A stretch of DNA of 64,000 nt. Source: Candidatus Omnitrophota bacterium (GTDB lineage Bacteria > Omnitrophota > Gorgyraeia > JAFGHF01). This document shows, piece after piece, positions 1-64,000 of this stretch. The notes under the pieces are model-generated. The model did no database searches. It was given only the letters and a program-made list of their open reading frames with translations, and was not told the DNA's origin. The stretch is taken from positions 46,630 through 110,629 of the forward strand of contig JBHPFV010000001.1 in NCBI GenBank assembly GCA_042571705.1. The letters run 5' to 3'. Made by a program: the position numbers and the translations under genes. Each line of letters begins with the position of its first letter. Position 1 is the stretch's first letter.

Positions 1-13
1 AGATTAAACAAGG

Positions 14-41
14 TTGCCATATCAGCCTTACTGTCTATCAT
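14..41 (+). promoter_or_regulatory. Candidate sigma70-like promoter upstream of GTG 84
   Basis: TTGCCA (14-19), 16-nt spacer, TATCAT (36-41). No convincing SD before GTG 84. This conflicts with the possibility that the ORF continues upstream. Confidence 0.25.
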
Positions 42-83
42 TTTAAACAAAAAGCCAGTATAAAGGGCGCCCAATCTGCTAAT

Positions 84-195
84 GTGCTGGGTATTTTGCC
101 TGTGCTTGGTTTATCTACCCATAGCTTCTATGCCTTGGCGATTATTGGGTTAATTTTATTAGGAGCCGCTATCTATCGTTTGGGGCGTAAGGGCG
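84..195 (+). repeat. Junction J0 (LG..PVLG motif + TM + basic cluster) at the ORF start
   Basis: Peptide VLGILPVLGLSTHSFYALAIIGLILLGAAIYRLGRKG. DNA gtgctgggtat resembles J1-J3 (ctgggtatatc), and PVLG resembles J15/J24. Confidence 0.5.
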
Positions 196-3100
196 TGTTT
201 GCTGAACCTAAGCCTTGGTGGTCAGCGGGATTGGCATTTCTTTTGATGCCCTGGGCCTACCTATTCTCCAAATATCTGATTAATGTGCAGCAGGTGCCGG
301 CGGTGCCATTCATCTGCGCCTTGTATCTGGCTGCCTACCTTACGCTTTGGCTGGTGCACCAGAAGCTGTTTGGTTTTTATGCGCCGGAAAAGAAGCCTGT
401 CTCTGAGAAGCTTGCTTCTCATGCGTCAGCTCGTCGGCCCTGGGCATTGGAGCGCGCCACATGGAAACAGTTAAATCGAGAACAAAAGAAACAGATTTTT
501 TTGAGCGCGATTTTAGCCCATGTAATTCCACCTCTAGTCATTTATTATAGTTTTCAGGCTACCTCTGTTTTAGTTACGCTTACCCTGTTAACGTTAGGTA
601 CAGTCTTTTCGGTATGGATCAATCGCAAGGCCACAGACAATGTCAAGTGGCCAGAGGGACCGACACAGGAAGAAAGGGATGCTCACCAGGGCAAGCCGGT
701 TTATACTTACTCTGTAAATAATTGGGAGCTGGGCACAGCGGAAAGGGCAGCTAGTTATGAGCAGAAGCCAAAAGCTAAGCAAATAGCCAGGCGCAGGCGA
801 ATATTGAAGCGACTTTTAGATGAGGAAAAGGGATTCCGCGAGCATGCTCCACCTCAAGTAAGAGCGCGCATTGAGAATCGTCTGCAAAGATTCACTATAA
901 TCGTTGATCCCACCATTAAGACCTACGCTGAATGTAATATTCGCAGAAGAGAAATCTATCTGCATCCCGCCTTCTTTGATCTGGACTACTCAAGAGAAGT
1001 CGAAATTTTCTACCATGAAGCCGTTTCCCATATTGCCAAGCAAATTAAGAACGAACAAAAGGCCTTAGAGGACACCTTGTTCCTGTTCCGGATAAGTGTA
1101 GCTGAGACCAATGAGATTATGGGCGCAGCCGCCGCCTGGAAGATTGCCTGGGACATCAAGCAAGCCATAGCCGAAAGGGGAAGGGCGATAGTGCTCTGGG
1201 CCTCAGCGCCTTCGCAGCACACTACCTGGGATGCCCTAATCCCATTATTCAAACAATTTAACATCGATGCGACAAAAATTATCTGCTTCCATATGGATGA
1301 GTATGTAGGCCTAAAGCAGGATGCGCCGCAATTGTTCGGCAAGGTTTTGAGTGAGAGGTTATTTAGCCAGCTAGGTATTCCTAGACGAAATATCTATTAT
1401 TTCGATAGCCAGATAGGATATAAAACCGCGGTTCAATTAAGAAAAACCAGGGCAAAGGGCCAGATAAAGCGATTAACCAACCAATTAAAGCAGGAAATCC
1501 AACCACATCTTGACTATATCGTTGCTCAATTCCAAAAACACGGTGGCAGATTCGATACGGTAGTAGGAGGCATTGGCATCCATCCGCATGTAGCCTTTAA
1601 CGACTACCCCGGTGCCGACTTCAATGATCCCAAGATAGTTAAGCTGGTCAGGATTACTGATACCTCACGCTGGCAGCAGGTCAGGGATAAAGAATTTGAG
1701 AAAATTGAGGATGTGCCCACACATGCCTTTACCTTTACGCTGCCACCGATGTTTAACTCCCGAAGCATCCACATCATCGTGCCCAAGCCCTTTAAGGCTC
1801 AAGGGCTGAAGAAGACCCTGGATGGAAGGATCTGGATTAAGAGTCCGGCCTCGGGCCTGCGAAAGCAACATATCCTGCCCCGGGTCTGGTTCTATTTTGA
1901 CCGCGAGGCGGCCGCTAAATCAAAGGTAGCCCAAAGGATACTCGGCCTGAAAGGTTACGCCAGACCAAATTCTTATCCTTTAGCCATTCCGGAGAGGCCG
2001 GCACTGTTTTCTAACGATACAAGCTTAGATAAGCTACCTGTATGCAGAAATCCTCTGCCGCGGGCGCAGAAGATACTGGTCATCGAAAGCGCTAAGGCTG
2101 AGGCCCAGCTCTACGCCGGCAATCCAATTAATGATTTGCGGGTAGAGAATGAAGTACGCACCCTGACTGCAAAATCCGAAAAATATATTACCAGCTACAT
2201 CAAAAGATATCAGCCGCAAATAATTATTTTCCCGCATAAGATGCAATTGGAGATAGACCGGGCTTTACGAAAAGCCAAGCAGCGGCCTATTCTTGCGGAA
2301 TATCACACTCTCGAATTGCGCCCAGGCATGCTCTTTGTGGGTTACGGCCGGAAGATTTGGCAAGAAATCAAGAGTAAAGCCATTGGGGCGCATGCTTCCC
2401 AGATAAAAAGAATTGGCTTAATCCCGCTGGCAAAATACACGGATACGGCCGCGGCCCAGTTTGCCAAAAGTAAGGACGTTGCTCAATATAAAGGAGAGAT
2501 GGCCGAGATCTTTGTCACCAGGACAATTAAGGCCGGTGAGCTTTCAATAGATAAAGATGCGCCCAGTTTAAGCGTAAAAGATGTTCCTAAAAACGCGCTG
2601 GTGGTATGTAGCTCTGCCCATCCTGATGACATTGAAATTGCTTGCTCGGCATATTTGAATTATCTGAAGCGAAAAGCCGCCTACATTGCCAACATAGTGT
2701 TTACTTCCGGGCACCGAGTGGATATTCCGCATATTAACAACGATCCCAGCTTGAGCGGGCCGCAAAAGAAGGCGGCCAAGATAGACTTGAGGGAAAATGA
2801 GCTACAGGCCTCTGCGCGGGTTTTAAGGCTGGACCAGTATCATTTCCTTAAACTCGGATTTTATGACTGTACCGATGATCAGGGAAATAGAATAATTAAC
2901 AATATTGATAGAGACAAGGTGCGTAGATGTTTTATACGTTATATTCACCAATTCCAAAATGAAGGCCGCAGCCAATTTATTGTGTTTCTCAACTACAAGA
3001 TCGACTCCCACCCGGACCATGTCGCCACTAATGCTTTAACTAAAGAAGTCCTGAAAGAGCTTTCTATTGAATACGGAATCGAATTTAAACTGAAATTATA

Positions 3101-6100
3101 TATGGCCCCTTGGGCCGGCCCGGAAAACCTCTACCACTATTCCAGAAGCTTCCCTCTAGAAATGAAATCAGCCAAAACGCCCAGACAAAGGCTACTCTTG
3201 CAGGCAGCCATGAATCAGGCCCAGGCCTTAAGTGGAGTCAGCGGTGAGCTGGTTGGCACATTAGCCGCCACTCCGGTGAGTAAAGATAAACTTGGCGGTG
3301 TTTTTGTGCAGCGGCTTGCAGTGCAGCCCCGGGTGGTAGCAGCCTGCCCGGTTTTCGTTAGTGGAGGCGAAATGCTGGCTGCGGCCATTGTTATTCTGAC
3401 TTTAGCATTTGCTGTTAGGGTGATTTTGCAGCATTCAAGAGAGCGAAATGCGAACTGGAAAGATAAATTACCGTTTCCCTGGCAGCTGATGTGCTGGCTA
3501 GGGGCAGCAGTCAGCGGAATGGCCATAGCCATTCTCTGCGGCAAGTATTTGAATAGGCAAAAGGCATCAATGGAGAAGAAGGCACTCATCCGGTCGGATC
3601 AAAATCAGGAAAAAACAGTTCACTGTGCCGCAGGGGTGTTGGGCTTAGCCGCGCTGTTGGCGAATGTCCAGCCCGATAGCGCCGGCCTGACAACCTGGGT
3701 AATTGCTATTTTACTGACAGTAGGTTTGTTAGTTTACTTTGGCGCCTGGGCAACTATGCGCAAAATAGATAACTCTATTAAAGATTGGATAGAAGAGTTA
3801 GGGCAAAAACACAGTACCTTATACAAGAGTTCTGCTTTGAGAAAAAAGATGATTGTCTCAGCGTGTAAGGTTGATTTAGCAGGGCTAAAGAATGCCCTTA
3901 GAGCAATGATGCGGGATCCAGAAGATGAGCAAGTCAAAAGCGCTATCAAGGTAAATATAGTTGATTTTATACATCAGCAAGGATATAAGGCTGATGACCA
4001 TGAAAAGTATTTAAGCAATAGCTTAGAAATAGCCGCAGAAATAGAAACGAAGCTCAAACACTCTTCTTATAGAGCAAAACGTACTATCAGGAAAACGTGC
4101 GAATCACTGATCCAAATTTGTCAGGATATTATAGGTTGTTTAGAACCTCTGCAAGAAAGATCAGCAGATGATGCAATCAAGCTAAAGGGGGCAATGAGCT
4201 TTAATCTAGGTCTAAAAGATAGCGATGCAGACCTGTCGCAATTAATTCAACGATTTACTGTGATTGCTAAACAGGCTAAGGAAAGAAAAGCCGCGTTTGA
4301 GCAGATACTTAAGCAGTGTACGCAAAGAAAAGCAATGAATGAGCCGGGGCTGCGGCCCACAGATGCGCTTTGGTGGTTTGCCGGGCTGTTGATTATGGCC
4401 TTAATTGGCGTAGTGTATTTTGATCGAGTGTTGATGTTTGGGGGTCTTCCTTTTGCTTGGATAGTAATGAAATATGACTTAATCTACTGCTATTCATTTG
4501 ATCAAAAGCCGGATAACACCTTGCCCATAGCCATACCTGCGATTGATTATGAAGATCAGCATTTTAATGACTTGGTTGCTGAATATCGCTCTCTTGGCCA
4601 AAATGCCCAGAAAGCACAATTGAGCGTTAAAATGAGATTGCTTGAGCATCTTACCCGGGGTGGGCTAAGCAGACCAGCGGCTAAGACATTTGTGGGATTG
4701 CTGATTTCGCAAAAGCTCATAGAAAGAAAAATTGCTGACTGGATTATGACCTATGCTAAGGTGGCCCGGCAGTTTAGGTTCCTGGGCCGATTTGCCCATG
4801 CTCTGGGCATGCTGGGCATATTGGCTGGCTTTGGCTGGATTATCAGGGCCATGAGTTTTATGATTAAGCTGATCACTCTAAGGCAGCTGAAGAAAAATGA
4901 GCAGAGGAAGTTACAAGAAATGCTCTGTCAAAATTTTATGTTTAATCAGAGTACCTGGCTCTCCGGATTGAGCGAAGAAACCCTGGTTGAGCTGGAGCGG
5001 GTGTTTAAACAACTTAAACAGCCTTGCTCCCGTTCTGGCCTTAGCCTGGCTGCGCGGATATATCTCAGGTTTGAGTTATTGGAAGATGTAATGACAGGTG
5101 ATGGCAGGATTCTTCAGCCGCGGATTAATCAGTATAAGGATGAGATTATTCCGGCTGTTAAAGCGCTGGAAGATCTTACTGCGGGACATCCTACTCAAAG
5201 CGTAGGCTTGTTTATAAAAGTTAAACTTCCTAATCAACTTAAGGTTGAGCAAGTCTTTCGAGAAGCAGATCAGAACTTAAACCAAAATTTAAGTGATTTT
5301 TCACTGATGCTGATCCGTTATCTGGCCAGAATCAGATTAGCGAGCAGGTGCAGCATTATTCAGGAAGGAGGCAGCAAACTTATTCTATTTCCCCCTGCCA
5401 CTTATCCAGTTACGGTGCTGCTAATGCGTAAATTTATACATCTATATTGTTTGTATCTAGATCAATGGCTGCCGCGCTACGAAAATGATTTTAAGGACGT
5501 CATCAAAATCAAAAGAAGAGATTGCCTGGGATTGGTAAAAGATGCAGCGCTTTCAGGCCGGATAGAGGATAACAGGTTACATGATATAAGCTTGCGCTGC
5601 GAGCGCGCAGGTGGCAAATTGAGCGATATAGATGATTACCTATTCCCAGGCGCAATGAAGCGTGTAGTAGAGTTAGCAGAAAGGGGTAATCTTTTAGCCA
5701 TATGTCAGACGCTTAAAGATATCTGCATAAAAAGAGACAGAGATCTCGCGGTCAGACATCGGGCCCTAACGCTGCTCAGAGCGGCCTACCCAGCCGAGTA
5801 TAAACCAATTGCCGTTGCGGAAAAGGCATATTTTGAGTGGGAATTTAGGCGGCAATCACGCGGTGTGCTGCGCTTTTTAGGATTTAGCCCCTTTGACTTG
5901 GGCAAGGTAGAGTCCTGCCAAGCCGAAGAGCCGGATAAATCAGGATTGGTTAAGCATACCTTAGCGGTGCGTGGCCATGAGCCAATTAGTTTTTGGGCTC
6001 GAGAATTCAAGCGAGGCAAAGACCTTAAACAGGCCTTAAACAGAGAGATCAAAATAAACAACAGGGCTTTTAAACATGACTTAGCCTCACGGGCAAAATT

Positions 6101-9100
6101 GATTAAGCTCCATAGGGGTGGGGCTAAGCTGATTTTTAGACTGCAGGGCGTGCCTTTAAGAAATTTTGACTGGGCTGAGATTTCTGCGGATGAGGCTAAA
6201 GAGGTAGTCAGGACAATCGGCCTGGCCTTAGACAAGCTACACGCCTGCGGCATTGTCCACAATAGTCTTTGGGATATTGAAATAATAGAAAACAACATCC
6301 GAATTATAGAGGAGCAAGGTACGATTAAAGTACATTTTGCTAATTTTGCCTTTGCCGAAACCGCCATTCATTGGTTGCGGTTTACCCATGAGCGGGATAC
6401 CCTGATTAGTCTGCTGACAGAAAAACTAGATTCAACATATGCAGATGGCCAATTTGACTGTGCAGAATTTACTGCCTGCTATGAAAATTGGCCCTTGGGC
6501 AAGCAGAGGCATCCGCCAACAGCGATGATTGGCTGGATCTGGGAGCGTTGGATCGGTGAGGGCAGGGGCAAAATCTCAAGAAAAACCGCAGCCAGGATAT
6601 CGTTTACGCTTGAGGAAGGCTTTTTTGCCGGAATCTTACTTAATTTTCTGCCGTGGCTGTTTGCGAAAATTGGTTCCTTGGACCCCGGTGTTATGTTCGT
6701 GGTGTTGTTTTATCTCAGCATCGTCTGTTATGCCACATCCCACACCCGGATCTATCGCTGGCAGCAAGGTAAAGTTGAGGACGAAGAGGCCAATGTGCGT
6801 CATCTGTTCTGGTTTGCGCTCATAGGCTTCCTCTTCCGCATTGGTTACATTATTCCCGGTGTGCCGGGATGGTCGAGCCTGCTTCTAGCCTTAGCATTAC
6901 ACGCCCTGTATAACAATGTCGTTGTGCCACTTGTACCAAGGCTGCCTTTAGCGATGGCGGCGGATAAAGTAACTCCGGCAAAAGCGAAGCTATCTCGCCT
7001 GCAAAACTTTGCCCGGGATTTTAAGTATATGAAAAATATAACATATCGCATTATTAAGTTCAGATATAATGGCGCGCGCTTGGAAAACGGCAAATGTTAC
7101 ATTGTCAGAGCAAATAAGCCTGATGTACGTGCAGTTGAAGAAGCAAAGGTGCTTTTGGATATAAATCCGGAAAATGCCGTTCAGTCTTTGCCTAGCTTGA
7201 TAGGTTTTGTTAAGCCTGAAAGCGTTCAACAGGCCATGGAACATACTTTTAGCTGGTTTGATGATTTTTCTGATGCGATAGTGGTTGAATTTATTGATGG
7301 TCAGAAATTAGAAGATTATTTTGCCCGTGTTTTAACTCATGAAAAGAAAAGCCTGGGTGAACCTATCCTTTTTGAGTTGGTTTTGAAGATCCTGCGAGCT
7401 TATAAAGAAATTTACGCGGATAAAGGATATGTAGCTTGTGATTTGGATCCTTTTGGAATTATTGTGCAGGCAAAATATAATGGGATTGAAAGAGTTGTGT
7501 TTGTAGATAATGATGCCACGGCAAGGATCGATGACTTAAGTTCCGCAGCCATCTATAATAAACTTTCACACAAAGATGACTTCATAAGTGCAGATAGAAG
7601 AGCGAGGATTAACAAATATATCTTTTGCAAGGATGCCCTTGGGCTAAAACACGAGCGAGTTATTTCCTTGTCTAGAATGCTTTGTTTACCCAGAGACGAT
7701 GTTTACGCTTTATGCGCGACTTTATTACAATGTATTCATTATATTCCTCAAGCATGGTTTGATCAACCTAATCAAGGGAAGGCTAAGGCCAAGATTGCTC
7801 AATTAAAGCACTTGCTGTCAAAGTATAAACGCTTATCCTGCCGCGCGCGCAAACACGACCCAGCGTCAATAGATAATTTTATCCAAGATGTAGAGGCAAT
7901 AGCTGGGACCAAGCAGGCCAAAACAACACCCGCTACGGCGATGATCGGTCATTTCTGGAACTGGTTATACCAGAAAGATATAATATCCTTGGAGACCGCG
8001 GCCAGGATTGCCGGCTTAGAGGAGCTGGTGTTTGCTGGACTTTTACTTAATTTTATGCCTTGGTTTTTGGCAAAATGTGGATTCTTGGATCCTGCAATTT
8101 TTCAATTACTCTTTGTAATCAGCGTCATCTCCTTTGCTCTTCTTCACGATGCCTTCTATTTTTGGGAAGGCGATAAAGTTAATTTAGATTCTTTAATTGA
8201 TACCGAAACTGATAAAGTCTCATTTGCGCTCCTGGGCCTTGCCTTTAGATTAACTTATCTTATTCCCCAAATCAACCCCTGGCTTAGTTTAGCCATCGCC
8301 CTGGTTTTCCATACTCTCTACAACAATTTCATTGCTTGGAAGTGGTCTGATGATCTACCCATAGCCATGGCCAGTCAAAAGGCGAAAAGAGGAACAATGA
8401 AAAGAGCAATTTTCTCTGGTACTCGGGAGTACTCATTCACTAAGGATGATTTAACTACGAGGGTTCCTTGTTGGAGAAGATCTGTCGGAAGAGACAGAGG
8501 AAACAGAAGAAGAAGAGGATACTTTTCAATGGCAAAACAGGAACAAACCAACAAGACCGCGCTGGGTATATCTTTTGCGCCCATTCTAATGATCGCTGGG
8601 CTGGGGTTGATGTTGGGGCTGGTTGTGGTGTTTACCTTAGTGTTGTTGGGTTGGATGAGGAAAAAGGCGGGCAAAACACTATTATTTATAGCTGATAAAG
8701 GAGTTCCAATCTATCTCTATGTCTTGGAGAATCTTTTTAAGCAGCCCTTTAGAGATATCCTCTCCTTTATGAAAAGGCACTACCGTACATTTTCCATCAG
8801 GATGTTTAAAATAGATGTGGCTTCCACGCTGTCTAATTGGCTCAAAACCAAGTTGTTTAAGAATTTTGATGACCAGAGAGGATTTGAGAGGAATGAGTCT
8901 CATTTGGCCAGCGAAGATACGATTAAAGAGTGGGTCAAGGCCCAAGTTGCTGCCGGTGCCGATGTATTAGATCTTCATGTAGCAATTAAGGGAAGAGATG
9001 AGGCCGAAGATTTACTCTGGGTGATCGGATTGGCAAGAGAATGTACCACCCTGCCGATAAGTATTGACAGTGTTGATCCGCAAGTCGTTACCCAGGTGCT

Positions 9101-12100
9101 TCGGGCAACAGAGAATAGGACTGCCGACCCTAACGATAAAGATTATCTTTATGGTGGTCCGGTAGTGATTAATTCCATCAATGAGCAAAATGTGGCTGCT
9201 TTTACAGAAATCCTCACTGAGCAGAGTCTGCGGGATATTTCGGTGATTGTCCAGCCTCATCCCGGGCTAATATCTAAATACCTAGAGTGGGAAAAGTTAA
9301 CGGCGGCACAACTTGACAGCATTAAGCATTGCGTAGTAGCGCTCAAGGGATTAATTCCTGAAAGAGATATTTACATCGATCCGGGCATCCAACCAGTTGG
9401 GATGTATGGATCAGGATACGGGGTAATTGCCCTAACTCTGTTAAGAAAGATTAAGTCTGATCCTAAACTGGCGAATGTAAAAACCACGGGTGGATTCAGT
9501 AATGTAGGTAACAAATTAGAATTGTATAAAGATGTGAAGGAAAAATTTGAATCGGTCAAGCATATGAAATCTAAGCTGGCGCAGGCAAGTGTGATTATGG
9601 CTATGCTTTATCGGTCTTTAGACGCCGCCTTAATCGACCCAACAGACAGCGAGCTAATGGAGAGTATCAATATGGCTGGCCAAATCAATAAGGTCTGGGA
9701 GCAGTTGGAAGTTGAGGTTAGCAATCAGGAATTTCCTCTTGCTGACGAGAAATTGAGCGAGATCATTGATAAATATAATATCAGTATTGACGAAGAAAAG
9801 AAAGACCTGATCAATCAGGTTTGCATGCTGATGCTTATCGCCTCCAAGGCAGATCAGACTGATAAGTCTATGCTTGAGCCTGATTGGCAGCCTGAATGGG
9901 AGCCAAAGGTAAGCGCAGAAGACAGCGCTGCTAAGGCCCAACGCACGCTGCGGGCGGCCAGGGTAGCCCTGCTCAAGTCGGAGTACGGCGTGCGTAATCT
10001 ACTGGATGAATTTATCTTCGCCGAGCCAGTCATTGCTGAGCCGGAAGAGGATTCCGAAACCGAACAAGCGCTGGGCGTATCCGCTTTACCTATTCTAGCA
10101 TTCACCGACCCGCTATCAGTAGCTTTAGTTGTTTTCTTTTTGGTTTATGTAACATGGATATTTGTGGACTGGGCGTATTTCGAAGGTATGCGGCAGTTTG
10201 CCAGCTTTGAGCCGGTTGAATGGAAGGATATGCAGCCAGCGGTTCTATTTGTCAGACTGTCGAGTGGTTTGGAAGAATACCACAGGCTGGATGCTTTACG
10301 CGGTTATAATACCTTCGGCGCGCTGGCCAGCGCCTTAAGAAGTAAACAATTTTTACAAAAATTTGCTCACGCTAATAGATTAAACAGTCCCGAGTTTGTC
10401 TTTGAAAGTGAGGATGACTACCCTGATTTTGATGTGCATCTGGCCGATCTTTCCCGAAAGCCAGAGCAGGCTTCTATAGAAGAGTATTTAAATAATTTCC
10501 TCAGTGAGAAAAATATCCAACCATTTATGGTCTGCGTATCAGCCACCAGCACTGAACTTGACGAGGCCAAGGAAGTAGCTAGAGTTTCGGCTGAGATTAT
10601 GCCTGAGGCTAAGCGAGTGATCGGCGGGGCACATGTTTCAGTAGCACCTAATGGCTATTTACGCAAGACAGCATACCAGATTGCCTGTATCGGCGAAGGG
10701 GTAGAAACCCTGACCGAATTAGCTTTTGAGTTGAATGTTCAAGGCCGGCGCAGGCCGAAACTATCTAAAATTTCAGGCATTGCTTACAAAACCGCAAAAT
10801 TTTGGATACGCTTAACTCCGGATAGGATGCCTCAACTTAAGCTTAATGATTATCCTTATCCCTCAAATAGCTTAGATTTGTTTGTTGATAATTGGGAAAG
10901 CGTTGAGGAAAATAAGAAGTGCGTAATTCCGATATATGCCGGTTCAGGCTGTCGATACAATTGCGCCTTTTGCGCTCAAAAGGCAATCTACAAAGGAAGA
11001 ATCAGAGAGCGCAGCGCAGTTAGCATCTTTTCCGAGTTAAAGAAGTTACACAAAAAAGGTTTTAGAATGTTTAGGATGCTTCAAGAAAGCTTTCTCAATA
11101 ACAAGGACAGGAACAAGGGCAGGGTCGAACGATTTTTAGAGTTAATAGAGGCAGAAAAAGCCAAAAATGCAGATTTTAAGTTTAAATGGCAAGCAGAAGC
11201 CAGGGCCGACCAATTTGATGATTATAATTTATTGCGCAGGATGAGAGACAATGGATTATGGGGTATTGCGATAGGCTTAGAAACAGGCGACCAGGCGCTC
11301 CTTGACTCCTTAGACAAAAAAATCAAGCTTGAACAGGTGTCGCGGTTAATCGAATGGTGTGATGAGCTTGGTATCGATATAGTGGCTTACTTAATGGTTG
11401 GCCTGCCTAATCAAGATTGGCAGAGTGCGTTAAAGACAGTCATCTTCTTCAAAAGGAATCTGCCGCGTATTATTTATATTAAAATTAATCCATTTATTGC
11501 TGCTGCCTATCTAGGTACTAGACTCAGCAGAGACGGCTCAATAAGAATTATTAGAAAAGCAAAGAACAGCCTTGATTTACCTGTAAGCACTGAAACCGAT
11601 GCGAAGACTTCTGAAGAAATAACCGAAGCATGGGAACTCCTGAGTAAGTTCAATGTCGCCTTTGAAGCAATAACTAGAGTTGTTGTAGTAGACGGAACAG
11701 ACCTTTACGAAGTGCCTTTAGATAAGCCAACCACTTTAATAATTAGAAGGACTATGCGAGATCTTGTTATCCGGGCCCAGCCCAAACTTACGGCCAAGAA
11801 ACGCAAGCAGGCATATCAACAAATAGTTAAGCACGATGTAGCCGCAGATGTGGATATTGGTTTTGAGCGCGAACAACTGGCCACAAGGCTGTTTACCGAT
11901 TTTATTCTGGATATAAATTTTGCCAATGGATTTAAGGCAATGCGGCATTTCACTGTCGTCAACCGGATCAAATGGATGCTCCTCTGCGCCGCTATCTGGG
12001 GATTAAAGAATAGTGAATTTGATACTATAGAATTTACACAAGACGAAGATACGTTAGGACAAAAGCTCAACAACTCATTAGAGGTAGTTAGCCTTAAGGA

Positions 12101-15100
12101 GCTGAATGGATTGGTAAGCGCAGTTGATCAAGAGGAAACAGCAGTTCCGGATATAGCGCAACACCTCCAAGAGTTTACCGCTCAGCTAGATCTTGATTTT
12201 ACTTTCGACAAAAGCGCCGGAAGGCTAATTTTGGCCAAAGCTGAAAAAAGCGAACAAGCAGTGCTGGGTATATCGATTCTACAGATTATGATTCCTGTTG
12301 GCCCAATAGCATTAGCTCTATTTATCGCCTTAATCTTAACCTGGCTGTATTTTAAGACCGTTTCTCAAACCAATCGGAGAAGCCTGCCCGCCAGGTATAC
12401 TCTTGGGCAGGCGGGTGTCCTAAAACCAATCCCCGCCTGCCTGACAAGAAGCAGGGCGGGCAGGGGAAAAGTGTACCCTGGGCAAAATCGTAAGCATCCG
12501 ATGCAGTCTCTGCTTGGTGGCGGCATAGTCCGGGCCAGTGTATCATCCGGTTCAAAAAATACGGAAACAGAAACCGCTCGGTCTAAAAGTCGTCGGAAGC
12601 GCATTGAGGCAATACGAGAAATGGTGAAAGACAAGCCAGATCATTCTGTTGAGTACGATGAGATAGTGCGATACTTACATAACCTATTTGATGATACTAG
12701 CGTAAAAAAACTCACAGTCGTACAAGATTTTAGAATTGAGCCAACCTTAAAACCTCTGAAAATAAAAATTAAAATAAAACATGAGACTTTTCCAGACACG
12801 CCGGCGCATAGAGATGCAATAGTTAAACTGATGGAAGATTTGCCAAGAGGCACCAAGTTGACTTACGAAGAAATAGCAGAAAAGATGAAAAAACAAGGTT
12901 TTGATAGTTCCTTCAGGAGAGTCATGCGCGAATTTGGCAGCAATGATGCACGTCTTAAAAAATTGCGTCAAAGAATTAAAAGCGAAAGAATTGAGAGAGC
13001 AATAGAAGCCAAAAGACGCAGAGGCGAAACAGAGGCCTATTTGAAACCGTTGCCGCCAAGGTCGATTACCTATGAGCAGTTAATAAAGATACTTATCGAC
13101 AAAAAAAATTGTGTAGGACTGAGACTCAAGCAGGTGCAATCAGACTTTGATCATGAGCCGCGCCTGCAGAAGCTACGCAATAGAATCAGGCTGGTTCATG
13201 TCGGAAGGAGCCTTAAGCCGCTAGGACGATTTAAATTTGATTTCATTGGCCTGAAAGCAAGAGGAATACTGCCTAGATTTTTAGTGTTATCAATGAACAA
13301 TTGGGACAATGAGAAGGCAGCTAAGCATTTTGGTGTTGGTTTTGAGACATTTATAGGGCAATGCGTAACGCTCAAAATTAACGAGATGCGCAATCCTGAA
13401 CAGGGGCGCAACAAGATTAACCTTGAGCAGTGGCAGATAGAGCAGCTCAAAGATAGGCAGGCTACGGCACTTGCCTATCATCAGGCCTGGGAGCTGGCCA
13501 ATGGCGATAAGAAACAAATGGCCAAATTACTGGGTATCAGTCGTAGTTGGGTGAGCAACCGGATGGGAAGGCTCGGCAAAAATTTCGAAAAAAGCCTTGG
13601 CCCGAATATTGAGCTGCGTATAGCAAAGGAAATCGGGATTCTTAATGTCTGCAAAAACCAAATTACACCTTCTGAATTGGCGGCTAAGTTACATGAGAAG
13701 CCTGTTTACAATAACATTCCTTTGGCCCAACTGGAAAAATTGGTCTGGCAGGATGCCTTGGGCTTCAAAGATATTTGCGCCCACCGCAACTTCATCTTTG
13801 CTGAATGGGTGCCGGTTGAGATTAAAAAACCGAAACTAGGTGGCGCTAAAGGCCAAGTAAGCCCTCTAAGGAAACCCCTAGACCCAAAAGAGGAAAAGTT
13901 AGCGAAAAGGGTAAATAATGCCAGAGCGCTTTTATCCAGCTTAGAGCGTTTTTATCAACACTATTTAATTCCGAAACAAATTGGCATCCAGAATGATAAG
14001 CAAAACATCACCTGTTTGTTGATGATCGAGACCATGTTAGGTTGCTTAAAAGACATTATCCAGGATCATATTATTAAAGAACCAACAATCAAGCAACTGG
14101 GTCAGGATCTAAATGTAGACACTGTGGGCCTGGAAAAAAGAGCAAAAATAGCAAGTAAGGAAATTAGAAAGGGGCCTACAGGTAGCATGAAGACATTAAG
14201 CAGGCGTAAACAAGAAATATGGGATGAGATTAAATCTGCTGATGAACTCGATGAAGGCCATCTTAAGTGTGAAGACGCAAAACCAATAGTGCCGCCCATA
14301 TTTTGGATTCCTTATGTGGAGAGATTGCGAAAAATACACAAAATATGGAAATCGCTTCATGCTCAAGAGGAAGGAGAAAAAGAAGCTCACTGGGAAAAAG
14401 CGCTTGCACCCGGTCGCGCTGCCGCGTCCGGCTTTATAAAGCCCGACTTTTTGCCTGAGGAAGACGTGCCATACAAAAGATCAAATTATAAGAAAGACTT
14501 AGAGCGAGCGCAGAAAGCTGTTGCGGAAGGATTAAAGTCAGCGCAGAAAGCTGCGGCTGAGCCCCGGAAGGCTGAAGATACTGTTGAGGGATTAATGCAA
14601 AAAGCTCAGCAGGAGTTAGGAAAACTCAAGTCTTTAGCGGCAAAAGGCGTCGGTGGTATGGAATGGTTTGAGAGCGTTAGTAGAATAGAAAACATGCTCG
14701 ATCGACTTGATGCGGTAGCTCATCAGCTTAGTAAAGAAAGTGATATTGTTTTTCTTTGTTACTGGAAATCAAATCAGCGGGTAAGACTGGAAGAACTGGC
14801 TGAGAGGCAAGAGAAACCAAAGCGACACTCAGAGGATGATGAACAGTTTACTGCTCAATTAGCGGCCTATGAAGGAATGACATATCCAGTGATGTTAGAA
14901 ACCAGCTTAGCGGAAGGAAAAATTAATTTTGCGGTTACCCTGGTCGCAAAAATCGAAGTTCGCGGATGGGCGGATACTATTCCCGGCTGGGGTGAGCTTA
15001 AGGCTCGTGTAGTACGGGAGGCAAAGAACTATCAGGCCTCTGCTAAAAAATCCGCCCCAGACACAAAGTGCCTCTTATTGCCGCTGGCCTGGATTGCCGC

Positions 15101-18100
15101 ACCCGGCCTGCAGCCTGCCACCTGGCAGCTAATTCTTTTCACCTTGTGTCTATTCCTCATCCTTTGGACCGTTTCTCAACTTGACCCTGCGCTTAAAGGA
15201 ATTGCGCAGGCTAGGCCCAAAAGCCTGTCCTTTAGGAGCTACCCTTGTGGGTTAAATCGGGAAGTTGAGCTGATTTCAAAGCGGAACCTCTCTCCTGACA
15301 CGGGAGAAGCAAAAAATTGGCTGCACCAAATGACCAGGGCTAATTCAGGTAGTTTGCCAGGAACAACAACTCCAGATGTCCAGGGAGAAGTCCTTAAAGT
15401 TGATAAATCGAGGTTTGACTTGGGAGAGGCTATTGATCAGGTTGTTCAGTCAAAGACCACAAAAGGACGCAAGCAAAGGGTTGTGGAAGTGCGCGGCGAT
15501 ACAGTCCAATTGCAATATCAGCAAGCAATAATTTCCGATATCTTAACTACACTATTAGGAATTATGTTCACGGTTATAAGAGTTAGCGATAAGCTAGCCA
15601 TTTATGTCAGGAGCGGAGAGGAGAAAGTCCTGATTAGATTATTCAGCACTTCCCGCAAGGTGAGTAGACGAAGATTAGAAAGTGAAATTGAGCAATCTGG
15701 CATTCAAGACAAATTGGATGATATCTATGGCCGGCTTTATCCGGAGATATTTAGAAAAGCAGGCCATGATTCCGCAACAGAGATTGTGCTAACGCTTACT
15801 TTGCCGATGAGCGATCCCAAAGCTTTAGTCAGGGCTGGCGCCCGCCACGGCATGATTATTGCTGATCAGGACATACCAGATCCAAGAATTAAGAAGTTTA
15901 TGGACATTATCCGTCAGCACGGTGCAGAAAACCACTACATAGTCTTTGGCGGGCATGGCCGCAATATGTTTTCCGGCCGCAAGGGTGTTCCAGCTGATTT
16001 CGATGTATTAGTTAGAATTAATGCAAGCGAAGTTGATTTATTAAGCGCAGGTTGTGAAGTTAGTACTTTATTGAAACAAGGATATGTGACAGCAGAAGAT
16101 TTACAGTTACTAGGCGCCAACGAAGCAACAGTGCTAAAAGCAAGATTAGAACAATTAGAGAATGAATTAGTTGGTGTGTCTAAGAAAGGCAGTACTTATG
16201 CTCGTCTGCGTGCAGCTTTTGAAAGACATTACGGAGATCGAAAGAGTTTTAGAGGCGAAGAGATGCAGACTCGCAGGATAGTCAGATATCTAGCACATTT
16301 AGAGATAGTCAGGCGTTATGTCTTGCCTATGACCGAAAGGCTTGAGAAAATTTTCGATGTGGAAAACGGGGCTATTTCAGATTATATTAGTCGGGATAAC
16401 CGACTTGTTTGTTTATACGCCCGGACCAAGCATTGCCATATTGATGGCGGCTGCCTGGATTATGCGGGATTTGTTACTTCAGATGGACTATTTCATCAAG
16501 CCCGTGGGCGATTTCAAATAATTGATGGCAATCAACCCCGCGCAGATCAACTAGGTATATGTTGCAATGGGGTGGTTTACGATCCCCTCGGAGCCTTAGA
16601 AGACTATCGGCAAAGAACTATAAAGCTAGAATCCAAATTAAGCGAAAAGGACAAAATTAGAATAAGGCAAGTATTGCGTTGTTTTAGAATTAAACATTTA
16701 AATTTATTTAATCCAGATGATGAAGCGAAAACTGCAATGTATGATTTTTGTTCTAACGCTTCAGGCGTTTTCTTCAATTCAGCTTCTTGGCGAGCATTTA
16801 CTCAAAGGCATGCTTTATTAGATGAGGGAGTGAGGCAATTAGAGGGGCTGATATTAAAAAAGAGAATGATTGTCCGTGAGTTACACTTCGAAGAGGAACA
16901 ACATATTCAACGAGAAATAAACCAACAGATTAGGGCACTGCTTCAATATATAAAAGAAAAATCATCTGCCTGGCGTCTGGCCAATCAATTCTTAAGAGAA
17001 GATTTTGCCGCACTTGTTTTACGGCAGAATAACGCACCCAAAAATAGCTACTTAAAGGAAGAAGCCGAAAGAAAACTTATGCTTGGTTTAGAAAAATACC
17101 TTTATATTCCTTCTAATGCCGGGGCCCTCTTCTCTTATGCAGGGGTGTATCGATGGGTTCAGGATGTAAAGAGAGACCCGGTATTTGTAGCTTGGTATTT
17201 AGGTAAGATTTACCGGGCAGCGCTTCGGCCGGAGGATGTAAAAGAAGATTTAAGGCAAGCAGAATTTTTGCCTTTATTTGAAGCCCTTGGTATCAGTATT
17301 GACAATATGGAAGAAGAGGCGATTGATTATAGACTGGCCAGCCTGCAGGAGCCTATTACTTTGGAAGAGGAAATTAGACTTGCCGAATATATGCTGGCAC
17401 AAGGCCGCTGTCCTGAAAAGTGGCTTTACGTGCTCAGATATGCTTATCGACAAAGAGCAGTCCTGGATAGAGAAGAAGGCCGGCCTATAGCCGCTAGCCA
17501 GAATTTCAACAGGGCCATTGATTGTAGGATTACTTTAGCCGGATTACAGACGAAAGATAGACCACAGGATGCCGCGGAGCATTACTTAAGCGCCGGCAGT
17601 ATTTGCGAAGAGATTGCCGATTACAACAAGGCCAAAGTGCTTTATCTTGCCGCCTTAAGGATTCTGCAATGGGAGAGCGCTAAATCAGAAGACTTACCCG
17701 ATCTTCAATCTTATGCTACATGGAATCTCTTAAAAGAGACATTTGAGAAGTTATCGGCATTAGAATGTAAATACGGTAAGATGCATTTAGGTACCGAACA
17801 TCAAAAGAATGCTAATTTGGCCGCAATCGAGGCAGACAATGCTGTTCTTGCCCCAATCAGAGCAGAGCTTAAGGCTGCCGGCAGCTCTTTAAGCCCGCAA
17901 CAGCACTTAGTTAATATTATCATGAAAGATGCGGTCCTGAAAGAAGGCTTGGCAGCAGTTGGGCTCCTAAGACAACTCTCAGGTAAGGCTGCTCAATTTG
18001 GCCTGAGAGTGGCCAAGAGAACACTAATGCGCAGAACTACCAATCTGGACGCACCGCAAATAATCGGCGTAGACTCAAGGAAAGGTCGGCACGCGGATAA

Positions 18101-21100
18101 CTCGTGCCTCTTATTGCCGCTGGCCTGGATTGCCGCACCCGGCCTGCAGCCTGCCACCTGGCAGCTAATTCTTTTCACCTTGTGTCTATTCCTCCTCCTT
18201 AGGACCAGGTCCGGAAGCAATAAGGAAGTCCTGCCCGCCATGTTAAATCGGTGGCAGGCGGGTGAGCCAGAACCAATCGGGAAGGTGTCCCCTAAGCAAA
18301 ATCGCAAGCATCCGATGCGGTCGCTGTTTGGTGACCGAATAGTTCGGGCCAGGTTATCCGGAGCGGAAGACCAGGGCAATCGGGCAGAAGAATTGAGTCC
18401 CAGCCAGGTGCATTTTATTGCAGAAAGCGGTTTAGTAGGCAGAAGCCAAATTGATAATTTAATAGCGCGTGTTTCTATTTCTCAACCGGAAGGTGATCTT
18501 AACAGTTGGCCGGAATCAGTGTTCTCACATTTTACGCAGGAAGGATTGTTTGCCAGGCGTGCCCAAGCAGTGCTTGAGGCAGTTGAGTATTTGCCTGAAT
18601 CTGATTTGACTAAAGATATTTTCTTGGCACTAAGCGGGATGGGAGAAGCGGGTAGAATGAAATTGGAGATTACAGCAAGTAGGTTAGGAAAAAGCACTAA
18701 TTACTGCAAGCGACGTTACCAATGGAGTAAGCAGGTAGTTCTTATGATAGTAAGGAAACGGGATAGGGAAAAATTAAAAGAATTGTTTGAACAGCAGAGG
18801 GACTATCTTACTACTCCCAAGTATCGGAAACAGTGTGAAGAAGCAATTGAGGAATTGGACCGGGCATATTTTCAGTTGTTTAGAAAAAACTTAAGCCAGG
18901 CCAGTGAAAGATATGTCGGCATTGCTTCTTTATCTCAAGTCAAGTTTATGATTGATGAAGGTTACTTTACAGATGCTGAGCTTAAACAAATCCAGTCTGA
19001 CCGTGATTTTGTACATCTTTCTTTTGACGTTATACGGAAGTGGCAACTTGAGGCCATGGGCAGGCATTTGAAGGTTATTGAAAAAAGGACGAAAATTATT
19101 GCCGCAATTGCTTTTCTTCCCTCTCAAGATAAAACAAGAGACATTTTTAAATACTGTAATGGTTTTACTGATGAAGGCGTTGCCGTGAAACGTGAACAGG
19201 TAGCTCAATTATTGGGGAAATCCACAGAGTACCTTGATAGCAGGAACCAATTGGCTAAGCAAGTAGTTAAGGATATTGTTTTTGAGCGTAAAAAAGAGGC
19301 GGCGGGAAGGTTAATCAGTTTAAGAGATGGTGTTTATATGGCCCGGCAGAACCGCAATAAAAGAGAATATCAGGAAGCAGCCCTGGAAGTAACTGAAGCG
19401 ATAAAGGAACTGCATAGCGGGCTTGCGGGTGAGCTGCCTAGCTTGACAAGGGATTCCTCAACTGTACTTTCTGAACAAAAAGTAAGGTTTTTGCTGGTTA
19501 ATCGTTTAATTACAAGAAATCGGCTTAACCAGATTATGGAGGATACCGGTTTTATAGAGTATCCGGTAAGAGATGTTGTCACAGTATGTTTTCTGGACGG
19601 CTACTTATCAGAAGAAGCGCAACAGAAACTCGTAATAAAAGATAGCGGTGAGCGTGTGTTTAGTTCTGCCAGAGGAGTTACGCGCGCGATTAAACGATGG
19701 GTTAACGGCCTAGCTTGGCATAAGCTTGTTATTCAACAGGCAGAAGAAGTAGAAAGTTATGCCCGGAGATTTATGCCGCAGGCTGAAGGCGTGAGAAACT
19801 ATTTTCTTGAATTTAACGCTGCAAAATTACCTACGCCGCTATATGCGCAAGCGATAGAAGTTATGCGCGATTTTATTATTAAAGGTGAAGCAACGGGAGT
19901 AAGGAGCCTTATTGATTTTCGTCATTGGCTGGTCTATCAAGATCCACTGCGGAGGCCAAAATGGCGGGGATTAGTAAAAGAATTGGATGGTATTATTGCC
20001 GGGTTTGATAAGTTAATTTATAGCGAAAAGTCGCAACTGTCTGTTAACCCTGGTGAGTTCGTCTCTTACCACTGCGCAAGGTTTCTTCTGGAGAACGGTT
20101 TTGTTTTAAAAAGGGATTGGGATTCTTTAATGCAGGACCCGGTATTTTCTCGGAAGGCCGAGTTTGACGTAATACACAGGCTCTACTTTAGAGGCCAGGA
20201 CGCAACACAAATAATGGCCTGGGCTAAAGGTAGAGAAATCTTCGCGGGTATTACTTCTCAGCAGGATTGGGATGACTTAATTGCAACTTGTATCGGAAGG
20301 ATTGGCCAGCACCCGGTGATCAGAGGAGTAAGAGAGAGAGTCTTGAAGGTATGTGAATATTTACCGTTAAGCGATGACAGCCGGCCAATATTTATCGCTC
20401 TTAATGGGTTAAGTGGCGAGGGTATTCCCGTGGTTAGAAAAGTTTATGCCCGGGAAATCAAGCGGCATACAGCGTATTTATTGAAACGCAATGAAATATG
20501 TACAGCTGTAGTAAAAAGTGTTTTTTATGGAGATAAAAATAGTGCCAGGTGTAAGTTATTAAAAATTCATTCCTGGCTAGACCAGGACTTTTCCCGCAGT
20601 AGGGCACAGTCTCAAGCAAGCCAGCTTGAAATTAAACGCATCCTTTCGACTTTAGTGACGGCCTCTTTGCCTACTGTAAGACCGGAATTTATCCCTCAAG
20701 GCCTGCCAGCGGGAGCTAGGAGGGTGTTTTCTGTAGAGAGTGAGGTAAAAGACAAACCGGTTGTCGAAGTCTCTTTGCCCTTGGCCCCATCCGGCCGGAA
20801 AAAGCCGTTAGAGCAGGATAGCCCGAAAGTGCCAGAAGAAAAGTTAGCGTTACTCCATACGGAAATTTCCAGTATGTTACAGCAGCTGGATGCTATAGTT
20901 TATTCAGTTAGTGATGAGGAAGTTAAAACTTTATCAAACTGGCGCGCAGTTGATGAAAGAATAGCGTCTTTACCCGAGCCGGATAAATTTGAATATACCG
21001 ACCAAAGAGATAAACTTTTAGAGACGCGGCTTCATCTTTTTGAAAATTTAGCTTATACCTTAGCTTCAGCAAGGCCAGACGATATGAGAGATAAAAGGTT

Positions 21101-24100
21101 AAGCAAGATGCCAATGAAGGGAGGCCCTTATCGGCATACGCCCGTTAATCAGAGGCCTAATATCGCAACAATTCTCAGTAAGTCCGGTGGTCCGGTCAAG
21201 GGAGAGATAAAAAGAATGTTAAGGCAGCGAGAGCAACAGTTAGCGCCGTCCGCTCCAGACGACCAATCCGCTTTCGGGCTGCTGCCGGTTATGTTTGGTC
21301 CGTGGTCTTTGATGCTGGGCTGGGGCCTGGTGAAAATCCAGCCGTGGATGTGGGTAGTGTTGCTAGTAGTGGCAATGGCAAGTGTTCTCTGGAAGAGCTT
21401 AGTCAGGCATAGACAGCTGGCGGCAATTAGACTTAGCGGCAGACAGGTTAAGGTTACAGATGGGTTGGAGGCTGAAGATAGGCCGGACAAAGAACTTGTG
21501 CGCCGACTCAGCAGACCAAAACAGAACAGATCGCAGCTGCCCCCTGCAGAGGGCAGGCACGAGACACCGAAGGAATCATCCGGCCTGCGTTTAAACAGCA
21601 GCAATATCAAGAAGATTCGTGTGGCCGGTTTCACTGGTCCAGGCGGCCGGAGATTGGATTTTGTGTCTCTTGGATGGAGGCATAGTTTAGCTTTTAACCT
21701 TACATTATGGCATACTGGTTGGCATTTTCCCTGGCAACATGAACAAGCCCATAAAATTTTAAATGTAACAAAGAGTTATATACAGACAAAAATACAAAGT
21801 TATTTTGATCCTTCGCTCACCACTCAACAAAAAACCACACTGCAGACCATCGCATTCACCGATCAGCAGAAAAAAGCCCTGGCGCAAGATGTAGTCCAGG
21901 AGCTAGCTTGCGCGCAAGCTTATGCCCTAACCGATAGTCACAAACAGGCTATGTGTAAACTGTTAGGTGTTAGCACTACGCTGATAGATAATTGGATTAA
22001 AAGGAATGAGAGAAACTTAAAAAGGATATTAAAAAGTAATGTTTGGCAGCGTCTGTACAAAGAAATAGCTATTTTAGATGCGGCAGATGGTGGGATGACC
22101 ATTTTTGAATTGTACAATAGACTGCGAGCAGAACCAGAGTTCAAATATGTGAAGCAGGACTTAGTATTGCTCGATGTTTTAGGATGTAAGAATCTTCTTG
22201 GTCATGAAAATCTCATTATAGCCAGATGGCATGAAGAGAAAAACATTATAGAGATAAATCAACAAGCCCTAAAAGCGCTACAAGCCGAGTATATTTTTAA
22301 CAATCCGAAATCTATGTTGAAAATAGAAATATATAGAGCAGGCATCTGCAATCTACTTAAACAACTGGAAGGGGTAGAGGATTTTGTGCAAAGATATTTC
22401 AACTCGGATGCAACTCACGATCAGACTAGTGCACAACGCCGAGATTGTTTACTCATTAGCTGGACCTGTGTACAACTTATAAGGACAATTTTTGACAATA
22501 TCTTAACTCGGCTAGTGAAACTTAACGGCCAAGAATATACGCCCTTAGGTAAATTAATCGGCGTTCAAGCAGCAAACAAAGCGGACCAAATATATGATCA
22601 TTTATCAGCTTTGGCGGAAATATTGCCCAGGCCAGCTAGAACGGCGAAACCTGGCTTCTCTTCAGTTGGTATGGATAGAGCTATAACATGCCCCTCACTT
22701 TGGGAGGCATGGCAAAAAATTAACGCCAGGTTAGATGAGCAAAAAACAGCAAAACCGGTCTCTGTAGTTAGGCAGACAAGGTTTCCAGGAGCAGATGCAA
22801 AACCCGCCCCTGCCGCCAAAATACCGCAACCTCCTGCAGAAAGACTAAAGGAGGCCATAATAAGAAGGCTGAATGGTTTTAAAGAGACGCAATTTACAAC
22901 AGTTGAGTCTTTAGAAAAGGCCTATTGTAAGTTCGAGAGTACTTTGGAAACCCTGTCAGGTAGAAAACGAAAGTTACGCTTAACTCGCTTTATTACAGGG
23001 CAAAAGGAAGAACTATTGAAGGAATATAGCAACAAGCTGGAAGCGTTAAGAAAGGAAGAGAGAACCGCAGGCGAGACGTTAAGTCAACCAGGTGGTGGCA
23101 TAGGGGCCGAGGAGACAGGAGCCTGTGGCTTGGGGATTTATCAGGGTGGCAAAGTGGCGCCGGATGTACGGAAGGCAGCCGATGAGAAGATAAAAGAATA
23201 TGCCCGGGAAGAGAGGCTGAATGATTACAGAGATGCTCCGGTGGCAGGATATTTGGGTGAGGGCGGAAAAGATATTTGCCAAGTGATAGAAAAGGCTTGG
23301 CCGGTTCAATTGAATGTTCAAGTGGTCATGCCTAAGGGGACGATTTCTGCAGAAAGCTTGTTAGCTAATTCATTTATCTGGCAGGACGCTGAAACACAAA
23401 ATAGATTTGTGCTTAGCTATCTCAAAGGAGGAATTCTCTACCTGCCTTTAGGTCTGTTCATTCTGCTGGGTAAATATCAGCGCATTGATTTGTTAAGGGC
23501 AATATTGAAATTTGAGAAGGGCAATATCGGTAAAACCGATCAGGATAAGGAGGACAAGAAGGAAGCAGAGCGCCTGGCAAAAGAGGTCTGGAAGTTATAT
23601 GAATTAGAGGCGCACAAGATCAATGGCCAGGTTATCCATTCCGGTGAGCTTAAGATTACGGTTCCGGCTGACTTTTCACAATTGCCGATTGATGTTGAGG
23701 TCAGCCAGCCTGAAAATACAAAGCTGGTTTTAAGCCCGTCATGGAGTTTGGGTATATTGCATGCCATGAATGCCGGGGTGCTGGCTTTGGACAGCAGGCG
23801 GCTTTTATTCGTGCGGGTGGTTAAGCCGAATTCCGGTGATTGCGACTTTGATTTGCGGCGATCTGAAATCTGGCTGTTTGAGCATATTCCCGCTGCTAAT
23901 AATGATCAGAAGGATGAAGTTAAGCTGATTAAAGCGGGGATGCTGATGCCGGATGATGAACAACTTGTTCCTGAAGGAGCGAGCCTTGAGGCCCTGGAGG
24001 ATGCCAGGGTCATTACCAGAGAGACTGACTTCCAGCGCCACAAGGTTTTTGTATACTTGACCGCGGTGTCTAAAGACGGTAACTGGCATTCAGCGTTGAC

Positions 24101-27100
24101 TGCGCATGATACGGCAGAGTTTATCAATATGATTGAAGGAAATGGACCTAGTGCTGATTGGTCGGCTTTAAAGAAATTGATTAATGGCGGCCCTTGCGCT
24201 GATGAGAACATCAAGAACTTTACCCCGCTTGGCAATCCCGCAAACGGAAAGTGGAACGCCTTATACCGGCCGGAAGTAGCCGAGCGGACTACGATTAGAA
24301 GGGCAATATTTAAGCAGGGCTTGGCTGGACCCTGGAACGATGCCGGGATATTCATGTCAATGGATATGCAGGATGGCTGGTTTGGGCCTTCGGCCTACGT
24401 TGCGGGAATGCCGGAAAGAGACGAGAAGCCTTGTTATGACTTTACACTTTTCCATACTGCACGGATCAGAGACAAAAATAAGGAGTTGCCTGAGAACGAC
24501 AACAAGCAGTACGACATACGTTTGCTGATCACCGATAGAAGTGATCCGCGTAGGCTCTATTTGACCGGTCCTATCCTGACTTCGGAAGATGTCGGTCCAT
24601 ATGGCCAATATGGCTGGGTGCCGGGGACGATTTACAGCTGCGGAGCGATTCTAACCGATTACGACATGGATACCGGAAAATATACATTTGACATATATTA
24701 CAGCGGCTCCGACTCCTTGGTAATGTGCTCCACTGTTACCATCAACATCAAGACGGGTGAGCAAAGCTCAAACAGGGAAGTGTCCCCTGGCCATATTCTG
24801 TGCGCCATTGAACCGGTTTCGCCGTTGATGCTGGGCCTGCCTCTTGCGCAAATACAGCCGTGGATGTGGGCAGCTTTGATGTTAGTGGCGGCAATTTTAT
24901 TCAAAGCAGTGCTGGTTATCAAGGAGGTTAGGTCAGGGGAGCTCAAAGAACTGCAAAAGGCGGAAAGTAAGTGTCTAACATACCGACTATGCTATATTTT
25001 ATCATATTCGATTTACATTGTAGCTCTACTTGCGTTATTGGGCGGGATAATGCCTTATTCAGATGTAGAAATTTTCTCTAATCAGTTAGTCGCTTTTATT
25101 GGGACGTGCCTACTATTCCTGGCATTAGGTCTAGCTGTCATCAGTGCTATCAATCTATTATTACTCCAAGGTGAAGAAAGGGAACTGTTAGTTACTAAAG
25201 GCTTATATAGGTTCATCAGGCATCCTATCTATCTCTCGATAAGAATGGTGTCATTGGCTTACTTTATGCGGGAACCCTCAATAGGCAATGCGCTGGGAAT
25301 AGTAATTTTATATTTAATGACTGAAATTGTAGCCAGGACAGAGGAAAAGGTTCTGGAAGCAGAGCACGGAGAAGAACAAAGAGTATACAAGCAACGGACA
25401 CCCAGATGGCTGCCTCGTAAATCTAGGAACAGGTCCCAAAGTAATCAGGAGCCTGTCCCAGGCGCAATCGGAAGCGTGTCCCGGATTCAAACGGAAGCGT
25501 GTCCCCTATCGGCTGATGTAGGCAATAGCACTTTATCCGTCTTAGGACTGGTAGGGGGCTTGGGGATGATGGCCAATGGCCAATTTGATCTGTCCTTAGC
25601 GATGGTGGCTATATTTGGTTTGGCGATGGTGGGGATGGTGAAAGCTGCGGATAAGAATCGACTGCAGCAGGCGAAAACGGTAAAAGAGCTAGCTCGGGCC
25701 TGGGATGCTCTTTGTGATTCAGGAGGCGACCGAGACGAATTAAATAACATTTTGCTTAGCCGGATTATCGAATTGAGCAAGCATAAAGGAGAGCATATCC
25801 ATATTTTTGATGTCCAGCATTACTATAAAAAGCTGGTTGTTTTGGTGCGGCATAAGGAAGAACTGATCATGCCTGAGCCTATCGCCAGCATGTCCACCGG
25901 CAGACTTATCAAGAGTGTTAAAAGGGACCCCGAGCGCCCTCTAATAACTCCAAAGGCCGGGCAGAAATATGTGCTTAATCCTGGGGTAGTAGAGATCGAT
26001 GGTAAACATTATCTGTTTACCAGGATTTATACGGAAGATGAATTCTCTCAAATCGGGATGGAAGTGTTCGATGCGAATGGGAGGAGATTAGAATCTTACC
26101 CCTGCGCGCTTGATCCTTCAGAGCACCTGGCGCCTTTTAGAGGAAATAAGCTATATCGCCTGGAAGATGTCCGGGCCACCCGCATTGGTCAGCGCGTTTA
26201 CTGCTGCGCCACTATGGTGGAGATGACGCCTTTACCTGGGCCGGAACAAAGAGCGAAAAAAGACTGGGACGACACTTGGAGGCGACAATGGCATTGGCGA
26301 ACAGTCACCACCAGCATTTCCGTAAACGACCTGAAAAAGATGAACTTTAATTGGCAATATCATAAAAATGGCATATTGGTTCCGGAATGGAAAGACGAAA
26401 AAGATCAGTTGTTTAGTAAAGACGGCCTGTTATGGCCTGAGCGCATAGAACTAGGCCAGGGTCAAGCCAAATATCTGGCCTATTGTCGCCGTTCAACTAA
26501 ATCAAATCTGGGTAGAGTGCATAATTTCCCTGTTGATTATGCTGTTTCTGATAAAGTGACCGGTCCTTACAGAGTTTTAAAGAGGGCGTTTGGCCCCAGA
26601 AGACCTCAAGGGGAGCTGACCGGACTGGCTTTTGATACGGCATTTGTGGGCACGACCGGTCCGCCAGTCAAGACCGAAATTGGCTATATAGACCTTTACC
26701 ACGCTGTTTCATTCACTGCCGAAGGAAGGGTATACAGGCTGGGAATTAAAATCCACGACCTGAAGGACCCGACCAAGATTATTTATCGCTCCTGGCTGCC
26801 GATCTTGATTCCTGAGAGGGAATTCGAATTGGCCGGCTGGGAGGATAACATAGTCTACAGCTGTGGCTTTATTCCGGAACTTGAGCGTAATCGCTTGATT
26901 GTTTATTATGGCGCAGCCGATACATGTACTGGCAGAGTGGTAGCGTACCTTGCTGATAACTGGCGTGAACTTAGGCCAAATGACCTTGCCGAAATGGAAA
27001 GCCAAGAACTTAGACAACTCAGCACCATAAAAGATATTTTAGAGCACAGATTAGGGACAGGCCCCAAAGCAATCGGAAGTGTGTCCCCTAAGAGTGCTGT

Positions 27101-30100
27101 CCAGGCCATCAACCCAATTCCACTTTTTATGCTGACCTTTATCGCGGGGGATCTCTCCCCGCCATTAGCATCGGCAAGTGTTACGTTTACAGTTTTAACC
27201 CTTCTGGCAGTTTTTGTAACGTTACTTTATTCCCGCCAAATCCTTCAAATCATCCAAAAAATCATCCAGTCCAACCCGCGGCGGCACCGAAAAGACATCC
27301 GCGGCCGGACAATTGCGCTATTGTTGTTATTGCCGGCGCTGATAGCGATGTCACTAACTTTAGTAGCCGGCGCCATTTTCTTGCATTGGTCCAGGGTCGG
27401 AGGCGTGCTTAAGCCCCTGGAGCGGATCGGCTTTGTAAGCGGTGAGCAATGTAAGGTCACGATCTGGAAATTTAAAACCATGTTAGATGAACCAGGGCCT
27501 GGATTTGCTCGGTCAAAAGATCCTCGGATCAACACTTTGTTTGGAAGAGTAATACGGAAATTAGGCTTAGATGAAATCCCTCAAATCATACAGGTTCTTT
27601 TGGGACAAATAGCCCTGATTGGCATTCGCGCAAAAAGTGACGATTGTGAAGATGATGGCCGTTTTTCCGACTGGGTGGAACAATGCAGGAAGAGTAAAGC
27701 CAATACAGCTATGTTTGCCATAGCCAGGAAGCTGCCATTTGGTCCGATACTGCACAATAATGTTAAGACCCATGAAGACCTCTACGAGTTGCAATTCGAT
27801 ATAGAAGCCCTGCAAAAATTTCCGCATTCGAACGCCATCTATGTGATCTGGAGGCATTTGCTCTACGCCCCCATTCATTTCTCATATGCAGTGCACTACA
27901 AATTGACCAGCCCAAAAGCATCGAAAAGTGAAAGAAATAAGAGTGCCCTGACCCTGCGAAGCACCTACGATACATTCAGTTGGATTCCGTGGAAGAGATT
28001 TATTGAGATTGTGGTGGCGCCGTCCTGGGAACTATTTAAGACCTTCAGGCGTGATTATTTTAGCCGGCACGAATTTAACGAAGATGAGCAGATAGCTATG
28101 ATGCAAAGACGCCTGCGGCTACAGGGTATTCAAGCAATACAGGAGATGACAATTTTCGGATTGGTCTTTGGTTTGTTGGGGGCTGCGACCGCCTCCTGCT
28201 TACTTTGGCCTTCCGTTGCACCCTGGATAAAAGTATTTGCAACATTAGCACTTTCTTTAGTCACTGCCGCTTTGTTCAACATCATCACCCACATGATACA
28301 TAATATTCGTTATCCTCGGGCAGTGTTGACAACTAGAGAAAAGCACTCAGGCCACTTTATTGCTAAACTGATAGTTAGCGATGAAGATATTCGTAGAGTA
28401 GGCAATGAATTAGCAGCGGTTTATGAAAAGGCAAGCCCGGACTACCTTTCACGAATCTTTCCGGCATTGCTTAGCAAGGTACAAGACATTGAGCGTAGAG
28501 AAGAATGGATTAGCCAGCTTAAGGCAGCGGATAACGATTTCAGGAAACTATTATTTATTATGAGAAAAAGACATCCAACTAAATCATTAGCAGCGCTGAT
28601 CCGTAGTTTATCAGGGCTTGTGCAGGGCATGAAAGATATAAAAATGCTTCCTGTTTGCAAAGAGTTAATGAGTGCTTTTGTTGCCAATAGGCCAAAAGGA
28701 GATTTATGCTCGTTCATTAATTGGCCTCTTAGTAAGTTAGTACGGGAAATAAAGGACCCGGAGTTGTTTCTGGCGAAGGTTTTCTATGTTCCGGTAAAAT
28801 TGGGTTTATGGAGGGAGGGAACGAACCGGAGAGCCTTGGATAGGGAAGCAAAAGAAGGTCGAATAGTCAAGATAGGGCGTAAGTATTGGTTTCCTATTAA
28901 AAATCCGTTGAGACCTTGGAATATTATTCACAACCGAACTTTAATATTTTCCGGGCCCAAGCGCCAGTTTGTATATAAAGGCTCAGGCCACTCAGTAATG
29001 GCCACACCTTTTTCTTTAGATAATGATAGGAAACTAGGGATTATGTCCAGTTTTCGAAAAGGTAAAAACATACAACTTTTAACAGGTGGTCTTAGTCAGA
29101 GTGATTCCTCTATGGATGTAGCTATATTATTAAGAGCGGTATATGAGCGCTTAAGAAAAAGAAAAGATCCGGTATTCCAAATGGCTCGAAAGTATGGTGC
29201 TAAAATAGATATGTTTTTAAACCCTATTGTCGTGGTAACTTTAGAAGCCTTGCCAGTAATATTAATGCAGGAAGAGTCAACGTTGCCCAGTGAGACTAAA
29301 AAGCTGCTTACATACTCTATTGCTGATGAATCAATCCCTGAGTCTATAGCATTACCTCAGAGAGTGAAATTAATTCGTACGAAAAAATTTCTTGATTTTA
29401 TTAACATACCCGAGGTTCAAAATGGAAAACCAGTAGAAGAAAGAGATCCGGTAGAATATGTATATAGCGTTCCGGTTAATTTAAGAATGGAGGAAATGGG
29501 TTGCATAAAAGACATTGACCCCATGTTTAGGCATTATGGGTACAAAGTAGAGTATAAGAAAAATGGCTCTGTCGAAGATGTGCCTGCAAGAGGTAGCGGA
29601 GATATCCGGGATGGATATGGAATAAGGTTCAAAAAAGATTATGCTATTGAAAAAGTGTTTAGGAATGGTAAAGAGGTAAACTTTAAACGGGCAGCCGATG
29701 AGGTAGTATTTTCCTTTGCTGCCCGCTGCGCTTTGTTTATCCATATATTGCATGATGAGCTTAATGCTCGCGCGCATAGCGAAGATGGAGGAATATTTAG
29801 GCAGCATAATTGTAACCCGATCACCTTCTTTGACTATGACACAATAAGATACAACTTAAACAGTCTACAAAGAAGAGAAGCAGACTTTAAAGATGTAAGT
29901 GATGCTAAAGACCAGATTATAACCTTGGCCAAAAATTTAGGTGTGCATAAAGACCGCGCCATAGAAGTGTTTAATGAAGTACTAACAGCTGGATCAAAAA
30001 AAGCTAAAAAACCAACAGAACCACATACTAGAGACAGGTTATCAAACCAATCGCAACTGCGTTCCCAATCCGTCAATCTATCCGCCTTTTGGTTTGGTGG

Positions 30101-33100
30101 CTTGGGGATGGGGATGATTGATGCGGTAGAGGTTTTTTCATTTTGCGTTACAGTCCTCAAGGTTATAGGGATTGTGCTGTTACAGGTTTTTGTTGTGGGT
30201 CTCCTTATGTTCTACTTGGTTGTTCCCATAATATTTTTGATTATTGTAAAACGGGATAGAGCGCGATCAGCCAAGCTTAGAGCGAAAAAAGGCCGAGCAC
30301 AAAATGGGTATCCGAAAGTAAAGGGATTCAACGTTGAACACGCCAAAGAAAGTTTGCCTTATGAGAAACTAACTACTCTCGATGAGTATAAAGGAATTAC
30401 GTTTGATGGCAGGGAATTATTTGGTTTTAATTTGCGCCCCAAAGCCTACAGTCTAAATACCGTTTTAACTCATACCTGGTTAATGTTGCGAAAACCTGGG
30501 TTTTTTGTATCGAGGCACGCATTATATGGAGCTATATTACAATCTGCAGAAAAGCATGAGCAGCTTTCGATAGAAGTAGCCAGCAAACTTGCTCAGCCTG
30601 CTTGTTTGTATAAAGTGGGTGGGCAGGTCCGCTTGGTCTTTGATCAAGATTTTATCGAGAGCACAATAAAGTTTTACCACATTAGGCGTGGCTGGAAGAA
30701 CCCTATCGAGACTTCTTTTAGAGAAAAAATACAAGCCTGGCGAATGCGCAAGATAGACCGCGATAGCATATTATGGCCGTTAGTTCAGGTATTAAGTCAT
30801 GAGTTTTGTCATACAAGAAGTTTTGGAGAAAAACACCAAGAGCTGCGGGAAGAAATCAGGTGTGTGGTCAGAGATTCTGAGTTGGTGAGATACGTTTTGT
30901 TTAATGAAAAGAGAAGACGATTCAGGAAAGACGTTGACAAATATAGGAAACTGCTCAAGGATCGTTTCGGTTGTGATTCCTACAACGACTTCTTGTACAG
31001 CCTTGCCGAGGAGGCAGAAAAAGAGATCGGCGCAAAAATTAAAACTTATGTTGATTCTTATTACGATGAATTTAAATTTGTCCCCGGAGTAAAGCCCTTC
31101 CCGGCAGAAGGAAACCATGCACCGTGGTATGTACCGGAAAGATATTCACTAAGAATGGGAAAACGCCGTACTTTAATTCCGGTTTATAGCGAGGACGATT
31201 ATATTGCTAGTGCTATGCGCGTACCTCTTTTATACGAAAATGTTATTAAATATTATAGAGCAGTTTCCCCTTTAAGCGTGTTTCCATATTTGGATTGCCT
31301 TGATGGAAAATGGGAGTTTAATTTTGATCATCCTTTAATAGGCGCCCTAAGGACATTAATTAGGCGAGGGGAAGAGCCTTTAATTTGCGTAGATGCGGGT
31401 GGAGGCTATAGCCTGGCCATGCGGCAGGCCAACAAGATATTTGGATCAGAAATTGACACTTATGTTGTTGACCCTGTCGATTGGCGGGAGGAGCTAAGGC
31501 AGAATCAAAAGATCTTGGCAAGACTACTGGGCTCAGAGCACGGAGACATTCTGTTAGAACAATATGAGCCGACATTTAAAATCGAGCCGATGGAAGAAGC
31601 TAGGCTGCCAAAAGGCGTAAAATTCATTACAGCGATAGATTCCCTGAAATATTGTCGCGACCCATTAAAGGCGATTCAGAATTTATACAACCAGTTGGAG
31701 GTGGGGGGCTTTTTAATCTTTAATATAGGTAGCTCAATACACAAAAGCATTATGATTCAAATTGCGGCTTCAGACAGACCAAAGGAATTCTTGCCTCTGT
31801 TCAGTAACGAAATTAGCAAATTTACTAAGAATCCTCAGTATTGGGAAAGAGCCTGGAAGGTGTTTGTTCCCCTTGGTCCTGGTAGCTATAAAGAAGGAGT
31901 AATGGTAGTTGCCTATAAACAGAAAGACGAGGTATTGCAATTTAACGCTGAACTTGCTAAAGACGGAGCTCATCAACTGATAGCTGGGCTTGCCCTAACT
32001 TTTTATGTGCGGAAGGATCAGCAAGCCCCACTACTACAGTTCTCTTTGAGAAATCGTAGCGGAAACTGTTCTCGAGACGGCACAGCCCTATCCGCCACAT
32101 GGTTTGTTGGCTTGGGGATGGGCAATATTGGTATCTTGGGTTTTATTGGTTTAGTATTGTTTATCTATGCGCTGGTTGTAATCTTGCTCAAGCCGGCCAG
32201 GGAAAAGAAGTTATCTACAAGAGCCCAGAGGCGCCGCTCCAAAAGGCAGAATTTCTCTACCAGAAGAAGAATAAATAAATCTATAGCCTATTTGCTGGCG
32301 ACAGCGGGCATAGCCGCATTGATTGGCGACTTATTTGGCGTTGAGCCGATGTCCAATGACAGTTTTGACATTATCTTTGAGCGCCACCGCAAGAAAGATG
32401 ATTTTGCCAATCACAAAAAATACCTTAGCAGACGAATCGCATCCGCAAAGAAGGCAGACAAGAATGTCAAATGCATATTGGAATGGTCGGATCCGGAGAT
32501 TAGTACTCCGGAAGGCAGAGGAATTTTAAGTGCTTATAATAGCGGGAATCGCCCTTTGGCGCAGAAGCTCCTTAACAATAACCGAAGCAGCGCAGAATTA
32601 TATTTTAATCAAGTCATAGAAGGGCGGGAGCCAATAGAAGAGCTGATAGCACAGCTTAAAGGAACAGATGGCGGCGAATTTAAGATTGAACTGATCAAGT
32701 TCTTGAAGAGTAATAAAGTGGGAGTGGTTTTGGAAAAGCTGAGCCTGGAATCCTGGAAGGAAGATATTCTCAGCTGGGTTAAAGAAGAGCAGGCTCTTCA
32801 GGCATATACAGTTAACAATCTTGATTTATTCAATGAATTAGCTGCTTTGGTAGTTGAGCATAAAAGAAAATCTATAAGCTTGCGCGATTCTGATTTAAGA
32901 ACTCAGGTAAAGCGGCTGATGCGCAACAAAGATGTTTATCTTTTCGGTTTTAGAGGAATTTCTCATACCGGTACAGAAAAAGGGCTGTTGAATGAGCAGT
33001 TTACTGTAACTGCACGCCCCAGCAGGCATAGTAGAGCAGATGAATTGGAGTATGGATTCTGGGAGATTTTACTCAAAGGGGCCTTAAACAAAACTTTTGC

Positions 33101-36100
33101 CCCTTCAGAAATTGCGGAACTTATGTTTAAACACCCCGCCTGTACTTTACTTTATAGGTATTTTGTTAATCAGCAATCTATGGATAGGGCCAAGGCCACT
33201 GCCATGGCGCGGAAGATTATATATCGAGATACGATCAAAATGGCCCAGCTTTATCAGCTAGCCGAATATCTTTCTGGACTAAGTGATAGAAGCGATCAAA
33301 ACTTAGAACGAGAAACCTACCAGTGGTTCAAACAGCCCGGTTCCGAAGCCAATCGGGAAAATAGGGACAGCGACCGATTTCCGGAAACCCTCTCCGTCTT
33401 TGGGAAGGAAGGGGATGGTTCACCGATTGGCTCTGGCTCAACTTTCCGATTAGATAGGGAGCAGGCCCGACAGTACGAACGGAGAAAGATAGAACGGGCC
33501 GCAACATTTACTAGGGAAATATTAGCAGATGATGAAAATAGAAGAGCAGATGTATGGGAGGCGCATCTCTGTCAAATACATTCGCTTTTGTTGGATTATC
33601 TTCTCAACGTAATTGGAATCGAAACGGATATTGTTGCAATACTTTGGAAACCGCTCAATGAAAATTACGCCCATGTTCATTATTGCGGTAAAACAGCAAC
33701 AGGTGTATACGCCGACGCTTTACCGGAAAGAAACGGTCTTAATTTGGATGTCAAAGATCAGGGTTTAGTTCTTTATCCGGGTGATGATGGATATAGCGAA
33801 TACCTGAAAAGTGAAAAAAGAGCCATGTCACTTTATCTTAGAGATCATTTCCAACGAACACCAAAGGTTGTTTTGTTAGGTAATGGGTATTTCCTAGGGA
33901 AATTCATACAAATAATGACCGCATACAAAGGGCAAATCGTAAAATTTACACTGTCCTGTTTATCTGTAGAAGCGGCGAGTGGAGAAAGTGTTCGTTCTGA
34001 TCGGGCCAATGTCTCAGATAATGCAACCCTATCCGTCTTGGGGCTGGGGGGCTTGGGCCTGATGGGTGGCTGGGATATCGTGGGCTTGGGGATTGGCGTG
34101 GTGCTGTGGAAGCTATTACGAAAATCACCATCAGTTCATAAGCTAATAAAGCCAGCCTGTTTAGTAGGGGTATTAGGCATCGCAGCTATATTACTTATTC
34201 CGGAGCTGATTGCGGCGGCAGGAGAGCTTAAGCCTTTGCTTCCGCTAGGTGGTGTAGGTTTGGCTATGGGGGCAGTGTTGGGGGGAATAAAAGGCACCAA
34301 TGATAAAGGTAGCTGTGTTGCGTGTTATAGCGGAGGAAAAGAAAGTATCCTTGCTATACAACTAGCAGCAAAGCAGGGCCTTATTGTTTCTCATCTCCTA
34401 GAGTGGGGGGTAATCGCCGAGCCTGAAGATCGATCAACCTTAGATGGTAGATGTGCCAGTTTAACCCGAGCACAGGCAGATATCTTAGGGATTCCCCTAA
34501 TACAGAAAAGAGAGCCTAAAGAAATACAAGCACAAGTTTGTCGAACTGTGGTTGAAACACTTTCAGAACAGGGCAATGATATCAGCGGAATAGTTGCCGG
34601 AGATATGCTTCCTAGGGAATTTGATAAGCTGGATACACTTTGCAATGAAACCGGTCTTAAGTTATTTGCGCCATTGAGAGAAAAGACCTCTGAGCAAATC
34701 TGGTCAGAACTTAAAAAGGCCGATATTAAAGCAGTAATTACTAACGGTATTTCTAATTTTATCGGAAGAAATATGATTGGCCGTCAGTTAGACGATTCAA
34801 TTATTGAAGAGTTAAGAAGAAAGAAAGTTGATATTATAGGTAGAAATGGTGAGTATCATACGCTAGTAATTGATTCGCGTTTATTCCCAGAGAAGATTGA
34901 AATAGTAAAAGCAGAAATTGTTAAGGCTAGTATATTTTGGTGGATATGGGATATTCATGAATATAGAAGGGTTCCCAAAAATAGCGACAGACGCCAATCT
35001 CCGGAAACCCTATCCGCCTTTGGATTTGGCGGATTGGGAATGCTGTTGGGCAAAGCGAATTGGATTAATGCTGCTCTGTGGGTTGCGGCGGCTATAGTTA
35101 CTGGCATTATCATTTATGTCGCAAGAAAATCAGAATTGTCTCAACAGGGGCTGGAACTGGAGAAGATAAGAAGTATAACAGAAGATAAAGACTTTTTAGA
35201 GGCTTGTAAGTATTTTAATTCTCAAGTGTTGCCAGCGCCAATTTCACTTGGAGACTATCCCCATACGGACAGCGGCCATTATCGCCTAAGGTGGTTCTTG
35301 ATGAATTATTTATTAATCAATAATGGATACACAGCGTTTTATTTTGAGAAACAGGAACTCCCTTTACTTCGCCATCGGCCTGAGTATCAAAACCCCGCGC
35401 TTTTAGTTGAACTGATAAAGGAACGCAGCGGTCCCAGAATAGACACCTGTAAAACAGATTCTATTTACGCTGGCAAGGATGATTTGGTAGGGGCAGAGGA
35501 AAAATCTGCAGAAAACAAGATCAAGGTTTTGGTAATAAGCGATGAAACTATATCCTGGCTGATAGAGAGGCTAAAGAAGATAGATGATTCTCTATGTGTT
35601 GAGAGTGCATCTGCTGATATGGTAAGTGCCCTGCAAAAGGTGAAGCGGGAAAGGAGCGGATTTGACATAGTAATTATTGGCGGGAGTACGCCAAAGATGA
35701 ATATCCTGCAGTTTGTGAAAGAAGTAAGGGAAAAATCTGCTGATACATTCTTTATTGTTCAGAGCTCTTTAGCTGTAGGAAGATTGGAACAAAGCCTGGT
35801 AGAAATAATCGATATGTTTGTCAGCCGGACTGACTTTACAACAGAGCATATTATGGGCCCTGTGGTTGAGCAGGCCAGGCAGGTGGCCGTACTCACCAGC
35901 AATTGCCTGGTTGAGGCAATTGCCTTAAGAGATAACAGATCTAAGAGGGAATTGGCTAAGAGATTTGCCAAGTATTTTACTTCTGAAAAAATAAAGAATA
36001 AAGAAATATCATTTGAGAAGGCTTTAATGATTATGAACAAGGAAAATATTTCTGATAGTGATCTATATGTTCAGAGGCGAGTAGAGCATCTCTGGCACGT

Positions 36101-39100
36101 AGTCTTTGGGGCCAAGGGAGGCTATCAGGAGTTCTCAAAAGTAACAGAAAGATTACGGAAAGAGCCTGAAGAATTAAAACAGGCCAAGCTGGGCAACGAT
36201 AGGCAGAGCAGCCAATTACCAGGGATAATTAACTTGGCGCTGGCAGAAGATATAGCTCAGGGTGATCCTACCAGCGAACTGGTCTTTTCAGAAACAGCAA
36301 CTGCTAATGCTAAAATCATAACCAGGGAAGCTGGCATAGTCTGTGGTTTGGAGGCAGCAAGATTAGCTTTTCAAGCTGTAGATGACAAGATTAGCTTTCA
36401 GACTAAGCTCAGAGACGGGCAGGAAGTTGAGCAAGGCCAAATTCTTATTGAGTTAGAAGGCAATGCGCGAAATATTTTGATGGCGGAAAGAGCGGCTTTG
36501 AACTTTTTAGGCCGTCTTTCCGGGATTGCCAGTTTGACCAGCAAGCTTGTCAATAGAATTAAACCATCGAAGGTCAAAATTATGCCTTATGAAACGACCT
36601 GTGGGCTGAAGGAGCTCGAAGAAGGTGCTGTTCTTTGCGGAGGTGGGTTTATCCGTCCGGGGAAAGAGGTGCCGGTTGTAACTATGGATAATCTGCGCAA
36701 AATTGTTGCCAGCGGCGTAGCTAAGATTGCAGTGCGAGAGTTGACTCTTTCAACAAAAATACTAGACGTGGCTTTAGATTTGTGCGTATCCGAACCAAAT
36801 GATCGAAGCCGGGTCTGGACGGGTGATAATGAATCAGGCCAAGCCACATTTGCCTTTGCCTTTTTTGGCTTGGGCCTGCCCGCCTTCGGCGAGACTTTGC
36901 CGGTCCTGGGGATGGTTGCGGCGCCGTTGGTGTGGGTGGCGGTTGTGGCTGTGCTGGCTGTGGCGGCAGACTTTGAGCCTTTACTTGGGATGAGCGGTGT
37001 AGGTCTGGCTATGGGGGTAGTGGCAGGATTAGGTGACAGATGGGGAGAATCGAAAGTTTTTCATGCTAAAACTGTAATAAAGCGCCTCTTAAATGCAGAC
37101 CGAAATATAAGAACACCGGCTGCCTTGTTTGAAAGTCTAAGGACTGAGGCCCCCGATGTATTGGCGGCAATACCACCAGTTCGCGAAGATGGAACATTTA
37201 ACTATACGGTTCAAGAAAGGCGAGAAAAATTGCAAAACCTGGTATCTCTGGCTGCCGAGGAATTACGGGTAAGAATTAATTTAATTGTGGCGAGTTACAA
37301 AAGAAATATTGCTGAAGCAGCTTCTGGGGAAGAATTGAAGAATCTTTATAGGAATTTAGGTAAAGTCCTACATCCTGACTTTAATCTTGGTAATGAAAAA
37401 ATGGCCATTGCTGCCTTCATAGAGCTTGCAAGTGCTGTGGAGAGACGCTTAGCAAGCGACTTACCAGAATTTACTAGTGATATTAGAGCTTTAGCGAAGA
37501 AATGGTCAAAATTCATTACTTTTCTTGGTTGTGGTGAAAGCATGCCTTTAATGGAGGGACCAATTGGAGAGCTCTTAAAGAGCGAGGGAAGTGTAGTAGA
37601 AGAAGCAAAAAGGCTTTCTTCTTTAGCTGTGGGTAATATTGCCTATATAAGCTTACCGAAACAGGAAAATTCAAAAAGCCTTTCATTAGTGGTCTTACCA
37701 AATATGATGATTAGGCGAATACTCGTCTTAGGCCAGTTGACTGCCGAAACCCCATTGCCATATATCAGCATAGAGCCTCCTGTAATCGGATCTACGTTAA
37801 CTACTGAGGGCATGCCGACCGATAGCTGGTATATTCCCTACTTCTCCGTGGCAAGTATGCTTAATCCGCCTGTGGAACATATCGCATTGGAGGATCTCAG
37901 GCAACACAGGATAAAGGCTGTAAAAGAGCCTCTTTATACTGTAAGAGGCACTTTTGGCACTCCTTTCGTAGCCAGAATTGGTGAGCTGTTTGAATGTAAT
38001 TACGAAGACGGCGGTTTCACCACTTTAAAAAATAAGAAAACACTTACCAGTGTAACGGTAATAAGCTTGAAAAGAGGAAATTTGTACAGGCGCCTTACGC
38101 TTTTTCCTTACGGTGAGGGCTCAATTGATTCGTATCATTTAATGCTTCATCCTAGTGAAAGAAAAGTCCAAGGTCAAATAATTAATGTAAGTGTGAAGAC
38201 AGTACAAAAAGGTGTAGAGGGGGGATATATCAAGATTAGAAGAAAAGTCTTGCCTTCCAAACAAACCCACATAGTTGTAGAGGGCGGCAAAACCAATCTG
38301 AGAAGTGTACCCGGCTTAGATGACGAAGCCATCAAAACAGACAATAGTGCCCTCTCTGTCTTCGGGTTGGGGGGCTTGGGCCTGTTTGGTGGCTGGTGGG
38401 GTGTTGTTGGTGTGGCGGCTGTGGTTGTGGGTGTGCTAATTATGGATGCTCAACGTGAAAGGATGGTTTCAACCTTCTTCTCAAGGGTGGCAATACGTTT
38501 CTCTAAGGCTTGGAAGTCTTGCTTGCGCAGCATATCTGATAAGGCTTTGATGGCTAGAGAGTTGTCCGCCACCATCTGGGCAAGTTTTTCTATGTCGGTT
38601 TTTACATTCTTTAAATCAGCGCGAATACCAGCTATTTCTCGCTGTATTTCTTTATTGGACACTTTAATTATGGTAATATCTTCAAAATTTCGTCCTACTT
38701 GTTCCCGAGTACCCCTAACTTCTTCTTTGAGTTCTCCTACATCTGCTCGGACGAATTCTAAGCCTTCACCAAAAGTACGAAATTGCGACGACAAATCCTC
38801 TAATATTACACCAAACTCTCGATCTTTACTGAGATCTTTACCTTTCTTGGCCACGCTATTCTCCTTATTTGAATTTGGAAATTATGCAACACAAATCATA
38901 TCACCAAGCCCTGTCTCTGTCAAGGGTAAATTTGGAAGTCAGGATACCCTATCCGTCTTAGGGCTGGGGGGCTTGGGGTTGATGAGTGTTGACTGGGTTA
39001 GTGCTGGTTTGTTTTTTGGGGTAATGTTAGTGTGGTGGCGGAGAACTAATAGTGAGTCTTTACCGGTAGGCTTCGCGGCGATGACGGACACGAAACACGA

Positions 39101-42100
39101 TAACTTCTTTAGACGTATCGCTAATCGTATAAATAACGCGATAACTGCCCTTACGCAGTCGATATTGGTTGGCCGTGCCGGTAAGTTTCTTACAATTTCC
39201 AGGCCGGGGATTTCCAGCAAGAGAACGAATGGCAGTTATAATAGCAGGAATTTGTTTCTTGGGCAGGGAGCGAATCTGTTTTTGCGCAGAGGCAATGAGG
39301 AAGAGCTTATACAACCTTCTCTCCCTGGAGTTGCTCAGCGAATTTATCAAAGGAAATCCGCTTTTCCTTACGGTGAGACTTTATGTATTGGCTGTCGGCC
39401 AAATCCTCCACCAGTTCAAGGAGCTTCCGGTAGTCCTTTATACTCAGTATCACCGCAGAGCACTTTCCGTGTTCGTCTACTACAAACTCTTCGTGCAATT
39501 TTATCATCGTTTACCCCCAATTTATCCTCTGATTCCAACAACTCTACCGATAAATATAACCCATTTTCCCATAGAAGTCAAGCTGTAAGAGGCCAAACCG
39601 CTGTGGTGGGGTGGTTGGGGTTGGTGGGGGTGGTTGTGCTGGCTGTGGCGGCGGACTTTGAGCCTTTGCTGGGGGTAGGCGGTGTAGGCGCAGGTCTGTT
39701 TTTGGCCGCAATGATGATGGGTGGGATATATGACGCAAGCAGAAAAAAAGAGTCTGCGCATAATATTAATGCAAAAAAACAATTGATAACAGCTGACCAG
39801 ATAAAAATGACCGGATATAACCCTACTAATCAGCGAGATAGAGTAATAATTACTTATCAGAATCAACCAAAATTTCCTGTCATAGCAGAAAGCAATGTAT
39901 TGGCGATGTTTGAGTTCAAGAGATTGGCAGAGTTTGTGGATATAGAAAAGATACAGGTTGCAATAAGCACGGGTTTGCCAAGCCTTGGGTTCTGTATAAA
40001 ATCTACTGATCCTACGCTTCCGGGATATAACGAAAAAGCACAAGAAGCACTGCTAGTTAGAATAAATGTTTTTATCGATTACTGTTATCCGAATGACTTT
40101 AAAGCCTGGGAAAATGGTGAAATAATTAATGCTGCTAGGCTGACCGGGTTACACACAAACCCTGCCATAAAAGGTGAGGTTTTTCTCCATAATCTATTTG
40201 AAAATCATTTGAAACCGATGATCAAGAATGCGGGATTTGAATGCATTAATGCCTGGGCATTTGAGATTCCTGGTAAAACGTGGCTTCATCGTCACGGTTT
40301 TGTAGATATGAAAGTTGGTGATGGTTCAACTATATTTACTTTAAATTTACAAGATTACAGTCCTGTTGGTACGCAGTGGCATGGTTGGCGGGGGAAAGCA
40401 GGAGAATCAGAACCGGCCCAAGAATCTAATATCTTGCTACCTGATGAGTTGAGATGGTCTTCATACAGACTGCCTGATTATTTTATAGTAGATAGAATGA
40501 AAGACGATAATGATTTTCGTGAACGAGTATTCAATGAAGGAATTTTGCCTGTAGGGGTAAAAGGAATTATAGATAATCCTGAATTAGCAGATTGGATGAG
40601 GACATTTGACCCGCGAATGGTCGCTAAAATCAAGGCTTTTCTGTATAATTCCTACAAAGATCACAAGCGATTAGAGCTGATTGGAATAAAAGGGACCCAT
40701 CATTGCTCTACTTGCGCTGATGAAATATGGGAAGTAATACCCGGGACTCTATTCCATTGGGCGGCTTGGAATCGAGTTGGTTTAGACCCAGAAAATGGCC
40801 TCGGCAAACGTTTGGCCGATATATATCCTTACATAGAAAACCCGTGGATCAAGGGAATGGGCCAGGTGAAATGCAGAGAATATACTGGTGATATTGTGGA
40901 AGGGTTTTTACAAAAGCTAAAAGCAGAATCTGAACTTATGCCTGTTGTTTTGCAATTATGCGAGACTTCTAATGAAATCGTATTAGACGATTATTGGTAC
41001 CGCGCCAGCATTACAAATGCATTATATGGACTGGGCGACCATCATGAATATGATATTTCTCCTTTCGGATTGTTCTTTATAACAAATCTATCCATCCTGT
41101 TATTTAAAGAAGGCTTAATAACGCAAGAAGATTACAGGAAACTTGAAATAGCGACAACAAGGGTAGAGTTTCCCTATGGCGGTATTGGGCGTTTCTTGCC
41201 GTATAACTTATTTAGAGAGGTATCGGCGTCTAAGGATTTTGATTATAAGCAAGCGGTAAAAAGATTTTTTGAGAGTTGTACTCGCAATGATTATTGTTTA
41301 TCTGACCAATGGTATGCAGATCAGTTGTATGCTGCACTTTCTGCTGCAAAATCTCAAGGTATAAGTGTTGCTGATGATATTTGGCAAGAGTTTTGCAGAA
41401 TGTTTCGTCAAAAAAATAGGGACAGCGAGCAATCTCCGAACTCCCTATCCGCCTTCGGGCTGGGGGGCTTGGAGTTGCCTGTTATCGTGGGCTTGGTGGC
41501 TGTTGGGGCTGTGGCTGTGTTGTGGAAGCTGTTGCGAAAACTGGGAAAAAGTCAAAATCCAAGACCTGGCCCCATCGACGTTAGCTTGCTTCGGCCGATA
41601 GTAATTTTAGCCGGTGTTTTAGCCTATTCTTTTTTCTCTCCGGGAGCAATGGAAGGAATACTTAGTTTTCACTTGTTGATTTGTCTTATAGTGGCGATCA
41701 GCGTAGCACTCGTTTGCTATGTTGGGCACATATTCAACAGGGATAGAAATCTAGAAGGACAAAAATCTCAAGTCAAAAAAGATGGAATCACTCCCGAAGA
41801 GAAAGAGAAAGTTTTTTGGGATATTGTCAAGATACTAGCCGTGTTGTTCTTGATATGGGTTGTTTTCGGACCAGTAAACACTGCCGCAGGCGGGACATTG
41901 GCATTGCCAGCTGCAACCACTACAACTGTGGCACCGGCTGCAGTTCCGTCAACACTGCCGACACTTACGCAAATGCTATTAACTATTTTAGCAATAGCGG
42001 TTGGGGTCTATTGTTTGCTGAGACCCAATCTCAATCGGTTTAAGACTCTCTTAAACAGAAATTTGCTTTGGCCGATAGCATTTTTATTAGTCGGTGCTGG

Positions 42101-45100
42101 TGTTTTAGCAGCATATTTTTTCCTCCCTCCCGAAGCAACAACCCAAGCCATGGCTCAGCTTTTCGGCACAGGAGGCAGCGCAGCAGGAGTTAAGTCCTTA
42201 CTCCCGGCAGGCGGCATGGCTCTGGCCATGGCGGGGGTGACAGGAAGCGCAGGCGCAGGAGAAAGATCTGAACGAGAATTTAAGCAACCTTCAAGGAATC
42301 TTGTTAATAAAGATGGCCCAAAGGCTGGCTTCGGCGCACCGTGGAGAATTGATGTGGCCAATGTGCCTACGCTTGCTTTTACTCAGGTTGCGGCAGCAGA
42401 ACCCGAAGATTCGATGTTTGCATTGAATATCTATCTGCGCTATCTCTCGGTCGCAGCCAAAAAAGAAATTATGAATAGAATTAGGCGTGCACGTAAGTTT
42501 ATTGAGAAGCTAGAGTCAATGTATCCCGATGCATTAACTTTTGTGCTGTTTGGAAGCTATCCTTATGGTTTTATGAATGAGATACCACGCGACATAGATG
42601 TTCACATTACGGAAAGCAAGAACGAAAATATTACGCAGCTAACAAATCTTGCTGACCTTTTTGATAGGTATAGTCGCACGCCGGAAACCGTGAAAGGCGT
42701 AGTTTTTACCGAAAAAGATTTCTTAGGGTCATTATCTCAAAATAACGCAGGTTTGATATTGCCTTACGTTCTAGAGGCATTGACCGGTATTACCGTTAAG
42801 GGGAAATTTTATTACGATGTCAATAATCCACCTTCGCTCAGGTATATTTTCTACCTTTTAGATTTTACTCAAGAAACCATAGATGAATCGATGGAAATAT
42901 TAGATTTGCCTTACTCGAGTGAAAGTCTTCAAGAGTACAGGCATTATAAGGCACACCAAGTGCATAGAGATAAAATTCGCTTTGCTCAAGACACCATAGA
43001 CGCGTTTGAAAGAAGAGAAAAAGGCAGAGCTGCCATGCACATGAGAGCTATAAGACTTGTATGCCAAAGTCAACTTGTTATGAAGTTGATCTGCGATCTA
43101 TATGGAGTAGATAGCACAGAAGTCCTGCCGCCAACATCCAATAACCCTTATATTAACGAACAAGCGATCAAGACATTGAGTACATATATAACAGAAGGTG
43201 CTCCCCATATGTCGTTCATCATGGACGGCGTACATAATACTGACGACTTTACTTTAGTCTATGATGCCTGTCGTCAGCTATGCGAGGCATTAACGAGTTT
43301 GGATGAAAGAGTGGAGAAGTTGCGGCAGCGTACCCAAGACAAAGATCCCGATGCTGCCTCCGGCTCAGACGGTACAGCCCTCTCCATCTTCGGACTTTGT
43401 GGGTTGGGGATGGGTGGTGTGCCTTTACTGGCTGTTGGGGCAGTGGTTGTGCTGTGTTTTAGCCGTATGTTTAGGTCGGGCTTAAACAGGTGGGGTTGGG
43501 GCATTGCAGCTGCATTATTACTTATCCCAGCGCTATTTGGCCAGTCAACAGAGCTGTTTGCGGTCGCAGGAGGTTTTAAGCCTTTGCTTGGCGGGGCAGG
43601 CGGCATGGCTCTGGCTATGGTCGCCATGATGGGTGGGATGACAGACGTTGGCGATGGGTCGCATAAAGATAAAAATAGGTCTGACCCCTTTTCTCCACAA
43701 CCTTCTTCGGAAAAAGCAAAGAAGGTAAAAGAAATTTTTGGTGAAAACGCGATAAAAGACGAGCTCGATTTAAATTATGATTTTCAGCAGCTTGTAGAAG
43801 GACATAGGAGAGAGAGGTTTGAAGAAGGGAACGAAGGTGGGGCGAAAGGGGAAACAAAGTGGTTTCCTTTAAGAATAGCTTTAATGCCGCTTTTTAGATG
43901 TGTAGCCAATTGTCTGTATTGTTTCTTTGGAAATAGCGTACATAAAAAAGACGAGATGTCCATAGAGAATATGGCTCATATATTCGATACCCAAGAATTA
44001 CTTATAAAAAATATTTTCTCACATCTAAGCGGAGGAGAGATTTTCCTGAGGGATGATGTGTTGGAAATGATTGAGAAATTTCCAATCGTTTCATTAGTTA
44101 CTAACGCGGCAACCATGACTTCTTTAGAAAAAGCTAAGGATTCCATTATAGCGTTAAAGAAAGTATATGAAAAAAGAATAGAATCCGGACAGATGGAGAT
44201 TTTAAAGCCAGATAGTTTTGGGCAAGTTGATAGATATCAGAGATCCTGGTTGTGTTATTTATGGATGAGAGAGAAACTAATAGAGTTAACCCGAAATGAG
44301 CCTTTTCATATAGGTATTTCCTTAGATGACATTTGTTTAGCGGAACACTCTATTTCTGTGGGAAAAATAGCAAATTTAATAGTCGCTTGTGTTAATCATT
44401 ATCCTAAATTGGGCCTGGGATTTATAGCAATTGATGGAAAATGGAAAGAAGAAGCATACCCTGCCCTGAAGAAAGAACTTGAGAGGCATGGTTTAGCTTT
44501 AAAATTCAATGAAAAAAATAATAATTTTCTTTTGACAAGGCACGGTGGATTTAGAAAACTAATCAATTTAAAAGAAAATTCTATTGAAAAAGTGGGCGGC
44601 GCTTTTGCTAATTTGTCCGGTGAAAATTTTGGCAAAGCTATTTTACCCAAACAAAGGTCTTATTTTGGATTCTATAAAGATTATTATGGACTAGCTATAA
44701 TTGATTATAGTGGCAACATGAGTATTTCAGACGGTTTCTTGGCTGAGCATGCACCTCTTATATTTGGAAATGTACTTGAGGAAGGCTGGAGTAAAATACT
44801 TAAGAGGGTAGACAAAGATCCACTATTTAGAGCGCTAGTTACCTCAACGCAAAAAATTATTTCAATAGCAAAGGAATATGATCCTGATATTGTAAAAAAT
44901 ATACAAGAGGGCAAGCCCGGTGGGACTATTGCACTATTTTACTGGCTTCTCTCCAACCCCGAGCGAAAACTCTACGTAACCTATCGGCTTCTGCAAGACT
45001 ATTACGAAGAGGGCGTGTTAAAAGGCAAAAATCCGTTCAAGGACCTGGAGCCACATGAGATAAAGGCTTTAGTTGAGAAAGAGGTTGGAGAATTAAGAGA

Positions 45101-48100
45101 TGAATTCAGAGAAAGACCAGGTAAAGCCACAGATGATGGAGGCAGTCACGAATCTCCTGAAACTCTATCCGCCTTTTGGTTTGGTGGGTTGGGACTGATT
45201 GGAGCCGAGCACTGGGTAGTGCTGGCTGTGGGTCTAGGTATTATGTTTGGGGGGACACTTCTCCGATTGGCTCGAGAAACGGTCTCCGATTGGCTGGAGA
45301 ACCGGTCTCCGTTTGGGCTGAGACCTGGTCTTATCAATGTGCGATTAGTAGGCTGTTTGGTATTGGGGATATTAGGCATCGCGGCTCTATGGCTATGGGG
45401 CGGCCCAGGTACAGGGCTGGCTGTGGCGGCGGACTTTGAGCCTTTGCTTGGTGTAGGCGGTGGCGTAAGTTTAGCTATGGCGGGGGTGGGGGTGATTTAT
45501 GCAAGCTTAAATGATAAAGAGGGGCAGATCATAAGTGCTGTTGAGAAATTTTATAATGAACATGGAGAGAATGTTTATAGAAACACTGCAGGAGGAATAG
45601 GGGGGAGATATAAACCATTGCCATCAAAAAAGGCGATGGAAGATTTATGGTTACTGTGTAAACAGTTAAGAATACGAAAAGGAGACAAATTTTATGATTT
45701 TGGATTTGGGGATGGTAGAATTGCTGTTATGATGAGAGCGCTTGGTCTCCAAGCGTATGGCGACGAAATAGATGTTAATTTAGCCAAGAAAGCAAAGGTT
45801 TTATTAGGGAAAAATCTTAAGAAGTATTCATTTTTAAGTAGCCTTGTAAACGAAGACAATGTACATCTACAACACGGTGATTCCTTCAATCGAGATTTAT
45901 CTGAATTTGATATTGTCTTTTTCTATTATACGTTTCCTATTCCAGATTGGACCGGAGGAAATCAAGATTTGGCTAGAGAAGTGTTTAAACAAAGAGTATG
46001 GGCAAAGCTGATTGGCAATATAGACGGAAAAGGCCTTAAGTCTGGGGCACAATTTATTACTTTCTGTCCTCCCGAGAGCAAATATTGGTTAGATGACTTT
46101 GATGAATTTAATGTTATGCATTGTGGTAATTTCGGGATATATGAGCTGAAACCGCAGGTTGGGGATGGAGACTTTGGTGGCTGGATGACTGATCCAATGT
46201 CTGGATTTGTTGGTATGCATCAGGCGGGTTGGCGTAAGAAAGCAGAGGAATCGCAACCGCCCCCAGAAGATATTTATTCTATAGCAAAAATAACCGTACC
46301 GAAAACTGCACATAGGCAAAAAGGAATACACCACAGGCCTTCGCTAGCTCTTGTTGATACTTGTGGAAAAATATATAAGCTATTTTCTGAAAATATTATA
46401 ATTAAATTTTCAAGGGGTGAGGAAAGTAGTGGCGATGAGGCTACTTATCGTCATGGAGGCATTGCAGAGTTTGTTTTTAAAATAGGATCCTCAGGTGGAT
46501 ATACAGGGCCATATATAATTACTATCGAAGGGCCTTTTAAGCAAGACCTGCTTGAAGAGGCAGCCAAGATTCTTGCTACCGTTCTAGGGGACGAAAGATT
46601 TAAATATGGTTTTCATTCAGACCTGCCACTGAGAGAGGAAATAGATGAAAAGATTAGACAACTCAGAACATCCATTGCCAAAAATAGGGGTGACGACCAA
46701 TCTTCAGAAGCCCTATCCGCTTTGGGGCTGGGGGGCTTGGGGTTGATGGGTGGCTGGAATGTTGCTATTTTGGCTGTGGTGACTGTAGTGGTTATGGCTA
46801 TTTTTAGCTTACGGCAGAAACGAAGGGGTGATTATCGTGACAATGAGGTTACTTTAGCCTCAAGAGTAGATATGCGTTTTTCCAGGGCTTGGAGTTCTTG
46901 GCGGTCAACTTTAGTTTTGGCGAGATTATCAATGCTTTGGGTAAGTGTCTCAATTTTAGCGGCCATATTCTGGATTGCCGCTTCTAGAAGGGTAATCTTT
47001 TCGGTATTCTTGCCAACTTGCTCATACGTAGCATCAAGCTTAGAAACCATTTCTTCTTGTCGTTCGCCAAATGCCTTGAATTCACTGCGAAATTGGTCAA
47101 TTAGCGTACCTACTTCCGTGGGGCTAAATTTAGCTTTGGCAGGTTTGCTTGTTCTGATGGGTTTTTTCATGGTGAGGTATATAATAAGCCTGCCGAGCGC
47201 AAAAGTCAAGCGAAAAATAATGCCGCTAACCGTTAAAGGTGAGCTAAATGTACAATTACTTGAAAGGTTGGTTGATCAGGCTGGCAGAAACGCCGGATTT
47301 GTGCTTGATGTAGGGATTATAGCCAGGATTGTTGGCGGAATGAGAGTTCTAAGGTCAGGAAAACGCAAAGATATAGATATTGCTCTTATTTTGCAACATC
47401 CTTTTCAAGGTGGTGAATGCAGCAAGTTTATTGAACAGTTTAAACAAATAGTAGAGAAACATCAAGGTGTAGAGTTAAAGAAAAGAGAAGTGAGTGCAAA
47501 GGAAGGGAGGCATTTTCCGTTTCATTATCTTAAAATTACTTCTTCTTTAGCAGGACAAGTAAAAGAGATAGAAGTTAGGGATATATTTCTTATACTTGAC
47601 TCAAGATTGATTTTATCTGCCCTTGCTCCACCTTCACAGGTTCTATCAGACCAGACGCTCGAATCCCTATCCCATTTATCTTTCAAGAATCTTATTACTT
47701 TAGAATATTATCTTGGTGATTTAGAAATATACACTAAGATGTTGGAAGAATTCAAGAGTAAAGTTCAAGATGGCGGCGATGTGATCGTTGACTTCGATAA
47801 GCATCCTTCTTATGCTGAAAGGGCAAGGACGCATATAGCGGAAGCCAAAAGATTAATGGAATGCAGTGAAAGGGAGTTGGCTCAGGATGAAAAATTTCGT
47901 CAGGTTCATACCCGTTATACCTGTTTTATCTTTAATGTAGAAAAAAGGGTCAGACGTCAATCTCCGAGACCGACGAACTGGCGGGGGCATCAGATGTTAC
48001 CGTCGGGAGTGGTGATGACACAAGAGATGCTGCAGAACAACGGATATGCGCAGGGGTGGCAGCAAGGCAGAGCTGCTCGAGCAGCCAATGCATGGTTTGG

Positions 48101-51100
48101 CTTAGATGGTGCCGATTCTTTTACAGATCCGCTCATACCCAACATAGCCGGTGCGTTTCGGCAGGGGGTGAATCGGGGGAATGAGTCTGAGTCCATTGGA
48201 GAAAGTCAAAATTCAAGACCTGACCCCATTTCTGGTAGAGGGGACGGCAGGAGAGGAAGAAGTGAACCCGTCCCCAATACTACTGCAGACAATAAGGGGA
48301 AATCTTTTCTTGCTTTTTGGAGTGGCGGTAAAGATAGCTACTTTGCCGTTAAGTGGGCATTAGAACAGGAGTTGAGGGTTGCTTATTTATTTAATGTTTG
48401 CTATCGCAAGCCGCCGAATGGCAAATTGATGTCTTTATGCACTCTTCCTGTCGACTTAATATATTTACAGTCCAGAGCTTTGGGTATTCCTTTGATTACA
48501 AGCATTATAAATGTAAATGATATGGCATATCCAGGAGTGGGCTATGTGCAACTTTCTACCAATACTTTAAAGAGGTTTGTTAAGAGTTCAAAGAGTAATG
48601 TCGATGGCATAATTGCCGGAGACATGTTGCAGGACAACAAAGATGAATTAGAAAGAATTTGTGCCAGCTTGGGCATTAAACTTATAATGCCACTTGAACA
48701 TCAAACTCAATCGGAAATCTTATTAGAAGCCGTAAAGTCCGAAAATAGGATAGTTATTTCTTCAGTTCAAAAATCATCTATGGAATTGTCTGAGTTCTTT
48801 AGGGGTGGATTCGACAGGCGTTATATTGATTATTTGAGACGGCATCATAGTGATGTCTTAGGTAGTAACGGCGAATATCATACTATAGTGCTCAAGGGGA
48901 GTAAGTATGTCAATGGCTGGATAGAAATAATAAATGAAACATTTGAGATCCACAGAGATTGGTGGGTACGCAGCTTTAATGAATATCGTTTTGTTCCCAA
49001 AGCGACGAGAGCTGAGGACAAAACACTCAATTCCGCCCAAAAAAATGATTTACCCGATTCTGAAAGTAGTGCCCTATCCGTCTTGGGGCTGGTTGGAGTC
49101 GGATACTGGGTAGTGGCGGCTGTGGCGGCGTTAATTTTTGTCATCATCGCCAAAAGGGACACTTTCCCGTTTGGATCTGGCCCAGCTTCCCGATTGAATC
49201 CAGACCTGGTCCTACCGATAGGGGTGGGGGTTGGGGTGGCGTTGGTCTTCATGGCGCAAGAGGGGGCGCTTATTGGCGGGATGTTCCTGACCGCAATGAT
49301 GGGTGGGATATATGACATTGGTGGGAAAAAAGTGTCTGTTCCTAATTTACTAATGTTAAAACAACGTTTGGATACGCTAGCCACAATTAAAGACAAAAGG
49401 AAAGCCGTAGAATTCGCTCGTAGTTTTGGGTTGGATTTAAGGCCCAGTATTTATGGAATGTTGCATCCGCTTCATATCGGTCATTCAAGGGCAGTCCATC
49501 GGCAGATTTCTGACAATGACGACACAGAAGCTAAAATAGCTGTCGATGGAGCCGGAAGTGTGGACCTGACAACAATTGTACATTGTACCGGAGCGCGTGA
49601 AATTTATAAGATAGATCATCAGAGTACCTACACTATTGAACATTGGCTTGGAAGCTGGGATTCTTTTGGGACTCCAAGAGACCCATTACTGAATCGTTAC
49701 ACTGATCCGTATGCGGGATATAAATTTATCAATGGGTACGGCGAATCTGGAGAATATGGGACCTTTTATAATCTAGCACAATTAGTTGCTGAACTAAAAG
49801 CATTGGGTGTTGAAAGAAGAGATATTGATACAGTAACAGAAACAGTGCAAAATGATGCATGGAAATGGTACGACGATAAAAAGGGCGAGAGGACATTTTT
49901 AAGAGAATTAAAATTTTTGTGGAGTCCAACAAGCAATGAATACGACAAGCAGCCTCACACTGTACATTTTATAAAAGGAGACATTACCGATCCGAGCACC
50001 TATTTAAGCAAGATCGAACATTTAAAAAGTAAAGTTGATTTTTACTACCAAAGAGCAGGATTTTCCGCAGCTCGATATTATGGGAACTATATACCCAAAA
50101 TATTAGAGTTGCTTAAACCCGGAGCTTTTATAATTACAGATGATTATTATTTAAGAGATGACGGAGAAGTCTTGGTAGTAGAACCGGTGGATTTGTCCCT
50201 TGTTTTGCAGGAAAAGAAACTAGATTGTTATAAAGTACCTTTATCGCCTAAAGTTGAGGCCTGGCGGAAAGCTATCTTGAAATTTTTAAAACAGACTATT
50301 GTCAATAGGTTATTGAAAGGCGAAGTTGGATACGGGTGCGACTTAAAAATTTACCAAAGGACTGCAAATATTGGACCAACCCAATCAACCTCTGCCATCT
50401 TTGTTCCCGGCCTGTTCGCCTTTGGCGAAACTATGCCGGTCCTGGGGATGGGTGTGGGGGGCTGGATGGTGCTGGCTGTGGGTCTAGGTATTTTGCTCTG
50501 GAGGGACACCTTCCCGTTTAGATCTGGCCCAGCTTCCCGATTGAATCCGGACCTGGTCCTACCGATAGGGGTGGGGGTTGGGGTGGTGGCGTTGTTCTTG
50601 GTGGCGCCAGAGGGAGGTTTTCTGGGCGGGATGTTCCTGGCCGCAATGATGGGTGGGATTAATGACGTTAGTGGAAAAAAAGAGTCTGTGCCTAATATTT
50701 TGAGTGAATTGCAGGGCATGATTCGACAGGCAGATAGAGAGGATGAATGGGAGTTAATTGTTTCCTGTACCGGGTTAAGAAAAAATATTGTTGCATTTGT
50801 ACTTAAAAGAGAAATTCCACTTCAAGCTGTGCCTTCGGTTGCCCAAGCTATAGCGCGTTGCGGCTTTTCAAAAACAGAAGAAGCCCTGAAATTGGTTAAT
50901 CCAGAAGCCGCGGTTTCAGCTGCTATTGCTATTCAATATGTTGGAAGGCCCAAAGTAAAGCAGCTTATGCGGCGTAATATTCCACAGGAAAAACTCGGTG
51001 CAGTTGCTGATCTGATAAAATATTATGGCCAAAATGCAGAAAGATTATTTAATCCAGCTTACAGAAAAGAAAGTTTTGTTACTGCACATGCATATGAGAC

Positions 51101-52988: not shown

Positions 52989-53003
52989 ACGGACAAGTAA
53001 AAA

Positions 53004-53345
53004 CTATTCTCTGATGCGGAAGCCGTCTTTTTCTAAGATAATCAATTTCTTATCTAAATCTTTCTGGGAGAATTTATTGAACAAGTCTTCTAAGCCGACT
53101 AAGATAGTGGAGATAATCGGTGGGCGGGCTTTGATTCTAATAATGCCGTGGAAATTTTTAGGTGGAAAGGTAAGCAAATTAGCAAAATCTTTGTCTTGGG
53201 TAAGGATAATGCGATTTTGCCGTTTGGCCAGAATAGCGATATCTGTATCTTTAGTTCCTGAAGTAGGCGTGGTAACATCGTGTCCCTTATCCCGCAGGAT
53301 GTCTACTAGTTCATCAGGGATGTTCTCGTCAACCAGTAGCTTCAA
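53004..53345 (-). CDS. DUF5615-family PIN-like putative toxin
   Basis: MKLLVDENIPDELVDILRDKGHDVT..TDIAILAKRQNRIILTQDKDFANL matches the DUF5615 N-terminal pattern. It is convergent with the giant ORF stop, separated by a 15-nt gap. Confidence 0.7.
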   Translation of the reverse strand: MKLLVDENIPDELVDILRDKGHDVTTPTSGTKDTDIAILAKRQNRIILTQDKDFANLLTFPPKNFHGIIRIKARPPIISTILVGLEDLFNKFSQKDLDKKLIILEKDGFRIRE

Positions 53346-53346
53346 C

Positions 53347-53601
53347 TTAAGCCACCTTAGTAAAGGGAACCGACTCTCCGGTCCTCATAAGCTCAGCCGC
53401 ATAATGGAGCGCCGCCTGAATGTGTTTTTTGGTAAGCTTTCGATAATACCTTCTAATTATTTCGTCTTCATCTACTCCGGACTCAAGGAGCTCAAGAACA
53501 AGATAGACCATGATGCGACTTCCTTTAAAACAAGGCTGGCCATGGCAGATTTTAGGGTCAACTGTGATATAATCTTCGATTTTGGTGATTCTCTTCAACA
53601 T
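53347..53601 (-). CDS. DUF433-family putative antitoxin
   Basis: ITVDPKICHGQPCFKGSRIMVYLVLELLESGVDEDEIIRRY..LTKKHIQAALHYA is a typical DUF433 pattern. It lies 1 nt upstream of the DUF5615 gene, with AAGGAG 7 nt before the ATG. Confidence 0.7.
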   Translation of the reverse strand: MLKRITKIEDYITVDPKICHGQPCFKGSRIMVYLVLELLESGVDEDEIIRRYYRKLTKKHIQAALHYAAELMRTGESVPFTKVA

Positions 53602-53654
53602 ATTTTCTCCTTAATTAATTTTTTAGTTCGTTTACGGAATAGCTTCTTTATGAA

Positions 53655-53683
53655 TTTATACCATAATTTTGAGCGTAAGTCAA
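53655..53683 (-). promoter_or_regulatory. Sigma70-type promoter for the DUF433/DUF5615 operon
   Basis: The minus strand reads TTGACT (53683-53678), a 17-nt spacer ending in TGG, then TATAAA (53660-53655). Confidence 0.6.
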
Positions 53684-53770
53684 TCAGGTTTTGTGAAGAG
53701 ATAAGGACAAGTCGGAGCAAGGATGGAATTAGGTTCAACCACCAGCCCGTGGCGCCTGGTTCCTTTTCCC

Positions 53771-53797
53771 GCCTGTTGGGGACCGCCCCCAACAGGC
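53771..53797. other. GC-rich 11-bp stem-loop in the TA/PilZ intergenic region
   Basis: gcctgttgggg (53771-81), loop accgc, ccccaacaggc (53787-97), perfectly complementary. No U-tract on either strand. Confidence 0.6.
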
Positions 53798-53847
53798 TTC
53801 CGGCTTGTCCGCTAACCATGACCTTACATTCAAAGGGGTTGGTTTAA

Positions 53848-54192
53848 ATGGAGGAGAGGAGAGGTTCTCCCAGGTGGAGGATAGAGCGGCCGATTCTGAT
53901 TAAGGCAGAAGAGGAACAGGCCGATTTATCCCAGGCGGTTTTAGAGGACATCAATCTCAACGGAGCCAAAGTCAATTTAGAGGTGCCCCTGGCTGTGCGC
54001 ACCAGACTGAAATTGGTGATTGATGTTGCCGAGGATGCGGCTCCAATCTTTAATGAAGGGGAGGTGATTTGGCAGAAAACTTTGGGCAATCAATTTTCCA
54101 CGGGCATTCGTTTCACCCTGTTTAGGCCCGCCGACAAAGAGCGATTCCTAAGCTGCTTTGACCAGCAGATTAGGCAGAGTTGGTGGCGCTGA
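53848..54192 (+). CDS. PilZ domain protein (1 of 3)
   Basis: ERRGSPRWR (RxxxR) and DINLNGAKV (D/NxSxxG-like), 114 aa. Confidence 0.7.
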   Translation: MEERRGSPRWRIERPILIKAEEEQADLSQAVLEDINLNGAKVNLEVPLAVRTRLKLVIDVAEDAAPIFNEGEVIWQKTLGNQFSTGIRFTLFRPADKERFLSCFDQQIRQSWWR

Positions 54193-54210
54193 AATTAGGG
54201 TTGACGGGAG

Positions 54211-54564
54211 GTGGAGAAGATGTTACAAAGTAATAGTGTAACGGAAGAACGCCGGGCTGATGAGCGTTTGCTGGTCCGCTGCCCGATAAAATTTCGGACA
54301 GAACAAGATGAGGGCTTAAGAGAGGCCTCAGCCAAGGACTTCAGTGACAGAGGAATCGGGTTTTTTACCCATTCCAGGATAGCGCCCAATACGCAACTTG
54401 AGCTGTGGGTTAATCTGCTGCCAGAGGCTAGGCACTTGCACGTCACCGGACGAGTAGTCTGGACCAAGCGCGGCCTGCCACGACTTTGGCGCGCGGGTGT
54501 ACGCCTTGAAGAAAGGGCGTTTACGAAAATAATGAGAATGTTATTAAACAGGAAAGAGAGGTGA
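54211..54564 (+). CDS. PilZ domain protein (2 of 3)
   Basis: EERRADERL and DFSDRGIGFF, 117 aa. Confidence 0.75.
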   Translation: MEKMLQSNSVTEERRADERLLVRCPIKFRTEQDEGLREASAKDFSDRGIGFFTHSRIAPNTQLELWVNLLPEARHLHVTGRVVWTKRGLPRLWRAGVRLEERAFTKIMRMLLNRKER

Positions 54565-54567
54565 AAA

Positions 54568-54897
54568 ATGAAGAAGAAAGATCGCAGAATATTTGAGCGG
54601 TTTGATGTTGACTTTTCGGCCAAGCTTAAGCAGGCTGAGATCAGGAAACAAAGCCCGGCCAATTGTTTCGATGTCAGCGCCACCGGTATTGGGGTACTTA
54701 CTGAGGAGAAACTGATTCCGACTCCGAAACTGGAAGTATCGGTAGATATCCCGGATGGATATACGCCCTTGCGCAGTGGAGTGCGGCTGATTTGGACCAG
54801 GAAGGTCCGGGAGGATAAATGGCGTTCGGGATTGGAGTTTAAAGGTATCAGTTTAATGGCCTTAAGGAGGGTGCTGGATAAGCAAATAAAGAAGTGA
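54568..54897 (+). CDS. PilZ domain protein (3 of 3)
   Basis: KDRRIFERF and DVSATGIGVL, 109 aa. Confidence 0.75.
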   Translation: MKKKDRRIFERFDVDFSAKLKQAEIRKQSPANCFDVSATGIGVLTEEKLIPTPKLEVSVDIPDGYTPLRSGVRLIWTRKVREDKWRSGLEFKGISLMALRRVLDKQIKK

Positions 54898-54903
54898 TCG
54901 CTC

Positions 54904-54933
54904 TTGACAAGAAATAGGGTGTTATGATACCAT
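54904..54933 (+). promoter_or_regulatory. Candidate promoter for the sugar-metabolism operon
   Basis: TTGACA (54904-09), an 18-nt spacer, then TACCAT (54928-33). It lies in the 92-nt gap before the TTG start at 54990. Confidence 0.35.
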
Positions 54934-54989
54934 AAGTCTTTACATTTGAGAGTTTTTTAAGTTCTTAACAAAGATCTAAGGAAGAGACA

Positions 54990-56015
54990 TTGGGATTCAA
55001 AATAGGTCTAGTTGGTTGCGGCAGCATCTTTCCGATGCATGCCCAATCGTTAATTAATACACCTGGCGTAAAAATAGTGGCTGTCTGCGATCTGCGCAAG
55101 TCGCGAGCTCAAAAAGTGGCCCGGAAGTATAATTGCCGTGGTTATTTAGATTATACAAAGATGTTGGAGCAAGAACAGCTTGACGCGGTGCATATTCTGA
55201 CTCCCCATTATTTACACCCGCCAATGGCTATCCAGGCCCTAAATAAAAAGATCAATGTGCTCACTGAGAAGCCGATCGCGATTAATCCCCGCGACGGGGA
55301 AAAAATGATTAAAATCGCCAAGAAAAATAAGGTCAAGCTGGGGGTAATTTCCCAGAACAGATATAATCCCGGCTCACAATTGGTGAAGAAATATCTAGAG
55401 AATAAAAAACTAGGCAAGGTTAAGGCGGTCAAGCTGATTGTTACTTATTATAAGCCTGACTATTATTATAGTAAGAGTGACTGGAAGGGCCGGCTGGATA
55501 AAGAAGGCGGCGGGGTGTTGATTGACCAGGCCAGCCACTTTATCGACATCTTAAGGTGGCTGATTAATGACCGGGTCGAATATGTCGAGGCCCATACCGC
55601 CCGCAGGATGCATAAGAATATTGAAGTCGAGGATTTGGCTGAAGGGTTGATTAAGTTTAAGCGGGGCAGCTACATTTGTTTTTATTTGATAAATTTCTAC
55701 AGTTTTGACGCTTTTCCGGAAATTGAGATCGATTGCCAGAACGGCCGGGTGAAAATCATTAAGGATTCAGCGCGGATCGATTTATATAACGGCCAGAAAC
55801 TAAAGGCCGCGCCAAAACCAGGCGAATATATTGATTATGGGGACAACCACAAGGATTATTGGGGGTTTTGCCACTGGATCCAGATTAAGCAATTTTACCG
55901 GGCGCTGAAAAAAGGCGAGCAGCCGGAGATAGATGGTGGAGAAGGACTGAAGACCCAAAGAATTATCTGGAATATCTATAAATCAGCACGAGAAAACAGG
56001 AGAATCAGGTTGTGA
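54990..56015 (+). CDS. Gfo/Idh/MocA-family NAD(P)-dependent oxidoreductase
   Basis: N-terminal Rossmann IGLVGCGSIF and EKPIA, with typical family length. TTG start with AAGGAAGAG upstream. Confidence 0.8.
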   Translation: MGFKIGLVGCGSIFPMHAQSLINTPGVKIVAVCDLRKSRAQKVARKYNCRGYLDYTKMLEQEQLDAVHILTPHYLHPPMAIQALNKKINVLTEKPIAINPRDGEKMIKIAKKNKVKLGVISQNRYNPGSQLVKKYLENKKLGKVKAVKLIVTYYKPDYYYSKSDWKGRLDKEGGGVLIDQASHFIDILRWLINDRVEYVEAHTARRMHKNIEVEDLAEGLIKFKRGSYICFYLINFYSFDAFPEIEIDCQNGRVKIIKDSARIDLYNGQKLKAAPKPGEYIDYGDNHKDYWGFCHWIQIKQFYRALKKGEQPEIDGGEGLKTQRIIWNIYKSARENRRIRL

Positions 56016-57043
56016 TCAGAGTTGGGATAATTGGTTGTGGGAAGATTACGGAGCGGGCCAGTCTGCCCAATTTGGTAAATTATAAGCGTAAGGCCAAAGT
56101 CGTGGCCCTGTGTGATATTAAGCCGGAGCGGGCCAGGGGCTTAGCCAAACAATTTAAGTTAAAGGATGTGGATATTCTTGAAGACTATAGGGCGTTGGTC
56201 AAGAGAAATGATATCGACGCTGTATTCGTAAATACCCCCAATTACTTACATGAGAGAATGGCTGTGGCCGCGGCCAGAAATAAAAAACATATCCTGGTGG
56301 AGAAACCAATCACCATTTCTTTAAAAGCCGCCGACAACATGATTAAGGCCGCCAAAAAGGCGAAGGTTTCGCTAATGGTCGAGCAGACTCAGAGATTTGA
56401 CCCGGTGCATCAGGCCGCCAAGCGAGTGCTTGATTCCGGTGTATTAGGTAAGATTCATAATATCCGCGGCCGGATCGGCCACGCCGGACCGGAATACTGG
56501 TCGCAGGGAAAAAGCGATTGGTATTATAAGAAGGCTGAATCCGGCGGTGGCTGCATGGTGGATATCGGCGTGCATATCGCTGATTTAGTGCGCTGGTTTA
56601 AGGTCAAGAAGGTGGCGGCGGTGTTTGCCCGGATTCAGACCTTGGAAAAAAAATTTCCAGTCGATGATAACGCTACAGTACTGCTAAAATTTGCCGATGG
56701 GTCCAAGGGCGAATTTGAATGCAGCTGGACTACCCGGCCCTATGAAGTAATGACAAATGTTTATGGCCAGAAAGGAAAATTGATTACCAGTATCGGCACC
56801 AAGCAGCCGGTACGCTTAACACTGGCTACTACCGGTAAGGGCCGTGACCCGAATTGCGTTCGGAAAGAGGAATTTCCTCAGACCGGCCGCGGAGACGGAT
56901 GGGAGAACGCGGTGCATTATTTCATTGATTGCGTGCAGAACAGGCGTAGACCGTTTGTTTCCGGAGAAGAAGGCAAGGAGACTTTGAAAGTAATCCTAGC
57001 CGCTTACGAATCGAACAGAGTCGGAAAGTGGGTGAAAGTTTAA
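56012..57043 (+). CDS. Gfo/Idh/MocA-family oxidoreductase (second)
   Basis: VGIIGCGKIT, VEKPIT and GGGCMVDIGVH. Overlaps the upstream gene by 4 nt. Confidence 0.8.
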   Translation: MIRVGIIGCGKITERASLPNLVNYKRKAKVVALCDIKPERARGLAKQFKLKDVDILEDYRALVKRNDIDAVFVNTPNYLHERMAVAAARNKKHILVEKPITISLKAADNMIKAAKKAKVSLMVEQTQRFDPVHQAAKRVLDSGVLGKIHNIRGRIGHAGPEYWSQGKSDWYYKKAESGGGCMVDIGVHIADLVRWFKVKKVAAVFARIQTLEKKFPVDDNATVLLKFADGSKGEFECSWTTRPYEVMTNVYGQKGKLITSIGTKQPVRLTLATTGKGRDPNCVRKEEFPQTGRGDGWENAVHYFIDCVQNRRRPFVSGEEGKETLKVILAAYESNRVGKWVKV

Positions 57044-57849
57044 TGAAACTGGGGTTATGTAGTTGGTCGGCGCATAAGTCATTAGAGTCGGGAAAGTTAA
57101 ATTTTGAGGGTTTGCTTGAGTTTTGCGCCAAGACACTTAAAGTAGGCGGGATCGATATCATCGCCGATCATTTACCTCAGACAGATAAACAATCTTTAAT
57201 CGATTATAAGAAAATGGCTACCGATTTACAGCTGACTATTGCCTGTTTGTCGCCGGGAAATAATTTCGGCAAAGCTAAGCAGGAAGAGCGCGACCAGGAG
57301 GTCGAGGCAGTCAAGCAATGGATCGAGGCCGCTTATATTTTGGGCGCGCCGGTGTTAAGGATATTTTCCGGATGGCCCGAACCAAATGAAGACAAAGATA
57401 AACTTTGGCCGGCAATGGTAGACTGCATCAAGGCCTGTGAGCCGGAGGCAAAGGCGGCCGGAGTAACTATGGCCATTGAGCCGCATAATGACGGCGGTTT
57501 TTTACCTACGGCCGTGGATACATTAAGATTAATCAAAGAAATCAACTCCGAGTGGGTCAAGATCAACCTAGATACCGGAAATTATCATGATCCGGATAGT
57601 TACCAGGCGATCAAAGATACTATCGGTTACGCCCCGCATGTCCACGCTAAGGTCCACCATATTAGCGATCAGAACCAGGCCCTGGAATTTGATTATGATA
57701 AGATCTTCAGCATTTTGAAACAGGCCGATTATCGGGGTTTCCTTTCTTTGGAATTTGAAGGCCAGGATATGCACCAGCAGGATGAGTTGGCCTCAATTCC
57801 TAAGGCGATGAGCATGTTAAAGGTTTACGCCAGGAAGTATGGACTCTAA
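57043..57849 (+). CDS. Sugar phosphate isomerase/epimerase (xylose isomerase-like TIM barrel)
   Basis: MAIEPHN, INLDTGNY and LSLEFEG blocks. ATG 57043 overlaps the upstream TAA (TAATG). The track start GTG 57028 is also possible. Confidence 0.7.
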   Translation: MKLGLCSWSAHKSLESGKLNFEGLLEFCAKTLKVGGIDIIADHLPQTDKQSLIDYKKMATDLQLTIACLSPGNNFGKAKQEERDQEVEAVKQWIEAAYILGAPVLRIFSGWPEPNEDKDKLWPAMVDCIKACEPEAKAAGVTMAIEPHNDGGFLPTAVDTLRLIKEINSEWVKINLDTGNYHDPDSYQAIKDTIGYAPHVHAKVHHISDQNQALEFDYDKIFSILKQADYRGFLSLEFEGQDMHQQDELASIPKAMSMLKVYARKYGL

Positions 57850-58753
57850 ACCGAATTTTTTCCAGGAAATATTTCGCCAGAGGGTTTCTTACCTGTTTAT
57901 CGCCCCGGCGGTAATCTTGTTTTCGGTGTTTGTGTTAATTCCGGTAGTGACCTCGCTGTTTTTAAGTTTTACCGAATACAATATCCTCAGTGCCCCGCGC
58001 TGGGTGGGTTTGGGTAATTACCGTGAAATCTTCCTGCATGACGCGCGGTTCTGGAAGGCCCTGGGCAATACCGCGATTTATGTAATTGGCGTGGTGCCGA
58101 TTAGCATCGGGATCGCACTGCTTTTGGCTGTAGCCATTGACCAGAAGATCCGGTTTAAGAATTTCTATAAGACGATGTTCTTTATGCCGGTAATTACTTC
58201 GGTAGTGGCTTATTCGGTGATCTGGAAATGGCTTTTCGCCGGAGAGAAATACGGCCTGATTAATCACTGGCTGATAAAAATTGGCCTTCAGCCGATAGAG
58301 TGGTTGATCAGCCCGACCTGGACCTTGCCGGCGATTATAATTATGTCGATCTGGGCCGGCTTGGGCTACAATATGATTTTGCTGCTGGTCGGCCTGCAGA
58401 CTATCCCCAATACCTTTTATGAGGCCGCGGAAGTTGACGGGGCCAATGCCTGGTATAAATTCTGGCGGATTACAGTGCCATTGTTGCGGCCGACTTTGCT
58501 TTTTGTCTCGATTATGTCGGTGATTAATTCGTTCCAGGTCTTTGAGCAGGTGTATATCGTTACCGGCGGGACCGGTGAGGGGGTCGGCGGGGTGTTGGAT
58601 AGCGCTCTGAGCCTGGTGGCCTATCTTTACGAACGGGGTTTTCAGCGGTTTGAGATGGGTTATGCCTCGGCGATTGCCTATATTTTGTTTGGCCTGATTT
58701 TGATCGCGACCTTGCTTAACCTTAAGTTTGGCCGCCCGAGATTCGAATATTGA
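57839..58753 (+). CDS. Carbohydrate ABC transporter permease (MalF/UgpA-like)
   Basis: Six hydrophobic helices plus the EAA loop YEAAEVDGANAWYKFWRITVPLLRP. Confidence 0.85.
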   Translation: MDSKPNFFQEIFRQRVSYLFIAPAVILFSVFVLIPVVTSLFLSFTEYNILSAPRWVGLGNYREIFLHDARFWKALGNTAIYVIGVVPISIGIALLLAVAIDQKIRFKNFYKTMFFMPVITSVVAYSVIWKWLFAGEKYGLINHWLIKIGLQPIEWLISPTWTLPAIIIMSIWAGLGYNMILLLVGLQTIPNTFYEAAEVDGANAWYKFWRITVPLLRPTLLFVSIMSVINSFQVFEQVYIVTGGTGEGVGGVLDSALSLVAYLYERGFQRFEMGYASAIAYILFGLILIATLLNLKFGRPRFEY

Positions 58754-58764
58754 TAAGATGAAAG

Positions 58765-59607
58765 ATGATGAATAACGCGATTGATAAAAAATTAAACAGC
58801 AAGACCATCTTGGTTTATGTATTTCTGACGCTGGGCGTGTTAAGCATGGCCGTGCCCTATGTCTGGATGATCGTGACCTCAATCAAGCCGATCGCGGAAG
58901 TCCAGACTTATCCGCCGTCATTCCTGGTCAAGAATCCTACCTCGGAGCCCTATCGTGAGCTGTTTTCTTTGCTGCCGATGGGCAAGTATTTATTTAACAG
59001 CCTGTTTGTGGCTTTAATAGTTACCGTCTGCAATGTCTTTTTCTGCTCTTTAGCCGGCTATGCCTTTGCCAAACATAAATTCTGGGGCCGGGATAAGATC
59101 TTTATCCTGCTCTTAAGCGCGATCATGATTCCCTACCAGGTCAACCTGATCCCCAGTTTTATCATTATCAGCAAACTAAATTGGCTGAACTCTTTCTACG
59201 CGCTTATAATCCCCAATATGGCCCTGGCCTTTGGGGTGTTTTTGTGCCGGCAGTTTATTTTGGCTATCCCCAATGACCTGCTGGATTCGGCCAAGATCGA
59301 CGGATGCAGTGAATTTGCTATTTACCGGCTGGTTGTTTTGCCGCTGATTAAGCCGGCCCTGGCTACGCTGGCCATCTTTACATTTTTATCACAGTGGAAT
59401 TCATTTGTCTGGCCGTTGATTGTGATTCATAGCAGTAAAATGCGCACCGTGCCCCTGGCCCTATCGGTATTGAACAGCCAATTCGGCGCCAATTTCGCGA
59501 TGGTCATGTCCGGGGCCACAGTAGCCACTCTGCCGGTTTTGATAGTATTTTTGTTCCTGCAAAAATATATCATTCAAGGCATAACCATGACCGGATTGAA
59601 AGGATAG
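58765..59607 (+). CDS. Carbohydrate ABC transporter permease (MalG/UgpE-like)
   Basis: EAA loop LLDSAKIDGCSEFAIYRLVVLPLIKPAL on a multi-TM background. Confidence 0.85.
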   Translation: MMNNAIDKKLNSKTILVYVFLTLGVLSMAVPYVWMIVTSIKPIAEVQTYPPSFLVKNPTSEPYRELFSLLPMGKYLFNSLFVALIVTVCNVFFCSLAGYAFAKHKFWGRDKIFILLLSAIMIPYQVNLIPSFIIISKLNWLNSFYALIIPNMALAFGVFLCRQFILAIPNDLLDSAKIDGCSEFAIYRLVVLPLIKPALATLAIFTFLSQWNSFVWPLIVIHSSKMRTVPLALSVLNSQFGANFAMVMSGATVATLPVLIVFLFLQKYIIQGITMTGLKG

Positions 59608-59618
59608 TAGGTAGATTG

Positions 59619-61283
59619 ATGAAAAGATTAATGCTGACGATGTTAATTTTGTGTGTTGCGGTGAATGTGACGTCTTGTGCCAAGCAGGATGTTGAGCAAA
59701 AGGCCGTGGTCAAAATGGAGCAGGCTGTTGAGCAGTTGGCCGCGGTCAAAGCGCAACTGCGTGAGGTAGAAAAAGAGCTGGCTGCTAAAGATTCGGCTCA
59801 AACAGAGGCCCTGGTTTATCTGAATGTGGCCGAGGTTTCAGTTTCTTCTTTTGACAGCACCCCGGACTGGGCCCCGCCGCCGGAACCAGAGGCGGTCATC
59901 GACGGCAGCTTACTCAGCCGATGGTCATCTGACTATAAGGACAACCAGTGGGTCCGCCTGGATTTCGGTAAACCTAAAGTTTTATCTAAGCTGACCATAT
60001 TCTGGGAAGCGGCCTATGCCGTTGACTATGATGTTTTGACCTCTGAGGATGGCGCGAATTGGCAGCCGGTTTTATCTTTGAGCAATCAGGACGGAGGAAC
60101 TGACGAATTAGAGTTTGCCCCGACTCACTTAAGATACCTCAAAGTCCTGGTCAAGACCAGAGTGAACCCGCAATGGGGAGTTTCGGTCTGGGAGTTATTA
60201 TGTTTTGGCCCGCCGGAAGAAAACCCCACAGACAAATCGTTAGCCATTGTCTTTCCGCAATTAGCTAATCGTTTAAAAGGGGAAGAGGTCACCCAGATTA
60301 AATTGGACATCGAGACCCCGCAAGCTTCGCCGGGCGCGATATCGTTCGATGAATTTCAAAAAGGAGTAGTCTATACTTCCTGGAGCAATACCGAGTTAGG
60401 CACGGAGGCCTCGGATCGAACCTTGGAATACTTAAAAGAAATCGGCGTGACCTATTTGGGGATTATGGTGGTCTGGTATCAGGATGACATTGATTCCCAG
60501 ATTATCTTTCCTGATCCTAAAGATACACCGGAGGATCAGGCCTTAGTCCACGCGATTAATAAAGCCCATTCCCTGGGGATCAAGGTGATGCTTAAACCTC
60601 ACGTTGATGTTAAGACCGATCAATGGCGGGGAGACATTATTCCTTCCGCGGAATGGTTTGCCAGTTATAAGATGTTTATGACGCATTATGTGCGTCTGGC
60701 CGCTCAATATAATGTCGAGCTTTTCTCCGTCGGCACAGAGTTAGTCAATGTGACCATGCCCAAATGGCTTGGTCAGTGGGAGGCATTGATTGATGAGATC
60801 AAAGGGCTCTACTCGGGACTTTTGGTTTATTCGGCCAACTGGGATGAGTATCAGGATGTAGGTTTTTGGCACAAGCTGGATTTTATCGGCATTGACGCCT
60901 ATTTTCCGCTGACCGAAAAGAAAGACCCGACCAAGGATGAGCTGATTGCCAGCTGGCATAGCCACGCCCAAGGCATCGAGCAGTGGCTAAAACAGAAAAA
61001 AATTAATAAGCCGATAATATTTACGGAGGTCGGTTATTGCAGCGCTGATGGAACTAACACTCAGCCCTGGGCGGTACTGAGTAATCTCTCCGAGGCCTTT
61101 ATTGACCAGGAAGAACAAGCCAGTTGTCTGGACGCAATGTTAATGGCCGGCAGAAAATATCCCTGGTTCAAGGGTTTCTATTGGTGGAACTTCTTTCCGC
61201 AGCGCAGGTGGTCACCGCTGGGATACACCATCCGCGGCAAAGAAGCTGAAGTCGTGTTTGTCAACTGGATGAAGAAATTGTAA
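59619..61283 (+). CDS. Lipoprotein with an F5/8 type C (discoidin) domain and a TIM-barrel glycoside-hydrolase-like domain
   Basis: Signal/lipobox MKRLMLTMLILCVAVNVTSC. Discoidin-like DGSLLSRWSS..WVRLDFG..LKVLV. C-terminal KPHVDV..WRGDI, VGTELV, ANWDE, GIDAYFPL and FTEVGYCS. GH family not assignable by eye. Confidence 0.65.
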   Translation: MKRLMLTMLILCVAVNVTSCAKQDVEQKAVVKMEQAVEQLAAVKAQLREVEKELAAKDSAQTEALVYLNVAEVSVSSFDSTPDWAPPPEPEAVIDGSLLSRWSSDYKDNQWVRLDFGKPKVLSKLTIFWEAAYAVDYDVLTSEDGANWQPVLSLSNQDGGTDELEFAPTHLRYLKVLVKTRVNPQWGVSVWELLCFGPPEENPTDKSLAIVFPQLANRLKGEEVTQIKLDIETPQASPGAISFDEFQKGVVYTSWSNTELGTEASDRTLEYLKEIGVTYLGIMVVWYQDDIDSQIIFPDPKDTPEDQALVHAINKAHSLGIKVMLKPHVDVKTDQWRGDIIPSAEWFASYKMFMTHYVRLAAQYNVELFSVGTELVNVTMPKWLGQWEALIDEIKGLYSGLLVYSANWDEYQDVGFWHKLDFIGIDAYFPLTEKKDPTKDELIASWHSHAQGIEQWLKQKKINKPIIFTEVGYCSADGTNTQPWAVLSNLSEAFIDQEEQASCLDAMLMAGRKYPWFKGFYWWNFFPQRRWSPLGYTIRGKEAEVVFVNWMKKL

Positions 61284-61304
61284 AAAGGAGGCAGAAGAAT
61301 AGCG

Positions 61305-62051
61305 ATGAAGAAGAATTTACCTTATTTCCTAGTGATCGCGGCCTTGATTTTTTTGATCGCCGCGGTGTTGCTTTCGGGAGAAAAAGAGGGCCACTCAATT
61401 ATGGAGGAGTTTGATGTCATAGCCAGCGAACAGACCCCCGACCTGGTTGAGGCCTACAATTTTGCGCAGGTGAAGGCAGAAACTCAAGCTACCGAGGTGC
61501 TCGAACAAGCGGTGATTAAACAAAAGCAGCGGGAGAAGAAAATCCTGTTCGGCTTTGAGGATAAGGCTGATATGTGGGAGATCCCAGATTGGGCTTATGA
61601 GAAGGATGATTATGTCGGGGACAACATCACCATTTCGGACAAATTCGCCAAAGAAGGCCAATCTTCTTTAGAATTATTGACTGATTTCCCCGGAGCCAAA
61701 TGGACCGCGGCCTATTTAGAGACCCAGGCCTATTTTGACTGGACGCCGCATCAAACTGTTTCCGCGGATGTGTTTCTACCCGCCGATGCCCCGTTTGGCT
61801 TAAAGGCCAAAATAATCCTGACCGTAGGTGAGGAATGGAAATGGACCGAGATGAGCCGGTTTGTGAAATTAGTTCCCGGAGAGTGGGTAACGATCACCGC
61901 CAGCCTTTATCCCGGAACCACTGATTGGCGCAAGACCGAAGTTACTGATGAATTTCGCGGCGATGTGCGCAAGATGGGCATCCGGATCGCCTCCAACATG
62001 CAGCCCAAATACAGGGGTCCGATTTATATTGACAATGTAACTCTCGAATAA
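61305..62051 (+). CDS. Secreted/anchored carbohydrate-binding-module-like beta-sandwich protein
   Basis: N-terminal anchor LPYFLVIAALIFLIAAVLL. C-terminus ...MGIRIASN..GPIYIDNVTLE is typical of CBM-like domains. Confidence 0.4.
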   Translation: MKKNLPYFLVIAALIFLIAAVLLSGEKEGHSIMEEFDVIASEQTPDLVEAYNFAQVKAETQATEVLEQAVIKQKQREKKILFGFEDKADMWEIPDWAYEKDDYVGDNITISDKFAKEGQSSLELLTDFPGAKWTAAYLETQAYFDWTPHQTVSADVFLPADAPFGLKAKIILTVGEEWKWTEMSRFVKLVPGEWVTITASLYPGTTDWRKTEVTDEFRGDVRKMGIRIASNMQPKYRGPIYIDNVTLE

Positions 62052-62079
62052 AGTTAAAAACATCTTTTAAGGAGCTGTA

Positions 62080-63279
62080 ATGAAAAAGCAGAGTCTGTAT
62101 ATTATTATTGGAATAGTTATTATTTTTGCTTTGGGTATATTAGTAGGAAAGATAGATTTTGAGCGGCCGGTTAAGCAGCTGGCAACTGTGCCGGTTCAGT
62201 CAGCGGTTGAAACCGCGCCAGTTGCGCAAGTTGCGCCTGTGGCCGAGCCCGAAGCTGTTGAGCCCGAAGCTGTCCAGCCGGTTCAGGCGCCGCCAGTAAC
62301 TAAGACTGTTGAGGTTCAGAAAGGGATTTGCTATATTGCCTGGACGGAAAAAGGCTACAGCAATGTCAATTCTGCCAAGTCGATGGAGCAACTCAGCGGC
62401 TTAGGCGTGAACTGGGTTTCTTTAAGCCCGCTTTGGTTTCAGAACGCCTACGATTCTACGGACATCTATCCGCTGAAGCAGAAGACCGCCTCTGATGAGA
62501 GCCTGATCTTCGCGATAGAAAAATTCCATAGTTTAAATATCAAGGTGATGCTGAAGCCGCATCTGGACGTTATTGATGTCGATGGCGGCAGATGGCGGGG
62601 AGATATCTCGTTTCCTAATCAGGCCGACTGGCAGGCCTGGTTTGAGAATTACACCGAGTTTATACTGCATTATGCCCGCTTGGCCCAACAACGCGGCGTG
62701 CAGATGTTTTGTGTGGGTACAGAATTGAGCAATGCCAGCGTTAATCAACCCCAACTGTGGCGTGAGCTGATTAAGCAGGTCCGAGAGGTATATAAAGGTT
62801 GTTTGACTTATGCCGCCAACTGGCACGAAGAATTTGATTATATTGAATTTTGGGATCAGCTGGATTATGCCGCTATCGATCCCTATTTTCCTTTAGTCAG
62901 TTCGGACAAACCTACTAAGGAACAATTAGTCGAGGTCTGGAAAGGCTGGTTTCAGATGGTTGAGAACTGGCAAAAACAGATCGATAAACCGGTAATCTTT
63001 GCTGAAGCGGGGTACAAGAGCGCGGTCGGGGCCACTGATGAACCCTGGAAACATTCTCCGCCCGGGCCGGTAGATTTGCAGTTGCAGGCCGATTGTTATC
63101 AGGCGTTATTGGAAACATTCTATGAGCAGCCCTGGTTTTATGGCGTCTATTGGTGGTATTGGGGCGTCAACCCCAAAATGGGCGGTGAACTTCACCGCGG
63201 GTTTACTCCGCAAAATAAACCGGCCCAGGAAGTGATCAGGCAGTGGTATAGCAAGCCGGTTGGAGAGAAACAATATTAG
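62080..63279 (+). CDS. TIM-barrel glycoside-hydrolase-like protein (paralog of the 59619..61283 C-terminal domain)
   Basis: KPHLDV..WRGDI, VGTELS, ANWHEE, AIDPYFPL and FAEAGYKS are colinear with the upstream paralog. N-terminal signal anchor present. Confidence 0.65.
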   Translation: MKKQSLYIIIGIVIIFALGILVGKIDFERPVKQLATVPVQSAVETAPVAQVAPVAEPEAVEPEAVQPVQAPPVTKTVEVQKGICYIAWTEKGYSNVNSAKSMEQLSGLGVNWVSLSPLWFQNAYDSTDIYPLKQKTASDESLIFAIEKFHSLNIKVMLKPHLDVIDVDGGRWRGDISFPNQADWQAWFENYTEFILHYARLAQQRGVQMFCVGTELSNASVNQPQLWRELIKQVREVYKGCLTYAANWHEEFDYIEFWDQLDYAAIDPYFPLVSSDKPTKEQLVEVWKGWFQMVENWQKQIDKPVIFAEAGYKSAVGATDEPWKHSPPGPVDLQLQADCYQALLETFYEQPWFYGVYWWYWGVNPKMGGELHRGFTPQNKPAQEVIRQWYSKPVGEKQY

Positions 63280-63319
63280 GAGCTTTTTGTTGAGGTTTTG
63301 GCTACGGTTGTAGCTATAA

Positions 63320-63366
63320 CTGGGAACAGTTCCCAGATTGGGTGAATAATCTGGAGGAACAGTTCC
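63320..63366. promoter_or_regulatory. Pair of GGAACAGTTCC palindromes (candidate operator) upstream of the GH94 gene
   Basis: ctgggaacagttcccag (63320-36, a 17-nt palindrome) and ggaacagttcc (63356-66), with centres 33 bp apart, in the 109-nt gap before GTG 63389. Confidence 0.45.
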
Positions 63367-63388
63367 GCAGGCAGAGGTGGTAGATGAA

Positions 63389-64000
63389 GTGAAGTACGGA
63401 TATTTTGATGAACAGAATAAAGAATATGTGATCACCCGGCCGGATACTCCTTCACCGTGGATTAACTATTTAGGCTTGGATGAATATTGCGCGATGATCT
63501 CTAATACCGCCGGGGGCTATAGCTTCCATAAGGACCCCCGCGATAAACGGATCCTGCGCTATCGTTACAACAATCTGCCGGCGGACCGCCCGGGAAGATA
63601 TCTCTATCTGCGCGATAATAAAGATAAGGATTTCTGGTCTTGTTCCTGGCAGCCGGTGGGTAAGCCGCTTTCTAAGTTTCAATACCAATGCCGTCATGGC
63701 TTAGGTTACACTAAGATTAGCGCTGAGTATAAAGCTGTCAAAAGCGAAGTGACCTATTTTGTGCCGGAGAAGGAACACCTGGAGATTTGGATCTTAAGCT
63801 TGCAAAATTTAGGCAAGAAAACAAAGGACTTATCGCTGTTTTCATATATCGAATTCTGTCTTTGGCAGGCGGTAGCCGACTCGCATGACTTTCAATATAC
63901 CTTAAATATCGCTAATGCCCGCTGCGAACAGGGGATCATCTATCATTTAACTAATTATTACCCCAAGGCAGGTTTGGATTCTTTGGCTTATTTTGGCGCC
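63389..64000 (+). CDS. GH94 cellobiose/cellodextrin/chitobiose phosphorylase-like, 5' partial (runs off the window)
   Basis: (M)KYGYFDEQNKEYVITRPDTPSPWINYLG..YCAMISNTAGGYSF..RYRYNNLPADRPGRYLYLRD matches the GH94 N-terminus. GTG start with GAGGTG 9 nt upstream. Not in the ORF track because no stop falls within the window. Confidence 0.75.
   Translation, partial: MKYGYFDEQNKEYVITRPDTPSPWINYLGLDEYCAMISNTAGGYSFHKDPRDKRILRYRYNNLPADRPGRYLYLRDNKDKDFWSCSWQPVGKPLSKFQYQCRHGLGYTKISAEYKAVKSEVTYFVPEKEHLEIWILSLQNLGKKTKDLSLFSYIEFCLWQAVADSHDFQYTLNIANARCEQGIIYHLTNYYPKAGLDSLAYFGA

Follow-up and report, generated by a model that had tools for sequence, protein, structure and literature searches.

The window analyzed here, a 64,000-nucleotide stretch of Omnitrophota DNA, encodes between positions 35518 and 46600 a series of modules that resemble ordinary cytoplasmic proteins with altered or missing catalytic residues. 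This raises the question of whether these modules are captured genes that have decayed or divergent domains that still function. All of them lie in one open reading frame:

84-52988, plus strand: giant ORF, 17,634 amino acids, GTG start, enclosing every feature described below

Among 351 windows of 300 nt, the giant frame scores best for coding in 340, and the purine fraction on the plus strand of the ORF is 0.545. The explanation that we consider probable, taken as a whole, is that the interval is the inner portion of one real, very long Omnitrophota coding sequence, that the giant is a mosaic of fused-gene tiles in three states joined by junctions, and that it belongs to the already described ‘multi-enzyme, many-TM’ protein class of this phylum. 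The class assignment is made because approximately 80 hydrophobic segments, 12 distinct Pfam families above their own cut-offs (several more fall below), and the sugar ABC permeases and GH113 mannanases encoded downstream match published descriptions.

At least one module, a tile related to NadC, has decayed:

36201-36800, plus strand: NadC relic with the whole N-terminal domain, the first barrel strand, an internal deletion of ~100 aa, and the C-terminal helix

QRPTase_N is full length in this tile (Pfam E 3.8e-20), PDB matches to NadC reach E 3.7e-24, and the tile is colinear with whole nadC from approximately residue 8 to the natural C-terminus, whereas the QRPTase_C match is limited to profile positions 1-42 of 169. 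Its closest relative is the NadC of Omnitrophota themselves, and because the tile aligns with this genuine enzyme at 50-55% identity, the register is beyond doubt. In that alignment MDTRKTTPG becomes M-PYETTCG, where Y and E stand in place of the R and K of TRKT (YETT at 36588-36599; AVLCGGG at 36627-36647), and the barrel stretch of ~100 aa from NHR to SGG is replaced by IRPGKEVPV; in one alignment the R of NHR is possibly kept. The domain, the TRKT substitution, and the barrel loss had been recognized in a preliminary description of this DNA and are strongly supported, but the barrel had been thought to be cut by a junction. Since the C-terminal helix is still present after the gap (GELTHS to RELTLS), the loss is an internal deletion. 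These observations strongly suggest that the tile is a relic that no longer has its catalytic residues or the greater part of its barrel; judged by its sequence, it cannot be a working QPRTase, and it fits the capture of a whole gene followed by decay.

Other plus-strand tiles in and around the interval are:

34314-34967, plus strand: DUF71/Diphthami_syn_2 tile, copy 1 (Pfam E 8.9e-29, profile positions 3-218 of 219)
39756-41444, plus strand: tile T5, 563 aa, no family match
42321-43379, plus strand: tile T6, possible nucleotidyltransferase (NTP_transf_2 E 0.0011, 19.7 bits against a cut-off of 21)
43671-45164, plus strand: tile T7, radical-SAM-like (Pfam Radical_SAM E 9e-4), CVANCLYC at 43899-43922
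48309-48977, plus strand: DUF71 tile, copy 2 (Pfam E 1.4e-21), canonical SGGKDS

Diphthami_syn_2 is full length in both DUF71 copies, and the full-length DUF71 tile is bounded by two junctions, a further sign of whole-gene capture. The SGGKES reported for copy 1 is present (34329-34346) and in register with SGGKDS of PDB 2D13, but this conservative D to E change is no proof of inactivity, and both copies lie outside 35518-46600. Copy 2 keeps SGGKDS at 48321-48338 and looks intact at the level of sequence. Tile T7 is 38-43% identical to homologs from three other Omnitrophota MAGs (L004, L005, and L006), with CxxxCxxC kept in all four proteins, and is probably functional. A PDB search gave no support for T6 as a nucleotidyltransferase.

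Four further kinds of module resemble regulatory or housekeeping folds:

~6.0-8.0 kb: two kinase-like modules, outside 35518-46600
35499-35918, plus strand: receiver-like segment (Response_reg E 0.028), FDIVIIGG at 35661-35684
37308-37442, plus strand: J-like segment with helix II, HPD, and helix III (Pfam DnaJ 26.8 bits against a cut-off of 27.8)
46284-46640, plus strand: HPr-like domain (AF2 model and Foldseek), GIHHRPS at 46323-46343

All 25 weak PDB matches to the J-like segment are J-domains with HPD (37371-37379) in register, which favors the proposed J-domain, although its score falls just below the Pfam cut-off; by pure inference, such a domain could recruit Hsp70. Sequence searches with the HPr-like domain gave no match. 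Its AF2 model (pLDDT 66.6) has the order beta-alpha-beta-beta-alpha-beta-alpha, its top five Foldseek matches are all HPr (probability up to 1.0, TM 0.45-0.64), and residue 16 of the model, which is the first His of GIHHRPS, directly precedes helix 1 (H17-33). The structure model thus backs the earlier assignment of an HPr-like fold that keeps this His, and paralogous copies of the domain are carried by P0001. For the receiver-like segment, alignment with the best PDB match, CheY (E 0.036), places G at D57 and S at D12 and keeps D13. This agrees with the suggested loss of the phospho-acceptor Asp, but the fold match itself is weak and sub-threshold, and the AF2 model (pLDDT 52.9) is too poor for use. 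The kinase-like modules yielded sub-threshold hints (Bud32 E 0.007, LanKC 0.009, RIO1 0.019, Pkinase 0.15), and copy 2, the sole copy searched, had no PDB match; the identity of two kinases lacking HRD/DFG is therefore unconfirmed. By eye, Asp residues are maybe kept in copy 2. A resemblance to CPBP proteases, also seen by eye at ~6.5-8.4 kb, received no support on follow-up.

Every motif string quoted in the preliminary description occurs where it was placed, but DUF71 copy 1 and both kinase-like domains fall outside the interval to which they had been assigned. Its proposal of a fused-gene array of intact and decayed members is supported in part, by the NadC relic and the intact-looking T7 and DUF71 copy 2; the kinase-like and receiver-like assignments depend on sub-threshold matches. 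Alternatively, all modules could be functional but highly divergent, with non-canonical active sites, such that the ‘missing residues’ are artefacts of alignment or expectation. High divergence is reported for the domains carried by Omnitrophota giants, SGGKES is conservative, the Asp residues of kinase-like copy 2 may persist, and residue register is uncertain in the weak alignments of the receiver and kinase modules. We nevertheless consider this very unlikely given that the NadC tile, with its certain register, lacks ~100 catalytic-barrel residues together with R and K of TRKT, and that the antisense tiles described below lack a plausible fold of their own.

These antisense tiles arise where the giant frame runs opposite to nested genes:

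38450-38854, minus strand: nested gene 1, encoding a coiled-coil protein of 134 aa; AAGGAG lies before its GTG start, and the minus strand is the best coding frame here
38466-38948, plus strand: tile T3, the giant frame reading antisense of nested gene 1
38895-38923, minus strand: promoter-like TTGACA-17-TATGAT upstream of nested gene 1 (11/12 match, with TG)
39060-39350, minus strand: ParE/RelE-family toxin (Pfam ParE_toxin E 1.4e-11, above cut-off)
39307-39507, minus strand: RelB-like antitoxin (Pfam RelB-like E 4.1e-11, above cut-off)
39553-39581: promoter-like TTGACT-17-TATATT upstream of the antitoxin, from a promoter scan
46832-47209, minus strand: nested gene 2, paralogue of nested gene 1, likely ATG at 47170, just outside 35518-46600
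47181-47209: promoter-like site upstream of nested gene 2

Three tiles (38.45-38.85, 39.06-39.51, and 46.83-47.21 kb) are antisense read-through of these minus-strand genes, at which the purine bias is reversed. The product of nested gene 1 is 100% identical to NCBI ‘hypothetical protein ACFL2I_08115’ and has homologs that stand alone (P0003 and P0004); the toxin, annotated by NCBI as a RelE/ParE toxin, likely starts at a TTG at 39314 with an 8-nt overlap with the RelB stop. The opposite-strand genes had been missed earlier, and ParE/RelB and the coiled-coil gene are the clearest ‘captured genes’ in the interval. The giant frame crosses ParE/RelB and both coiled-coil genes without a stop. For the four nested genes, synonymous resampling puts the probability of an open frame at 0.107, 0.016, 0.0003, and 0.0047. 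As an empirical control, 17 real genes or tiles were examined, and their antisense frames stay free of stops in 0-10% of length-matched windows. Openness across all four genes is far from chance (at most ~6e-6 by the empirical control). The antisense tiles have no Pfam family match in the giant frame, and we infer that the ORF would be translated through both relic and antisense tiles.

That the single ORF is no biological unit, and is instead an assembly artefact or a decaying gene and pseudogene array that happens to be open and whose only real genes in 38.4-39.6 kb are those on the minus strand, is a reading that gains from comparison with other assemblies. In L002, a contig of a closely related MAG, a 14-nt deletion at 37254-37267 interrupts the giant frame shortly before the J-like domain; the ORF may therefore be divided in some strains, or an error may lie in one of the assemblies. 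The gene calls listed for L002 are the minus-strand genes only, with the toxin named by NCBI, and MAG contigs break within or beside junctions. However, 17,634 stop-free codons with in-frame codon usage nearly throughout, the openness over four antisense genes, and local confirmation of the window sequence by L002 and a second related contig, L003 (99.4-99.8% identity), make this reading most improbable. The 99.4-99.8% DNA identity to contigs of MAG GCA_042569555.1 and an exact protein match in NCBI, on a 189-kb contig, point to an Omnitrophota origin of the window.

Tiles are separated by copies of a junction module:

34977-35144, plus strand: junction A copy (acidic pre-motif, LSAFGFGGLGM, hydrophobic segment, basic cluster)
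36852-37040, plus strand: variant A motif, hydrophobic segment, B motif AADFEPLLG, Gly-rich segment
38319-38468, plus strand: junction A copy (LSVFGLGGLGL)
38916-39077, plus strand: junction A copy (LSVLGLGGLGL)
39576-39773, plus strand: junction B part (hydrophobic segment, AADFEPLLG, Gly-rich) closing an expanded junction loop
41409-42320, plus strand: junction A copy and ~five extra hydrophobic segments
45132-45518, plus strand: junction A+B between T7 and T8
46680-46841, plus strand: junction A copy (LSALGLGGLGL)

The layout (acidic pre-motif, LSxFGLGGLGL, hydrophobic segment, basic cluster) is repeated at least 13 times, and in many cases another hydrophobic segment, with AADFEPLLG at its end, comes after it. 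Inspection by eye of the homologous proteins of other MAGs revealed no hydrophobic junction at the T7-T8 position. A search of 1.84 billion proteins returned as its sole match a fragment from the same organism, and by this measure LSxFGLGGLGL is private to the lineage. Junction copies share 41-72% identity as DNA, and their amino acids are more conserved than their synonymous sites; pS in the core is 0.42 versus a pN of 0.16 (pN/pS ~0.39), which shows that the core is under purifying selection. Such protein-level conservation despite synonymous divergence, the recurrent layout, and the fact that cleavage of giants has been raised as an open question in published work are also what a polyprotein would predict, with junctions, their conserved motif at the membrane face, as sorting or cleavage signals that yield separate membrane-anchored proteins and relic or antisense tiles being discarded. 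We regard this as unlikely, since no junction reaches an NCBIfam sorting-signal model (LPXTG_anchor E 2.9; PEP-CTERM and GlyGly-CTERM no match) and domain searches of the giant and the genes beside it revealed no peptidase, sortase, exosortase, or rhomboid.

The contig L003 is 99.8% identical to the window downstream of a junction core and unrelated upstream, where it bears a different tile. This breakpoint (~41423-41445) could reflect an assembly chimera at a repeat instead of recombination. A structural variant that breaks at the junction core, whole-gene tiles in either orientation, and the presence of toxin-antitoxin modules, which are typical cargo of chromosomal integrons, would suit an integron-like cassette array in which junctions are attC-like sites for a site-specific recombinase and translation is incidental. 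This is exceedingly improbable: junction DNA does not consistently form a single-strand hairpin (z-scores -1.96 to +1.19), the window holds no integrase or recombinase gene, and divergent junction DNA encodes amino acids conserved beyond synonymous sites.

In the mosaic that we favor, each tile would correspond to approximately one former gene, joined in frame by the hydrophobic, glycine-rich junction module. Tile T7, the HPr-like domain, and DUF71 would probably be functional domains, perhaps with the J-like segment; decayed relics with at most a scaffold or spacer role would be represented by the NadC-like tile and possibly by the receiver-like segment; and antisense read-through of the apparently intact ParE/RelB and two coiled-coil genes would be pure spacer. 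The nested genes lie within expanded junction loops, and promoter-like sites are present upstream of them. Junctions may thread or tether enzyme tiles at the membrane, the gene may have grown by in-frame fusion of whole genes, and tile blocks may be reshuffled by recombination at the junction core.

The described Omnitrophota giants (‘Archaeovorin’ or ‘multi-enzyme metabolic cluster’ class; West-Roberts et al., 2023, bioRxiv 10.1101/2023.11.21.568195; Nielsen and Lui, 2026, bioRxiv 10.64898/2026.06.07.730766) share with this giant their phylum, an ORF length of >10,000 aa, hydrophobic helices by the dozen (~1 for every few hundred residues), a large set of distinct and divergent Pfam domains (radical SAM, methyltransferase-like, receiver, sugar enzymes), and adjoining carbohydrate import and glycoside hydrolase genes; unlike them, it has no detected SecA_DEAD, C39, or S8 domain. 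A text search of these two preprints for related terms found no discussion of catalytic-residue loss in giants, of a conserved junction motif, or of antisense genes nested within the ORF.

With NadC (PF02749 and PF01729), the relic tile shares the full-length N-terminal domain, colinearity as far as the natural C-terminus, and 50-55% identity to the Omnitrophota enzyme, and it departs from NadC in its substituted TRKT, deleted barrel, and position inside a giant protein. Junctions share with the C-terminal sorting signals LPXTG, PEP-CTERM, and GlyGly-CTERM a short motif, hydrophobic span, and basic cluster, but are internal, multicopy (at least 13), unmatched by any model, and without a processing enzyme nearby. 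Rickettsia palindromic elements are in-frame repeat insertions in coding genes and offer an analogy, in that a short repeated module is likewise translated between functional protein parts; in contrast, the junction is hydrophobic, under protein-level selection, without palindromic structure, and confined to one lineage. The nested ParE/RelB pair resembles type II ParE/RelE-RelB toxin-antitoxin systems in its antitoxin-first order, 8-nt overlap, upstream promoter-like site, and above-cut-off matches to both Pfam models, but differs in that the entire operon lies antisense within a far longer ORF that is open throughout.

The interval 35518-46600 lies within a single plus-strand ORF of 17,634 codons (84-52988; hereafter the giant), where it corresponds to residues about 11,812-15,506. 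In a six-frame scan with a codon-usage log-odds model trained on genes downstream of the giant plus the tiles with the best support (segments of the giant that each approximate one former gene), the giant frame ranked best in 340 of 351 windows of 300 nt, which indicates that the ORF is coding along almost its whole length. Sizeable losses of the giant frame were confined to three tiles, namely T3, T4, and a third tile downstream, all of which translate in the giant frame as serine- and arginine-rich junk. A Kyte-Doolittle scan detected ~80 hydrophobic segments along the giant. Most likely, the interval belongs to a mosaic giant membrane protein whose growth proceeded by fusing whole genes in frame between hydrophobic junction modules, and its individual tiles are now probably active, decayed to relics, or pure spacers produced by antisense read-through of nested genes. 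In such a protein, enzyme tiles may be tethered to the membrane.

Tiles of the giant discussed by coordinate (window positions)
36201-36800, plus strand: NadC-like tile, recognized by Pfam and by alignment to Omnitrophota NadC
38466-38948: T3, an antisense read-through tile
39051-39599: T4, an antisense read-through tile
46.8-47.2 kb: third antisense tile, where the giant frame reads antisense

The preliminary description proposed that the interval holds captured genes or pseudo-enzymes in a fused gene array, a proposal that our analysis supports in part and most strongly through the NadC-like tile and the antisense genes. In the NadC-like tile, QRPTase_N is complete (E 3.8e-20) and QRPTase_C (PF01729) is matched over profile positions 1-42 of 169 only, at 21 bits against a cut-off of 23.1. 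The nearest relatives of the tile are ordinary standalone NadC proteins with 50-55% identity, and the named ones among the best matches belong to Candidatus Omnitrophica. Alignment to standalone NadC shows that the tile spans from about NadC residue 8 to the natural C-terminus, that MDTRKTTPG of NadC reads M-PYETTCG in the tile (R to Y and K to E), and that IRPGKEVPV stands in for the whole stretch between NHR and the SGG strand, about 100 residues that include NHR itself. In the phmmer alignment, the R of TRKT is deleted, its K is replaced by E, and the H of NHR is deleted. Since the last NadC helix is kept (GELTHS reads RELTLS) while the middle is replaced, the barrel was internally deleted rather than truncated by a junction. 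The earlier reading that the R and K of TRKT are replaced and NHR is lost was thereby confirmed by alignment, whereas its attribution of the barrel loss to a junction did not hold.

Judged from these alignments, QPRTase activity can be excluded for the NadC-like tile, which resembles the lineage's own nadC after capture of the whole gene and subsequent gutting. Giant genes are already known in Omnitrophota, and the locus bears on how they grow and on whether they are translated as one product; for their growth, this tile offers a capture event that can be dated. Pfam domain lists overstate the enzymatic repertoire of such giants because relics are among the domains. A rival explanation is that all modules are functional and use non-canonical sites. 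Both DUF71/Diphthami_syn_2 copies are full length and above cut-off (E 8.9e-29 and 1.4e-21); the PP-loop of copy 2 is SGGKDS, and the SGGKES of copy 1, which had been listed among altered catalytic sites, is indeed in register with the SGGKDS of PH1257, although both copies lie outside 35518-46600. The D to E substitution is conservative. The radical-SAM-like tile T7 likewise seems to fall on the intact side, as CxxxCxxC is present in the giant (CVANCLYC) and in all three homologs (4/4), which are 38-43% identical and derive from three other Omnitrophota MAGs; its Radical_SAM Pfam score (19.8) is below the cut-off of 29.5. In one of these MAGs (contig L004, 118-2769), the T7 module is found within an ordinary protein of 883 aa. 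The sizes of the successive downstream ORFs (221, 236, and 322 aa) are the same at this locus and at that of contig L001, where the encoded protein has 2,968 aa or more, indicating that gene length varies several-fold between relatives at apparently one conserved locus.

The other domain assignments differ in strength. The J-like segment scores 26.8 bits against the Pfam DnaJ (PF00226) cut-off of 27.8, over profile positions 8-51 of 63, and in alignments to structures of the DnaJ family its HPD (37371-37379) coincides with theirs, with each of its 25 weak PDB matches being a J-domain. The claim that HPD is kept was thus verified in register against PDB J-domains, though the Pfam score falls just below cut-off, and it is plausible but not proven that the segment is a J-domain, which might recruit Hsp70. 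No Pfam or PDB sequence match to the HPr-like domain was obtained with single-sequence or profile searches. An AlphaFold model of this domain, its input extended by three paralogs from one other Omnitrophota protein, reached pLDDT 66.6 with the strand-helix order of HPr (open-faced beta-alpha-beta-beta-alpha-beta-alpha), and the top five Foldseek matches were HPr structures (probability up to 1.0). In the model, the first His of GIHHRPS is residue 16, immediately before helix 1 (H17-33). The proposed HPr-like domain with a retained His is therefore upheld by fold and His position but not by sequence searches, and we assign the fold with moderate confidence only. A soluble linker motif, (Q/H)(A/G)GWR(K/G)..(E/G)ES(Q/E)P(P/A), occurs three times (40366-40417, 46210-46261, and 52510-52561), and the second copy is directly upstream of the HPr-like domain.

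A receiver-like segment had been described as missing the phospho-acceptor Asp, and a weak alignment to CheY (E 0.036) does place a Gly at the Asp57 position; the family match itself is weak, with Response_reg (PF00072) at 15 bits against a cut-off of 30.2 (E 0.028). Structural confirmation was attempted, and the AF2 model (pLDDT 52.9) returned meaningless Foldseek matches. The kinase-like modules at ~6-8 kb gave sub-threshold scores only (E 0.007-0.15; Eukaryotic-like/RIO/Bud32), with residue register that cannot be trusted, so their proposed lack of HRD/DFG stays tentative. Searches of the PDB yielded no useful match to kinase-like copy 2, the only copy searched, or to tile T6.

The spacer tiles are accounted for by four small minus-strand genes nested within the giant, which support the notion of captured genes yet were overlooked in the preliminary description. 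Two of these encode a ParE/RelE toxin (E 1.4e-11; ParE_toxin 45.2 bits against a cut-off of 23) and a RelB-like antitoxin (E 4.1e-11; 43 bits against a cut-off of 27) and overlap by 8 nt. The other two encode paralogous coiled-coil proteins of 125-134 aa that have standalone homologs elsewhere; NCBI annotates one of the two as a hypothetical protein. Across T3 and the third tile, the codon-usage scan ranked the minus strand best, and T4 was mixed, with a minus frame best in one window and another plus-strand frame best in two. Upstream of each nested unit, the minus strand carries a promoter-like site that agrees with the consensus at 10-11 of 12 positions, and an AAGGAG Shine-Dalgarno sequence also precedes the first nested gene. 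The purine fraction of the plus strand drops from a giant average of 0.545 to 0.415-0.48 over the nested genes. The nested genes appear to be intact and sit in expanded junction loops. No intron or ribozyme able to splice out the antisense tiles was detected in the window with Rfam, and inspection by eye of open stretches on the minus strand revealed no evident nested genes in two other large Omnitrophota ORFs, on contigs L001 and L006. One practical consequence is that gene callers will miss either the nested genes or the giant.

Openness of the giant frame across these genes is non-random. When synonymous codons were resampled with the nested protein and local codon usage held constant, the probability of an open giant frame was 0.107, 0.016, 0.0003, and 0.0047 for the four genes. 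As an assumption-free control, we evaluated antisense frames of 17 real genes or tiles from the window, which were open in 0-10% of length-matched windows. Even with the most generous rate per gene, the joint chance of openness across all four is about 6e-6. Either rare stop-free insertions survived or stops were removed later, and in both cases the continuity of the giant frame has been under selection, which in turn is indirect evidence that the giant is read through. Stop avoidance at this level (about 6e-6 or less) is hard to explain without selection on giant-frame read-through, and it suggests that the giant may be translated as one chain.

A rival to this interpretation is that the giant ORF is not one biological unit. 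The related MAG GCA_042569555.1 (Candidatus Omnitrophota bacterium) contains two contigs that are 99.4% and 99.8% identical to the window in DNA, and in the first of these (JBHPHE010000101.1, matching window 36997-39443), 14 nt of the window (37254-37267) are absent. This deletion would put the giant out of frame immediately before the J-like domain, and it is either an assembly error or an allele that splits the ORF in some strains. Set against the rival are the coding signal along almost the entire giant and the avoidance of stops across the nested genes, and we continue to favor a mosaic giant that is read through.

The junctions that separate tiles share a recognizable architecture, designated motif A, that comprises an acidic/polar pre-motif, LSxFGLGGLGL, about 17-20 hydrophobic residues, and a basic cluster. 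In many cases, another hydrophobic segment that terminates in AADFEPLLG (motif B) comes next, and then a Gly-rich stretch. Motif A occurs at least 13 times between residues 8,481 and 16,800, and other junction variants occupy the N-terminal half of the giant. Internal paralogy was judged from a repeat search, with self-BLAST of the giant giving no off-diagonal matches. Pairwise DNA identity among junction copies is only 41-72%, so they are not recent duplicates. Across the 11-codon junction core, pS is 0.42 and pN is 0.16, whereas in the four codons ahead of it synonymous and nonsynonymous divergence are equal, showing that the core is constrained at the protein level. As a module under selection at the protein level, the junction thus seems to flag the points at which tiles join and are swapped.

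Several junctions depart from this architecture. A degenerate remnant at 33357-33422 (about residue 11,092; ENRDSDRFPETLSVFG) keeps the pre-motif and LSVFG, which is followed straight away by polar sequence in place of a hydrophobic segment, suggesting that junctions can be lost by deletion. A different junction type includes a 103-nt stretch that occurs twice (15068-15170 and 18104-18206) with 98% identity and the translation LLLPLAWIAAPGLQPATWQLILFTLCLFL, and an 80-nt repeat (12465-12544 and 18279-18358) is 81% identical; these repeats in the N-terminal half suggest recent duplication or gene conversion. Neighboring junctions of a third type (49155-49346 and 50502-50696) share 84-91% DNA identity and translate as RDTFPFGSGPASRLNPDLVLPIGVGVGV...MMGGI.D..GKK.S.

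If junctions were instead sites at which a polyprotein is cleaved, as a further rival explanation would have it, a sorting signal or a processing protease might accompany them. PEP-CTERM, LPXTG, GlyGly-CTERM, and other NCBIfam models gave nothing near cut-offs at the junctions. Motifs resembling a CPBP/CAAX protease were noted by eye at about 6.5-8.4 kb (EExxxR, FxxxH, and HxxxN) and, if real, might have processed junctions; this region had no Pfam CPBP match even at E <= 10, and the idea was dropped.

The junctions also appear to be private to this organism. A junction profile searched against 1.84 billion proteins matched solely a fragment from the same organism, a junction DNA pattern had 0 matches in genome contigs and 0 in metagenome contigs, and a junction peptide pattern had 0 confirmed matches in a metagenome scan. 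By eye, the T7 homologs of other MAGs showed no hydrophobic junctions, and these homologs appear soluble. In P0001, an Omnitrophota protein related to tiles of the giant, a methyltransferase-like part directly follows T7; the giant has 110 residues of junction separating T7 from tile T8. The second contig of MAG GCA_042569555.1 (L003, positions 1-4899) is 99.8% identical to window 41423-45360, with near-perfect identity starting at a junction core and with both ends of the shared block within junctions, and its upstream part (the first 961 nt) encodes a tile found nowhere in the window. This pattern is that expected from recombination, or from a paralogous copy, at junction cores and would be consistent with junction-mediated shuffling of tiles; it could alternatively reflect an assembly chimera. 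A bolder extension, which we consider possible but rather unlikely, is that the giant is an in-frame gene-capture array, with uptake of whole genes in either orientation between private junctions, recombination at cores that moves tile blocks and keeps frame, and selection for openness even across antisense genes that seem intact and have promoter-like sites. Were this true, the sequence would be direct evidence that giant ORFs of this kind have to be read from end to end and that they act as a nursery as well as a graveyard of protein domains.

Genes downstream of the giant encode three PilZ proteins, two Gfo/Idh/MocA oxidoreductases, a sugar-phosphate isomerase-like TIM barrel, two ABC sugar permeases, and two GH113 mannanases; a Gfo/Idh/MocA protein matches NCBI proteins of Candidatus Omnitrophota bacterium exactly, on a 189-kb contig. 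The three small PilZ-domain genes are in tandem (53848-54897) and come right behind the giant and an ORF of 288 aa that has no family match and overlaps the giant stop by 8 nt. A tile within the giant (26600-26950) resembles GH130 beta-1,4-mannooligosaccharide phosphorylase (E 2.6e-19), and the operon at 57839-63279 combines the permeases and mannanases with a mannanase-type binding module. Together, these predicted functions would form a coherent mannan-use theme.

Comparison with known systems places these features in context. The nested ParE-RelB pair resembles type II toxin-antitoxin systems in that both proteins are above Pfam cut-offs and their genes are adjacent, with the antitoxin leading. 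An integron-like array was considered as another rival explanation; integron cassette arrays combine attC-like folded single-strand sites with an IntI integrase, whereas here junction DNA gave no consistent single-strand hairpin and the window no integrase. Giant genes of Omnitrophota have been described as having many transmembrane helices, divergent enzyme domains, and carbohydrate-uptake neighbors, and one class has been named 'multi-enzyme metabolic clusters' (bioRxiv 10.1101/2023.11.21.568195; 10.64898/2026.06.07.730766). Catalytic-site integrity, junction motifs, and antisense genes are not discussed in the text of either preprint as covered by keyword search. A SecA_DEAD-like domain occurs in most, but not all, 'multi-enzyme' giants, whereas the entire giant protein described here has no SecA_DEAD match at E <= 0.01; C39 and S8 domains were likewise not found in it. 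Its Pfam matches (PIG-L, Pterin_bind, B12-binding with Radical_SAM, PEMT/ICMT, GH130, Bac_transf, two Diphthami_syn_2, and QRPTase_N) represent many enzymatic and regulatory kinds without a dominant one. At 17,634 aa against the 10,000 aa or more expected of the class, and with its Omnitrophota origin, many hydrophobic segments, and varied Pfam domains, the giant fits the described 'multi-enzyme' class.

Follow-up and report, generated by a model that had tools for sequence, protein, structure and literature searches.

The window, that is, the whole 64-kb stretch of Candidatus Omnitrophota DNA analysed here, contains in its ORF list a giant plus-strand open reading frame at 84..52988, which runs for 17,634 codons (52.9 kb) without a stop. 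This giant ORF is of the multi-enzyme type, in which unrelated enzyme modules have junctions between them; the modules PIG-L, Pterin_bind, B12-binding plus Radical_SAM, GH130, Bac_transf, Diphthami_syn_2 (twice) and QRPTase_N scored above the Pfam cut-offs, and matches to Glucosamine_iso, Methyltransf_23 and DnaJ fell below them. The junctions are composed of a motif, a transmembrane helix and a basic cluster, and are also detectable as DNA repeat families. Plus-strand copies lie at 38338..38456 (ALSVFGLGGLGL and transmembrane helix), directly before the cassette of the coiled-coil gene cc1; at 38935..39035 (TLSVLGLGGLGL, transmembrane helix and WWRR), between the cc1 and relBE cassettes; and at 46699..46820 (ALSALGLGGLGL, transmembrane helix and RQKRRG), directly before the cassette of a second coiled-coil gene, cc2. 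The second half of a junction (transmembrane helix, AVAADFEPLLGVGGVG and AAMMMGGIYD) follows the relBE cassette at 39591..39731 of the same strand.

The nested cassettes occupy the short loop after the transmembrane helix of a module junction, and every nested gene seen is antisense to the giant frame. Two of them encode coiled-coil proteins, cc1 (38450..38854, minus strand, GTG start, 134 aa), whose product is identical to ACFL2I_08115, a hypothetical protein at NCBI from a Candidatus Omnitrophota MAG, and cc2 (46832..47170, minus strand, ATG start, 112 aa); they are paralogues, about 37-42% identical according to the alignment used, and codon usage at 38401-39000 and 46801-47250 favours the minus frame. 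A nested RelB-like antitoxin gene (39307..39507, minus strand, 66 aa; Pfam RelB-like E = 4e-11) precedes that of a ParE/RelE-superfamily toxin (39060..39314, minus strand; Pfam ParE_toxin E = 1.4e-11), which probably starts at the TTG at 39314, with an 8-nt overlap at the relB stop; a longer version of the toxin, 39060-39350, is given in the ORF list and in the PGAP annotation of L001, an NCBI assembly that represents the same population. The orphan toxin gene hicA (8682..8903, minus strand, nested antisense; Pfam HicA_toxin E = 6e-21) has a junction transmembrane helix on one side and the Pterin_bind module on the other, and neither a hicB partner nor a promoter-like site was found for it, in line with the first-pass annotation, which had reported no comparable promoter there. 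Just past the giant ORF stop, a gene for an antitoxin-like DUF433 protein (53347..53601, minus strand; E = 2e-20) is accompanied by one for a toxin-like DUF5615/PIN-like protein (53004..53345, minus strand; E = 9e-21), the latter converging with the giant ORF at a stop-to-stop distance of 15 nt.

The first-pass annotation had assigned one minus-strand promoter each to cc1, the antitoxin-relE operon, cc2 and the DUF433-DUF5615 pair, and all four sites, with a spacer of exactly 17 nt in each, were confirmed in the sequence. Each ends 10-53 nt ahead of the start codon of a minus-strand gene that is conserved or supported by homology. P1 (38895..38923, TTGACA-17-TATGAT) has an extended -10 (TGa), and its -10 is 40 nt from the GTG of cc1, with the ribosome-binding site AAGGAG. 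P2 (39553..39581, TTGACT-17-TATATT) lies ahead of the relB/parE-type operon, with its -10 separated from the relB ATG by 45 nt, and P4 (53655..53683, TTGACT-17-TATAAA, with TGg upstream of the -10) stands 53 nt from the DUF433 ATG, again with AAGGAG. Ribosome-binding sites follow three of the four promoters; behind P3 (47181..47209, TTGACT-17-TATTAT) only 10 nt separate the -10 from the cc2 ATG and there is no ribosome-binding site, so that cc2 would have a leaderless or almost leaderless mRNA. P1-P3 are embedded in the giant frame and opposed to it, as had been described, and they had also been said to abut the next junction. P1 does so, with the repeat at 38935 lying 12 nt away, as does P2, with about 20 nt to the repeat at 39602; P3 adjoins the start of the next module and not a junction repeat. 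On the grounds of motif and position, P1-P4 are credible sigma-70-type promoters of the named genes.

Across the 64-kb window, the strict pattern TTGAC[AT]-N17-TAT..[TA] matched the minus strand four times, at exactly P1-P4, and the plus strand once (47788), against a chance level of 0.30 +/- 0.56 per strand; none of 300 dinucleotide-preserving shuffles reached four, a figure that is optimistic in that the pattern was drawn from the four sites themselves. The position of each site shortly before a gene supports them independently of this count. A generic promoter scan of 36000-55900 gave 39 promoter-like sites for 37 +/- 7 expected, hence no overall excess. When minus-strand sites were ranked with a loose PWM trained on foreign promoters only, P1 came 3rd, P2 4th and P4 9th, with P3 outside the top 15, and two other sites in the giant ORF (41776 and 24922) scored above P1; since these equally good sites are gene-less, the motif is not diagnostic by itself. 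The former site (41748..41776, minus strand, TTGACT-17-TAGATT) has no ORF of at least 50 aa downstream and is either chance or a remnant. Among the other copies of the junction repeat families within 30-53 kb, none adjoins a strict minus-strand site.

Comparative support is strong for the coiled-coil promoters and restricted to them, P2 and P4 having none of their own. Among 13 robustly nested antisense coiled-coil homologues, from 12 loci in other genomes and metagenomes, all 13 carry TTGAC(A/G)-N17-TAnnn(T/A) within 220 nt upstream, at a background of 0.017 per 220 nt; because these foreign promoters share a common ancestor, this demonstrates conservation and not 13 independent events. In an alignment of 15 nested coiled-coil promoters, of which 13 have TGn upstream of the -10, information content reached 1.65-2.0 bits at TTGAC, T-12, A-11 and T-7, and 1.3-1.65 bits at the TG at -15/-14, with about 0.25 bit on average over the remaining spacer positions (0.39 if all 17 columns are counted), 0.45-0.47 bit in the flanks and no triplet periodicity. 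With conserved hexamers and a free spacer, this profile is what sigma-70 contacts predict. The foreign homologues include a P3-like class with 6-10 nt from -10 to start, and free-standing homologues, outside any giant ORF, have the same motif. Coiled-coil copies often number two or three per giant gene, and this persistent multi-copy association hints at a functional link outside the frame-based explanation proposed below. Other giant frames, in which unrelated enzyme modules are likewise present, harbour antisense hicB-hicA (L034) and DUF433 (L041), in both cases preceded by this motif.

The first-pass annotation had described a near-consensus promoter shared by the four units; as stated, this was not supported, in that the sharing carries no particular significance. 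Before a conventional GFO/IDH/MocA gene of the window, a promoter-like site TTGACA-18-TACCAT with TG lies at 54904..54933 on the plus strand, 57 nt upstream, and in another Omnitrophica genome (L004, 5641-5613) a perfect TTGACA-17-TATAAT precedes a conventional 482-aa gene. Since conventional genes also use the motif, it marks no dedicated regulon, and by its sequence it is simply the general TTGACA-17-TATAAT, or sigma-70, consensus.

Whether the giant frame stays open across its antisense genes merely by chance is a question that the first-pass annotation had missed. Upon synonymous recoding of the nested genes, the probability that the giant frame remained stop-free was 0.005 for hicA, 0.064 for cc1, 0.020 for relE, 0.011 for relB and 0.023 for cc2, about 1.6e-9 jointly for the five; in the 13 foreign nested coiled-coil copies it was 0.005-0.17 each, and all 13 are open. 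Openness being so improbable under recoding, it is codon choice, not chance, that keeps the giant frame open, and we infer that the nested genes are read through in the giant frame, or that selection at least keeps such reading possible. What it encodes there is a Ser/Arg/Leu-rich antisense shadow without homology, which looks like a mere read-through spacer.

Based on these findings, we propose that the four are probably private housekeeping (sigma-70/RpoD-type) promoters of cc1, the relB/parE-type operon, cc2 and the DUF433/DUF5615 (PIN-like) pair, and that the small genes have settled in junction linkers, with preservation of the giant frame acting as a filter. The junction loop would be the sole intergenic-like space in such a giant gene. 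Wherever it fell in the giant frame, a stop would break the coupling of translation to transcription, with polar effects on tens of kilobases downstream, so that only frame-preserving insertions would survive; keeping stops out should be far less demanding for an antisense frame than for an off-frame sense frame, which would account for the antisense orientation of all nested genes seen. Placed on the opposite strand, the nested genes could not use the giant transcript and would need a promoter of their own, presumably of the ordinary consensus and not a shared regulatory device, and convergent transcription with the giant gene would be a consequence of the layout. The phases of cc1 and cc2 relative to the giant frame differ from those of all 13 foreign copies, which the filter idea tolerates but does not predict.

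Alternatively, in line with the control predicted by the first-pass annotation, the nested promoters might exist mainly to regulate the giant gene, through polymerase collision or occlusion or through pairing of antisense RNA with the giant mRNA, with expression reciprocally coupled. Near-consensus promoters with optimal 17-nt spacers pointing against the giant ORF, the conservation of the coiled-coil cassette plus promoter antisense in at least 13 giant frames, often with two or three copies per gene, and the gene-less site at 41776 would all suit such a dedicated control, as would the finding that no intrinsic terminators bound the antisense units. The uniformly antisense orientation would suit it too, but the ease of keeping antisense frames open explains it just as well, and the consensus is a generic one that also serves conventional and free-standing genes. 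Moreover, the nested ORFs encode conserved proteins, which need promoters just for their own expression, and hicA is nested without any. Type II toxin-antitoxin promoters are normally autorepressed, and an inverted repeat (ATTTATC-N22-GATAAAT, 39520..39555, minus strand) that spans the -10 and 5' UTR of P2 is a candidate antitoxin operator. The RNA downstream of the antisense units has 35-38% C and 11-17% G, this stretch being the untranslated antisense of the Gly-rich junction, and C-rich, G-poor untranslated RNA is the kind of substrate on which Rho acts, so the antisense RNAs may be short through running into it. From geometry alone, transcriptional interference or antisense-RNA control of the giant gene is plausible, while a dedicated control function as the main purpose of the promoters appears rather unlikely.

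Considerably less probable is a giant frame whose translation does not extend across the cassettes, with the plus strand holding several genes or a decaying pseudogene with spacers open by chance, and the minus-strand units being ordinary genes in ordinary intergenic regions. The homology-free shadow translation would fit this reading, and on the short NCBI contig of L001, where a 14-nt deletion would break the giant frame, PGAP annotated cc1 and parE but not the giant frame; against it speak the 52.9 kb without a stop, the recoding probabilities, with the foreign copies behaving alike, and the junction copy at 38935-39035, which is conserved at the protein level and stands in the giant frame with cassettes on both sides. 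That the motifs arose by chance, or as by-products of junction repeats or coding constraints, and have no role as promoters, as the lack of an overall excess, the orphan sites of the loose PWM and the proximity of P1 to a junction repeat might suggest, is the least probable of all, given that all four strict minus-strand matches precede real genes, that the other junction copies adjoin no such site, that conservation falls on the sigma-70 contacts, including the TG at -15/-14, without triplet periodicity, and that the motif recurs at homologues outside any giant ORF.

Compared with known systems, the sites resemble sigma-70 (RpoD) promoters, including the extended -10 (TGnTATAAT) class, in TTGAC(A/T), the 17-nt spacer, TAnnnT, the TGn of P1, P4 and most nested coiled-coil promoters, and a position 6-53 nt before the start codon; the promoter itself is no different, and only its placement inside, and antisense to, a stop-free ORF is unusual. 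The gene pairs resemble type II toxin-antitoxin operons (relBE/parDE, hicAB, DUF433 with PIN-like DUF5615) in having the antitoxin gene first and the toxin gene second, and the relB/parE-type pair also in the short gene overlap, the promoter directly upstream and the inverted repeat over the P2 -10 and 5' UTR; however, this pair and hicA lie wholly within another coding frame and antisense to it, and hicA, unlike hicAB, lacks partner and promoter. Face-to-face promoters whose transcripts must overlap are also found in coliphage 186 pR/pL and the Listeria excludons, where interference has been demonstrated experimentally, whereas here it is the geometry that is shown. Embedded antisense overlapping genes, complete with their own promoter within a longer ORF, are known from E. 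coli O157:H7 (PMC9927249, PMC5960689) and as olg1/olg2 of Pseudomonas aeruginosa (PMC8850804), but those embedded ORFs are young and without families, and their host protein is functional across the overlap, whereas the genes embedded here belong to old families (Pfam E-values 1e-11 to 1e-21). The giant ORF resembles the 'multi-enzyme metabolic cluster' class of Omnitrophota giant genes, which have many transmembrane helices (bioRxiv 10.64898/2026.06.07.730766, 10.1101/2023.11.21.568195), in its Omnitrophota origin, unrelated Pfam enzyme domains and numerous transmembrane segments; a term search of these two papers found no antisense or nested genes or promoters, and junction-linked antisense cassettes appear undescribed in them. 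The more unusual result is the context, namely that promoter-driven small genes lie antisense in a giant frame that is held open through them, a layout repeated in the giant frames of other genomes.

All four minus-strand promoters claimed by the first-pass annotation are present when the minus strand is read, each with a 17-nt spacer: P1 (38923-38895; TTGACA/TATGAT) before the coiled-coil gene cc1, P2 (39581-39553; TTGACT/TATATT) before a relB/parE-type pair, P3 (47209-47181; TTGACT/TATTAT) before cc2, and P4 (53683-53655; TTGACT/TATAAA) before the DUF433/DUF5615 pair. Their −35 hexamers, TTGACA in P1 and TTGACT in P2-P4, match TTGACA at five or six of six positions, and TATGAT, TATATT and TATTAT are −10 elements of the sigma-70 type (TAnnnT at a spacer of 16-18 nt); that of P4 has A, not T, at position 6 but carries TGn upstream, and such an extended −10 (TGn directly before the −10) is present in both P1 and P4. 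The distance from the −10 end to the start codon of the minus-strand gene is 40, 45, 10 and 53 nt for P1 to P4, respectively, with a leaderless-like geometry at P3, and ribosome-binding sites (AAGGAG or GGGGG) precede three of the four starts.

In the 64-kb window, the pattern TTGAC[AT]-N17-TAT..[TA] matches the minus strand at P1-P4 only and the plus strand once (47788), and none of 300 dinucleotide-preserving shuffles reached four matches (expectation 0.30 ± 0.56 per strand), a rarity that is flattering because the pattern was built from the four sites themselves. The location of P1-P4 before minus-strand genes is evidence independent of the pattern choice. A generic promoter scan found no general surplus of promoter-like sites (39 found, 37 ± 7 expected). 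A weight matrix trained only on promoters from foreign loci ranks P1 third, P2 fourth and P4 ninth; the gene-less sites 41776 and 24922 outrank P1, and P3 lies outside its top 15. The loose matrix was rejected as a detector by itself, its specificity being too low. Three sites within the giant ORF have no recognisable gene downstream, namely TTGACT-17-TAGATT (41748-41776, minus), TTGATA-17-TAAAAT (24894-24922, minus) and TTGACT-17-TATGCT (47788-47816, plus), and they may be chance matches, relics of lost cassettes or internal promoters.

That the shared motif is something special did not hold up, as it is the sigma-70 consensus: the window has it at 54904-54933 as well, upstream of a conventional plus-strand gene, and in an Omnitrophica genome a perfect TTGACA-17-TATAAT stands before a 482-aa gene that is likewise conventional. 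The motif therefore marks no special regulon, and the promoters themselves are ordinary, of known kind. What is unusual is their setting, wherein homology-supported genes lie wholly inside and antisense to another ORF and the host is kept stop-free.

This host is a single stop-free plus-strand frame of 17,634 codons (84-52988), with Pfam matches at or above cut-offs to PIG-L, Pterin_bind, B12-binding plus Radical_SAM, GH130, Bac_transf, two Diphthami_syn_2 and QRPTase_N, and matches below the cut-offs to Glucosamine_iso, a methyltransferase and DnaJ; its product has dozens of hydrophobic segments. It is a multi-enzyme giant gene, its length being above the 10,000 codons used as a lower bound for this class, with nine distinct Pfam families at or above cut-off and three weaker ones, in a genome placed in Omnitrophota through cc1, which has an identical counterpart in a Candidatus Omnitrophota MAG. 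No promoter of its own was identifiable in the 83 nt upstream within the window.

The modules of the giant ORF are unrelated enzyme domains set apart by junctions, each consisting of a motif ((E/D)xLSxFGLGGLGL, e.g. ALSxFGLGGLGL), then a transmembrane helix and then a basic cluster, frequently extended by a second helix with AVAADFEPLLGVGGVG and AAMMGGIYD. This layout appears similar to that of C-terminal sorting or cleavage signals and suggests that the modules of the giant protein may be released by cleavage. At the DNA level, 8-9 copies of the junction lie between 30 and 47 kb and form a repeat family, and junction repeats are seen at both the DNA and the protein level in 30000-51000 (e.g. 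34015-34290, 38338-38456, 41431-41543 and 46699-46820). The cassettes, i.e. the nested genes with their promoters, sit in the loop behind the first junction helix: the junction 38338-38456 is followed by cc1 and P1, the junction 38935-39035 by parE-relB and P2 and then by a second junction half (39591-39731), and the junction 46699-46820 by cc2 and P3 and then by the next module.

The genes behind the promoters are of two kinds. Behind P2, a RelB-like antitoxin (39307-39507, minus; 4e-11) and a ParE_toxin (parE, or relE; 39060-39350, minus; 1.4e-11), the latter with a likely TTG start at 39314 that gives an 8-nt overlap with the antitoxin stop, form an adjacent, co-oriented and overlapping pair of cognate families, as in type II toxin-antitoxin modules. 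Promoters of toxin-antitoxin operons are normally autorepressed, and a single inverted repeat with 7-nt arms in the P2 region, ATTTATC-N22-GATAAAT (39555-39520), is a candidate operator. Behind P4 stand an antitoxin-like DUF433 gene (53347-53601, minus; 2e-20) and a toxin-like DUF5615/PIN-like gene (53004-53345, minus; 9e-21). Around this terminal pair, no stop interrupts plus frame 1 between 52981 and 53847, over DUF5615, DUF433 and P4, which leaves a 288-aa shadow ORF without Pfam match, with probabilities of being open under synonymous recoding of 0.07 and 0.016 over the two genes; its ATG at 52981 lies 8 nt before the end of the giant ORF (frame 0; 52988), and three PilZ genes after 53847 (53848, 54211 and 54568; region to 54897) continue in the same plus frame with single stops between. 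Since a 1-nt indel would join the giant ORF and the 52981 frame, the terminal pair may formerly, or in variant genomes, be nested.

The second kind, cc1 (38450-38854, minus) and cc2 (46832-47170, minus), are paralogues sharing an N-terminal motif S-Q/E-F-R/K-x-F-G-E and a C-terminal motif ALEKR; against Pfam, NCBIfam and PHROGs the family gave only generic coiled-coil matches below cut-offs. At 38401-39000 and 46801-47250, codon usage speaks for the minus frame; in nearly all other places it speaks for the giant frame. cc1 is identical to ACFL2I_08115, a hypothetical protein from a Candidatus Omnitrophota MAG, encoded on a 2.4-kb contig of the same population (L001) that equals 36997-39443 at 99.4% identity. 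A search by the exact products of the PilZ and GH113 genes turned up no record of the window's own contig, and L001 was the sole NCBI contig to cover a part of it. This contig lacks, at its position 2176, 14 nt of the window (37254-37267), where the giant ORF would frameshift and where a partial PGAP gene call stops; the deletion may reflect genuine variation or a fault of assembly. As gene callers suppress such nested genes, and as cc1 has only three matches among 5.8 billion proteins and no counterpart of cc2 or hicA turned up in the protein databases searched, small genes are under-annotated in giant-gene-rich genomes.

hicA (8682-8903, minus; HicA_toxin, 6e-21) is likewise embedded in the giant ORF in antisense orientation, behind a junction helix (8553-8663) and ahead of the Pterin_bind module, and looks intact. 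As first noted, it has no comparable promoter, with no usable −35/−10 found upstream, and no hicB partner was found, the downstream ORF (8375-8674) being without Pfam match. Eleven further minus-strand ORFs inside the giant ORF and two near the window 3′ end (63106-63697) likewise gave no Pfam match.

The giant frame over the nested genes could be open by chance, and a recoding test bears on this directly, in which the nested protein was fixed, synonymous codons were redrawn from local codon usage and the probability of no stop in the giant frame was recorded. This probability is 0.005 for hicA, 0.064 for cc1, 0.020 for relE, 0.011 for relB and 0.023 for cc2, and about 1.6e-9 jointly for the five nested genes. 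The other two plus frames contain 4-12 stops across cc1, relE and cc2, and 0 and 2 across relB. Moreover, the short junction copy that parts the cc1 cassette from the parE-relB cassette reads in the giant frame, and its protein sequence is conserved. The peptide that the giant frame would give over the cassettes is without homologues and has an antisense shadow-like composition; with regard to dual coding, the nested frames are supported as proteins under purifying selection by Pfam matches and the family alignment, and selection on the giant frame across the cassettes is seen for the absence of stops only. The recoding test and the in-frame conserved junction copy thus indicate that ORF continuity over the shadow segments, that is, the openness of the giant frame there, is under selection. 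An invertible switch was rejected, as inverted repeats flanking the cassettes were not found and, the nested frames having stops on both sides, inversion would disrupt the giant frame.

Other genomes and metagenomes show the nested arrangement again, in at least 12 loci. A search with the coiled-coil alignment, over one genome per species and the JGI metagenomes, returned 46 loci, 12 of which (L002, L003, L004, L006, L008, L020, L021, L029, L030, L033, L034 and L041, with L004 and L027 being one contig) hold 13 nested antisense copies, two of them in L033, within host stop-free frames whose length runs from 1,083 codons to more than 4,894. Those from the genome collection are labelled Omnitrophota, unclassified or 'Planctomycetia'; for the metagenome contigs no taxon is given. 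L024 and L025 were left out of this count because their antisense frames are open over entire GC-rich contigs of 1.1-1.2 kb, as can occur by chance. Unrelated enzyme modules are also present in both foreign host frames scanned (n=2), and a recurring junction-like motif, SRAEVR, lies within about 10-70 residues of the cassette in 8 of the 11 loci examined. The recoding test on the foreign copies gave probabilities of 0.005-0.17 each, and all are open. All nested genes seen are antisense and none is sense-oriented; they include a hicB-hicA pair in the giant frame of L034 and a DUF433 gene in that of L041, each behind the same motif.

Several further features of these loci were observed. SRAEVR is a different junction-like motif, found in the giant frames of L003, L006, L029, L030 and L033, and in L003 it occurs 23 times in 4,894 residues, often paired about 22 residues apart. 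The coiled-coil gene 5′ UTR is conserved in the same five loci (CCnCCnGCnnAGAAAGGAA...ATG) and reads H-x-x-(I/V)-P-F-(F/Y)-A-G-G on the giant strand. All 13 foreign coiled-coil copies are codon-aligned antisense to the giant frame, and cc1 and cc2 are shifted by one base. Small membrane-protein ORFs of 71 and 64 aa, antisense in the giant frames of L006 (1005-1220) and L020 (7185-7379) with TTGAC-17-TA upstream, one having a weak DUF6722 match below the Pfam cut-off, may represent a second nested-gene family.

Upstream of all 13 foreign nested copies stands TTGAC(A/G)-N17-TAnnn(T/A), for which the background is 0.017 per 220-nt window. Their distances from −10 to start fall into three classes (6-10, 30 and 39-45 nt), and P3 (10 nt) fits the first and P1 (40 nt) the last. 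In an alignment of 15 nested coiled-coil promoters TTGAC is invariant; TTGAC, T-12, A-11 and T-7 carry 1.65-2.0 bits and TG at −15/−14 carries 1.3-1.65 bits, with about 0.25 bit in the remaining spacer (0.39 across all 17 columns) and 0.45-0.47 bit in the flanks, a profile that points to a sigma-70 contact footprint rather than coding constraint. The same motif precedes the free-standing coiled-coil homologues L022, L026, L028 and L042. Homologues in Bacillota MAGs (L009, L010 and L011) occur as 2-3 free-standing copies per locus, and these loci lack both the strict motif and a neighbouring giant ORF; several of these copies have Gly/Asp-rich internal repeats. The promoters thus show the sigma-70 form, position at gene starts and conservation in homologous loci, the comparative data being for coiled-coil promoters only; the assignments of P1 and P3 are well supported and those of P2 and P4 are plausible.

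The three nested promoter units face the giant ORF in convergent orientation, and transcriptional interference with the giant gene, as first predicted, is plausible from this arrangement of the sequence. No intrinsic terminators were found behind the nested genes, the sole minus-strand hairpin with a T-run lying about 500 nt past cc1. The RNA behind them (minus; 38300-38455, 38925-39065 and 46680-46837) has 35-38% C and 11-17% G, a C-rich and G-poor composition that arises because it is antisense to the Gly-rich junction. Such rut-like, Rho-substrate-like sequence may allow Rho-dependent termination, by which the antisense RNAs would be short. No Rfam family reached the gathering score anywhere in the window.

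Based on these findings, we propose that the function of the giant gene would need unbroken translation across tens of kilobases, and that the junction loops would be the only sites tolerating insertion, so that the insertions that survive would be those that keep the frame. Antisense frames would be the easiest to keep open, and genes on the opposite strand would require their own promoters, which would make convergent transcription unavoidable. A broader reading, which we hold to be tentative and rather improbable, is that the giant multi-enzyme genes of Omnitrophota are operons written as one reading frame, in which selection keeps the translation of the whole message unbroken and not a peptide everywhere. 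In that case, the junction linkers would house complete antisense genes over which the host frame is forced open, and the residents would include toxin-antitoxin modules as well as a coiled-coil family that is conserved, multi-copy and equipped with a strong extended −10 promoter. A functional link of the coiled-coil cassette to the giant genes is possible in light of their conserved multi-copy association, and, at its strongest, the one-frame operon reading would make the cassette a partner of the giant gene, with a convergent promoter that gates or segments its expression.

The nested cassettes provide sequence-level evidence on the open question of whether bacterial giant genes are read as one unit, since selection against stops in segments without useful peptide argues that translation continuity itself matters. 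Additionally, the four 60-bp promoters and three cassettes are short, concrete elements bearing on a possible modulation of a 53-kb gene by convergent transcription. In two preprints (bioRxiv 10.64898/2026.06.07.730766 and 10.1101/2023.11.21.568195), a term search found no mention of antisense or nested genes or of promoters. The giant ORF matches the 'multi-enzyme metabolic cluster' giant proteins of Omnitrophota with many transmembrane helices (bioRxiv 10.64898/2026.06.07.730766), and the frame-preserving antisense cassettes nested in such giant genes appear to represent a form of antisense gene overlap that has not been described before.
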